Below are positions 1 through 64,000 of a stretch of DNA of 64,000 nucleotides, one piece after another; the stretch's first letter is position 1; each line of letters begins with the position of its first letter. A model generated the notes under the pieces. That model searched no databases. It had not been told where the DNA came from and saw nothing but the letters and a program-made list of their open reading frames with translations. Position numbers and translations under genes: made by a program. Source of the DNA: Balanoglossus misakiensis (Eukaryota > Animalia > Hemichordata); assembly GCA_040954595.2 (NCBI GenBank), contig CM082585.2:2882902-2946901 (forward strand). The letters run 5' to 3'.

Positions 1-3000
1 GTTGTGATGCGTAGAACACACAGGCCCGAGGGAATAAGAAAGTTTTCCGGTAGACTCTGTAGATCGACGGCTTGTTCTAAAATATCCATGGTTGCTTCCA
101 AACGCCGTCTTGTTATTTGCATATTCCGTTGTGATGCGTAGAACACACAGGCCCGAGCGAATAAGAAAGTTTTCCGGTAGACTCTGTAGATCGACGGTTT
201 GTTCTAAAATATCCATGGTTGCTTCCAAACGCCGTCTTGTTATTTGCATATTCCGTTGTGATGCGTAGAACACACAGGCCCGAGCGAATAAGAAAGTTTT
301 CCGGTAGACTCTGTAGATCGACGGCTTGTTCTAAAATATCCATGGTTGCTTCCAAACGCCGTCTTGTTATTTGCATATTCCGCTGTGATGCGTAGAACAC
401 ACTGGCCCGAGCGAATAAGAAAGTTTTCCGGTAGACACTGTACATCGACGGTTTGTTCTAAAATATCCATGGTTGCTTCCAAACGCCGTCTTGTTATTTG
501 CATATTCCGTTGTGATGCGTAGAACACACAGGCCCGAGCGAATAAGAAAGTTTTCCGGTAGACTCTGTAGATCGACGGTTTGTTCTAAAATATCCATGGT
601 TGCTTCCAAACGCCGTCTTGTTATTTGCATATTCCGTTGTGATGCGAAGAACACACTGGCCCGAGCGAATAAGAAAGTTTTCCGGTAGACTCTGTAGATC
701 GACTGTTTGTTCTAAAATATCCATGGTTGCTTCCAAACGCCGTCTTGTTATTTGCATATTCCGTTGTGATGCGTAGAACACACAGGCCCGAGCGAATAAG
801 AAAGTTTTCCGGTAGACTCTGTAGATCGACGGCTTGTTCTAAAATATCCATGGTTGCTTCCAAACGCCGTCTTGTTATTTGCATATTCCGTTGTGATGCG
901 TAGAACACACAGGCCCGAGCGAATAAGAAAGTTTTCCGGTAGACTCTGTAGATCGTCGGTTTGTTCTAAAATATCCATGGTTGCTTCCAAACGCCGTCTT
1001 GTTATTTGCATATTCCGTTGTGATGCGAAGAACACACTGGCCCGAGGGAATAAGAAAGTTTTCCGGTAGACTCTGTAGATCGACTGTTTGTTCTAAAATA
1101 TCCATGGTTGCTTCCAAACGCCGTCTTGTTATTTGCATATTCCGTTGTGATGCGTAGAACACACAGGCCCGAGCGAATAAGAAAGTTTTCCGGTAGACTC
1201 TGTAGATCGACGGCTTGTTCTAAAATATCCATGGTTGCTTCCAAACGCCGTCTTGTTATTTGCATATTCCGTTGTGATGCGTAGAACACACAGGCCCGAG
1301 CGAATAAGAAAGTTTTCCGGTAGACTCTGTAGATCGACGGCTTGTTCTAAAATATCCATGGTTGCTTCCAAACGCCGTCTTGTTATTTGCATATTCCGTT
1401 GTGATGCGTATAACACACTGGCCCGAGGGAATAAGAAAGTTTTCCGGTAGACTCTGTAGGTCGACTGTTTGTTCTAAAATATCCATGGCTGCTTCCAAAC
1501 GCCGTCTTGTTATTTGCATATTCCGTTGTGATGCGTAGAACACACTGGCCCGAGCGAATAAGAAAGTTTTCCGAAAGACTGTGTAGGTCGACTGTTTGTT
1601 CTAAAATATCCATGGATGCTTCCAAACGCCGTCTTGTTATTTGCATATTCCGTTGTGATGCGAAGAACACACTGGCCCGAGCGAATAAGAAAGTTTTCCG
1701 AAAGACTGTGTAGGTCGACTGTTTGTTCTAAAATATCCATGGTTGCTTCCAAACGCCGTCTTGTTATTTGCATATTCCGTTGTGATGCGTAGAACACACA
1801 GGCCCGAGCGAATAAGAAAGTTTTCCGGTACACTCTGTAGATCGACGGCTTGTTCTAAAATATCCATGGTTGCTTCCAAACGCCGTCTTGTTATTTGCAT
1901 ATTCCGTTGTGATGCGTAGAACACACTGGCCCGAGGGAATAAGAAAGTTTTCCGGTAGACTCTGTAGATCGACGGCTTGTTCTAAAATATCCATGGTTGC
2001 TTCCAAACGCCGTCTTGTTATTTGCATATTCCGTTGTGATGCGTATAACACACTGGCCCGAGGGAATAAGAAAGTTTTCCGGTAGACTCTGTAGGTCGAC
2101 TGTTTGTTCTAAAATATCCATGGCTGCTTCCAAACGCCGTCTTGTTATTTGCATATTCCGTTGTGATGCGTAGAACACACTGGCCCGAGCGAATAAGAAA
2201 GTTTTCCGAAAGACTCTGTAGATCGACGGCTTGTTCTAAAATATCCATGGTTGCTTCCAAACGCCGTCTTGTTATTTGCATATTCCGTTGTGATGCGTAG
2301 AACACACAGGCCCGAGCGAATAAGAAAGTTTTCCGGTAGACTCTGTAGATCGACGGCTTGTTCTAAAATATCCATGGTGGCTTCCAATCGCCGTCTTGTT
2401 ATTTGCATATTCCGTTGTGATGCTTAGAACACACTGGCCCGAGGGAATAAGAAAGTTTTCCGGTAGACTCTGTAGATCGACGGCTTGTTCTAAAATATCC
2501 ATGGTTGCTTCCAAACGCCGTCTTGTTATTTGCATATTCCGTTGTGATGCGTAGAACACACAGGCCCGAGCGAATAACAAAGTTTTCCAGTACACTCTGT
2601 AGATCGACGGCTTGTTCTAAAATATCCATGGTTGCTTCCAAACGCCGTCTTGTTATTTGCATATTCCGTTGTGATGCGTAGAACACACAGGCCCGAGGGA
2701 CTAAGAAAGTTTTCCGGTAGACTCTGTAGATCGACGGCTTGTTCTAAAATTATCCATGGTTGCTTCCAAACGCCGTCTTGTTATTTGCATATTCCGTTGT
2801 GATGCGTAGAACACACAGGCCCGAGGGAATAAGAAAGTTTTCCGGTAGACTCTGTAGATCGACGGCTTGTTCTAAAATATCCATGGTTGCTTCCAAACGC
2901 CGTCTTGTTATTTGCATATTCCGTTGTGATGCGTAGAACACACAGGCCCGAGCGAATATAAAAGTTTTCCGGTAGACTCTGTAGATCGACGGTTTGTTCT

Positions 3001-6000
3001 AAAATATCCATGGTTGCTTCCAAACGCCGTCTTGTTATTTGCATATTCCGTTGTGATGCGTAGAACACACTGGCCCGAGGGAATAAGAAAGTTTTCCGGT
3101 AGACTCTGTAGATCGACGGCTTGTTCTAAAATATCCATGGTTGCTTCCAAACGCCGTCTTGTTATTTGCATATTCCGCTGTGATGCGTAGAACACACTGG
3201 CCCGAGCGAATAAGAAAGTTTTCCGGTAGACACTGTACATCGACGGTTTGTTCTAAAATATCCATGGTTGCTTCCAAACGCCGTCTTGTTATTTGCATAT
3301 TCCGTTGTGATGCGTAGAACACACAGGCCCGAGCGAATAAGAAAGTTTTCCGGTAGACTCTGTAGATCGACGGTTTGTTCTAAAATATCCATGGTTGCTT
3401 CCAAACGCCGTCTTGTTATTTGCATATTCCGTTGTGATGCGAAGAACACACTGGCCCGAGCGAATAAGAAAGTTTTCCGGTAGACTCTGTAGATCGACTG
3501 TTTGTTCTAAAATATCCATGGTTGCTTCCAAACGCCGTCTTGTTATTTGCATATTCCGTTGTGATGCGTAGAACACACAGGCCCGAGCGAATAAGAAAGT
3601 TTTCCGGTAGACTCTGTAGATCGACGGCTTGTTCTAAAATATCCATGGTTGCTCTCAAACGCCGTCTTGTTATTTGCATATTCCGTTGTGATGCGTAGAA
3701 CACACAGGCCCGAGCGAATAAGAAAGTTTTCCGGTAGACTCTGTAGATCGACGGCTTGTTCTAAAATATCCATGGTTGCTTCCAAACGCCGTCTTGTTAT
3801 TTGCATATTCCGTTGTGATGCGTAGAACACACAGGCCCGAGGGAATAAGAAAGTTTTCCGGTAGACTCTGTAGATCGACGGCTTGTTCTAAAATATCCAT
3901 GGTTGCTTCCAAACGCCGTCTTGTTATTTGCATATTCCGTTGTGATGCGTAGAACACACAGGCCCGAGCGAATAAGAAAGTTTTCCGGTAGACTCTGTAG
4001 ATCGACGGCTTGTTCTAAAATATCCATGGTTGCTTCCAATCGCCGTCTTGTTATTTGCATATTCCGTTGTGATGCTTAGAACACACTGGCCCGAGGGAAT
4101 AAGAAAGTTTTCCGGTAGACTCTGTAGATCGACGGCTTGTTCTAAAATATCCATGGTTGCTTCCAAACGCCGTCTTGTTATTTGCATATTCCGTTGTGAT
4201 GCGTAGAACACACAGGCCCGAGCGAATAAGAAAGTTTTCCGGTACACTCTGTAGATCGACGGCTTGTTCTAAAATATCCATGGTTGCTTCCAAACGCCGT
4301 CTTGTTATTTGCATATTCCGTTGTGATGCGTAGAACACACAGGCCCGAGGGACTAAGAAAGTTTTCCGGTAGACTCTGTAGATCGACGGCTTGTTCTAAA
4401 ATTATCCATGGTTGCTTCCAAACGCCGTCTTGTTATTTGCATATTCCGTTGTGATGCGTAGAACACACAGGCCCGAGGGAATAAGAAAGTTTTCCGGTAG
4501 ACTCTGTAGATCGACGGCTTGTTCTAAAATATCCATGGTTGCTTCCAAACGCCGTCTTGTTATTTGCATATTCCGTTGTGATGCGTAGAACACACAGGCC
4601 CGAGCGAATAAGAAAGTTTTCCGGTAGACTCTGTAGATCGACGGTTTGTTCTAAAATATCCATGGTTGCTTCCAAACGCCGTCTTGTTATTTGCATATTC
4701 CGTTGTGATGCGTAGAACACACAGGCCCGAGCGAATAAGAAAGTTTTCCGGTAGACTCTGTAGATCGACGGCTTGTTCTAAAATATCCATGGTTGCTTCC
4801 AAACGCCGTCTTGTTATTTGCATATTCCGCTGTGATGCGTAGAACACACTGGCCCGAGCGAATAAGAAAGTTTTCCGGTAGACACTGTACATCGACGGTT
4901 TGTTCTAAAATATCCATGGTTGCTTCCAAACGCCGTCTTGTTATTTGCATATTCCGTTGTGATGCGTAGAACACACAGGCCCGAGCGAATAAGAAAGTTT
5001 TCCGGTAGACTCTGTAGATCGACGGTTTGTTCTAAAATATCCATGGTTGCTTCCAAACGCCGTCTTGTTATTTGCATATTCCGTTGTGATGCGAAGAACA
5101 CACTGGCCCGAGCGAATAAGAAAGTTTTCCGGTAGACTCTGTAGATCGACTGTTTGTTCTAAAATATCCATGGTTGCTTCCAAACGCCGTCTTGTTATTT
5201 GCATATTCCGTTGTGATGCGTAGAACACACAGGCCCGAGCGAATAAGAAAGTTTTCCGGTAGACTCTGTAGATCGACGGCTTGTTCTAAAATATCCATGG
5301 TTGCTTCCAAACGCCGTCTTGTTATTTGCATATTCCGTTGTGATGCGTAGAACACACAGGCCCGAGCGAATAAGAAAGTTTTCCGGTAGACTCTGTAGAT
5401 CGTCGGTTTGTTCTAAAATATCCATGGTTGCTTCCAAACGCCGTCTTGTTATTTGCATATTCCGTTGTGATGCGAAGAACACACTGGCCCGAGGGAATAA
5501 GAAAGTTTTCCGGTAGACTCTGTAGATCGACTGTTTGTTCTAAAATATCCATGGTTGCTTCCAAACGCCGTCTTGTTATTTGCATATTCCGTTGTGATGC
5601 GTAGAACACACAGGCCCGAGCGAATAAGAAAGTTTTCCGGTAGACTCTGTAGATCGACGGCTTGTTCTAAAATATCCATGGTTGCTTCCAAACGCCGTCT
5701 TGTTATTTGCATATTCCGTTGTGATGCGTAGAACACACAGGCCCGAGCGAATAAGAAAGTTTTCCGGTAGACTCTGTAGATCGACGGCTTGTTCTAAAAT
5801 ATCCATGGTTGCTTCCAAACGCCGTCTTGTTATTTGCATATTCCGTTGTGATGCGTATAACACACTGGCCCGAGGGAATAAGAAAGTTTTCCGGTAGACT
5901 CTGTAGGTCGACTGTTTGTTCTAAAATATCCATGGCTGCTTCCAAACGCCGTCTTGTTATTTGCATATTCCGTTGTGATGCGTAGAACACACTGGCCCGA

Positions 6001-8511
6001 GCGAATAAGAAAGTTTTCCGAAAGACTGTGTAGGTCGACTGTTTGTTCTAAAATATCCATGGATGCTTCCAAACGCCGTCTTGTTATTTGCATATTCCGT
6101 TGTGATGCGAAGAACACACTGGCCCGAGCGAATAAGAAAGTTTTCCGAAAGACTGTGTAGGTCGACTGTTTGTTCTAAAATATCCATGGTTGCTTCCAAA
6201 CGCCGTCTTGTTATTTGCATATTCCGTTGTGATGCGTAGAACACACAGGCCCGAGCGAATAAGAAAGTTTTCCGGTACACTCTGTAGATCGACGGCTTGT
6301 TCTAAAATATCCATGGTTGCTTCCAAACGCCGTCTTGTTATTTGCATATTCCGTTGTGATGCGTAGAACACACTGGCCCGAGGGAATAAGAAAGTTTTCC
6401 GGTAGACTCTGTAGATCGACGGCTTGTTCTAAAATATCCATGGTTGCTTCCAAACGCCGTCTTGTTATTTGCATATTCCGTTGTGATGCGTATAACACAC
6501 TGGCCCGAGGGAATAAGAAAGTTTTCCGGTAGACTCTGTAGGTCGACTGTTTGTTCTAAAATATCCATGGCTGCTTCCAAACGCCGTCTTGTTATTTGCA
6601 TATTCCGTTGTGATGCGTAGAACACACTGGCCCGAGCGAATAAGAAAGTTTTCCGAAAGACTCTGTAGATCGACGGCTTGTTCTAAAATATCCATGGTTG
6701 CTTCCAAACGCCGTCTTGTTATTTGCATATTCCGTTGTGATGCGTAGAACACACAGGCCCGAGGGAATAAGACAGTTTTCCGGTAGACTCTGTAGATCGA
6801 CGGCTTGTTCTAAAATATCCATGGTTGCTTCCAAACGCCGTCTTGTTATTTGCATATTCCGTTGTGATGCGTATAACACACTGGCCCGAGGGAATAAGAA
6901 AGTTTTCCGGTAGACTCTGTAGGTCGACTGTTTGTTCTAAAATATCCATGGCTGCTTCCAAACGCCGTCTTGTTATTTGCATATTCCGTTGTGATGCGTA
7001 GAACACACTGGCCCGAGCGAATAAGAAAGTTTTCCGAAAGACTGTGTAGGTCGACTGTTTGTTCTAAAATATCCATGGATGCTTCCAAACGCCGTCTTTT
7101 TATTTGCATATTCCGTTGTGATGCGAAGAACACACTGGCCCGAGCGAATAAGAAAGTTTTCCGAAAGACTGTGTAGGTCGACTGTTTGTTCTAAAATATC
7201 CATGGATGCTTCCAAACGCCGTCTTGTTATTTGCATATTCCGTTGTGATGCGAAGAACACACTGGCCCGAGCGAATAAGAAAGTTTTCCGAAAGACTGTG
7301 TAGGTCGACTGTTTGTTCTAAAATATCCATGGATGCTTCCAAACACCGTCTTGTTATTTGCATATTCCGTTGTGATGCGTAGAACACACTGGCCCGAGCG
7401 AATAAGAAAGTTTTCCGGTAGACTCTGTACAACAACGGCTTGTTCTAAAATATCCATGGAGGCTTCCAAACACCGTCTCGTTATTTGCATATTCCGTTGT
7501 GATGCGTAGAACACACTGGCCCGAGCGAATAAGAAAGTTTTCCGATAGACTTTGTAGATCAACTGTTTGTTTTAAAATATCCATGGTTGCTTCAAACGCC
7601 GTCTTGCTATTTACATATTCCGTTGTGATGCGTAGAACACACAGGCCCGAGGGAATAAGAAAGTTTTCCGATAGACTTTGTAGATCAACTGTTTGTTTTA
7701 AGGTGGCATTGCATGAAAAGTTGTGATTTTTGCCAAATTTTACTTTTTTACATAAATCGGTAGGCCTAATACTCACCCACATCCTGACTAATACGTCTTG
7801 GCGGAAATGGTGCACAATCACCCCCAAATAGCACTTTTCTGAATGAGTTCACAGCTTAACAAATAGGTGTCAACAATGCAAATGGCCGTTTTTCTCGGTT
7901 TGCATTTTCGCTGCTTTTGACAACTTCGGACTAAAATAGCTTCGCCCTGCGTTGGCCGAATTTGCTCAAATTTTGACAGGGAATTGTGTATGACCCATCC
8001 AACAAAACGCTAGTTTTGTTTGTCGATAAAGTGTCCCTGGCGGGAATAAACTCTGATTCAATACAACTCACCGTGAATTTGATCAAATTTTCAGAAAATC
8101 TAACTTTCAAACGCTCTTACTCGTCAATGGAAGCAGATAACGCAAAACAAAATTAGCGTTTTTTTGCACGTGTACTCTAGTTTCGAATGACATATTAAGA
8201 TGCATGATGCATGGTCAACTTTTTTACCTATTTTAAATTTCATGACATAATATCAAAAAATGTTTTTTTTCACCCAAAATCGCCACCATTTCCGGGGATC
8301 AATAATATTTGCAACTCAAACAAAAGTTCAAAATCTTAGCTTCCAGAATATATATGGTTTATGGGTTTTTAACTTTGTCTTTGATGAGAAATAGGCCTCT
8401 GAAAAAGTCTCGACGGTTTCATGCAGTGCCACCTTAAAATATCCATGGTTGCTTCAAACGCCGTCTTGCTATTTACATATTCCGTTGTGATGCGTAGAAC
8501 ACACTGGCCGG
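1..8511. repeat. 127-bp tandem satellite array (~61 monomers in window, continues off the left edge), interrupted at 7702-8433
   Basis: Monomer gttgtgatgcgtagaacacac...ttgcatattcc recurs every 127 bp (ORF track offsets of 127). Monomers become more diverged after ~7300. A last partial monomer resumes at 8438. Confidence 0.98.
7702..8433. mobile_element. Kolobok-type non-autonomous DNA transposon inserted in the terminal satellite monomer
   Basis: TIR GGTGGCAYTGCATGAAA at both ends. TTAA at 7698-7701 and 8434-8437 duplicates the monomer's ttttaaaa site. Purine-purine termini with a TTAA TSD are the Kolobok signature. Confidence 0.85.
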
Positions 8512-9003
8512 AGTCGATGTCAACTGAGTGTGAACGAGCTGTTTCGCGTCGTGTCGTCTGCTCAGTTTTCGTGGCTGAAACGACAGGAATAATACCCCAG
8601 TTGGCCTTTAAATTGTACATATCGTGAGATTTGAGCGCCATAGAAACCACAGATATCATGGAACAGGAAGGTAATATCGTTAAAATCTTTGTTTTTAATC
8701 AAAATATTGACCTCTGAGTTCTGCTAATTTGTGCCGGTGCTAAACGGACGCGATGTTACACGGCAGCCAAATATAGAATCGGAGTTCTGAAGAAATGCTA
8801 TTACGATACTTTGGATTTCGTGTCATTATTTTTCGGAAATGTTATTGTTTTCTCAGACAAGGTGACAGAACACAGACTCAAGGCATCTCGCGCTTCCGTC
8901 TTCAATGTTGAATTTGATATTTTGACTGTATTTGCGTGAAAGCTGATGGGTCTTCGCATTCACCAGAAGCTATCGTGCGTCGCTGAGATTTGATTCTTCA
9001 TAA

Positions 9004-9923
9004 GGCTGCATTCACAAACACCTCTGGAGGGGGTGGGGGGCGGGAGAATTCAATTTTTTTACCGCTAATTTTCACATGCCCCCCGTACACAACCCAAAAT
9101 ATCTTCAAATTCCCCCCTTCCGTACTTCCAAAATTTTGAAACCCCCCCCCCCATTTTCTTTCACAGAGCAAAACAAATCTATCTTGTAAAAAAAAGAAAA
9201 ACAGCGTTCCCATGAAAACAATTTGAAACTGATGTTTCCCCTCATCAGTGGGTATTAAAACTGAACATTGTTTGTAATTTTTAAGTATTTGTATTTGTGT
9301 TGGGAGACAAAGCTGCATTTTAATGAACCCGGCAAAAGCAAATTACATGTAACTCAACTACCGGTATGTTGACAAATTTAACCGTCACCGCTCAAAGTTA
9401 TCATGGGGTGGCAACAAGTCCCCTGACCTGGGACACTAGATAAACCAGTCAATGATTGAAGGGTGTTGATGAATGGAGGGGTGGGTGTGGGAGGGGGTGT
9501 CCCCTCCCACGTAAGAAAATGTTATAAAATACAGAGCTCAAAGCTGCATTTTAACGAACCTGGCAAAAGCAAATTAACTCAACTACCGGTATGTTGGGGA
9601 GGACAAATTTAACCGTCACCGCTCAAAGTTATCATGTTGGGGTGGCAACAAGTCCCCTGACCTGGGACACTAGATAAACCAGTCAATGATTGAAGGGTGT
9701 TAATGAATGGAGGGGTGGGTGTGGGAGGGGGTGTTTTGTAAAATAAAGGGCGCGAAACTGCATTTTTGTGGGCTCCAAATAAATATTTAGTCGTCAAAGT
9801 TTTCAAGTCCCCCCCCCTTTCAGTCCCTAAATTATTTCAAATCCCCCCTTATATACCCTCAATTTTTTCAAATCCCCCCCTCAATTCTCCTGCCCCCCCC
9901 CCGAGGTGTTTGTGAATGCAGCC
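9004..9923. mobile_element. PIF/Harbinger-type MITE
   Basis: TIR GGCTGCATTCACAAACACCTC; TAA on both sides (9001-9003, 9924-9926); internal tandem duplication of ~190 bp with ~230-bp offset (~9310 and ~9541). Confidence 0.8.
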
Positions 9924-11052
9924 TAAACGAAAATCATTTCATAACCATACCAGATAAAGCATTTCCAGAAATTTTGAAGTTTGTAGACTTTTCTGCTATA
10001 GTTGTCTATAGATTTAGTGTTGAAGTCACGCTGAACTGCCAAAATTTAACACAGACTCGCCGACCACATTTCAGACCATTTCATAAAGCACAGGGGCGAA
10101 TATAAGTCGAAATTTTGCATTTAATCACAAAGTTATCGTGTTCGTGTCGATTAGATACGTTTTCGTGCCGACGAGCTTCACCCGGGTATCCATATAGCTA
10201 AAGTACAAGGCAACAAAGGAGAACCAAGGATTGATAACTGTACCCTGAAGCTCTAGAGATCACAAGTACCACAATGTATTCAAATGTTTTTGATGCAATT
10301 ATTATTTTTTACGTACGTTGACAACCGTTTTCATCAAAGGTGACTGACAATTTCGTTTTGTTACGAAAATTCCAGCCTCTAAAGGCTAGAGGTTTTCGTA
10401 ACTGCGAACACACATCCCTGCCACACATTGCCGACACTTATTCAAAACGGACAACTAAACCGCAAAATTCACGCGTCGCTACACATACGCGAACGCCACT
10501 ACCAGCCGTCAGACGTAAACCTCTCTTGTATACTGCGCGCGATGCCATTCATATCCAGGGAACTACAATTAATCAGGGACACACATGAAATACAACACAT
10601 TACAAAACATAATGTGCGAAGCCATGTTGATAATTTCATTCACAAACAATTTCAAGACAGATAAAGCGGTGAGAATCACTGGGGTCGACATGGTCAGGGG
10701 TCGAAGTGACCTGTTACCGATAAGGACATGTACGGTACGCTTCGGAATACGCATACGAAGTGGAATCCGCAAGACCGCTTATTTGTTCGGGGATTCTCTT
10801 CTCCAGTTCAGACTAAAAACAAAATCATTATATCCGAAACAATAGAAACATATTCTGTTTTTCAGAGTTATGTATAATTATTTCGTAACATAATATTGTA
10901 AGCAAATGTGTTCATATCTCGTAAATGTCCGTCTTCTGGTGGAAACCTGGGCTGTGAATGACTTTCAGTAAATGTCGCGAATGCGAAAATGAATACGAAT
11001 ATGAATTTGAGGGCAATTTCAATGCAGGTCTCTAGACTTGACGCTGAGCATC

Positions 11053-11199
11053 ATGTCCTGTGTTCAATTAAAGCTTGCCGCATTGCTGTTACGCGAACAT
11101 TATGGCGAAATAGTCGAAAACGTTGGTACTTATTTGATAGAAAATGGTGCTCGACCGTTAAGAGTGATCGCTCTGGATACTGCCATAAAGGTTGATCAG
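11053..11199 (+). CDS. POLR3C: POLR3C exon 1
   Basis: MSCVQLKLAALLLREHYGEIVENVG...DQ followed by gtaaga. Confidence 0.92.
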
Positions 11200-14100
11200 G
11201 TAAGACGAGAGTCTTCGAAACCTGGATACTGGAACAGTGGAAGGGACGATGTAAAATCTTAGACACTCTCCCCATCATTCATAGCTGCAATGATTGAATC
11301 GGGTGTTGCTAGGTTGACTGGTGTGTTCGGTGCGAACAGTCAACCTACAATGACCTAGCGGGAAACCATTGCAGCTTGGTTGTTGGGCGATACCAACCTA
11401 CAGCGAGGGTAACCCTGCGTACAGCGCTACAGCGAGGGGAGTGTTAGGGCTATGGAGCCGCAGCTACAGAGGGTAGTGTGAGGAACTGTCAGCTTAACTT
11501 TGTGTTGGGTGGGGGAACAGCCTAGCTCTGCGTGGCAGGGCTGTGTTGTTACGACGAGCCCTCCAGGGTGGGTGGAGGGCTCGCCGTAACAACACAGCCC
11601 TGCCATGCAGAGCTAGGGTACAGGTCTGTTTGTGGTGGAGGCCGTGTAACGCCGCGAACACACTGTACGCAGGGCTAGGTGGGTAGTATGCCTGTCATCA
11701 TGTGTCAGAGTGATCTAGTGTTTCCAAGCATGTGACGTGTATGCTTGGTTTCTAGACGTATGTTGTCTGCTTCCAAAACTAACATCTAGCCATGCCACTT
11801 TTCCAATAAAGCCTTATACCCTTTGCTGCAGGGAGCTGTGATGTGGCTAGCTCTGCGTGGCAGGGCTGTGTTGTTACGGCGAGCCTCCACCCACAGCCCT
11901 GCAAAGCTCCATAGACAAAACTGGCGAAACTCAACGGATTTGTATCGGCAGGGTTTCCTTACCGAAAACCGCCGATTTCGAACTCAAAACGTGGGTCGAT
12001 CTTCGTTACTGGCCTCGATTTCTCCAGTCGCTAGCTATTTGAGCTCAACTCTACCTTATTTTCGATGTTTAGGCTCCTGGGTTAACTCGTTGGTCAACGA
12101 GATCGAAATGGCTGCGTTCTTAGGGGTCTTCTCGCATTAACATCGAAAATGGGGCTTAACGCAAGCAATTAGGTAGAGTTGAGCTCAAATTGCTAGCGAC
12201 TGGAGTAATCGAGGCCAGTAACGAAGATCGACCCACGTTTTGAGTTCGAAATCGGCGGTTTTCGGTAAGGAAACCCTGCCGATACAAATCCGTTGAGTTT
12301 CGCCAGTTTTGTCTATGGAGCTTTGCAGGGCTGTGGGTGGAGGCTCGCCGTAACAACACAGCCCTGCCACGCAGAGCTATGATGTGGCCAGCATAGAGGT
12401 CACTCACATAAACTGACCCATGTTGAGTGGATGTAAGATTATAGTGAAGTTAGGGCTAATTACATGGAAAATATTACACTATCTCTGTAACGTCTAGCAA
12501 TTTTTCAATATTTTTTTTTTGCGTTTGGCTATATTTTCTGGTTCACCTTCTCATTATTCTTTCCCAACACATACAAATTTCCACGTGTCAACAAGTCATG
12601 TGTATGTGTACCGGTCATTGTTATTGTTGACAAATGCATCCCACCAGTCCAGACTTAAAAAGGGACAAAGTCTCTCTCTTGCTGCCCTTTTTTCATTAAT
12701 TATGTTTGATACAAGACACCCTTTATATATGTCAAGGTTAAGTGCACCGAATTCCCTTGCGCATACGCGTCCGTGCAATTTAACTCCCTAGCAAATAGCA
12801 TGACAGAATTAAGTTTCAGGTCAGCCAATAATCACTAAACTGGGGTGCCTTGTAAAATAAGATTATAGGGTTATTACATGAGTATGCATTTTTGTAGACA
12901 TTTCACTTGTATCTCAGTATGAAGATACCCATGGACCTCTGCCTCCCCCCCCCCCCCCACAGGTGTTTAAAATGCTTTTGGAAATTAATTATTTAGTAAC
13001 CCTGAGTTAGAAATAGAGATGTATCTTTAAAAATAGCGAGGCGACACCCTATTTTTAATTTTGTATAATAATGAGCATGCAATTAAGTTTCATTTTATGA
13101 AATTTCATTTATTTGACATTAGTAGAAAGTAGCATGGGATAAGCATGAAATCTTCATTTCCTTAACTTCCCATATTTATATCAAATTATTTTTTGTTCTA
13201 TGATTTTTTTCAAGTTGAAAAAAAATCACAATTGAATAATCATTCACAAGGGAATACTGGGAGGCAACCATTTGATACCCTAGGGATTGGGGATGTCACA
13301 ACCATTTGATATGTAGGGGAAACTAGAGGTAGCAGATCAATGCTGCACGATTAACTTGTGACAACATGAAATTATATTTTTAGGTTTCTTTTAGCAAAGA
13401 AAAAATATGTCCCTAAAATAACATCCTCAAAAATCATCACCATTAAGCCATATTACTCTTGGCGATGCATACCACAATAGCTGTGTACTGTTTGTATTGG
13501 GGCTGATTAAGTCGGTGCGACACCATTTTAATACATAGCTAGTTCAAATTGCAACATGCACAATCGGGTATCTGGTATCGATAAGGTGTTCATGTATACC
13601 TATCAGTATGCTTATTTAAATGGACCAAAATACAATCATGACAATAATGCAAAAAGTGTCAGCTTTAGAGGCTTTAATATTGAGGGATGATTTTATTTCT
13701 TGCAGATTAGGAAAGCTTTGTGTGTGCTGATTCAACATAACATAGTGAAGTGTTTGATCAATAAACGTGGTATTGTTGAATATCAAGCTGAAGTGAAGAA
13801 GATACTCCTACATGTACATACAAGAAACCCAAAGTAAGCCATTCATTATCAGTGATGTGACACTCCCATATATCTTCTTCATCCAGTTCATGTTTCAATA
13901 TGTTCTTATTCTTGTAAGGCAGAGTTTTTTTCTTCCACTGCACACTGCTACTCACAATGGTGACACTGTGGCCTGTGGATTAAAAGCCCATATTTCTTGA
14001 CATGGTCATTTCTGTATAAATGAAAGATCTTTTAATGTCTCTGCATACAACCATTTATTGGTAAACAACAGTTCAGTACTAATACATAACATAGGTACCA

Positions 14101-17100
14101 CACCAACTGCTGTAACCTATGGAATCCCGTAAATTACAATAATTCTTGGTATCAGAATACAATACCAATGCAAATGAGGACACAGAGTAGAATAATACCT
14201 GGGTCATTGGACTCATCCTCAGCATATCAAACATTTTCTGGGCTTCAGTGTCATGTTTGTAAAAAAAAAACTGGAGATAAATCCATTTACAAAATAGTTT
14301 CCGAAGTACCACAACAAGCTCAGAGTGTAGATGTTGGCAGCGCAGCATCAGCTGATGTGCTAAGTCATGGCCTGTTCAATATGCAAATGTCTTCATGATG
14401 TAGCAAACAAATTTTAGGGTGTTTGAAAACTAGAAAGTTCTCCTGTATCGCTTCATCAAGGTCGTTCACAAAGGGTGTGTAATAATAAGGCTATTCACAA
14501 AATACTGAGATTTATATCTTCACACATCGTCCAGTGGAAGTATTGTCAGAGACATGCAGTGTCAATGACAATACTGAAGCATACGATATACAAGGACATA
14601 AATTCCTGTATTTTGTGAATAAGTATGTGCTCCTTGAAGAGAATGCATTTTGGCAACAGTACTTATGTGAGTTGTTTTGATTACCACAGTTCCTCAACAA
14701 AGTATAAGTGACCGTAATAAATGCATCTCATGCCCCTGTGGAAATTTGTGGTTTTTCAGGTATATCTTCTGTACTAAGACTCTTTTTGGAGATGCTGGAG
14801 AGATCATTGTGGAGGAACTCTTACAGAATGGACAGATGCTGATGAGTGCAGCAATTCATGAAGTCACTGAAAGACTTAATGAAGTCATAGCAGGTATTAC
14901 AGCTGCTCTTTCTATTTTGTGCCATAAAGGGGCACTTTATAGTGAACACCTATTGCCTGGCCATGAGGGCCATAGCAGCCGTTTATTACCCACGAGGGGC
15001 TGTGAGTTACCAGAATCACATGCTATTTCCCGAGGCCGTAGGCCGAAGGAAATACCCTATATATGTTTCTGGTAACTCACAGTCACGAGGGGGTAAAAAC
15101 GGCTGCTATGGCCTGAATATAGGCCAGGCTATAGGTGTTTTATAATAAACCTCATGCTAACAGTTGGGAAAATCTTGCAATTTTCTCTTGAGGTTGGCAG
15201 ACGACATCTTCCGCGGTGGCCATTGTGTCAGACGACGCGACGCTGATTAACGTGACCGAGTCTGCACACTCACGCTGGTCACGTGACCGGTTTATATTTT
15301 TTCTGCTATTTCCCTAGAGGGATTCATAGTCGATTCTATTTTCCTATCACGTGACGAATTAGCATGAGGTATATTATAATGCAACATATGTCTTGTAATG
15401 ATAACATTATTATACATCTGACACCTTTTGATGCTTGTCCATGCATGTTTACAAAAGCTTTTCTGCTGTTTTCTGATGTAAGTGTGATCTCAGTCAGCCA
15501 TTTAAAGCTCAATGCATAGAGTTAATCTTCTCAACATATCCTATGAGTGCACAAGCGGCAATGTTATAGTTTGAAACTTGTATTTACGTCCCGACTTTAA
15601 GTCCCGAATAGTTGGCCAGATAGTCAAAAAAGGAAAATCACATGAATATTAATATGTGTCAAAAGTTACATTTCAGCCAATCAGAAAACATATGTTTACT
15701 TGATTTACTTTAAATTGTTCTTAAAATGCTCTTTAACCCTTTCACCCCCAGTTCTATATGTAGAGGTCCATCCTTACCATAGAAAACAATGAGTTTGGAC
15801 TGAACCATGTTCGTGAAAGGGTTAAAGTGATTTTAGTACATGCTTACCGTAAATTCTCGCAATAAAGCACCATTTTTTAACCATTTCAAATTTTGGTGGC
15901 GCCTAAACAAAGGCAGAAATTTGCCTTTTCAAAAATCGGTGGCGCTTATTCATGGATCGCCCTGTATACTGTACCCTGTTGATTCATATGCAAATGATTT
16001 GGGACGTTCCAATCAGTTTTCTCGTAAGGGGGTTGTCCGCAGTGAATGAATGGCTGTTTCAAATTCATATGGAAAGTTTTAACATTTTCTATTCAAATAC
16101 AGTCAGTTCAATGTATTGTCTAATAAATATTCCAGAAATAAAAAGTTGTCAACAAAGTGAATACTACGAGCAGCATTACAGTATGCTGGCTGAACCATCA
16201 ACAAAATCTACTGACGTATAGTGGTTTAGTCCAAGTGCGTCTTTGTCATGCTCTTACACATGTAAGGTCAGGCAAGGTTGCGTGAATACTCAGGTCGCGT
16301 GAATATTCATGAGAAAATTAATACCGCAAACATTCACAACTTGAAACTAGTCCTATTATTTCAAAGCCCTGGCCATATGGTCAAACTTGGGTGGTGTCTT
16401 TTGCAGTGAATAATAATTTACATAAATTAGGAGGTTGACATGTGCCCGATTTCATCGTGTAAATAAATAGCACATCAGCCCAAAGCATGCATTGTCTGCT
16501 CAGGTCCATTATTATTCACGCAGCAAGCCCCGTGATTCACGTAAGTCCACAGACCTCAAAAAAAAATTCCTGGCGCTTAATTTTAAGTAAAAAGTAGCAA
16601 AGTCAGGTATCACTGGCGCCTAATCATGGGTGGCGCTTAATTGCGAGAATTTACGGTATTTCTAATATTAATATGAATATTTTCTATGTAGAATTTGTTT
16701 TGCAAGTTGCTTGCAATCAACTAATTGTTCTGTCAATATTCCCAGATAATAATAAAATTGAAGAGAGCTTTGTGAGGGACAAGTTCATTGACTTGGTGAA
16801 CACTCACTTTGTTCAAAGAATTGCAAATCTACCTGTGGATAGTGGATCCAGCCAATCACCATTGCCAGACTTGGATATCAGTGAAAAAGATTTGTATGAA
16901 ATACCAATGTGCATGATGGAAGGAGGTAAGAATATTGTTAAAAGTTAGAATATTGTCATTTTCCTGATATTTATATATTTTGTTTATCAATGAATGTTAG
17001 AACCAAATATGAAGAGTGTTCCTGTGCTACTTTTCCAGTTGGGGGAGGGGGGGGGGGGGTCTCAAATTTTGTGGAAAATGCATTTTTCCTGCACTCCTAA

Positions 17101-20100
17101 TGCTATGGTTTTCCTGTGGTGAAAATATCTGTGGTGACATAGTGTTTTCTTTATATCATTTAATAATACACATCTTTTGGCAACTTTTGTGAACATTTCA
17201 AGAAAATTACAAAATTTTAACACTGTGTAACACTGTTATTTTCAAATTCTACATGTAAGGCTATGGAATTTGAAAACCACGCACTGTATCTGGGTAGTCA
17301 TCTACTTAAGTAATTAAGTTTTAAATAATCCCATACATGCTTTTAATTATGTCTATAATATGAAATAATTTGATCTGCTGTATCTACATACATGTGTATA
17401 TAAGGTTTTGCCAAAATGTTTGCATCCCAAGATTAATGTTTACACTTCAGTAAACCAACATATACATGTAGCAAATCACTTTGCTGGGTAAATTTGCGAT
17501 ATTCGTGAATGAATAAAAGATGTTTTAGCGAATTTTTTTGTTGAAACATCGTCTGTGCTGTGATTTCCTGCATAGATTTTACACTGGTACTGGGACTTTT
17601 AATACTCAACTCCCAACCCGATACTTTGACTACAAGAGCCGACTTCTCTTTGTTTGCTGATTTCTCCTTGTGAGCCAACGACCAATTAGGATTATATGTA
17701 GATTGCCACAAAATCTATCCTCCTCTCTGGTTTCATATGTCATTCAGTAGTCAGGGAGATGTGCTGTTTCGATCACTCGGGTGACATGATCCCAGACACC
17801 TTGCGAGGTTGATCAGTATACACATGATGACTGACAATGAGGGCAACAGTGTATTTTGACGACCAAGGGCTCTGCTAGTCACAACTAAAACAGTCTTGTT
17901 TTCCCGAGAGCATAGCCCGAGGGAAAACAGACTGTTTTGGTGTGACTGGCAGTCCCGAGGTCATCAAAAATACACTGTTGCCCGAATATGTCAGTCATCA
18001 TGTGTTATAACACACCAAACAGTCGCATCGATGACCCATATTAGGAGTTGCTTATTAGCATAAAAATTAACATATCATTAATATGTAGAACGCGATCTGA
18101 CCAATGACGCGCCCGGAAAGCCGCGCCTCTCACCCATTTCCCCGCCCTTTGTTAAGAAAATCACGACTTTTTCTTTTCAAATGTAAATTTTGGGGTCAAA
18201 TACGCTGTTTGGGGATATCCCGTCAATTGAAAATAAGAAAGTACGAGTCAAACTTGCTACCAAGTCAATAAGAAAATTTTTCACCAGTGCTTTTGTGAAA
18301 TATTTAATTTTGATTTTGGCGTCTAAGCTACTTTTCGAGGATTTCGCCTGAAAGATGGCGTTATTAGACAGAGCGTATAGATTGAAGGCGTTCATCGAGA
18401 GCCAAAGTTTCCTAGTGACGGTGATCACCTGACTTGTCTATATCACCGCGCACAGCAACCAAAACAAAAAGCGACCTTTTAAGGACATGCACCCCCAAAA
18501 GACATACATGTACTAGTATACTGTTAGACAGTTACATGTAAACAACGCCGTTGAAATATGATGCGGACGCCTGGGAAGTATACAGGCACTTGAAATGGGT
18601 GCCGCCCACCCGTCTCCTCGCCCCTCGCTAGACAGATGATGGCCGCATATTTCCTAAAACCATGGAGGTACTAAGAGATGCCAAAGGAACGCCCGTTGTC
18701 TTTATTCTAGACGATGTGGTTGCGTTATGGTTGTGCAAAGTTTGATTTTGCCGATACTACTCCCCTCTACTGTTCAGCATGTAACTGCGTGCTGCCCACC
18801 CTCACCGCATGTACGTCGCCTCACAAACAGGCTGACAGTCATGATTGTAGCTATAGCCTGGACAAATGATTGTTTATTTCGTCCTACGTAACATCAAAGG
18901 TTGTCATTTCACCACGATCATAATAAGCTCTACCGTTTTAATTTTGTTGTGAGCCAACTTAAACTTTGAGCGGCTGGGCTGGAAATAATAATCCCCCTTC
19001 ATGTAGTAATGCAAAGTAATGAGTTGCGACTTACAGACTAATAAACACTATGTCGAAACACGTCAGTCACTCTTTATTGCGGAGGAACGTCGTCGACTGA
19101 GGACGAAAATATTGTTTGAACACCAGCGCAGCCAGCCTGTACGGTTTCCAGTTGGTCAGTTCGCCGTTTTACTGCCACTTGCCTGCCCTTATCCGTCAAG
19201 GTCGTCAATTCATACACCAAGTCACGTCATGTTCCCTACCTTTATTCGAAGAGTAACCCTCATGTTTGATTGTCGAAAACGTAGACAAATTCTTATTCCA
19301 TCACGAAAACAATTATTACCAGCGATCGACAGACTGACAGTATGAAGATCAAAAGTCATAGGTCAAAGGGTACGGTTGAGGTCCGTTTTTTTCCGTGACG
19401 AGTTTCAGTGTGATGCAAAATATTCAATTCAGTCGCATAACTAAAATCAATAGATAAATGTAAAAACTGTCTACTGGTACTTGTCTTTTGAATGATGTAT
19501 GGCCCTGAAGAAAGGTCGTGTGTTTTGGTTGCGATGATACCAGTCAGGTGACCACCGTCACTTCATTTCATGCATCGGTCTGTCTAATACCAGGTCGCCA
19601 TCTTTCAGGCGAAATCCTCGAAAAATAGCGTAGACGCCAAAATCAAAATTAAATATAGCTGTGAACAGCAATAAGCGGGTTTCGAGACACTACTAGCCCT
19701 ATTGGTTCGCCTGGAGATAGATTTGTGCATATTTAATTACTGCATTAGTTGTTCTATCACTCCAAATGCCAAGGGTGTATGTGCTGTGGATGCTGAGATG
19801 TGGAAAAGTAGGTCAAAGGTCACGTGAGGTCACGCTTAATATGAGCAGAAAATGTTTACGCTATACTGGTCCATGTCAAACAAAAACCAGACCTGTAGCC
19901 CTACTGGTTTGCCTGGAATTAGGTATGCACATAATTAATGAGTTAGGCAGGTGTCACAGGTGACTCTAAAATTTGGCTTCTTATTTTGGTCCCGTCCACC
20001 CAAACACCTAAGCTGTACCTGCTCTGGATGCCGAGATATGTGAAAGTAGGTCAAAGGTCACCCAAGGACATCCAAAGTTTGGGAAAAAAAATTGTCCCCA

Positions 20101-23100
20101 TACTGGTCCACGTCCGACAAAAACCAGACCTGTAGCCCTATTGGTTTGCCTGGAATTAGGTATGCACATAATTAATGAGTTGAGCAGGTGTCACAGGTGA
20201 GCCTTAAATTTGGCTTCTTATTTTGGTCCCATCCACCCAAACACCTGAGCTGTACCTGCTCTGGATGCTGAGATATGCGAAAGTAGGTCAAAGGTCACCC
20301 AAGGTCACCCAAAATTTGGGAAAAAAATTTGACCCCATACTGGTCCATGTCCGACAAAAACCAGACCTGTAGCCCTATTGGTTTGCCTGGAATTAGGTAT
20401 GCACATAATTAATGAGTTGAGCAGGTGTCACAGGTGAGCCTTAAATTTGGCTTCTTATTTTGGTCCTATGCTGCAGACTATTGCACCGACCAGAATTCTA
20501 CAAAACTATGTGGCCATAGCTTAAGTATAGTGGAATAAGTATAGGTATAGATTTCATAAAAAAATTAATATAAAAAAATCGGTCGATTTTCCATATTATT
20601 TTTTCCAGTTGGAACTGATTGTCGGAAGGTAGGCTAGCTGCACACAAAATTTGAAGCTGATCAGCCCAGCGGATGTTGAGATATTGGGCATAAATCTAAA
20701 ATCCTAGGGGGCCATTGCTTAACCATGGAAAGTATAGGCCAATGGCTGGGTCCAATGGTCATGGAAAATATGAAAAATAATGCTTTAAAAATCATCTCCT
20801 CAAAATCGGCAAGGACTTAGACTTTGAAATTTGGCATATAGGACCCTGGCCATATGGTCCACAAAGTTTCTGAACAGAATTTGGATTCTTCATTTTTTAT
20901 GCAAATTAGACCAATTTAAATGTTTAAATCCAAGATGGCTGCCAGGTCATGTGACCTGTTGCCATAGTGACATGATCAAAAAATTACTTGCTTTGAGTTT
21001 TACCTATGAGCCAAATTTCAAGTCATTGGGTGCAACAGTCTTCGAATAGCGGCTGTTTTTAAAAGTGGGAAGAAGAATAATAATAATAATAAAAAACAAC
21101 ACGATTTCAAGAGGGTTTCGAGACCCCTCTGGTCTCGAAACCCTAAATATTTCACAAAAGCACTGGTGAAAAATTTTCTTATTGACTTGGTAGCAAGTTT
21201 GACTCGTACTTTCTTATTTTCAATTGACGGGATATCCCCAAACAGCGTATTTGACCCCAAAATTTACATTTGAAAAGAAAAAGTCGTGATTTTCTTAACA
21301 AAGGGCGGGGAAATGGGTGAGAGGCGCGGCTTTCCGGGCGCGTCATTGGTCAGATCGCGTTCTACATATTAATGATATGTTAATTTTTATGCTAATAAGC
21401 AACTCCTAATATGGGTCATCGATGCGACTGCCAAACACGACACACACCACATCCAGGCAACAGTACCGGGCAGAAACCGATCGAACTGATGCCCTAGGGA
21501 ACAGTTCGAAATGACTAAGGTCACGATGGAGGGTTCGCTGCATGGTGTGTTATAACATTGTCTACCTCATATACAATATGGCAGTTGTCGACAAACATAC
21601 ATGGGATATTACAGGGTGACGATCATCTTATTCACATGTGCCAAACCAGAGATTATGGTTACAAAAATTGTATACAGTCAATGCCATAAGGCAGTGTGAT
21701 GTCCTAACCACAGACAAGATGGCGGTGACCAGTCTGTGTCGGAGATCGGGAAAAGACAGAAAATTAGGTGAAAAGAAGGGACACAACAATTGAACTTTTG
21801 GCTTTGCTCAGAACTGTTTAAAGGGACAAAGTCTCTCTCTCGCTGCCCTTTTTCTATTATTTATGTTTTATGCAAGACACCGCTTATGTTATTGTACATG
21901 TGGATATATAGTGAATCAACAATCTACCACACACAACTTCTATCCCGTTTGTAGGATATGAGTGTAAAAATCTTGCCAAAATGAATAAATGGTAGAGAGC
22001 CATTATTCATTTTGATGGATTTTTCACTCTTGAGTCTACAAGCCGGCTTGAAGATGTTTGTGGTTGAAAGTTAATTCACTATAAAATAGTATATATCCAC
22101 ATGTAGAATAATATGGACAGTGTCTTGTATCAAACATAATTAATGAAAAAAATGGCAGCGAGAGAGAGACTTTGTCCCTTTAATTAGGAAACATATTCAG
22201 CTGTGAGAACATATGCTGCTTTAAACACTCATCCTTCAGATGTCAAAAAGTTCGGACAGTGGGTAGGGAAACCTTCTTCCACATCTGCCCACTTTGGGCA
22301 GGCGGAAGAAACTTTCTTTTTTGGGGGATAATAATTTCAATCAACTATTGAACTCAGCAACACCCCCGGCATACATGTAGAACACTTGACATACTGAAGA
22401 ATATTTATAACAGGGATGTGGAACTTGAATCTGACCCTAATTCTATCAGACTTTTCAGTGCATCTATAGTTTGATTAAATTTTATAATTTTAACGAAATC
22501 ATATATTTCTATAGGTCAATCTCAAACCCACAAAAGGAAACGATCAATAGATGAAGAAGTTAGGCAGCGGACCAAACGACAAAGAACCGATTCAACAATG
22601 TCTGAGGACTTTGGTGAGGTAAGACCTGTTAATTAAGTTAAAGCCCTAATAGTGCCTTTTTTTGCATTTATTTTAATGATTTTACTTTCAAATTGAGATT
22701 GGTCCATTTAATTGAGCTTACTGGTGGGTATACAGACATTATCGACCTCTGATTATTAAGGCTGTATATTTAAATATGAACAAGTTAAATAATAAAGGGG
22801 TGACACACCTGTTTATTTGGCTGCCCATTGCAAGAGTACACAACTATCTTGGTATGTGCACATGGGTATTGAAATCTCCACAAATGCAAAATAGTATAGT
22901 CTATTGGGTAAAGATAAGAAGATTGGGATACTTTAGTATCATTAAAAATATGCTAAATGTGGCAACTTTTGGGGCTTTATTGTATGAGGATATAGGCCAA
23001 AAAAGATAACAGAGCTTACGTCAGGTAAGACCTCACTCTCTGTCAAGTGTATACAGATAAAAGGTATGTGAATTGAAAAATCCACCGGAAAATATTTTAT

Positions 23101-26100
23101 ATCCAGCTGTGTCATAATGCAGTCAGTCAAGTTCTCATGTGTGAATGCAGAAGCCAAACTCTAAGAGCACTCCGTTGTTTGAGAAGGGGCTGAGTCTGCT
23201 AAACACGTCATGTACTTGTATGTACAGGTCCTAAAGTACAATATGGGATCACAAACTGTGACTCCCTGTTTTCCCGGAATGCAGTCTGAGACTGGTCCTG
23301 GTTTTCATGTAAATGCATGTGCTCAAGTCCACTTTTTATCCACAGACTTCAGTGGATTCTAGGGCTCAGCCGATCACAAAGACTGTTGAACCAGTCAGGG
23401 GAATTACAAGTAGACTTGCACTATAGTAGATTATACGCGTCCTTACAGCTATCACACAATGTAAGACTAAGAACCTATTTTTGCTTGTGCTAAGCCTCTA
23501 TAAAAATATCCAGTCACATGAAGTGAGGCATAAAACGTGGTTTGTTGATATTTTGGTTATGAACGTTTGTGGGCCTTCAATCAATCATTTATCAGATACG
23601 ACCGTCCGCAGTGCCCAAAAGACTTACGCTACATGTTGTTATTTCGTAATCACACCGATCGAACACTGATACCTCGTGTGGATGCATGCACCATGTCATT
23701 TGTCAACGGTTTTGTGAATTGAACACCAATTTCAAGGGAAATGCTCGTAGTTATGTATCCCACAATCAGCGAAAATAGAGCCCAACCGTGAAAAAAAGAT
23801 TCATGTGGAACAAAAACGCATATTTCCTTCCTCTGACTTCTGTAAGAACGGCGATTAACCACGCAGAATTACCCCTCATGTGTGTATTGTAATCACATGG
23901 GTCAGTCTCTGACACAAGGATACCAATGCCCCTTTCTTGACATATAAAAATTCAGATATTTATTTACAACTAACTTGGATGTAATGAATAAATTTTGAGC
24001 AATTAATTTATTAAGTGTGGAGCCTGCAGGCCTTTCTTGGCGGGAGATTGACGCATGTTGTTTACGTTACCATGGCGCCATAGAAGTAGTAACGCTATTT
24101 AGCATATCACGTGCACTAAATAACACCCACTGGTTGGTGTATTCACAAGTTCATAACATATAATATTTAAAGCCTTACCACCCCGCTCAAGAATATTGCC
24201 TATTGTAATAAGGATTGGGTCAGATCGTTGTTATCGTAGGCGAATTCCGGAGCGGAGTGACTAAGATCGGGTGGGCGGGTGGGGAATTACCAAATCTCCC
24301 CCTCCCCTCCCATCCCCTCCCCTCCCCTCCCTTTACCTATGGAGTTTTCTCATCAACCGCTAGCACTGCTTACTCTCGTGGTTGAAGTGTGGGAAGTGTG
24401 CTCTAGGTACCGAACGTACTATATATATGGCCCTAATGAATATTCATTAGCTCATTAGCATATGCGGATTAATTATCGCGGTGTGATGCGGTTTTAAATA
24501 ATATAATATTTAAAGCCTTACCACCCCGCTCAAGAATATTGCCTATTGTAATAAGGATTGGGTCAGATCGTTGTTATCTACGGCAAAACTCGCTTCTCTT
24601 CATTATCTATGCAATTACCATAAGAACCCTACTCATGTTCCCATACCTTAAATACCCCATATCCATCAGCTCACTCAATTATATTTCCCAAACCTATTGA
24701 CACTGAAATATAACCCATATACATTCTATAGGTTCTGTTATTTGGATGTGATCATATGTTTTGATCCATCATGTCTTTATTTTCACAACTTACAAATACA
24801 TGATTAATAGTCACCATGGCAATTACAGCAGAAAAGCAATCTCTTCACATGCTAGTACTACTAATAATATGATAGACACTAATATTTACATTATGATTAC
24901 ACAGGGATAACAGCACGCTGTATGTGCTTAAATATTCCATATCCATTATTATTTACTTATCTATATGTACACATCAGAAGGCTTGAGAAAAACCCGTCAA
25001 TTTATTTGCCTGTTCATACTCTTGTGTCAAGACCGTGTTCATATCAACTGTTTTTCTAAGTTTCTCAGCCGGCCCCTGGGCTGCTGATACTTGTGACAAT
25101 TTTGTATAATGATGTGCCATATCTTTTGACTTCCATCCAATATGACGTAACAAGTCGTCTACTTGTGCCCCCGCTAATGATAACGAGATGGCACAAGCAC
25201 TTCTACAGCCATGGGGTGTTTCCCCTTGATCTAAATTCAGCTCCTGCAAATACGTTTTAAGGCGACCATAGACTGCCTGTGACGACAGAGGGCGTTGGTC
25301 TACCTCACCACTTGGTGTCGTTGGGCGGAACATGTGTCCCCTTCTTAAATTTATCCCAATCCTCTCTGCTAGAGTGATGTATTGCTCGATGGCGTATACT
25401 GGACAGATCCCTACATCTATACATCGCTTGATTGCAAACATGTTTGATGTAGCACCTCTTAATGTTTTCCCGTATGTATGGTTGAATATAAAACCTGAAT
25501 TATCTGGGAAACGGAGAATTTCCTGTGTTTTGACATTACCCAGATCTCCCGCTCTATCTCCGGAGAACATTAGAACTTTGAAGAAGGTTATATCACGAGC
25601 CAGTATATAAATCTGACCAATTGTCGTGGCTCTGGCTAATTTATTAAGAATGTGCCCAAATATCAACTTCATCTTCTGCAAAAACAAGGGTTTCGCTTGT
25701 TTTGGCATAACGTGTGCCTTGGCTTGCTCTTCTGACATTTTTTTAATATATCTTTCTACCATAATTGATTTGGTCGGGTTATCTCGAGGCAGTTGTTGAA
25801 AAAATGCACTCATTTTTGATACCATATTTTTTAATGTGCCAGATGTCAGGCGTTTTGGACATTGACAAGGCATGTGGCCTTCCCTCCCATAATAATCACA
25901 TATGTCCTGATGTACTTGCGTCTTTGCGTCTTTATCCTTGTATATAAGAAATTTCACGATATGCTCTGGTTTTACTCCCGCCAGACCCACCTGCCCGGGA
26001 ACTGCGCTCATGAAGGATTCAAGTTGCTGTATAATCCTGTCCTTTTGTATCTCATATGGAGACCTGTGTCCCAGCACCTCGTGCATACGTTGGTCTATCG

Positions 26101-29100
26101 CGAGTAGATTTGGTGTATTGACAATCTTGGTATGATTTCGTGGAGGCTTAATTGGCGCTAGCAATGTTGAACACATCTGACACTGTGTCTGTTGCTCATC
26201 GTTTCTTACTCCACACATCCAGCACAAAATCTGTGGATAGGAGATAATGCATAAATAATGACCACGAACTTACGTATATTCATTTGTTTACTTTATTTAT
26301 GTTTGAACATACTATGATAGAGAGAATTATGTGTAAAAACATCTTCTCATGATATATCTACGTGTATATTATACTCTATCGCCTAGAGACACAGCATACA
26401 AGTCACACTTGAGACTACGTGGTGCATAACCGTACTTTGTTGGTATAAGGATCACATCGTCTTCTCCGTGTTCTCCTATCTGCTGAATGTCCACTGCCTT
26501 TTGGCGTATGAGTGGCCAGAACGGTGGAGTGAATCTGTGTCTGGGTACGATCACTGTAGCCTTATAGCCTCGCTGAATAACGTGTCGGAGGACAGCATGT
26601 ACCAGTACAAAGGGTGGATATATATACAGCTTGTCATCCCTCGAGAAGCTATGGTGAAATATATTCACACCTTCACAGCCAGGCTGTTTGAATGGGGCCA
26701 CGAACCTCGGCAATTTTGTATTGGAACTGTTTGCCATGGCATCTGTCTGGTGTGGCCCGAACAATTTCTGAACCTTTTCCCACGCTTTGGGGGTTAGTGC
26801 AGCGTCCATCGGCGATATCTCTCTTGACGGCGCGTCTGCTTTATTGTCTGATGACTTCACGTATCTAAGCATCAGCCTGATGTTATTATCCACGCACCAA
26901 TGAAACAACTTGCGGACTACTTCATTGAGGGCGACTGATTTGGCTCCCGGGGTACCCTTTGCCCATACTTGTATCAATACCATGGAGTCCACATTTGCGT
27001 CAACACGCTTGTCCCGTGTTACTTCTTGAAACGCCATCAGAGCTCTCAGCAATGCCTCGGCCTCCTTTAGCACTATTGGTTTTCCCGCCCATTCGTTCTC
27101 CCACATATCGCTGACTATGATATCAGAATCCACCTCATGACTTTGGTGTAATATCGCACCCCATTTATATGAGCTAGCATCGGTGGAGATGGAAATCTCA
27201 ACGTGTTCTTCTATAGGCCATTTAAATTTCTGCGCGCTTTCAACTATTCTAACCCATTCCATTAGCTCCCCTCTGAGGGCGCTCTTTAAAGCTATCACGG
27301 ATCTCGCTGTAGAATTGGCTTTTGCCACTACGGTCGCCATTTGTCTGATATACAACCTAGCACATGGTATGGCTAAGGATAGCGAAATGCATTTGCCCAT
27401 GATCTTCTGAATTAGGGATAGGTGGGTCATTTTTGCTTGTAAGACCCCATTAACTAGCTCCAAGAATGAGCATTTTTTCTTCTCTGGTATGGAGAAAGCC
27501 ATATCTACGGTGTCTACAGTCAGACCCAACATCACCAAGCGTTGGACTGGTTTCAACACGCTTTTGTCTAGTGATATAAAGTATCCAGCATCGATGCACG
27601 TTTTTAACAAAATGTAGGCTGCGGCCTCTGCCAATTGTGCCTTACCCCAATTCTGTTGATTTTTCCCTCTGGGCAGGCGCAGTGCGCCCCCATGCCGGTC
27701 ATCTATGTATTGTATACATGGTACACCTAAGGATCTGACATAACTAGTAATACAGTAACCTACTGTCTGATATATATATGCAGATAATTTCCATCCAAAT
27801 GGCAGTGTATTGCAAATATACCAGGGCTCGAAATTCGCGGTAGCCCCGCGTCCACAGACTACCAATGTTTGCGATCGGGCTACCAATTTGACACCAGCGG
27901 TAGCCCGATTGGGCTACCATGCGTGCGACGTATCTTGGACTTGTTACAGTTTATAATGATACAACCAGCAGTGTTTTCTCCAGGACGCGCGATTCCCCCT
28001 CTTTTACACTTGAATCATGGCCCCTTTATGAGCAGCCCACCCGGCCAGTACATGTGCGTCAAGCCTCCGTAGCATGCACCGTCAGTCAAAACACTGGGAA
28101 AACGGCCGATATTACTGCGTGCTGGCCTATACATTTTAACTTCCCACCCCCCAAAACTATGTTGTAGATGACTTTCACATTCAATTACGTGTAATTTAGC
28201 TCCAGGGCTATAGTGTGCAATTGTTGGAACAGCCTATCTGGACACCGTCTAAATTTAGAGCACATGCTCTGCACTCAAGTGATGGCTGAACGTAACAATT
28301 TTATGCAAATTAAAAGAACTGCGTTCATCTCAGTTTTCCATGACCTTGTTTGGAAGGAAAGTCATTCAATATGTACAGAGACTGTCCATTTGAGTAGTGT
28401 GCTTAGCCACAGATGGGAAGTGTTGGCAGAAATCTGAAGGAATATATACTACTTCAATTTATTTCACTATAATAATGGTTTCAAAATCTATTATTTTGGC
28501 AGCTAAAAAAACTGAAACTTTTAAAAAATCAAACAAGAATTTTTTTACCAGGTATAGTATTAAAGACAGACACTATTGTTTTTGCAGTTGCATTTATTTT
28601 ATTCATTTCACTCTCCTTGCCAGGGGAGCAGTTAGTCACTCTCCTACCACTTGTGTAATTAATTTCAGGAGATTATTTTCAGCTCTCCAGGCTTTTTTTT
28701 AAATTACATGCCCTGAAAGTTATGCAAGTTGGTGTCTTCCTCTGCAAGACCTACTAATTTAAAGAAGAAAAAACTGTAACTGTTAATTTGTTGTCAAGTT
28801 CACATGTAAAATGTTGTAATTTACTAATACTGTTTTTAATATGGAATGAAGGCAGTTAGTAAGTTAACGTTCAAAATTGTCATTCGTGACATTTACTTCG
28901 ACCAAATCCCCCCTTAATTTTGGACTAAGGGGGACATTCCCCCTTCTCTCAACATCCTGGAGAAAACACTGGGTTCAACCGGCCGCGGACTCGTGTGCAT
29001 TTTGACACGTGTCAATCAACAATATAATTGTTCACCATAGCAGTATGTAGGTATATTAAAAATTTACCAACGTTCTCAAACAGATATAGACCTACTACCG

Positions 29101-32100
29101 TACATGTAGCAGTATACAATGTACATTGATTTATCATTTGTATTATGTGGACTACCAGCTATTGCTCTTGGGCTACCAACTTTAGAAAATGGTAGCCCAC
29201 TGAGGCTACCAAGAAAAAAAACGAATTTCGAGCCCTGTATACCAATACCCACATACACTCTATCGGGTTCTGCTATTCGGATGTGATCATACCCACTCTT
29301 ATCGTCACACTTAAACTGGTAATCATTACCATCGAGGTATTTTGTGACCTCGAGTAATTTATCAAGCGAAAAGGGGATGTCTGAAATCCACAGATTGAGA
29401 AAGCGCATGTCTATGCACAGTCGGGGTTTTGTGGGTTCAATCGTTATGGGCATAACAATGCGAGGGGGTGGATCACATCCAACTTTTCCAAATCTAGATA
29501 TAGCCCCAGACTGTAATCTGTCCCCCAAGGTCTTGGCAATAAACTCGCCAAATTGGCTACATTGGGGGTTGTTGTAAAATGCTTGACAAGGGGGTGCGAC
29601 ATGGTCATAATCTCGGGTCTTAAATTGTCCTTTAAAATGTTGCATGAATCGTGAAATGTACACTCCATTAATTATCCAGTCCATGATCACATCACGGTCA
29701 AGTAAACACCGGATGATATCTTGCCAGAATTCTACATGGTTATGAAGTTCCCCAGCCTGGAATTCATTGGGGTCTCGGTAAAATAAATCACTTGGCGAAG
29801 CATATACTTTTCCCATAGCAACATCTTTGACACTTGGCAGCTCGACATATTCCACCTGCCTGGGAGCGCCCTCACATGTAACCCAAGAGTGATATTGTCG
29901 TACACAGGACTCCCGATTCACCTCGTACAGGTATTCCCACTCGGGGGTGTGAAACTGCAAGAGAACACAAAGGGAATGTAACACTAGTAGGGTTACATGA
30001 GGGCGCCCCCAGACAGGACCTGCATATGCAGGGTGCTGAAACAGCAAAGGGCTTCTTGAGGTAGCCCCCCTGCCCAGGGGATAATGAAAAGGCCAGACAC
30101 AATATAGATTATATTACGTTTTATTACATTTCAAGCATCAAGCCAAATTGTATACATCATTCTTTCTTTTTGTCACAACTTCTAGCGAAGTGACCTGGTA
30201 ATCCACAAACATAACACTTTCCATCTCTATTTCCACGGTACTGATCACCCCCTCTCCATCTTGGGCGATTATAGGGCGCAGGACGGCTCTTTGCATGCTG
30301 CATAAATTTGTTAACCTTGGATGCGATTTCTGCTTCCTCTTTGTTGCCTAGCAACAGTACTATCAGTCGCCCAGCCTCATCTCCAAAGTCATTGGATTCA
30401 AACTGTGACAGGACTGCCCTGTATCGATGCAACTTTGAGTGGCCAATAGACGTGGCGCGGTCGACCAATGCCCTCAACGCACTCAGCAACTGGCTGCGAG
30501 ATGTGACAGAGGGGTTATGTGCCAAATCCATCACTTTTTGCAATGCCTCGTCTACCGATGCCGTTCCACTGGACTGCACCATTTGTTCCATCTGTCTCTG
30601 TAACTCAGTAGGCTGTCGCTTCACCTAAAATATAGCAAGAACATTCTCATAATCATCTAACCAAAGACACTCTAGAACCAGTATGCAATATGCGCTGCCT
30701 TCACATCTATTTATACTACTAGGTATTACCCATAGCACACAAAGCCAGGTTATCGTAATAATCAAGCTGCACGCCCCACCCCGGGCCCCACCATATAATC
30801 GAGCTTCCACGTTTCTCGGTATAATCGGGCCTACACGCCCCACGACATAATCGGGCCTACACGCCCCACGACATAATCGGGCCTACACGCCCCTCTATAT
30901 AATCGGACCTACACGCCCCTCGATATAATCGGACCTACACGCCCCACGATATAATCGGGCCTACACGCCCCACGATATAATCGGGCCTACACGCCAACGA
31001 TATAATCGGGCCTACACGCCCACGCTATAATCGGGCCTACATGCCCCTCGATATAATCAATATAGTCAATACGATGAAGAATACACTATATAGCGACTGA
31101 CAATGTACACGTACATATATACATACATGGTTATGGGTAGAGACCCCGGGAAAGGCATGCAGAATGTGGGGAAGGCCATAGATGTTCATGCTACGTCAGT
31201 CTACATCATGCCGTGGGTGACAAGCGCGAACAATGGCCTAGGTGAAATGTAACAATAAAAACACACGCCCGACATCACGGGGATGAAATGAAGCAATGAA
31301 AGCACACCTTGCGTCACAACGGGAATGAATGGAGGCAATGAAGACATGCACGCAAAAACGCATGTAAAACACGAGATGAAATAAGCAATGTACGTGAAAC
31401 CACTAACAGATGAACGTAGTGATAGCACAACCGGGTGAAATGAACAATGTACGGCTGAATGGACATGAAAACACAAAGCGGTGAAATGAACAATGAAATG
31501 ATAGCACGCCCAAATGAAATGAGCAATGCACAGGAAACGGGTGCAACAGGTGTCAGAAAGTTACGCAATGAATGAATCGAGAAGGCAACAGACACTCGGC
31601 GTCTCAGTGCACATGCGGAAAACTATGAAATGAATAAAAAATGACGAACGCACAGCCGGATACACATATAAAACAAGAATTCACAACACGACGACAGAGA
31701 AAAAACAAGAAACACAAAACTATTTACCTCCGTTTCTCCGGCTACTGCAGCATTTTCTACATTCCCTTGCACACGGTCTAGGCCGTCGCGGTTTCCTCTT
31801 CTAGGTCTTGCACCTGTACCTGTGGTAGTGGGCGTTTGCTGGGTTGCTGTCTGCGATTCACCATGGGCTTCAATGTTACCTTGGGAAGTAGAAGGCCGAT
31901 GCGCTGCAACAAACGCTGCCGCAGCTACATTTGGCGTCACGGTGGTTGCAACCTGAGTTATTGTGGCTTCTGGCTGGGCGGGCTGATCGGTACCATTGGA
32001 TGCCATGCTCTCCTCTGCCGCTGCACCTGCTCTCGTGGTTGAAGTGTGGGAAGTGTGCTCTAGGTACCGAACGTACTATATATATGGTCCTAATGAATAT

Positions 32101-35100
32101 TCATTAGCTCATTAGCATATGCGGATTAATTATCGCGGTGTGATGCGGTTTTAAATAATTTTGGGGTCATTAGTCGCAGACTGAAAGTCATTGAGATATT
32201 ACGGTTTTCTTGTCATTTGCTTGAGGTTTGTTAGTCAGAGCCTATCGTCTGGGAATCTGCAGGTTTCGCTGCTTGCTGAATGTGTGCATATATTGCATCT
32301 AAACCATTTTTAGCAACCATGATCTGTCAAATTTTGGTCAATTCCATAGGTATCGCCCTGCAATTTGCAGCGGGCTGGTGATTTCAAGTGTTGTTGTCTT
32401 TTTCCGTGTTAATTTTTGTAAAATTTTCTTGTGGGTTTTTGGATTTGACACAGCGAGTAAGATAATTAAATGTCAGCTTTGTTAAAAGCTCAGCTCGCTG
32501 GATATTTTACGTGTTGGACACTTGTAATTTTTGTTTAACACCCGTAATTTTCTGGACACTCGAGAACGTTGTCAGCCATTTTGAATACTTAATGAGTGAT
32601 AATAGACACGCCCACTTTGCGCTCAGTCCGAAGACTGTCTTAAATAGAGACTTTCCCTGCATAATATACCAGAGCCTTCTTTTCCCCGAGTGGAAATTGA
32701 TGGCTCTGGTTCACGAGAATGAGACAATGCTGTTAACCAAATACCAGTGACACAAATAAAATGTTTGGCTATTTACTTTTGCCTATCAATGTATGAGGGT
32801 GTCTTGGAAGTATTGTCACTGTTAAACCATCATGTGGTTATTTTCTGCCTCCAGGTTGCTGCAGATAATGGTATCTACTGGTCAGTCAATCATGAGAGAT
32901 TCCATCAACACATCCGTGATCAGATTGTCATTGAAGCTGTAGCTGCAAGAGTAGATAAAGTGAGTCATCACTTGACATGTTCATCCCCATTTAGCTGTGG
33001 TTTAATCTGTCTGAGTAGTGAAAACAATATGAATTTTTCAACATTCAGAGATTATGGGGGTGGTGGGCATTTCAATCTCAGTGGGTTGTACCAGTCAGAT
33101 GTGATATGGTGACTACATGGCGAAAGTTATGATTTTATAAAAAAAATCTGTTTGGTACAAGAAATTCTTTTAGCATGTAACAAATTAAAATCATTTGATT
33201 ACCGCAAAAGCATTGATGTCAACTCGGATTAACATTTAATTACCGTGTTTTAATGTGTTATGTTATGAAAGTTCAAAAGTGTAAAAAAACTTGCTGTTGA
33301 CATCTGAAATAATGAACAATGTTGCAGTTTGGCTATAGATGTTGAGTAATGTTTGCCTCTGATTTCATGCATCAGTCAGATTATTGGAGTAAATCAATCA
33401 AATCGAATAAGAATAAGGTAACTACGAAAGTGAGAGGCCAAATGCTGCTTGATTCTTTGTTTTTGCTTTAATAAAAACAAACGGAAAATTGTAGTAACTA
33501 AAATAAGTGTAAAAGTAAGGTTCACTAAACGAATTGATCTTTAACCCCCCTCCCCATCACCTTAATGAATGAATGAAGGACATTTCATAATTATCATATA
33601 TGCAACGCCTGTATTTGGCACTTTCTATTGTTCTCGCATTGAAGATATACGGTATTTCATCGAGTGAAATATAACGTCCGTGTCTCGAAGTATTTTTGAG
33701 AACGGGCTGAAATCATCACACAGCATGACTCAGTGATCGGCGCGACAGTTCGCTGTGCGCGCGAACGACATACGGGGCATAGAACTCTAGTGGAGAGGGG
33801 TGTTGTAAAATTCGGTTATTAGAAGCTGTAATAAAGTTTTCAAAGCTGGCGGTTTTGCCATGTTGAATGTATCATTTTTACTTCTGCAGAATTCTCAATG
33901 AGAAATAATTGTTAACATGATATTTTGAAACAGAACGTACTGGACAATTTTATTTAGAATGGGGATGTGCCCATCGTAATGAAAGCTGCCAACCCCCTTA
34001 GAATAATACTACGGCCTACACATTGATCACCTGATCGCATCGCCCTGTCTCACTTGTCTATAGGCTGCTGCCATGATCCCAGGGGCCCGGTTCAAATTTC
34101 ATGTATGATAAAGGGGTTAATACGACACGTAATCTACCAAAATTCGTGTAATAACCCCTAAGTATCGTATCCGTGACAACGCCACAAGTGAGAAAATACA
34201 GCTAGAAGCAAGCCAAATATCATTTAAAAGCTGAATGTTTGTGTCTGTTCGACCTGCAAGCTGGAACCTTCAAAAGTGTATGAGGGGGGTGGTTAAACAA
34301 ACTTTGGTGATAAATCATGGCTGTTGACGGATTGATTGCACAAGCTTTACGAAGTACCTGTTGATTGACAAAAAACATTGCTAATTTCTAACAGGAGCGC
34401 AGATTATTTTGGAACTGCCATGAAACAGTTTTTTCGTGCGATTGTTTATTTTCAAAGGACAGATAGGCAGCCAACTGAAGGAAAATGCTAGAATGCTTAA
34501 ATGAATTAATTTCCCTTTCTTAAAGTGAACCGACACCTTCCTTGTAGAGAGATTCTAATAAAATCTTTGTGAAAAACATGAGTGATTTGCGTCGTTTTTA
34601 TTCACTTTCACTTATCGCGCAGCAGCGTAGCGTCGATCTCGATATGCAGTGTGACGTCACAAACTAGTCACCAGTAGCAGACGCCACCGTGCGCACGCTA
34701 ACGTACACAGACAGTTGACATGGCTGGCTGCCTCGCAAGTGGGAGCAAAAACAGAGTTGGCAAAAACACGGCGAAAGGTTTTATAAAAGTTCCCGACCCT
34801 TCGGTGGACAGTCAAAATGCAAATCGAGCTGAAAAATGGGTGTCAAACATTGGCATATTATTTCGGTGCTTATTGCTGAGACAGATGATACTTTTGCTTT
34901 GGAAATGTTCGTGTTCAACTAGGCCCTATATCGTGAAGCATATTGCAAAAAAAAAAAAAAACTACACAGCAAAAATTGTCGAAACAGCCGGGGCTCCTGA
35001 TTTCCTTTGATCACCATATGACGAAACCGAATTTTTGGCACTGTAAATCAAAACTCTGATCGGAAGAAAGTAGTGTGGCGGAAATAGGCCTACTTGTGAA

Positions 35101-38100
35101 CACTGTTTTTGTCGCGTACCCAAGCTGTGAATGCATCGCAAAACCATTTCTAGAGACAAAAACGACCACGCGATATGGAGTTTTCAAACGAAGATATCGT
35201 CGGATTTTTGTACGAACCCGAATACAGCAGCGATGAGATGGTAGGCGACTCAAGTGAAACTGATTCCAATAGTACAGAGGCAAGTGTAGACAGCAAAGAC
35301 GATCGAGAAGAGTGATCGGCTTCGTCTTCCATCACGCTCATGGTGTAGCTGCGCTGCGGTAAATGCGAAGTTATTTCTACTGTCAAGGAATGCCGGTGCT
35401 GCCATGAAATAGATTTCTTGACAAGGCCGTTAGATAAAGACTTGAACGACATATCACGAAGCCATGCGATAATTTTTGACATTTAGTCACCCATGTCATA
35501 ATAGGGACCCTCGTGATTTCCCAAAAGAATAGAAAGTAAACCTATTGACACTCTCGCGAAAATGTCTACCACACGCGTCTACCATCCTTTACGTTGATCA
35601 ACAGCTGTGAAAAGATGCGGCTTTGTTGATCAAAGGGAGGCAGAAACTCCGATTGTCATGTTTCGAGTACATCTGTGGTGCTTCCAGATGGTAGAGGTGG
35701 TCGTTTTTGTCTTTGGAAATGGTTTTGCGATGCATTCACAGCTTGGGTACGCGACAAACACAGTGTTCACTAGTAGGCCTATTTCCGCCACACTACTTTC
35801 TTCCGATCAGAGTTTTGATTTACAGTGCCAAAAATTCGGTTTCGTCATATGGTGATCAAAGGTAATCAGGAGCCCCGGCTGTTTCGACAATTTTTGCTGT
35901 GTAGTTTTTTTTTTGCGATATGCTTCACGATATAGGGCCTAGTTGAACACGAACATTTCCGAAGCAAAAGTATCATCTGTCTCAGCAATAAGCACCGAAA
36001 TAATATGCCAATGTTTGACACCCATTTTTCAGCTCGATTTGCATTTTGACTGTCCACCGAAGGGTCGGGAACTTTTATAAAACCTTTCGCCGTGTTTTTG
36101 CCAACTCTGTTTTTGCTCCCACTTGCGAGGCAGCCACCCATGTCAACTGTCTGTGTACGTTAGCGTGCGCACGGTGGCGTCTGCTACTGGTGACTAGTTT
36201 GTGACGTCACACTGCATATCGAGATCGACGCTACGCTGCTGCGCGATAAGTGAAAGTGAATAAAAACGACGCAAATCACTCATGTTTTTCACAAAGATTT
36301 TATTAGAATCTCTCTACAAGGAAGGTGTCGGTTCACTTTAACAAAAATATCCCCTACGAGTGTGAGAAATACGATCCCAGATCCTTGGGGGTGTGAGATT
36401 CTATTTTTCCCTTTTTACCAGAAATATCTCAGACAAAGACACTGATACATGTACTTGTTAACTGAATTCAATACTATATTTCCCAACAATGACATAGGCA
36501 ATTACATTTACGGTTGGTATTTGCACGACATATTTTGAGTATTTCAACATGCTCTCAGAATAAAATGAAATGCACGACAAATCACTGAAATCCAACAATT
36601 TAGTATTGTCCTTTATTGGGACAAAGTCTCTCTCTGGCTGTCCATTTTTCCACTTATTATGTTTGATACAAGACACCGTTTGTGATATTCTACATGTGGA
36701 TATATAGTGAATCAACGGTGGACCACACACACCTTCCATCCCACTTGTCGACAAATTTTGCTGTATACATTGTATTATGAGAGCCATTGATTTCTCTTCT
36801 TACACAATAGATTGCAGGGGAAGTTGTACGGACAATGCTACGCATCAGTGAAGTGACTACTGACCCAAAGGCCTTGCTCACAACACCAATGTCAAGCCAT
36901 GAAATCTATGCAGCTTTGCCCAAAGAACTCAAGTTTCCAAGGTCTACATTCGATCAGTATCTGAAGTTGCTTGCTGATGATCAGGTACTTGATTACTCTC
37001 GGTATAAATGTTGTATAAAAGCCTCTAATAGCTGCCTTTTTTCAATATTTTAATGATTTTATGAAACTAAAATTGTTCAAGTCTGCTCAAACACAGTGAA
37101 TCTGTGTTAATTTGAGTAGAACAAGAAACCACAGTTTACCAACTAGAGAAAAATTATGAAAAGCAGCCAAAAGCTATTGATTTTTTAATGGTAAGATGTT
37201 TCTATTTGATAGTGTGCAGTTTGTGTTTTATCATCTTGAATTCTGAAGTTGCAGTTTTCTGCCTATGATTTTAATTTTAATTTTCAGATGGAGATTGTCA
37301 ACAAATGTGGAGAGAGTGGTGGTGGAATGTACGCCATAAGTATCCTTTGTGATATCAGAAATAAAATGGTGGTGAAAAGTTGCTGTCTTTTTTACGCCTG
37401 GTGAAGTTTATAGCCCCATGAGCTGTTACTTTGTACAATATTTTTCATGATTTTACTTTCAACCTTAGATCATTTTACAGCTCCATCTATAGCTGTGACT
37501 GTCTGCTGTGTTTTCAGTTTGATGCTATATGTTTGATTTGTGTAGCTACTGCTAAACTGCAATTTCTTGTTCAAATTCCTGAAACATTATGAAATGCCCA
37601 ATATTCAGCCTATTAAGGTGGTATTGCATGAAAAATTGTCTTCCTACTTCCACAGTAAAACATAAAATGAATTGTGTAGTTCCTGACACGTACCCAGATA
37701 TTTATAAGGCAATCAAGGTATTATGCACTGCTCATGTGGAGTCTGTTGTACAAGAAAGATTTGGATCAAAATGTTTCAGGATCTTCAGATTGTTATTACT
37801 CAAAAAGCATTTGGAACAAAAACAGGTGAGAATAGCATTTTTGAAAAAAAATGAAATGGTGAGTATTTTGATACATGTAATATTATGAAGTACAGTCACT
37901 GTGAAAATTCCATTTCGGCTATTGCCCAAGCACTCACTTTAGTATGTTACAAAATTGTGGCTGCCTTAAATAGGTTTTCACTTTGTGCTAGGGGTTCAAA
38001 TCACATTGCATTCTGGTCGAAAAGTCGACAACCCACTGTAGTAAGAGATAGAAGAAATGATATGTTTACTGTATTTCATGACTTCCTTTGGTCAAACATG

Positions 38101-41100
38101 TCTGTCTTTGTAGTTACCATATTAAACTCATTAAACTTTTTTTCACATTTTGTTATTTTTTCTGTTAAAAAGTTTCAGAATGACCCACCATCACTTTAGC
38201 TTATGAACTCCTATTCTTCAAACATGGCAAGAATAGGCCATCTTGAAATTGTGTCGACCATGTGAGATTTTTATCACCAACCTAGGTAGCCAAAAACCTA
38301 TTTAAGGTCGAGAGAATTGTCATATGGCAGGTTTGCTGAAGTCCACAAGCTAAGAATATGATAATTTATTATACATCTAGTGCCGAGAACAATAGATTTT
38401 GGCGTGCAATAAAAAGCCGTACGGAACGGTACGTATGGAACGCGCGTTAAATAAGTTTTGAGTTTCAAGGCGCCCCAACTCACCGTGTACAGGTATGCGT
38501 TGTTATGCGGACGGTTTCAAGACACCCCTACTCCAATGCACGTAAACAAAAAAGAAAGATGGCTGCTCACTGAGTCAACTGAGCGGTTTTCGATCGATTG
38601 TATTGGCATTTTGAAAGCCAAGTAACATGCAACACAAGAACTAACGGAGATGTAAGATGTATAATAATAAGGTTATTACGAAAATACCGCAAAGTATGCA
38701 CTCGGACATTAGCGCAGCGCATCGCCCTCCGCTACGCGTCGGGCGATACTTGGCGCTAATGTCCTCGTGCATACGGTATTTTCGTAATAACCTCATATTA
38801 TTTATTTACAACTAAAATTGGATGATTTATGCACACTAAATTTGTATAAGAAAAAACTGGAAAAATTCACTATGAATTAGGATTGGCCTTTTCCTGAGAA
38901 GGGGCTCTTACATGAGAAATATGATAATTTCTGAACAGGAAATCCAGTAAATTTCTGAGAAGTGGAAATGCTAACAGACATCTCTTTGCTGGTTGTGTGA
39001 TTGCTAACATGGAAATATTTTTGTCGCCTTTTTATGGCTATCATATTGTGTCTTTTACTGGTAATTGTCACAAACATTTTGAGATTTTGTGACACAAAGT
39101 CCAATCCCAGCATGGAGGTCTTAACTTTCTTGATTGAATGCAAACTTTTTTTTATTTGATGTTGAATTTTTGTTATCACATTCCATAGCTTTACATGTAG
39201 AATTTTGAGAAAACAGTATTACAATATTGTCATTTTCTTGAAATTTTCGCAACAGGTGCCAAAAAAGGAGTAGTACTAATTAATATAAAGAAAACACTAT
39301 GTCACCGCACTTTGATTTTCTGATAGAGCTCTACAGATATTTTCACCATAGGAAAACTATAGCATTTATAGCAGTGTGAGGAATGTGCTGACTTGGCATT
39401 TTCCACAGTCTTTGAGACCCCCTAGCAGAAAAAGCATATGAACACACTGTTTTCCGTCTATATTTGGTTTTTACATTCATTGAAAAGCAATATAAGGAAA
39501 ATGACAATATTCTAACGTGTCTGTGTCATCTATTATAATACACACAAATCATTGGTAGCAGTACTAATTAACCTACAAATGAGAAAAATGCAATGAGGAA
39601 GTACTGAAACATTTTGTACATTTTCTTCTTATTTGCCAGGTTGAGGAATTTGCCATGATACCAGCCAAAGAAGCAAAGGAACTTCTGTACAGCATGTTCT
39701 CAGAGCACATTGTGGCGCTGCAGGAAATCCCACGCACACCAGACCATGCCCCATCCAGAACCATTTATTTGTTTTCTGTCAATTTGAATGAAGTAAGCAG
39801 GATGCTGTTGGAAAGATGTTACAAAGCTCAGATGAATATGATAGCCAGGAGAGATCGTGACAATAATGAAAACAAGTAAGTAACAAAAATGGCGTCAAGG
39901 ACACTGTGGTCCCATTTGAGGATTACGCAGAAATAGGAATACACCAGAATAAAAATTACAGGTGACATTGCAAGCAGATATGATCTAATCATATAGAAAT
40001 ATGGAATGAAAAATAATTAACAAGGAACATGCCCAAAATACTGTCATTTGTCATGGCAGTCTTATAAGTGGTGCTAGAAAAATTTGTTTTTGACCAAAAT
40101 TGTCTGTACACAGACATATGGCAAGCAACTTCATTCAGTCAGCCCTGGAACAGACACACAGACACACACACTGACCTGCCACTGGTAATTAAAAAAATTA
40201 ATAGCTCGTGGTCTCTGTAACAGCTGGCCTATTAAAGTTATGTAAACATGTCTAAGTTGGGGGTAACAACTCCTTGTAAACCGTAACTTTCAAAACAACT
40301 GGACAATTGGTTTAGGAGAAGATTTGCTAACCAAAAAAAAAGAAACTTACAAAAAAAAAACTCGCCAAATATTGAATGTTTCTGATATCAGAATTGAATA
40401 AAAGTAGCACATATACATGTATGTGTTATGAAATTGTATCCTAAATTTCAAAGCAATCAGAGAAAAAAAATATAGTGAACTCAATTGTTTCCTCTGCACA
40501 GGCGTTATTTATACACATCTAGGTCATGCAGCAAGCGTTTCTGCAGACCCCAGAGAGATTAGTTTTCATCCCATTTTGTTGAAACACTGCATGTTTCCTG
40601 GTTGAAATTGATGCATTAATTAATGTCAGCCTCATCTCTGTCTGTCTCTCATTGTCACCAGGAGACTGCTTGAGAAATCCCAGCGAGTTGAAGCCATCAC
40701 TGCATCTCTGCAGAGCACCGGTGCTGATGCTGACGAAGCTGCAGAGGTTGAAGAGATGATAACACCACCAGAGAGAGCCCAGCTGAATAAACTCAAGAAT
40801 ACAGTCAACAAGTAAGTACAGCAGTCCACCATTGAATTGTTTCTGTCATGTTGTTTGGTGCTAATATGTTGTTCACATAGGGATCATTGAAACATTTCTG
40901 AAACGTCTCAGCTCAAATACTGGCATCAATTATAGTTCACAAATGGCAAAAGGTGTCTCTGAAACATTCTACAGTATGTGTCAGTGTGTGTACTGTTCGG
41001 TACAGATTTGTTTCTTTTCTGTGTGGATTTTATACTGTTCAGTATGGATCGGCTACTGTACGATACGGATTGGATGTGGTAGTAGTTTAGTACAGTTGGT

Positions 41101-44100
41101 ATGGTACTAACAGTAAGGTACAGGTGGAAGTGTGCTGCTTTGTAAACTACAGTACACAAATGTTCTCTCAATCTAATATGTCTATATATTATTTCTACTT
41201 TTAAAGGGACAAAGTCTCTCTCTCGCTTCCCTTTTTGCAAGAATTATGTTTGATACAAAACAAGGTTTATGTTACTCTACATGTGGATATATAGTGAATC
41301 AACGTTCGACCACACACAACTTCCACCCCGCTTGCAGACACGAGAGTGAAAAACTCGCCAAAATGAATAATCGTTCTTTACCATTTATTCATTTTGGTGA
41401 GATTTTTACTCTTATATCCTACGAACAGGATGGAAGTTGTGTGTGGTCGAACGTTGATTCACTATATATCCACATGTAGAATAACATCAATGGTGTCTTG
41501 TCTCAAACATAATTCATGGAAAAAGGGCTGCGAGAGAGAGACTTTGTTCCTTTAAAACTGAAACATTATTCATAAACTTTATATTGCAGTGAGTAACCCT
41601 TTCTTCAGAAAACAATACCAATGTGCTGCCTTTCTGTTGTCTGGGAGAAGTGTTAATAAAATCACTTGTACAGTTTGGCTGTGGTCAACTTCGTTTCTTA
41701 TTGTTGTCATGTCACTGGACAAAGTGGTTATATGGTGATTATTACTCTAATTAACAGACCTCATTCCTAGAAACGTGTGTATATTATATCAGGTGTAGTT
41801 GTCATATCATCAAAATATGAAAGAGATTGAATATCAGGACTATTGGGATATGTTAAACATGAAAATTTTATTAAACACGTGTAACTCACATCATTTCGGC
41901 TCTTCTATGGTGGAGTCGAATAGAGTCTGAATGGTGGACTATGGGGGCTATGTCAAATATCACCAGAATTTTGTCATCTGTATCAGTAACATACTGTACC
42001 ATATAAAATGGGCAATGTGGTTTAGCATGTACATTTTTTAGCATGTACAAAATGTACATGCAAATGTACATGTTGTGGTGTCGAGTTCGTCAGAGGCGGA
42101 CAACAAGTTATATGCGTGTTGCACATGAGTCAACTAAACGACAAAGATACAAACTGGTCGTCACCAGGCATCATGGGAAAACAGCCATGCAAAGTTACTT
42201 ATATGTTTAACGAAATGTCCAAACACAACATATTGGCTCCTCCAGCATGATACGCTTTTCAGAACGACTGTCATGAACACGAATAAACATGAACTTCATA
42301 AACATCAAAAATTTGCAAACTCTGAGTCAAAGCTAGTGTCCTAGCCAGTTCAAAACTCAAACATGTCTATGTCCATATCAAGAGAGATCATAGTCATTCA
42401 AATAGGCTGGCAGACGGACGGTACGTCTTGTCCTGGAGGTTGCTCTGATTTCACATCACACGTTGCAGTGGATGTCGAACAATGATAATCGTCGGATATT
42501 CCATTTTGTTCCATCATCCAGTTTGAACGTTGACGTCCCTAGTTGTCTGACTATACGGTGAGGTTGAGATAGCGAAGTTGATAATTTGTGGCTGCGGTTG
42601 GGTCGCTTAATTCTCACGTAGTTTCACATCAGTATACGTCTTGATCTTTTCCTGACGTTGCTGAATCTGTGATTTCAGTTTTTGTAAACTTAAGTCACGC
42701 AACACTTGAGATGTAAACAGAACTTTTAATTTATTTATTTATTTCATCTTTATTTCAGATTATAAAATAATCCATAGCAAAACAAAACACCATAAAAAAA
42801 CATCAAAACAATCGTCTACTCCAAACCTTCCAAAGTCCACTATTTGAGAACACTGATAGTGATAAAACACTGGCTACAAGTGGATTACTTGAGAGGTGGA
42901 GTCTGCTTAAAAAGCTTAAAGATTTTTTCCGGAGTATTTCATCAAAAGTTAAAATGGAACGATTAACAAACATCGCACTGTTGCTCTGAATAAAAGAATG
43001 TTTAAAACCAGACAATTTACGGAAAACCTGGGAGTAAGCTCTCCTAACTGCATTAAAAATACACACAGAAAAAGCACTCCATAAGTAAGAGCAATACGGG
43101 ATATCACAAAATACAGAAAACAAATGACATTTAACAGAGATAGACGCAAATTTAAAATCACGAATAATCGCATTACCGCGAACATAAAAATGTCGCGTTT
43201 GAGCTAGAATGTCCTCATTATCCCTAAGGTCACAAGTGATAAGGTGACCAAGATATTTATACACATTGACATAATTCAGCATTCGGCCGTTCAGATTTAA
43301 TGAACTTTAACATTAAATAACAATATATACTCAGTACATCTCCTCCAACAATCTACCTCAAAATACATCTTATCTGAATAAACAACGCACCAAGCAAAGG
43401 ACAATAAGGTCGTAGGGTCACATGATAGCGCCCTCTGTGTTGCGTGACTACAATTTTTGTAAACTTATATCACGCAACACTTGAGATGTAGTCAACAGAA
43501 CTTTTAATGAACTTTAACATTAAATAACAATATAATGCCTAAATGGAGAGTCTTTCACTTTTCTACGTTCTGACAGTTCCTAAAGTTATATAGTTGCAGT
43601 ACATTGTCAGTGTAAGTTGTAGGTGTCTTACTATGGACATAGTGATCAAAGAAAGGTGATCTTGTTTTCCATCTCCCTACTTTCATTACTATCTCTGGGT
43701 CAAAGTTTGTTGTGATAGCTATAGTTGCCGCTGTAGGTCTCAAGTCCTTTGCATTATAATCACTACCTAAGCCAGCTAACTGAATAGCATCATTTAATAT
43801 TCTAATATCCTCTGTGTTGCGTGACTACAAATCAATGGTCTTCTGTGTCTGAACATCTGTGGGTGGTTTCAGCTGATCCAGTGGTAAACGGAGCTGGTGG
43901 TTTATCATGAGTTCAGCTGGTGATTTCTGAGTAAGCGCGTGTGGTGTTACTCGATAGTTCTGCCATATTGTGCGGATACTCTTAGCGAACGGTTTCCCTT
44001 CGACGAGGCTTGTCTTCAAACCTTCTTTGATGGTTGCATTTAGACGTTCTACGCCGCCGTTGCTCTGTGGGTTGTATAGCTGTTAAGTTGTGCTTAACAC

Positions 44101-44783
44101 CAAGAAATTAGAGATAGGACTCAAATTCGTATGAAGTGAATTGTGGTCCGTTGTACGTGAATAGAACACAGTTTAAAATCCTACTGGCGGTGGCATAAAA
44201 TTGCGCTACTTTAGAAATTCTAGAACACATTTGCACAAGCTCAGTGAGCATATTCTGGATCAGTGAGCAATGAGGCCCTGGAACTGGCATGATTTATTCC
44301 CAACAACGGATTTAAAATAATGAAATTGTTTATCTTTATCATGCAAAATCATATTATAATGAGGTTATAAACAGTGTGCTTGGATATTTGGTACAGATAT
44401 AAGTTCTCTCAGGTGAAAATTAACATATTTGGTAGGAAATAATCACCGAGCGAAGCAAGGTGATTATTTCACCCAAATATATGCTGGCTGTTTATAACCT
44501 CTAAAAATTGTATTGGCTAAGCTATAGTATAATCATCATTTAATGATCTTTATTGATGATGATGCTGAAGGTTTTTGAATCTGTTCAAAAATATTTTAAA
44601 GGCTTGAATTTAACATTTGTGCAGTACAATCTGGTAACCTGGGGCAACTTTAGTTAGTAACTCTGAAAAATCTATCATGTTTTACCAACTCTTCTATTTT
44701 TTCCTTACAGGTTGGAGCAAACTGTACTTCAGCTTGATGAAACTGTCTTCATTCTGAATAGTTTTATACACATGGTTGTGTAG
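11053..44783 (+). CDS. POLR3C: RNA polymerase III subunit RPC3/RPC62, 12 coding exons, 536 aa
   Basis: Exons 11053-11199, 13706-13833, 14760-14893, 16746-16925, 22515-22618, 32855-32959, 36811-36984, 37288-37339, 37698-37825, 39640-39875, 40662-40811, 44711-44783. All introns are GT-AG, phases are consistent, and the total is 1611 nt. Peptides match recalled POLR3C: LLLREHYGEIVE, KALCVLIQHN, GIYWSVNHERFHQH, GESGGGMY, ERFGSKCFRIFRLL, QEIPRTPDHAPSRT. Confidence 0.95.
11523..11615. mobile_element. 93-bp hairpin MITE (short member of the 11848 family)
   Basis: Same TAGCTCTGCGTGGCAGGGCTGTGTTGTTAC termini; TSD degenerate. Confidence 0.75.
11848..12379. mobile_element. 532-bp foldback MITE, AcademH-like
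   Basis: Near-perfect inverted arms of ~230 bp; TAG...CTA termini; 9-bp TSD TGATGTGGC (11839-11847, 12380-12388). Confidence 0.8.
13706..13833 (+). CDS. POLR3C: POLR3C exon 2
   Basis: tttcttgcag|IRKALCVLIQHNIV...RGIVEYQAE...|gtaagc. Confidence 0.92.
14760..14893 (+). CDS. POLR3C: POLR3C exon 3
   Basis: tttttcag|YIFCTKTLFGDAGEIIVEELLQNG...|gtatta. Confidence 0.92.
14937..15380. repeat. multi-hairpin non-autonomous element with TATAAT/TATAGT cores
   Basis: Nested inverted repeats aacacctattgcctggcc/ggccaggctataggtgtt and acctcatgctaa/ttagcatgaggt, separated by tataat. Confidence 0.6.
15737..15821. mobile_element. 85-bp piggyBac-type MITE
   Basis: TTAA|CCCTTTCAC...GTGAAAGGG|TTAA; a partial relative starts at ~44957. 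Confidence 0.75.
15847..16656. mobile_element. Tc1/mariner (pogo-like) MITE
   Basis: TA|CCGTAAATTCTCGCAAT...ATTGCGAGAATTTACGG|TA. Confidence 0.8.
16746..16925 (+). CDS. POLR3C: POLR3C exon 4
   Basis: ttcccag|...FIDLVNTHFVQR...DLYEIP...|gtaaga. Confidence 0.9.
18020..21430. mobile_element. long-TIR DNA element with 5-bp TSD (hAT5- or Transib-like, unassigned)
   Basis: CAGTCGCATCGATGACCC termini; TIRs of ~420 bp, the right one split by the 19652-21145 insertion; TSD CCAAA (18015-18019, 21431-21435). It sits inside a hairpin element spanning ~17817-21556. Confidence 0.8.
19652..21145 (-). mobile_element. Helentron-associated (DINE-1/HINE-like) element
   Basis: Terminal stem-loop gggtttcgagacc/ggtctcgaaaccc, (AAT)n microsatellite, 237-bp central tandem repeat (19881, 20118, 20355), a subterminal gggtttcgagac copy and a short gctgtgaacagc hairpin at the other end; inserted in an A-run. 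Confidence 0.75.
21822..22179. mobile_element. Kolobok-type palindromic MITE, family A
   Basis: TTAA|AGGGACAAAGTCTCTCTCT...AGAGAGAGACTTTGTCCCT|TTAA. Other copies at 41205-41551 and ~59400-59651; partial copies at ~12660 and ~36617. Confidence 0.85.
22515..22618 (+). CDS. POLR3C: POLR3C exon 5
   Basis: tttctatag|GQSQTHKRKRSIDEE...TKRQR...|gtaaga; basic NLS-like segment; phases fit both neighbours. Confidence 0.85.
24974..26230 (-). CDS. tyrosine recombinase with N-terminal CxxC...CxxC and ALOG-like domain
   Basis: Catalytic R (GDRAGD), K (GKT), HxxR (HGCR), W (HIGW) and Y (HHY) are all present; begins at acceptor tctcctatccacag|ATT. Confidence 0.92.
   Translation of the reverse strand: MLCWMCGVRNDEQQTQCQMCSTLLAPIKPPRNHTKIVNTPNLLAIDQRMHEVLGHRSPYEIQKDRIIQQLESFMSAVPGQVGLAGVKPEHIVKFLIYKDKDAKTQVHQDICDYYGREGHMPCQCPKRLTSGTLKNMVSKMSAFFQQLPRDNPTKSIMVERYIKKMSEEQAKAHVMPKQAKPLFLQKMKLIFGHILNKLARATTIGQIYILARDITFFKVLMFSGDRAGDLGNVKTQEILRFPDNSGFIFNHTYGKTLRGATSNMFAIKRCIDVGICPVYAIEQYITLAERIGINLRRGHMFRPTTPSGEVDQRPLSSQAVYGRLKTYLQELNLDQGETPHGCRSACAISLSLAGAQVDDLLRHIGWKSKDMAHHYTKLSQVSAAQGPAEKLRKTVDMNTVLTQEYEQANKLTGFSQAF
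26369..27821 (-). CDS. RT C-terminus + RNase H + DIRS-type methyltransferase-like domain
   Basis: NTLPFGW...YIDD (RT); STDASSYKWG, KEAEA, VDS, NKADAPSR (RNase H); DAMANSSNTKLPRF...IYPPF...VIVP (MT). Confidence 0.92.
27822..29237. mobile_element. hAT5-like non-autonomous element interrupting the RT
   Basis: TIR CAGGGCTCGAAATTCG; subterminal ggtagccc/gggctacc repeats; 5-bp TSD TATAC. An internal inverted pair cagtgttttctccagga (27969) / tcctggagaaaacactg (28971) suggests a nested element. Confidence 0.8.
29238..29954 (-). CDS. reverse transcriptase, N-terminal part
   Basis: DIRS-type RT motifs (LHNHVEFW, IVMPITIEPTKPRLCIDMRFLN, DDKSGYDHI); begins at acceptor ttccctttgtgttctcttgcag|TTT. Confidence 0.88.
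30157..30624 (-). CDS. Gag-like protein with CCHC zinc knuckle
   Basis: C-terminal CYVCGLPGHFARSC; begins at acceptor ttcttgctatattttag|GTG. Confidence 0.85.
   Translation of the reverse strand: MKRQPTELQRQMEQMVQSSGTASVDEALQKVMDLAHNPSVTSRSQLLSALRALVDRATSIGHSKLHRYRAVLSQFESNDFGDEAGRLIVLLLGNKEEAEIASKVNKFMQHAKSRPAPYNRPRWRGGDQYRGNRDGKCYVCGLPGHFARSCDKKKE
30821..31058. repeat. ~26-bp minisatellite, ~9 copies
   Basis: ataatcgggcctacacgccccacgac repeated in tandem. Confidence 0.9.
31728..32006 (-). CDS. retrotransposon leader exon (93 codons, low-complexity A/T/Q-rich)
   Basis: First ATG after A1; MASNGTDQ...AGETE ends at GAG|GTAAAT (phase 0), after which the frame turns into T-rich intron-like sequence. 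Confidence 0.7.
32030..32159 (-). promoter_or_regulatory. A1 repeat with putative element promoter
   Basis: TATATATA at ~32077-32085, about 70 nt upstream of the ATG at 32006; ATGCTAATGAG and ATGAATATTCAT POU/octamer-like sites just upstream. Confidence 0.55.
32855..32959 (+). CDS. POLR3C: POLR3C exon 6
   Basis: ctccag|VAADNGIYWSVNHERFHQHIRDQ...VDK|gtgagt. Confidence 0.93.
34524..36337. mobile_element. Kolobok-derived foldback element with ~645-bp arms
   Basis: TTAA|AGTGAACCGACACC...GGTGTCGGTTCACT|TTAA. Arms carry a degenerate THAP-like start (MAGCLASG..NR...VPDP...RAEKW); the centre has FLYEPEY and CGKCEVISTVKECRCCHEI remnants. Confidence 0.85.
36811..36984 (+). CDS. POLR3C: POLR3C exon 7
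   Basis: aatag|IAGEVVRTMLRISE...DQYLKLLADDQ|gtactt. Confidence 0.92.
37288..37339 (+). CDS. POLR3C: POLR3C exon 8
   Basis: ttttcag|MEIVNKCGESGGGMYAI|gtatccttt. Confidence 0.92.
37340..37697 (+). other. U12-type (minor spliceosome) GT-AG intron of POLR3C
   Basis: 5' splice site GTATCCTTT; branch-site-like TTCCTGAC about 10 nt before the AG; no polypyrimidine tract. Confidence 0.88.
37698..37825 (+). CDS. POLR3C: POLR3C exon 9
   Basis: NIYKAIKVL...ESVVQERFGSKCFRIFRLLLLKKHLEQKQ|gtgaga. Confidence 0.93.
39640..39875 (+). CDS. POLR3C: POLR3C exon 10
   Basis: tgccag|VEEFAMIPAKEAKELLY...PDHAPSRTIYLFSVN...ENK|gtaagt. Confidence 0.93.
40662..40811 (+). CDS. POLR3C: POLR3C exon 11
   Basis: caccag|RLLEKSQRVEAI...EEMITPPERAQL...|gtaagt. 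Confidence 0.93.
41205..41551. mobile_element. Kolobok-type palindromic MITE, family A
   Basis: TTAA-flanked copy of 21822-22179. Confidence 0.85.
42683..43452. repeat. LTR-like unit (TG...CA) containing a LINE fragment; partial copies at 43458-43535 and 43809-43829
   Basis: tgta...agtcacgcaacac / gtgttgcgtgactaca termini. Confidence 0.6.
42731..43295 (-). mobile_element. 5'-truncated LINE 3' fragment
   Basis: RT C-terminus YKYLGHLI...; (AAAT)n tail; TSD TTTAAT at 42725-42730 and 43296-43301. Confidence 0.85.
43555..43800 (-). pseudogene. tyrosine recombinase C-terminal fragment
   Basis: AKDLRPTAATIA...VMKVGRWKT...FFDHYVH. Confidence 0.75.
44711..44783 (+). CDS. POLR3C: POLR3C exon 12 (terminal)
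   Basis: ccttacag|LEQTVLQLDETVFILNSFIHMVV*. Confidence 0.9.
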
Positions 44784-44833
44784 CATGAATCAATGTGTCT
44801 GTATCCTGCATAATTATTTTCACCTTTCTCTTC

Positions 44834-44839
44834 AATAAA
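44834..44839 (+). terminator. probable POLR3C polyadenylation signal
   Basis: AATAAA about 50 nt after the stop codon. Confidence 0.6.
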
Positions 44840-45392
44840 TTCATTTTGAAAACTATTTTAATGTTTTTGTCATGTCTTAGTGTATGCGGGATAATTGTTT
44901 GATGAATTTATGGAGATACAGGTGATCCTTAGCTCTAATTACCATTCTCACTTCCTTTAACCCTTTCACGGCAATGATTTGCTCCAAATCCATTGTTTTC
45001 TATGCATCTTATTAGGATCTTTCCATTGGATCATTGTGTTATTTTGGGGTGTTTTACTTAAGGTGATACCCACCTCGAAATAAAAACCTCGTCTGATCAT
45101 GTTGAAATTAATACTAATGATACTATGACATTTGATCTATGGAATAAAAATGGGGGGTCAACCATCTAGATTTTGGGAAAAAGTGCCCTCTATCTAGCGG
45201 TCTTTAAGCTTTTGCCAGTTTTTGTAGATCTTTGAATATTGCACGAAGGGCGCTGTTTACTGAAGTACCGTAGACGTCGCGTATGTCTGGTGTCTCCAAC
45301 TTTTCCCAAAAATTTCCAGTTTGTTGGCAATTGGCGGCTGAAAAGTTGCATATACGTTTACTTGAAGTAGAGAAGAAATAGTACAAGTGGTC

Positions 45393-46400
45393 ATGGGTGT
45401 TGCACTGACAGTGTGGCGGCAAAGAATTGGATGTTTCTCTCAGCCTCTGCAAGCAATGCTCGGCGGCCACGTTGGCACTGACAAGGTACCTGTGAATTCC
45501 TTTGTCTGCATGGCATTGTTCTTGACGCTTTTGACATGTGGCGATGTTGAACGCAACCCCGGCCCCAAAGCTCCAGCCACGGACAAGACAGAATCAACAA
45601 CGGACAGGAAAACACGACAAAGCAAATTAACAGAAGCAAAATTTGCCTCCAGCGGTGAAGATATTTTGCCAACTCCAACCCAAATCCAGAATACAGACAA
45701 GAATGCTATTGTCGACGAACTGAAAGCGTTTATTGACGCTCAGATGTCAAAACTGCACGTATCTCTCGAAGACAAGTTTTCCCAACTTGAAATAAAGGCG
45801 GAAAAAATAGCAGTGGAGCTGAAGGAAGGCTTAAAAGGTGTGGAACAGGAAATAGCTGCAGCGAACCAACGAATAGGTGAACTGGAATCTGAAAATACCG
45901 AACTGAGAAACAGACTGGACCGAATGGAATCACAACAGGATTATACAAATGGCCAACTTCGGAGAAATAATTTAATTATACATGGTCTGCAGCAAGATGA
46001 GAGTGAAAATTGGGAAGATACTGAAACGAAGGTGCGAGACTTCATTGACAAAGAGCTGGCACTGGAAAGTGAGAACATTGAAATAGAGCGGGCACATAGA
46101 CTGACCAAAGCCAAAACCCGTCCACAGCCAGTGGTGGCGAAATTTAACAGATGTAAAGGCAGGGATAAAGTTTTCCGAGAAAGCAAAAATCTCGCTCGTG
46201 ATGGACCGCTCCGTGTTTCTGAAGATCTCCCTCCTCTGATTCGAGAAAAGCGAAGAAAACTGGGTCCTTTCCTGTCAGCTGCCAGAAGAGACAACAAAAA
46301 GGCACATTTGCGCTACGATAAGTTAGTTATCGAAGGTGAGGTTTTTATACTTGATGTCACTAAGAAAGATCCTCATCTGATAAAAGTTGGTGATAGATAG
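45393..46400 (+). CDS. LINE ORF1: 2A-like motif, coiled coil, L1-type RNA-binding domain
   Basis: LLTCGDVERNPGP; heptad region; RRNNLIIHGL...IERAHRL...RPQPVVAKF...VSEDL. Confidence 0.88.
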   Translation: MGVALTVWRQRIGCFSQPLQAMLGGHVGTDKVPVNSFVCMALFLTLLTCGDVERNPGPKAPATDKTESTTDRKTRQSKLTEAKFASSGEDILPTPTQIQNTDKNAIVDELKAFIDAQMSKLHVSLEDKFSQLEIKAEKIAVELKEGLKGVEQEIAAANQRIGELESENTELRNRLDRMESQQDYTNGQLRRNNLIIHGLQQDESENWEDTETKVRDFIDKELALESENIEIERAHRLTKAKTRPQPVVAKFNRCKGRDKVFRESKNLARDGPLRVSEDLPPLIREKRRKLGPFLSAARRDNKKAHLRYDKLVIEGEVFILDVTKKDPHLIKVGDR

Positions 46401-46890
46401 GGTGTTGGCCGAAGCCCACGTGCACTACAACCACGGATGGAAATGAATCTTGGAACTGAGAACCTGCCAAATCCACCACTACAGAAATATGCGAAGGTTC
46501 GTGAGACTCTGGGTGCATCTGAAAACTATGTGTCGTGCATCCTGTGGAACATTAATGGTATACAAAACAAATGGAACAATTTTGATTTACTGAAGTATTT
46601 AATGAAGTTTGATTTGATTTTCTTGACAGAAACTTGGACATCAAATGATGCATCATTTTTGCTCAGAGGGTATGACAATTGCCACATTAGTCGTAGTAAA
46701 TTGAAACATTTTGGGAGATTTTCTGGGGGAATCAGCATTTATTATCGTTCAAATCTGGGTAAGGCCAACAGGGTCAAAATTTTCGAAAGTGACTTTACCA
46801 AGGATATTGTATGGGTAAAGTTCAGCACCGATTTACTTAAAGTCTGTTTTGGAGTTGTATATTTCTCGCCACAAGGTTCAAGTTCTTATG

Positions 46891-48337
46891 CCCTTACGAA
46901 AAAATAAGGCTTCTGGCGAACAGTTGTGGTAAACTTACCGCAACTTTGCGGCACATATACCGCAACTGTTTGCGGCGCACGCGCGGCTAATGCATATTTT
47001 CGCATGCAAATGAGCTGTTGCGGCGCACAGTTGCGGTAAACATACCACAACTTTGTGGCACATATACGGCACGTATGCCAAAACAGGGGTTTGCGGCGTA
47101 CATGCCGCAAATTATGCCCTTTGCAACTTTGCGGCGCATATACCGCAACTGTTTGCGGCGCACGCGCGGCTAATGCATATTTTCGCATGCAAATGAGCTG
47201 TTGCGGCGAACAGTTGCGGTAAACATACCGCAACTTTGTGGGTTTGCGGAGTATATGCCGCAAATTATGACCTCTTGTTAATACATGTAATTAATCCCTA
47301 CTGTGGCCCCTTCTTAGCTACCAGCCACCCGTGAAAAGAATTGCCAATCTATCCATTCTGTTCTGAAGTTTGCATACTTCACAGTACAATGTACATGTAT
47401 CTTGGTTCAGCAAATCTTAATTCTCATGTGAATTTGGTGTGTCATATTCATACATGTACTTCCCATAAGGAGAGTTATTCCAAGTATATTCAACAGGCTT
47501 AGACAAAACATCCTTTCTTTGTTAAATTGTGACCCTCATTGTTTATTTCAACAGCAGGCATTATTTTATAGTTATCTCAAGTGATTCAACTACCACAGAA
47601 ACCAACAAAATTTAGAAAACTCACTCAGCTGTATACATGTCATTGCAATGTTCTTGTCTCAAGTGTCCTCTTCCTGGTATAAATTGTCTTGGATCAACAC
47701 CAGAGTTTTTCTTTTGCAGACACTTTTCCATTTAGTCTGACTTTTAGTACAAGATTATGACATCATCCTCAGGAAATTGTTCAAACTACTGACCTCTGGT
47801 AATGCACAAATATCGCTACCACAGTATTCAAGTGAAGCAGCTTCCAGCTGTATGGATTGGTGACATCAAATTCATGGTTTTTGATGGGCACAGTGACTAC
47901 AGTGTAACCTTACACAATCAAAATGTCCGCCTAAATGAAACCAGCCTCATTCTCGTTTCTGCACATGTCACCAAAAAGTAATTATAACCAGCTGCATATT
48001 CAAACTCTGTTTACTAGAACGTTCTGGCATATATACCGCAACCGTGCCGCAACAGACTCCACTGATCACCAGATAATATCAAACTCCCTGTTTACTTTAC
48101 TTTTGCGGCATATGCGCCGCAAAAGGCTCCACTGATCACCAGTAGTACAAGACACTCTGTGTTTACTTAAATGTTGCGGCATACGTGCCGCAAAAGTCTT
48201 GACTGATCGCCAGAAGTGTGCCAGTACTGGCGATCATCGGCGATTAGTCGCCACAAAGTTGCGGTCAGAAATTTGCGTGCCGCACATGTGCCGCAACTTC
48301 GCCGCATGTTTGCCGCAAGAAAACAACTTCGTAAGGG
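46891..48337. mobile_element. CACTA/EnSpm-type (CCC termini) non-autonomous element
   Basis: TIR CCCTTACGAA; 2-bp TSD TG; many subterminal ttgcggc/gccgcaa repeats; removal restores the ORF2 frame (SSYADERN). Confidence 0.85.
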
Positions 48338-49995
48338 TGCTGATGAGCGTAATTTCGTTTATCTTGAAGATGACCTTGTAAATCTCTCCGCTAGGTTTCC
48401 AGACTTTAAATTCATTATACTGGGGGATTTTAATGCCAGAACGTCCATTGAACCAGACTACATTACATTTGACAACACCGGTTTTCTCCCCGTCACTGAG
48501 GAGTACGTTTTTGAAGATCACATGCCACCTAGGGTGTCAAAAGATAAAACAGTGAATTCATATGGGCATTTACTATTGGATTTTTGTAAGCACACTGGGT
48601 TGCGGATTGTTAATGGAAGGTTATTTGAAGATAAAAACCAGGGCTACTTCACTTGTTTAAAAGATCAAGGCGGTAGTGTAATAGATTATGTCTTGACGAG
48701 GCTGGTTAACTTTGAGATGTTTAGTTACTTTGCTATTTCTGACCGCCCTGAGTCGGATCATCACCCAGTCTTATTTAATATTAAGGTGGGGCAACCAGTG
48801 ACTAGGAGTATAGAGACAGATAGGCAGGTTGTTGAGCTCACAAAATACATCTGGAAAGAGGAGCACAGAGACACCTTTCATTTATTTTGGCAGGGGGAGC
48901 TAGGAAATCGTTATTCGCATTATATTTCATCTGCACTTGACCATGGTAATATTCCTGAAGCAGCGTCACTCCTTATTGAGTCAGTACATATTTCGGTGGA
49001 GGATATGAAATATTGCTCACCACATTGTGGTGGCACTGGTGTTAATATTTCCAAGAGCTGGTTCGATCAAGATTGTACCAATATGAAAAGGGTTGTACGT
49101 CGGTCACTCAATCATTTTCGTAATAGTAGAACTGAAGATGCACTGAAGAAGTATACGGAATTGAAAAGGAATTATCAGTGTTTATTAAAAGCTAAGAAAA
49201 GGGCTTTTTATGATAATGAGAAGCTTAAATTTGAAATGTATAGTAGACAGCCGAACTCAAAACATTTCTGGTCACTAGTTAGTTCCAAAAGTACTGGACC
49301 ATCTGAAAATATTGGCAATGACGAGTGGTTTAACTTTTTTTCTAAACTTTTTTCTGAACCAGGTGCACATACGTCTCAATCGGATAATGATTTTATTGAT
49401 GACGTTAATTCTTTTTTAGAGGGTTTGACCTCTGAGGACGACTTTCAGGATATCCAGTTAGACTTAGCTGAGCTTGATGCTGATATAACAATGGATGAAT
49501 TGAATAACTCACTCTCCAAGTTGAAACCTAACAAAGCCCCGGGGATTGACGGGATCTCTCCAGAAATATTGATTAATTCTCCCATTCAACTTAAACATTT
49601 GATTCTTCAGATGTTTAAGAAAATTCTCAACACTGGCTGTTTTCCAAAGCAATGTGTGCAAGGGTTGATTGTCCCGCTTCACAAAAAAGGCTCCAAGGAA
49701 GATGTAAATAATTATAGAGGGATGACATTGTTACCCACCATTAACAAGGTTTTCAGTGATATAATTTATCAGAGATTGCTATCCTGGTCGAATATTCATT
49801 TTCCTCTAGTGGAACAACAAGCAGGATTTCGCAAAAAATACTCAACTATAGATAATATTTTTATTTTGCAAACCATTATTACAAGGTATTTATATCTGAG
49901 TGGTAGACTGTATTGCGCCTTCATTGATTTTGAAAAAGCTTTTGATCGCATTAACCACAGTCTTTTATTTTACAAGCTATTTAAAGCAGGGTGAA

Positions 49996-50790
49996 GATGG
50001 GTCCCCGGGATCTTTTTGCCCGTTGCTATGGGCCTTTGCAGGACATTACACCCCGATTTGGACTAAGCCGTTTTCATAGTCTAACAAGGGGCTGGTAACT
50101 AGTTGAAAATCTGCACGATTGTGAGCGCGCACCCCCTGACGCCATTGATATGCAAATTAGCTAGGTCAAATTTCAAAAGCCTAAGGCTTTTTATTCCGTG
50201 ACCTCAAAAACGAACTTGATACGTATTCATTAGTTGCTTGAACCAGGGAAGATCGTGACGGATTTTGTTTTCGAATATTATCGTTGTATCCTACGATTTC
50301 AGCATACCCGTACCACACCTGAAAAAGTCATCGATGTTGGGTGTTTTTGGACGCACTCTTCCACCGGTATCGCTTCTTAGCACGACGAAAACCGAAAAAA
50401 CGATCCGTCACACTGTGCGGAAGTGCGTTCTCAACAAGCAGGTCAAATTTGACTGGCGTACGTGGCCTATGAAAAAAGCCTTAGGGATTTTCGTGAACGG
50501 TACAAAATCTCTGTGTACAAAACATTGGATTTTTAGCGTTCGATCCAGTTACTGTGGTTACAGGACGCGCACGCTATCGCTGACCTCTGCTTTGCCGTAT
50601 AAGCGTGGCGGCCTATGGCCGGGCGGTAGCTGCCGTAAACATACTCGGACAGGGGGTGTGCACACAATCGTGTGTATTTTTAACTAGTTACAAGCCCCTT
50701 GTCGGACGTTCATAACGGTTTCGATCAAAATTGAGTGTACTGTCCTATAAAGGCCCATAGAAACGAGCAAAATGATCCCGGGGACCCATC
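49996..50790. mobile_element. Kolobok-type MITE, family B, in LINE ORF2
   Basis: TIR GATGGGTCCC; TSD TGAA/TTAA; removal restores KAG-LKGKVF; second copy at 59656-60441. Confidence 0.88.
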
Positions 50791-53127
50791 TTAAAGGGCA
50801 AGGTTTTTTCTGTTTTACGATCGATGTATGCTAATGTAACTGCGTGCATTCGATCGCCAGCTGGTATTACAGATTTATTCAGGTGTGAAATGGGAGTGCA
50901 GCAAGGCAGCATATTGTCACCTTTGCTTTTCACGTTATTCATTAACGACTTGGGGGGTTCGGTTGAACATGAATATGCAGGAGTTCACATTGCCACTATA
51001 AAACTCTTTTTTCTCCTTTTCGCTGATGACTTGTCTTTATTTAGTACAACCCAAATTGGCCTACAGAGATTACTAAATAATTTATCTTCATATGCTAGCA
51101 AATGGAAGCTCAAAGTCAATATTTCCAAATCAAAAATTATTGTCTTTAGGAAAGCGGGTCGACTTAGATCAACAGAGAAATGGTTTTTGAATGGGCAGAG
51201 AGTAGAGGTTGTTCCCGCATACAGCTATCTTGGAATTTTATTTCCAGTTCTGGTCTGTGGAGTCGGGCTCAGGGTCAACTAGCGTTACAAGCTACGAAAG
51301 CGCTGTTTAATGTGAAGCGGGCATTATGTAAGTTTGACTGTATTGATGTGAGTCTGGCTTTCAAAGTTTTTGATGGGAAGATTCTACCCATCATGATGTA
51401 TGGAAGCGAAATTTGGGGGTTACATGCAGGGGAACAGATTGAAAAAGTGCATAATGATTTCTGTCGTTTTATTTTAAAGCTCAAACACAATACAGCTAAT
51501 CTTGCAGTCAAGGGCGAACTTGGTCGTTTTTCTATTCGCACATTTAGGCTAACTAGGGTTATCAAATATTGGTTTAAATTGTTGACGATGCCACATTACC
51601 GTATTGCCTACCATTGTTATAATTTCCAACACTCTGAGGCAGAAAAGGGAAGAGATTGTTGGGCTTCTGGAATCAAGCAATTATTATTTTCACTAGGTTT
51701 TGGGGAAGTGTGGATTAATCAAGGGGTTGGGTGCATAAATACTTTTATCAGTCTATTTAAACAGCGATGTCAAGACGTTTTTATTCAAGAATGGCATGCT
51801 GGTCTGGCAATGTATTCAAAGTTGGATACCTATTGTAATCTCAAGTGTACATTTGGGCGGGAAAAGTACCTTTCTGTTCCACTTCAAGAAAAATATCGCA
51901 ATGCCTTATGTCGCTTAAGAGTATCTGCACATTCTTTACGAATAGAATCTGATAGACCTTTATTGAATCGTCCTGAAAGAATTTGCTGTTTTTGTGACAA
52001 GAATGTCATTGAAGACGAATTTCACTTCTGCATTGTATGTCCGTTTTATGATAATTTAAGGGCCAAATATTTGCCTACACACTTCTATATTGCACCATCC
52101 TATGTAAAATTTGTTTTGCTTTGTACGTCTGAAAATAGCACGGTGATACGAAATCTGTCTAAATACATTTTCTATGCTATGAAGAAAAGAGCAAATACAG
52201 CAGCTGATTCAACTTAAGTGTTTGTAACCTCAAATGCTTAATTTTGTTGGGCACCCTCGTGCATATCGTGTGTATCAATCATATGTATACATTTGGGCCA
52301 GTGGCCTACTGTATATGAATAAAATAATAATAATAATAATAATATTGCACGATACAATGTACATTGTTAAAATGAAAATCTCTTCAATGCTTGTAGAATT
52401 ACAATGTCAAATTCTTTGTGTGCGCTCATTACATAATTTTCTATCTCATTCGATGCGTAGTGCATGCGCAGAAACTCTAAAACGACACATGGCTTCTCTA
52501 TTTGAATCATTTTCAATACAAGATAAATAATGCTCTTGCCCAAAGGTCAATCTGAAAGAAACAGACGTAAATTTGAATACAAATTCTGAACATAATACTG
52601 ATAACAATTTTATTCAAAGTATTTGCAAAATCATGAGTTTTTCATAGAAGTCAAAATACAGCTTCTACGGCTACGGCTACAGAAAATAAGTCTCCCACTT
52701 AGTGTAAATTTTTCTCCCTATAAAGTTTGAACTAAAATTATAACACCAGTCAAAGCAACTAATATTTTACCCAACACAATACGACAATATATAACAGAAC
52801 TTTGGGGCATGTTATGTACTGTGTCAGTCAATTGATAGTCGCTGTTGTTTGTCCATGTAAGTATCAAACAATGAATATTATTTGCGTGTAAACTTATATG
52901 AAATTAACTGCGAGTCAAGATTAATACAAAGAATTGAAATCACCACAATTTTAATAGACCGTAAATTGCATAGAGCTCTTGAATTTCATCATAGATAATT
53001 TGAATAGATGCTACAACTGGAGTGATCAGTTCGACAACTCTTTCAGGATGCTGAAACAATAAAACACCTTAAAATACTCTTTCTATAACCTACCTGTTTA
53101 AATATTAAGATGCAACCAAATTCCCTG

Positions 53128-53862
53128 TCAATCATCTGCCAATAGCTCGAGATAAACCGTGCATCCTGAGAGGTAAGTATTGGAAGGGGAATCAGCTGGA
53201 TTGGCACTGGACGGAATATACCGCATTTCTAAAAGTGATATCCAAATCACTACCTCATATATAGTCTTCAAGGCGTTATTCATATCCTTGCTTCTACTTC
53301 TCAAATTCCGCCAGCAATGTATTAGCGTTTTGTTATCAGTATAAGCAATAACCCGGGTATTGCGGACCACACATTCAAATGACAGTAATGTTTTCTTAAG
53401 CGCCTTACTCTCCTTATACGCTAACGGTTTTCTTGCATATTCGTACCCCAGTAATCTCTAATCTCCCCTCTCCTTTCTCCAGACATACAGATACCGCCCC
53501 AAGCATACTGAGAAGCATCACTTGTGAATGTTGACATATTTCTCTTCTTTCCATTGACTGTATATATTCCCTGTTTCCAACCTCTCCCAGCGTAAGATTT
53601 CATCACGTAACTCTGGGTGACGAAATATAAGACCTCCCTCTTTCTCAACCTTAGACAAAGGAGCTGCCATCTGCTGAATATACATTATACAACGGCCACC
53701 AACAACAAAACACATTTCCTCATCAATTCGCTGAAGGGTTTTGACAGAAACAAAGAGGCTACGTAAGATGTCCTTCCGTAATTTCACGAACTTCATTTTC
53801 TTCTGATGAGATATGCTAAACTTTTTCTTCACTTGAAAACAGAGGAGCTCCAAACGGGGCAC
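53128..53862 (-). pseudogene. degenerate DIRS-type RT/RNase H fragment
   Basis: TSDASQYAWGG, YTDN, YIPSSANPADSPS across several frameshifts. Confidence 0.75.
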
Positions 53863-55547
53863 TTTTGATTTTGTAAGAGATAGAATAAAGTAAATAATGT
53901 TAACATTGCAACACCAGAGGGGAAGTCATAATAGGACAATCATCAGAGCATACAGACTATCGATTGACACCGTATCCAAAAAACAGGATCAAGCCTAAAT
54001 GAGACAGTCTGCTGAGAGTGTACATTCTGACCATGGCTGTACCACCTCTTTTGCTGATTACATCTACAAACTGCAGGATTTTTCGACTAGAAACATTTTT
54101 GTCTCTGAACCCAAATTTTGCAGCGTGCCGACCGACGTTATCGAGTGAACTATATTTGTAAGGGACGATGATGCACCCCAAAAAAATTTAGATCAAGAAT
54201 ATTTGGCATTGTTTCTCTTTGGGGGGGGGGGGCAAAGTTGAATATTGATATACAATGACAATGTATGCTATGGTTTGCCCCCGGGAAATGATTGGTGCAA
54301 TGCTAATATCTAAATTCATAGTGTAATATTTGATGAAGCCGGTTGAATTGACCCAAATGTTTGTAGTCTTTCATTACACTCACAAAGAGAAGCCAAAGAA
54401 TTTGACATCAAAAGAATCGACTTTACATTCAACAGTACCACACGACAATCCCCTATGTCACAGGCACAAACGTTGTGTATTTACATTTCAATTCCCACGT
54501 GACTGTGAACTGTACCTATCCTTAACAAATGTGCAAATGTCACCTTGGAATAATTTTCTGTGTTTTTTTACTTGCTTTAGGAAAAATAATAGTCATCCAA
54601 ACCTTTTAATTCTTTGCAATATTAAGTTTTATGAGGAGTCTTTTTGGAAACAAAGAAGAAAATAATTCATTCACCACCTTGTTGTCGTGAAAATTACTAC
54701 TTTAATTTTTCTCCATACAGTTAACACATAGATTGGCGGCCATTTTGAATTTTTAATTTGATACAATATGAGTCGTTCATTTAAAATGTTAACAATTGAA
54801 ACTCGCAACAAACAACACCAAAGATAACTAGCCCCTGATGTTTTCATCGGCAGGTTTCTACTTTTTTTTAAAGAAGGATAACATGGAAGTAATTAAATAT
54901 ACAAAGCTTTCAAAACGACAAAATGTAAGGCATACTTGAAATGGGTAACTATATGTGTGACTGTAAAAATACAAGAATGAACAAATAGCCTACTAAAATT
55001 AATATTGAGTTGAGTGTTTAAATATGTAAACATATAGATTTAATTTGAAATAGACATCTAACATTAACAACCACGAGATACATGAACACCAACATAATAA
55101 TGATTGTATTTCAATCTGGAATCCAACAATTGTTCGAATTGAAAATTAATCACAGTTTTTTTTTGTATAAAGTTGACAATAAATTCAATCGAATAATAAT
55201 GATTTACACATTTGTGAATAACGAATTCAATTTTTCTGAATAAATTACTCATGGCATATACTCCAAAGACTCGGCAGAGAATAGTGATGATGGTGGTTTG
55301 GCCTAAATGACACCATAATATATTATCTATAATATAATTTGTGTTAATATGGTAAGGACGAATGAAGCATGATTAATAACTCTGGAGGCCTAAGTGGCCA
55401 AAAATCCATTGGACTAATCTGATAAAAATGAAATTCTGTTCATATCGCCCTCGTGTGGTCAGTGAGCATTATGTGGAGGGACCAACTGTTTTGCCGCCAC
55501 GTTGGAAATCACCATGCATCATGGGTTAGAATGTAACCAATCGTTTT

Positions 55548-58500
55548 CTAGGGTAATATCATTGTTGTTGCCAGTCCGGATGTAAATATCGTCAGGTGGT
55601 TACACAGACACACAGTGGAGGTGACGTTTGATAATGGTGAAACCTACGGATTTAAAATAAATGCAGAAAAGTTGGAACATTTCTGTGAGTAATATGACAA
55701 AGTATTACAGGTTCTGCCTACTGTTTGAATTGTGTCATATCTAAAGGATGCATTGAATTCGGTTAGGTTCAAATTACAAAATTGATTCTGCTAAATCCAA
55801 ATTATATTTTGAGGAACCATTGTGCATACCTGGCAACCGTCACTCTCCCAGCTGTCAGTCTGGATATTCAGATAATCACAGCTAGTTTGTATGACAGTGT
55901 ATGCAAACTGGATATCTTGCTCTACAAAATGGAATGAATACAAACAAGTTAGGGTATCTCAAAGAAGTTGTATTCTTTTTGACGTGGTGGTGACGTCGAC
56001 TCTTAAAACCCCGGATGTAGACTCATGCATTTTGGCCTAGTAGTTCAGACTTCCTTACTACATGAATTGATATGATAGGTTCTGATACAAATAATAAGTT
56101 TGAACTTGTAAATTTAAATGATGCATGACAATGCACAAGCTATTAAATGTGCTTTAAACAGCAAATGTGTACAATACTTAAGTGCAGTGTAAGGTACATG
56201 TAAATGTTAAACATGGACACTTACTGTGGGGAATGATAAATGTTAAATAATATTCCCCAGTTCTTAAGAAATAGTGTTCTGGGATTAACACCGTGGAATA
56301 ATCTCCTGCAAATTCCATGTCAACAGCGAACTGGTATCCAACGTATTCGTCATTGTAAGTTGTGTGCTCTTTGAAGACGTACACCGTTGTATTTCCATAC
56401 AGAGGTTTGCAATTTTCAAACTTAATGATAATTGGTTGGAACAACCATGCTATCTGCGACGATAGAATATATAGAATGAATATTAATTTTGCGAGAAATA
56501 TGAACACTTTTTGCTTACATCTGTTAGTATTGGCTGGCCGATAGCCCAAAGCAGTATACATAATCAGAATTGAATTTACTAGTTTTATTTCCATTCACCT
56601 ACCTCTACCTCGACATTTAATCCAAAATATGTGACGTCATGGACTACAGTGTACACACCTTCGATCAATGAGACGGTTTCTGGCTCAGGGGCTTCACTAG
56701 CAAATGTAATTTCAATGTCTTCTTTAGTATCTTTCACTGGAAGGGTGAATAGAGAATAACTTTTATGCAGATGTTGATGCTGAACAGAAAATATATATTG
56801 CATAGCCATATTTACAGACAAACCAAGTTAGGTAGAGTTCATACAAATCTTTCAGTGTTAGATTTTATCCGATTCCAACTCATACCATATAGAAAGCAAT
56901 ATTGTGATGATAATATAATACCTTCTAACTCTCTGCCTTCTCTATCAGTGAACGACAAGCTCAACACAAATTTTCTTGGAAATGTGTTCCGTTCATTGTA
57001 GTCTTGGAGATGCAAAACTTCTGTTCAAAACACTAACCTATGGGCGATAATGTATTATAAACTTCATTGGCATGTGTTTACAGAGTGTGTTTAAGGAAAT
57101 AGAGAGAGAGAGAAGCGATAACATCTTATGTTCAACAACAAGGGTTAGACTCTTACAATCCTGTTAACAATTGCTCCAGAGGTTAAATTGGAGAACATCT
57201 TCTCTGCCGGTGGAAACTTCACACCATTGCCGCCTCGGAGTAACATAGAGGTGTCGGTAAGATGCACCACAGAATCGCTTTCCAAATGCAATTGAAAGAA
57301 TTCTGAATCCATGGTAACTGGCCCACTGCCGGGTTCCATCCCACGTAGAACAGTCTTGGCGAGGGAATCGGTTGCGTTTAGAAGGAACTTGGTCACCACG
57401 TCTGTTGTTTCATCTTCGGCCGGCGACGGAAGAGTCACAATGCCTTCATCCAGAAGCGCCAGGCTTTCTGTAAGATTTGAAATTGAAACTGTAGGCAGAA
57501 TGAGTTTCCCTACTGTCCGTTGTTCATTACATATATTGATTATATTCGGGCATCACTTCAACATTAGTCTAACACATGATGTCCAAATATATGGCCATTG
57601 CAAAGTTTGCACAGTCTGGACATCGTGAACTGGAACGTGTTTTTTTTTGTCAGAAATGTGAAATCGCTTGCCTTTAGCTATGTTCCGACTTGAATCTAGA
57701 GGCAGGTTTAGATCCATTAGTTCCTTGATCATAGCAGATGCTCGAGGAAATGGTTCAAGCACCTGTCGGAGTTCAGAAATGACACAATGAAGCATTTGTT
57801 AGTTCATTTTGACTTTTTAACATATAAAAGTTCCAAGATAGTCGTACTGTAAACAAAATATAAATATTTTTCAGAGTGTTCATATTATTTTTCATATTTT
57901 TCCAATGTTGTTTACTGTCAGAGTCCTTAAAAATATGATTACATGAAATCTACACATTGCAATGATGAGAGGGCAAGTCTAAGTCATCGAATGACCTAGG
58001 CCATGTGATGGCACACGACTTTCGCGCGGATATATATTGACAAATATTTATTGTCTTGATCTAAACTTTGAACGGTAAATAATCATGGTTAACTATATTC
58101 CTTTGAACCACGCCCTCATTCGCTCGTCAGGAGAGCGTGTTCTGAAGCTTACTCGTTCCTTGCCCATTGGGGGCGCTGCATTGATTCAAACTGCGCTCTA
58201 ATGTTGCATTTTAATAAGAATTCCTTTTAGCAGTCTGGTTTAATACTTACACCTGATACAACTGGACATGCGTACAGAGAGAAGGTGCCTACAAAAGAAA
58301 TATAATGCAAAAGTGTTTTGGGTAGAAATGTATATAAATGACGGTACGAAATTAAAGCAGCGAGCATAGTGCCCTGGGCATATGTGAACGTTGAGATTTA
58401 ACGCACGTCACTGATGAAGAATATTTATATTGTACAAATGAGAACATTAGACAAACTATTAGATATGCTTATGTGAGAAAATCTTTGGCCATTCAATCCA

Positions 58501-59337
58501 GTAGATTTTAATATAGGTGTAACCTTCATGCCAACATTGAGTGTTTTTGTACACGAATTTATATAAAAAAACAATCATTGGATGACTTTACTATGACACT
58601 CAAGGAAGCGCGTGTGCTTGAAATTACTCTTGTTGGTCTACCGGTATACCGCCCTCTACACTGACGCATCATAAGCCTCTGGGAACACATTTTCAGATAA
58701 ATGATAGCCCTCAAAACCTTTGCTACATATATGAGGAGATTTTTTTCATAAAAGTCACCTGGGTTTTCTTTGTAGACGTAGCATGGAGATCGGCGACAAT
58801 TTTCCATTATTAATAGCGGTATTGACACAGCAATCTCGATCTCCCTACCCTAATAATGACGGTGACGATGACGATAGATATTAAAAAGAAAGGAAAATAA
58901 AACATTTTGACACCGTCATTGTTGTTGTTGTTGTTCTTCTTCTTCTTCAATTGAGAGATAATTGAAATGAAACACTTGATACTCACTTTCCACTGCAGTT
59001 ACAGTCGCATGAAATGATCCAGGATTTTGCTCACTTGTCGTCCAAACTATCGTAGTGACATCACCGAACGATACAAAGATGGGTGGGACAATGGGCATAT
59101 CATCGTATATATAATTGCGCTTTTGTTTAATATTGCTTTCATTGCCATCGTCTAGAAGTGCAAGGGAGTCATTTTGCGAGACCAACTCGAAATGACTGAA
59201 GCAGACTATTATTAGTCCACCATCAGTATTGGTCAGGGTCCAAGTGCACTCAAGACTGATGTTGTGATCATCTGGATAGTTTGGAGGACTAACTCTAACT
59301 GCCTGGCCATTTCTTAGGGCGTATATCTCAAAGTATT
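55548..59337 (-). CDS. 3' part of a CUB + GAIN/GPS-domain (PKD1-like/adhesion-GPCR-like) gene; possibly a pseudogene
   Basis: Exons: CUB 59337-58987 (SPPNYPDD...CTW), 58288-58251, 57762-57672, 57467-57157, ~57037-56922 (frame problem), 56736-56603, 56453-56225, 55921-55830 (CDY...WESDGC), 55643-55548 (CLCNHLTIF...*). A possible exon at ~58640-58850 is unresolved. Confidence 0.72.
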
Positions 59338-59399
59338 CTGACAAAAAGAAATAGAATATAACAGAAGTATGAGGTTGTGGATATATCATGATAGTGAAT

Positions 59400-59651
59400 T
59401 AAGGTTCCACCACACACAACTTCCATCCTGTTCGTAGGATTTGAGAGTAACAACTCGCCCAAAATGAATAAATGGTAAAGACTGATTATTCATTTTGGCG
59501 AGTTTTCCACTCTCATGTCTACAAGCGGGACGGAAGTTGTGTGTGATCGAATGTTGATTCACTATATATCCACATGTAGAATAACATAAACGCTGTCTTG
59601 TATCAACATAATTAATGGAAAAGGGGTCAGCGAGAGAGAGACTTTATCCCT
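59400..59651. mobile_element. Kolobok-type MITE, family A (left-truncated)
   Basis: Right end agagagagactttatccct|TTAA. Confidence 0.8.
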
Positions 59652-59655
59652 TTAA

Positions 59656-60441
59656 GATGGGTCCCTGGGATCTTTTTGCCCGTTGCTATGGGCCTTTATA
59701 GGACATTACACCCCGATTTGGACTAATCCGTTTTCAGAGTCTAACAAGGGGCTGGTAACTAGTTGAAAATCTGCACGATTGTGAGCGCGCGCCCCCTGAC
59801 GCCATTGATATGCAAATTAGTTAGGTCAAATTTCAAAAGCCTAAGGCTTTTTATTCCGTGACCTCAAAAACGAACTTGATACGTATTCATTAGTTGCTTG
59901 AACTAGGGAAGATCGTGACGGATTTTGTTTTCGAATATTATCGTTGTATCCTACGATTTCAGCATACCCGTACCACACCTGAAAAAGTCATCGATTTTGG
60001 GTGTTTTTGGACGCACTCTTCCACTGGTATCGCTTCTTAGCACGACGAAAACCGAAAAAACGATCCGTCACACTATGCGGAAGTGCGTTCTCAACAAGCA
60101 GGTCAAAATTGGCTGGCCTACGTCGCCTGTGAAAAAAGCCTTAGGGATTTTCGTGAACGGTACAAAATCTCTGTGTACAAAACATTGGATTTTTAGCGTT
60201 CGATCCAGTTACTGTGGTTACAGGACGCGCACGCTATCGCTGACCGCTGCTTTGCCGTATTAGCGTGGCGGCCTATGGCCGGGCGGTAGCTGCCGTAAAC
60301 ATACTCAGACAGGGGGTGTGCACACAATTTTTAACTAGTTACAAGCCCCTTGTCGGACGTTCATAACGGTTTCGATCAAAATTGAGTGTAATGTCCTATA
60401 AAGGCCCATAGCAACGAGCAAAAAGATCCCAGGGACCCATC
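59656..60441. mobile_element. Kolobok-type MITE, family B
   Basis: TTAA|GATGGGTCCC...GGGACCCATC|TTAA; close copy of 49996-50790. Confidence 0.9.
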
Positions 60442-60445
60442 TTAA

Positions 60446-60949
60446 AGGCACGTAAGCTGCAACTGGATAAAAAATTAAAGTTTTAAATAATCTCATATAT
60501 GCTTTTAATTATGTCTATTAAATGATATTTCATGATAATATATCAAGCTCAACCCTTATTTACGACAAAATGGCCAAAAATTAAAGAAAAACGAAAATTC
60601 CTGCAATTTTATAAAGAGTGCAGTATTGCAATGAAAAATGAAAATCTGATGTCTCAGTGGTGTACATTTACTTCCATGAGCTCAAGTGGATGAGATCATG
60701 TTTTGTTTATGAAGTTTCATAACCTGAAATGCAACATTTTCATTGTTTCTTGCATTTTCCCACGGTGGCGGCCATAATCGCTTGCGGCAAAGGTTTATTA
60801 TTTATCTGGTTAAAACTTGCATATGCACTCATATTTAGGGTTTATAATGCTTGTGTATAGTTCACTGCCTTCATCTGCATGGACTAATGGTAGTGCAGTT
60901 TGAAACAAAAATTATGAAAATTATCCCAACAGTTACAGCTTACGTGCCT
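60446..60949. mobile_element. Kolobok-type MITE, family C
   Basis: TTAA|AGGCACGTAAGCTG...CAGCTTACGTGCCT|TTAA. Confidence 0.85.
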
Positions 60950-60976
60950 TTAAGGGTTGCAATGTTGTTAACTATA

Positions 60977-62707
60977 CTACCGATTTCAAAATACCTTGGA
61001 AATTCTTTGTGTTCGAGTGTTACAATAAACGTCTCCCATGATAAGAAAAAAACGTCTAAGTTCATGAAACTGAATACCGCACTTTGTTTATTTTGCAACA
61101 AAGTGACCGTTTCAAACGTGCGTAATCCCACTGTAAGATTGTCTGTAGTCTACTCTGAACCTTGTATGAGGATGTTTTGCACTGACAACCAAGGAAACTT
61201 CGTAATGATGGAGAGCAATATATCGAGTATTTAAAATGACAAACTCCTTCGATTTCATACGAAGAAATTCAACAAAAATTGGCGGAATTTTCGCAAGCAG
61301 ACGTGTCAATACCCACCGTCTGTCGAACCGTCAGAAATCGTTTGTCCGACCAAACGTGGACTTGGAAAAAAAATGGCGTGTTGCAAACGACGAGAGTTGT
61401 TTAGCGTGTCGAATGCTGCTCTACGAAGCTCGTAGTTACCTTCTGACCGGGACATTTACGCTTGAACGGACTGCGTTCCCCCACTTCAGGTCGGTATATT
61501 CCTTTGAAGCAGAGACGTGAATTGCTAGTTCTGCGGGTTGCAGTGTATCCCGTCTGTTGAACTTTCTTTTAGAGAATCGACGTATTGCGAAGAGAGACGA
61601 TTGAGATGAGAATAAGCAGTGTAGGATAGAGACGACATACCAAACTGCCGTGTTGTATTCTGAATTTGTGTTGTTGAAATGAAATACAACGGAAGAGTTT
61701 GAACCGCATCGCTGTGTGGACTGATAGTTTTGTGGCTAATTCGGGCGTGCGAGGCCGCCACTAACCTTGCAGCGATCATCCGGCAGCTTGAGAACTTTCT
61801 CGACCTACGCATGAACTTGTTTGTGGCAGCAAAATATATGAACTCAGCGTGACAGGTTACATTGTTTGAAAAATAACGTCGGCGCTTCATCGCGCCCAGC
61901 GGATTTTTTTTTTGAGATCTGGCTTTTTCAACGTTTGTTTGGCGTTCATGATTAGTATAAATCCATGTTCTTGTTCCGCTATTTCCATTCCAAAAACCCC
62001 AAAGTTTTAAACGTGTACACTTTGACTAGAAAATGCCTCAGACACCTTCATATGCTGTCCGGCAGCCGGGGTGGGATATCCGACCGCGGTGCAGCTCAAA
62101 GTGGCGTGGAGCTGGTCATGTTGGGAGCGGTGCTGTCGGATCGACGTCTTCGCCTACACTTTTCATACCCGCCGGCGTGCGGCAATCGGCAAGAACCCAT
62201 CGGACGGAACCCAGTCCGTTTAAGCGCAAATGTCCCGGTCAGAAGGTAACTACGAGCTTCGTAGAGCAGCATCGACACGCTAAACAACTCTCGTCGTTTG
62301 CAACACGCCATTTTTTTCCAAGTCCACGTTTTGTCGGACAAACGATTTCTGACGGTTCGACAGACGGTGGGTATACACACGTCTGCTTGCGAAAATTCTG
62401 CCAATTTTTGTTGAATTTCTTCGTATGAAATCGAAGGAGTTTGTCGTTTCAAATACTCGATATATTGCTCTTCATCATTAGGAAGTTTCCTTGGTTGTCA
62501 GTGCAAAACATCCTGCTACAAGGTTCAGAGTAGACTACAGACAATCTTACAGTGGGATTACGCACGTTTGAAACGGTCACTTTGTTGCAAAATAAACAAA
62601 GTGCGGTATTCAGTTTCATGAACTTAGACGTTTTTTTTCTTATCATGGGAGACGTTTATTGTAACACTCGAACACAAAGAATTTCCAAGGTATTTTGAAA
62701 TCGGTAG
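60977..62707. mobile_element. IS630/Tc1-mariner-derived foldback element with ~495-bp arms
   Basis: TA|CTACCGATTTCAAAATACC...GGTATTTTGAAATCGGTAG|TA; arms encode HTH-like IEYLKRQTPSISYEEIQQKL...TVCRTV...WTWKKM. Confidence 0.75.
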
Positions 62708-62709
62708 TA

Positions 62710-63934
62710 ATGGTGTTATACAATCAGCTTGAAGTGCCCGTTGTGTGCTTCTTTGTATTGGTGCACCGATGTATTTCGCAGTGGATGCCTTTATAATGTT
62801 TGTCTCCGCCCCTGTATCTAGTGTCAGTCGTAACGGGTGATGGCGGTAAAAGGCTTTGACATATGGGGATTGTTTAATGTTGACACGGTATGTGCGAACG
62901 GGGTCGATGTCGATGGCGGCCTCGTTGTCGAAATAATTTTGTAGTGGACTGCCGTCGTCCTCCTCATCATGACATGTAGTGTGTCGACTTTTGGTGAGGT
63001 ATAACCTGTCCTCCTGAGGTAAGAATTTGCACTTACTCAGGAAATGTTGATATTTTGGACGTCCTGCTTGCTTGCATAGGGGGCATGACTTGTTGCTTTG
63101 GCATCTACTGGCTGGTGTATCATCACTATATGTGGCTGCAGGCTGCGTATTTGTACGTGTGCGAACAAATGACTTGGCGACAGACCGGAGGACCTTGGCC
63201 TCGGATGCTGAGTGGATCAGCAGAGAGGGTAACGCCTGGGATATTTCTGGTTTAAGGGTGGCTAGTGTTTTTGACCTCAACTCCGTCCCATAGCGTTGCT
63301 TTACCAGGTTAGGGAGATCTGGGTGGACGAGTCGTAGCCAGGTGAGGACCACCATATTTTCTAATGTGGGTGACATATCTTCATCAACGCCTGGCTGTGT
63401 ACCGAGGTGGCTGATGTTGCCATCCACTGGTAGTAAATTATCTTCTACAAATGATTTCAGCCGTTGGTACAGGTCTTCAGGTCGCTCATCAGTTTATAGT
63501 TTAATATTGTTAAAGTCTAAGAAGTGAGCACCTGATGACTGAAACCCGTAGTGGAGACGAATAGCCTGCCAAATTGATGTTATAGAAGTCGAATTCTTAA
63601 TGATCGTGTTGCGAGATATAACGGGGCAGAAGTTCGCGATCTGACCCAGCATTAGTTCGAGGTGTGTGACTTTCTGTCCTGAAGTGCACCGCCTACGTTC
63701 GTCAATATCTACACCGTCATCGGTAAACCCACGTAGTGGTGAAGTATTCGATTTATTACCCCACGTACCACCTTCGACGAGGAAATCGGCGAAGTTCGGG
63801 TCCAGGGAAAGTACATATTGTAAGTTCTGACGCCACGCTTCGAAGGAAGTGATGGTCTCCCGTTTGGTGAGGCTCCATTGTTTTGGAGCTCGTACGGTGA
63901 AGGTCGCCATATTGCTTTGACTAAAACGGAACAC
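62710..63934 (-). mobile_element. Gypsy-type gag-protease, frameshifted near 63490 and truncated by the foldback element
   Basis: [23 protein letters not shown] (gag); CPLCKQAGR...HFLSKC; LTLDTGAETNII (aspartic protease). Confidence 0.85.
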
Positions 63935-64000
63935 TGATAGTCCGTGGGCTGGAGGGGTCCACCGTGCACCCCCGCCCCCATAAACCTACCACTTGGGTAT

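Follow-up and report, generated by a model that had tools for sequence, protein, structure and literature searches.

The element at 24974..32006 (minus strand) of Balanoglossus misakiensis is an ALOG-type tyrosine-recombinase (YR) retrotransposon with split direct repeats. It carries Gag, Pol and YR in three separate ORFs, and the conserved N-terminus of each begins at a splice-acceptor-like site. This raises the question of how one element expresses three such proteins. Here, we analysed the 64-kb stretch of DNA around it (the window) and related loci from other animals.

Identity and State of the Element

The YR exon (24974..26230, minus strand) follows a phase-0 CAG acceptor and codes for 418 aa with a zinc ribbon (CxxC...CxxC), an ALOG domain and a tyrosine recombinase. 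Both of its Pfam matches were above the cut-off (ALOG_dom, 1.6e-17; Phage_integrase, 6.9e-11), and the catalytic-type residues R226, K255, H340, H363 and Y375 were invariant in 30 sequences. The gag exon (30157..30624, minus strand) lies behind a phase-0 TAG acceptor and codes for 155 aa with a CCHC zinc knuckle; it matched Pfam zf-CCHC above the cut-off and was 53-58% identical to Ptychodera models. The Pol exon (26369..29954, minus strand, phase-0 CAG acceptor) includes RT, RNase H and a methyltransferase-like C-terminus, and it is interrupted. Its Pfam RVT_1 and RNase H matches were both below the curated cut-off; it was 50-53% identical to acorn-worm Pol, and 122 Pol homologs were found at E ≤ 1e-40. 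Pfam gave no methyltransferase match in the C-terminus of Pol. This region holds D-A-M-A and Y-P-P-F motifs, which may be of methyltransferase type. The element has features that mark ALOG-containing YR retroposons, namely a zinc ribbon, an ALOG domain and a catalytic YR, with a zinc-knuckle Gag upstream of RT/RNase H.

The repeats on the minus strand are A1 (32030..32159, 130 nt), B1 (24501..24587), A2 (24373..24502, 130 nt, abutting B1) and a second B repeat (24158..24244). A1 and A2 share 99% identity, and the two B repeats share 95% across 87 nt. The A1-B1-A2-B2 order is the one given for PAT-like elements, as far as the account in PMC4157794 goes. A search for inverted repeats of at least 25 nt in the region 20000-38000 found no terminal pair of the strict DIRS1-like kind. 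Compared with Ngaro-like elements, the split direct repeats fit, whereas the methylase-like C-terminus of Pol argues against such an assignment. There was no second copy of the element within the 64-kb window, and a scan of viral contigs found no relative of it. A bacterial promoter scan, a type of scan unsuited to this eukaryotic element, gave nothing.

Judged from its sequence, A1 is likely the promoter of the element. It contains a TATA-like TATATATA (32084-32077, minus strand). All three ATGs of A1 (32118, 32112 and 32104) are upstream of this motif, and the first ATG downstream of it is at 32006.

The interruption of Pol, which the preliminary description does not mention, is a 1,416-bp insertion inside RT (27822..29237). 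It is bounded by 15-bp terminal inverted repeats and flanked by a 5-bp duplication. It has no long ORF of its own in the ORF list and is likely a non-autonomous DNA transposon. Because Pol is interrupted, this retrotransposon copy is itself non-autonomous.

Leader Exon and Predicted Splice Sites

The preliminary description had claimed that a leader of 93 codons ends in a phase-0 donor and that each ORF begins at an in-frame YAG. Both claims were borne out. From the ATG at 32006, the leader coding exon (31728..32006, minus strand) runs for exactly 93 codons to GAG|GTAAAT, with the donor at 31728/31727 in phase 0. The acceptors tatttttag|GTG (30624), ctcttgcag|TTT (29954) and atccacag|ATT (26230) are each in frame with their ORF. 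It had also claimed that no ATG stands at the conserved N-termini, and indeed the first in-frame Met is residue 12 in gag, 47 in Pol and 5 in YR. The YR acceptor sits two codons ahead of the first zinc-ribbon Cys, and the first Met of YR falls past this Cys. Frameshift or read-through expression was rejected, since in-frame stops occur in the spacers and no ORF overlaps another.

The T content is 12% before the leader donor and 55% after it. The predicted intron 1 (30625..31727, minus strand, 1,103 nt) is T-rich and carries, at about 30759-31058, a tandem array of 26-bp units. The gag acceptor is weak, with 12 pyrimidines in 20 positions, and four other YAGs in the same intron have at least 14.

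The leader is of low complexity, contains an FVAAH motif and resembles the N-termini of Ptychodera gag models. Of 2,052 six-frame stretches, it was the top-ranked one when compared with four of five Ptychodera N-termini, with weak shuffle support for two of the five (132 and 276 of 2,000 shuffles). A bias-corrected profile search for leaders did not recover the leader of this copy.

Conservation in Related Elements

The relatives compared have YR proteins that are 29-76% identical. In 28 of 31 related loci, the AG of the YR acceptor ends exactly 42 nt ahead of the first Cys, and in the remaining three it lies 40 or 46 nt upstream. A blind best-YAG rule placed the YR acceptor in phase 0 at 29 of 32 loci and in 10 of 12 families. 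In addition, the acceptor is an in-frame TAG in 21 of these 32 loci, and in 22 of the 32 no Met separates the Cys from the closest upstream stop. Phase-0 acceptors were also found for Pol (13/15 loci, 11/13 families), for gag (8/9 loci, 6/7 families) and for YR without the ribbon (6/8). Control windows gave phase 0 in 25 of 59 cases. Since this exceeds one third, the binomial p-values for phase-0 acceptors are optimistic. The best-YAG matches of L021 Pol, L059 gag and L075 gag are probably not true acceptors.

Among 84 sequences, an ATG-led low-complexity ORF that ends at a donor was found in phase 0 seven times and never in phase 1 or 2. The GAG|GT phase-0 leader donor of this copy is also present in L006/L008, L017, L021 and L054. 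A Met occurs soon after the Pol acceptor in four families (residue 2, 3, 11 or 13) and soon after the YR acceptor in 10 of 32 loci; in such relatives, use of the ATG is possible. The idea that donor, acceptors and phase are conserved held for position and phase.

Junctions and Gene Models

In contig L001, which may derive from RNA or from DNA, the leader (..PLE) is fused directly to gag with a precise junction. L082, 89% identical to L001 at the junction, has a T-rich intron that ends in AG at that very base, and L017 has the donor ..PLE|GTAAAA and the homologous intron. Among the 83 fetched loci, we found no leader-Pol or leader-YR junction.

Public gene models of Ptychodera join the leader to gag, or join the leader, the start of Pol and YR. 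In the latter, the YR part starts at the residue that matches the YR acceptor of this copy. Models of Lineus and Mytilus join an identical leader to gag or Pol, and those of oyster join an identical leader to gag or YR. The Ptychodera and Lineus models get to YR via a piece of Pol and not directly. The RefSeq loci concerned include LOC105324906, LOC128182570, XP_070570167 and XP_069134615. Gene models are predictions, and some of them (P0068, P0343) are plainly stitched.

Poly(A) Signals and Alternative Explanations

The preliminary description had placed an AATAAA behind each ORF, and the three hexamers do lie there on the sense (minus) strand, at 30120..30125 after gag, at 26292..26297 between Pol and the YR acceptor, and at 24776..24781 after YR. 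In shuffled bases, an AATAAA arises with a chance of 0.02 in the gag-Pol spacer, 0.26 in the Pol-YR spacer and 0.46 between YR and B1; therefore, only the first is notable. It had further proposed that the three ORFs are alternative terminal exons and that each has a poly(A) site of its own. We regard this reading as possible but rather doubtful. It overlaps with our preferred explanation and differs from it in the 3' ends only. In its favour, all three ORFs of this copy are followed by the hexamer, the gag one is improbable by chance, and an AATAAA behind gag is also found in L006/L008, L009, L024, L082 and L083. However, the Pol and YR hexamers here are expected by chance, and 9 of 14 related families have neither AATAAA nor ATTAAA in the Pol-YR spacer, which is only 18-33 nt long in several of these nine. 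The shared leader and its phase-0 splicing to three acceptors are well supported by the conservation in relatives, the L001 junction and the gene models, and three separately polyadenylated terminal exons lack support as a general rule. A choice among alternative 3' splice sites, with poly(A) sites as an option, is the better fit. Some mRNAs of this copy, most plausibly that of gag, may end at its AATAAA sites, but the family does not require separate 3' ends.

The remaining alternatives concern the route to Pol and YR. One or both could be reached in two steps, through a second donor located within gag or the start of Pol rather than from the leader, and this we consider unlikely. In a mollusc/ribbon-worm subfamily, the models diverge at K|V within gag, and at this point L023, L031 and L003 carry strong donors in phase 0; from these models and donors, the mollusc-type subfamily splices from within gag. 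(The ESM Atlas gave no usable match for the mollusc-type leader.) Moreover, Ptychodera P0059 and Lineus P0029 get to YR via the Pol N-terminus. Here, however, the homologous gag site reads AAA|GTGATG and is weak, and the first 330 nt of the gag exon hold no donor with a score of at least 7 of 9. P0059 also fuses the leader directly to Pol, and L034, a genomic fusion of Pol start and YR without RT, could account for models of the P0059 and P0029 type. It is less probable still, and in our opinion improbable, that gag alone is spliced and that Pol and YR start from internal ATGs, be it through reinitiation, internal entry or an internal promoter. The gag junction is the only one observed in a contig, and all three ORFs have an internal Met, close to the acceptor in some relatives. 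Nevertheless, a start at the first Met here would cut off the W-E motif that is conserved in Pol, along with the first ribbon Cys of YR; the position of the Met is not common to families, and many relatives keep a conserved 14-codon peptide, free of Met, after the in-frame TAG. Finally, spliced-leader trans-splicing resolves polycistronic RNA in other invertebrates, and tandem non-overlapping ORFs with an acceptor ahead of each would suit it. We think this very improbable here: the element itself supplies a phase-matched donor, the sole observed junction joins its own coding leader, and a trans-leader without coding sequence would have no need of a fixed phase.

Proposed Expression Strategy

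With the splice signals seen in this copy, their position and phase in relatives and one precise leader-gag junction in the contig of a relative, we consider it likely that the family produces Gag, Pol and YR from one leader exon, which bears the ATG and is cis-spliced to three alternative acceptors in phase 0. The leader sequence common to the three proteins might serve their co-assembly. Transcription would start from A1, the Pol and YR acceptors would be used from the shared leader donor, and competition among acceptors would set the protein ratios. The unspliced RNA would be the template that is packaged and copied, and therefore the introns would persist.

The packaged RNA might be selected via a structured element in the gag-Pol spacer, which would be spliced out of the Pol and YR mRNAs. 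A multi-stem structure is predicted at 30006..30080 (minus strand; fold z -1.7), and it is possibly a packaging signal. Eight relatives have a covarying three-way junction at the same place, which is homologous to the fold of this copy by position only. Rfam gave nothing credible on the element (one chance match, E 2.6) or on 11 related loci. A hammerhead or HDV-like ribozyme was dropped as an explanation of this structure, because the core motifs of such ribozymes are not conserved.

More tentatively, with a chance that we put a little short of even, these elements form a clade of animal YR retrotransposons in which spliceosomal introns have been kept in hosts as diverse as corals, molluscs, ribbon worms and acorn worms, with one promoter for all proteins, alternative 3' splice-site choice, a shared coding leader and packaging only of RNA that still bears a structured signal, which guards the introns. 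The signal in this clade-wide reading would sit inside the Pol and recombinase introns.

Comparison with Known Systems

If a retroelement keeps its introns while it passes through an RNA stage, unspliced RNA would have to be packaged selectively, as happens in retroviruses. For annotation, ORF-finder views shorten these proteins or overlook their common N-terminus. Moreover, many of the multi-isoform genes that are annotated as "uncharacterized" in bivalves, ribbon worms and acorn worms seem to be such elements. Term searches of the literature on the DIRS order found no such splicing strategy, and the DIRS-order papers that they returned do not describe how downstream ORFs are expressed.

Iyer and Aravind 2012 (PMC3537659) described ALOG-containing DIRS1-type retroposons and, in the account used here, treated the metazoan copies as disrupted. 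These share with our element the zinc-knuckle Gag, RT/RNase H, the inactive-methylase region, the YR with zinc ribbon and ALOG domain, the direct repeats and marine invertebrate hosts. The main text of that paper is silent on splicing and introns, whereas the present family has conserved introns and a shared leader. The echinoderm PAT-like elements (PMC4157794) are alike in the A1-B1-A2-B2 repeats, the Gag zinc finger and the methyltransferase region. They differ in that their description, as far as it bears on this point, includes no introns, and the likeness rests on features rather than on phylogenetic placement.

In plant Ty1/Copia elements, which make a short gag RNA, alternative splicing coupled to early termination likewise balances structural against catalytic proteins. 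According to PMC5580714, one splice there yields gag only and Pol comes from unspliced RNA, whereas here all three proteins would need a splice. In foamy viruses, the spliced Pol mRNA uses a 5' splice site in common with the mRNA of another gene; according to PMC3705302, Pol carries a start codon of its own and lacks Gag sequence, and Gag is made from unspliced RNA. In contrast, the shared exon here is coding, and Gag in the present subfamily would also be spliced. The mollusc-type subfamily, in which Gag reads through the donor, is nearer to the foamy viral plan as outlined there.

Structure of the window element

The YR retrotransposon lies at 24158-32159 on the minus strand and carries the split direct repeats A1, B1-A2 and B2. 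Pfam matches in the element included the zinc knuckle, ALOG and phage-integrase domains, and those to RT and RNase H were weak. The closest relatives were acorn-worm proteins (Ptychodera YR, 51-53%; Glandiceps Pol, 53%). The preliminary description proposed one leader exon alternatively spliced to gag, Pol and YR exons, and all of its coordinates proved correct when checked directly in the sequence. The leader has 93 codons, from the ATG at 32006 to the donor GAG|GTAAAT; YAG acceptors are at 30624 (gag), 29954 (Pol) and 26230 (YR), each in the frame of its ORF; and AATAAA is found 3′ of each of the three ORFs. In addition, we found a feature absent from that description, a non-coding insertion of 1,416 bp (27822-29237) inside RT, which ends in 15-bp terminal inverted repeats and is flanked by a 5-bp duplication. 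Thus, RT is broken and the window copy is non-autonomous.

There is also a 45-nt copy (24713-24756, 87% identical) of RT coding sequence 29247-29291 located 3′ of YR, with no counterpart listed among 20 related loci checked. Elsewhere in the window, there are a large near-perfect inverted repeat at 34516-36345, whose two arms (about 660 nt each, 98-99%) enclose a 527-nt core, and, judged by eye from translation, long ORFs resembling a LINE-type element at 45366-52214 (+) and a gag-like gene at 62627-63493 (-).

Predicted splice acceptors and poly(A) sites in related elements

The comparison set included 80 metagenome loci, kept out of 87 found, and 3 loci from genome collections. The YR pairwise identity of 14 representatives was 29-76% (median 39%). 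Loci L081-L083 and proteins P0005 and P0188 are animal-type elements inside bacterial metagenome-assembled genomes, probably through host contamination.

Of 33 related loci showing the zinc-ribbon pattern, two had a different Cys pattern and were dropped. An AG ended exactly 42 nt 5′ of the first zinc-ribbon Cys in 28 of the remaining 31, and at 40 or 46 nt in the other three. Under a blind rule taking the YAG richest in pyrimidines (≤150 nt), the YR acceptor was in phase 0 at 29 of 32 loci, window included (10 of 12 families). The acceptor is TAG in 21 loci, placing an in-frame stop immediately 5′ of a conserved 14-residue peptide, and Met is absent between the nearest stop and the first Cys in 22/32 loci. 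For control windows within the coding region, the outcome was phase 0 in 25/59, with a pyrimidine content of 0.57-0.69 versus 0.82 at YR acceptors. Since controls are often in phase 0 and are less pyrimidine-rich, the fixed position of the acceptor outweighs the phase statistic as evidence. Among ribbon-less YR loci, nine chosen by eye (a biased sample) with one skipped, the rule gave phase 0 in 6/8, and both failing loci had a phase-0 CAG nearby.

For Pol, 22 loci were anchored. Seven of these, short or with a broken frame, were set aside; the rest gave phase 0 in 13/15 loci and 11/13 families, with TAG in six. For gag, 18 were anchored and 9 skipped, giving phase 0 in 8/9 loci and 6/7 families. 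A few of these Pol and gag matches are probably not true acceptor sites. Some families have a Met within 13 residues of the Pol acceptor, and others have none for 33-172 residues. No Met position 3′ of the Pol acceptor is common to families.

The Pol-YR spacer includes AATAAA or ATTAAA in 5/14 related families and neither in 9/14, leaving out L020, L059 and L081, whose spacer limits are not definable. Some spacers without the hexamer are only 18-33 nt. Among the window hexamers, the gag one alone exceeds chance. Thus, separate poly(A) terminal exons would be optional at best.

Predicted leader exon and a leader-gag junction

In 84 sequences, an ATG-led low-complexity ORF ended at a donor motif seven times in phase 0 (window, L006, L008, L017, L021, L031 and L054) and never in phases 1 or 2; two leader-like ORFs with a donor occurred on the opposite strand. 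The donor of L021 (GAG|GTAAAT) is identical to that of the window. The window leader is similar to the N-termini of gag models from Ptychodera, with FVxxH in common. Among 2,052 six-frame stretches, it was the top-ranked one against four of five N-termini. Composition-keeping shuffles reached its score in 0, 2, 42, 132 and 276 of 2,000 cases for the five N-termini, and a bias-corrected profile search did not recover it. Thus, homology of the leader to these N-termini is supported but not strong.

In contig L001, a 66-codon leader ending in PLE is fused directly to gag. L082, 89% identical across the gag start, has a T-rich stretch with a pyrimidine tract and an AG ending at the junction base, and the related L017 has PLE followed by GTAAAA. 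Judged from these contigs, the difference is the precise removal of a phase-0 intron between leader and gag. L017 also bears a 285-residue uninterrupted eukaryote-type ORF, which suggests transcript assemblies, a source type that we infer. No leader-Pol or leader-YR junction was seen in the related loci fetched. In L001, L006, L008, L017 and L054, the element 3′ end continues straight into a leader exon, which may reflect copies lying in tandem, circle junctions or a collapse of the A repeats.

Public gene models

Predicted Ptychodera models join the leader to gag, or to the Pol start and YR, and the YR part of the latter begins at the residue matching the window YR acceptor. A Lineus query returned 119 proteins, 94 of which match none of the gag, Pol and YR references (mostly leader alone); the rest run on into gag, Pol, YR or mixtures. 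In Lineus and Mytilus, identical leaders diverge at a single residue and continue as either gag or Pol; in oyster, the two continuations are gag and YR. Of ten proteins checked, nine come from NCBI gene models and the tenth from a Logan contig. Several of these predictions bear isoform labels, which generally require transcript alignments, and some models are stitched. Alternatively, the models joining the Pol start to YR could reflect genomic RT-less derivatives and not splicing. A genomic example exists in L034 (218-800), where the Pol N-terminus is in one frame with YR without RT, in the same layout as the Ptychodera and Lineus models. Overall, we consider shared-leader splicing quite likely.

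In the mollusc/ribbon-worm subfamily, the branch point lies inside gag, with strong phase-0 donors in three genomic loci (L023:2619, L031:1622 and L003 near 165); proteins of this subfamily include P0227/P0224, P0356/P0358 and P0265/P0011. The leader there is structured and about 100 residues long, is interrupted in L023 by additional introns, and had no usable match in ESM Atlas. Gag would be made by read-through of the donor, and Pol and YR by splicing. The homologous site in the window is weak; thus, the proposed splice plan has two variants.

Eight relatives (L008, L019, L021, L024, L043, L048, L056 and L082) have in common a three-way junction, located in the spacer between gag and Pol. 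Both partners changed in 8 of 20 pairs, and 0/500 shuffles reached the covariation score, a result inflated because the loci were chosen by motif and are mutually related. A multi-stem fold (z -1.7) lies at the equivalent place in the window (30006-30080), and Rfam gave no match to the structure. Since Pol and YR mRNAs would splice this sequence out, the structure is hypothesized as a candidate packaging signal. Selective packaging and a leader tag allowing co-assembly are both candidate ideas.

Comparison with known elements

We did not find splicing-based expression of DIRS-order elements in the accessible literature; subscription reviews and Repbase, which were beyond reach, may mention introns of this kind. 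In the available portions, "splicing" in PMC7192593 refers to a reporter intron, and "splic" does not occur in PMC3266345 or PMC9210276. The comparison also drew on portions of PMC9940879, PMC3537659, PMC4157794, PMC12477816, PMC8226300, PMC5633606, PMC3705302 and PMC5580714. The expression strategy was not found in print, and the element itself is of a known kind.
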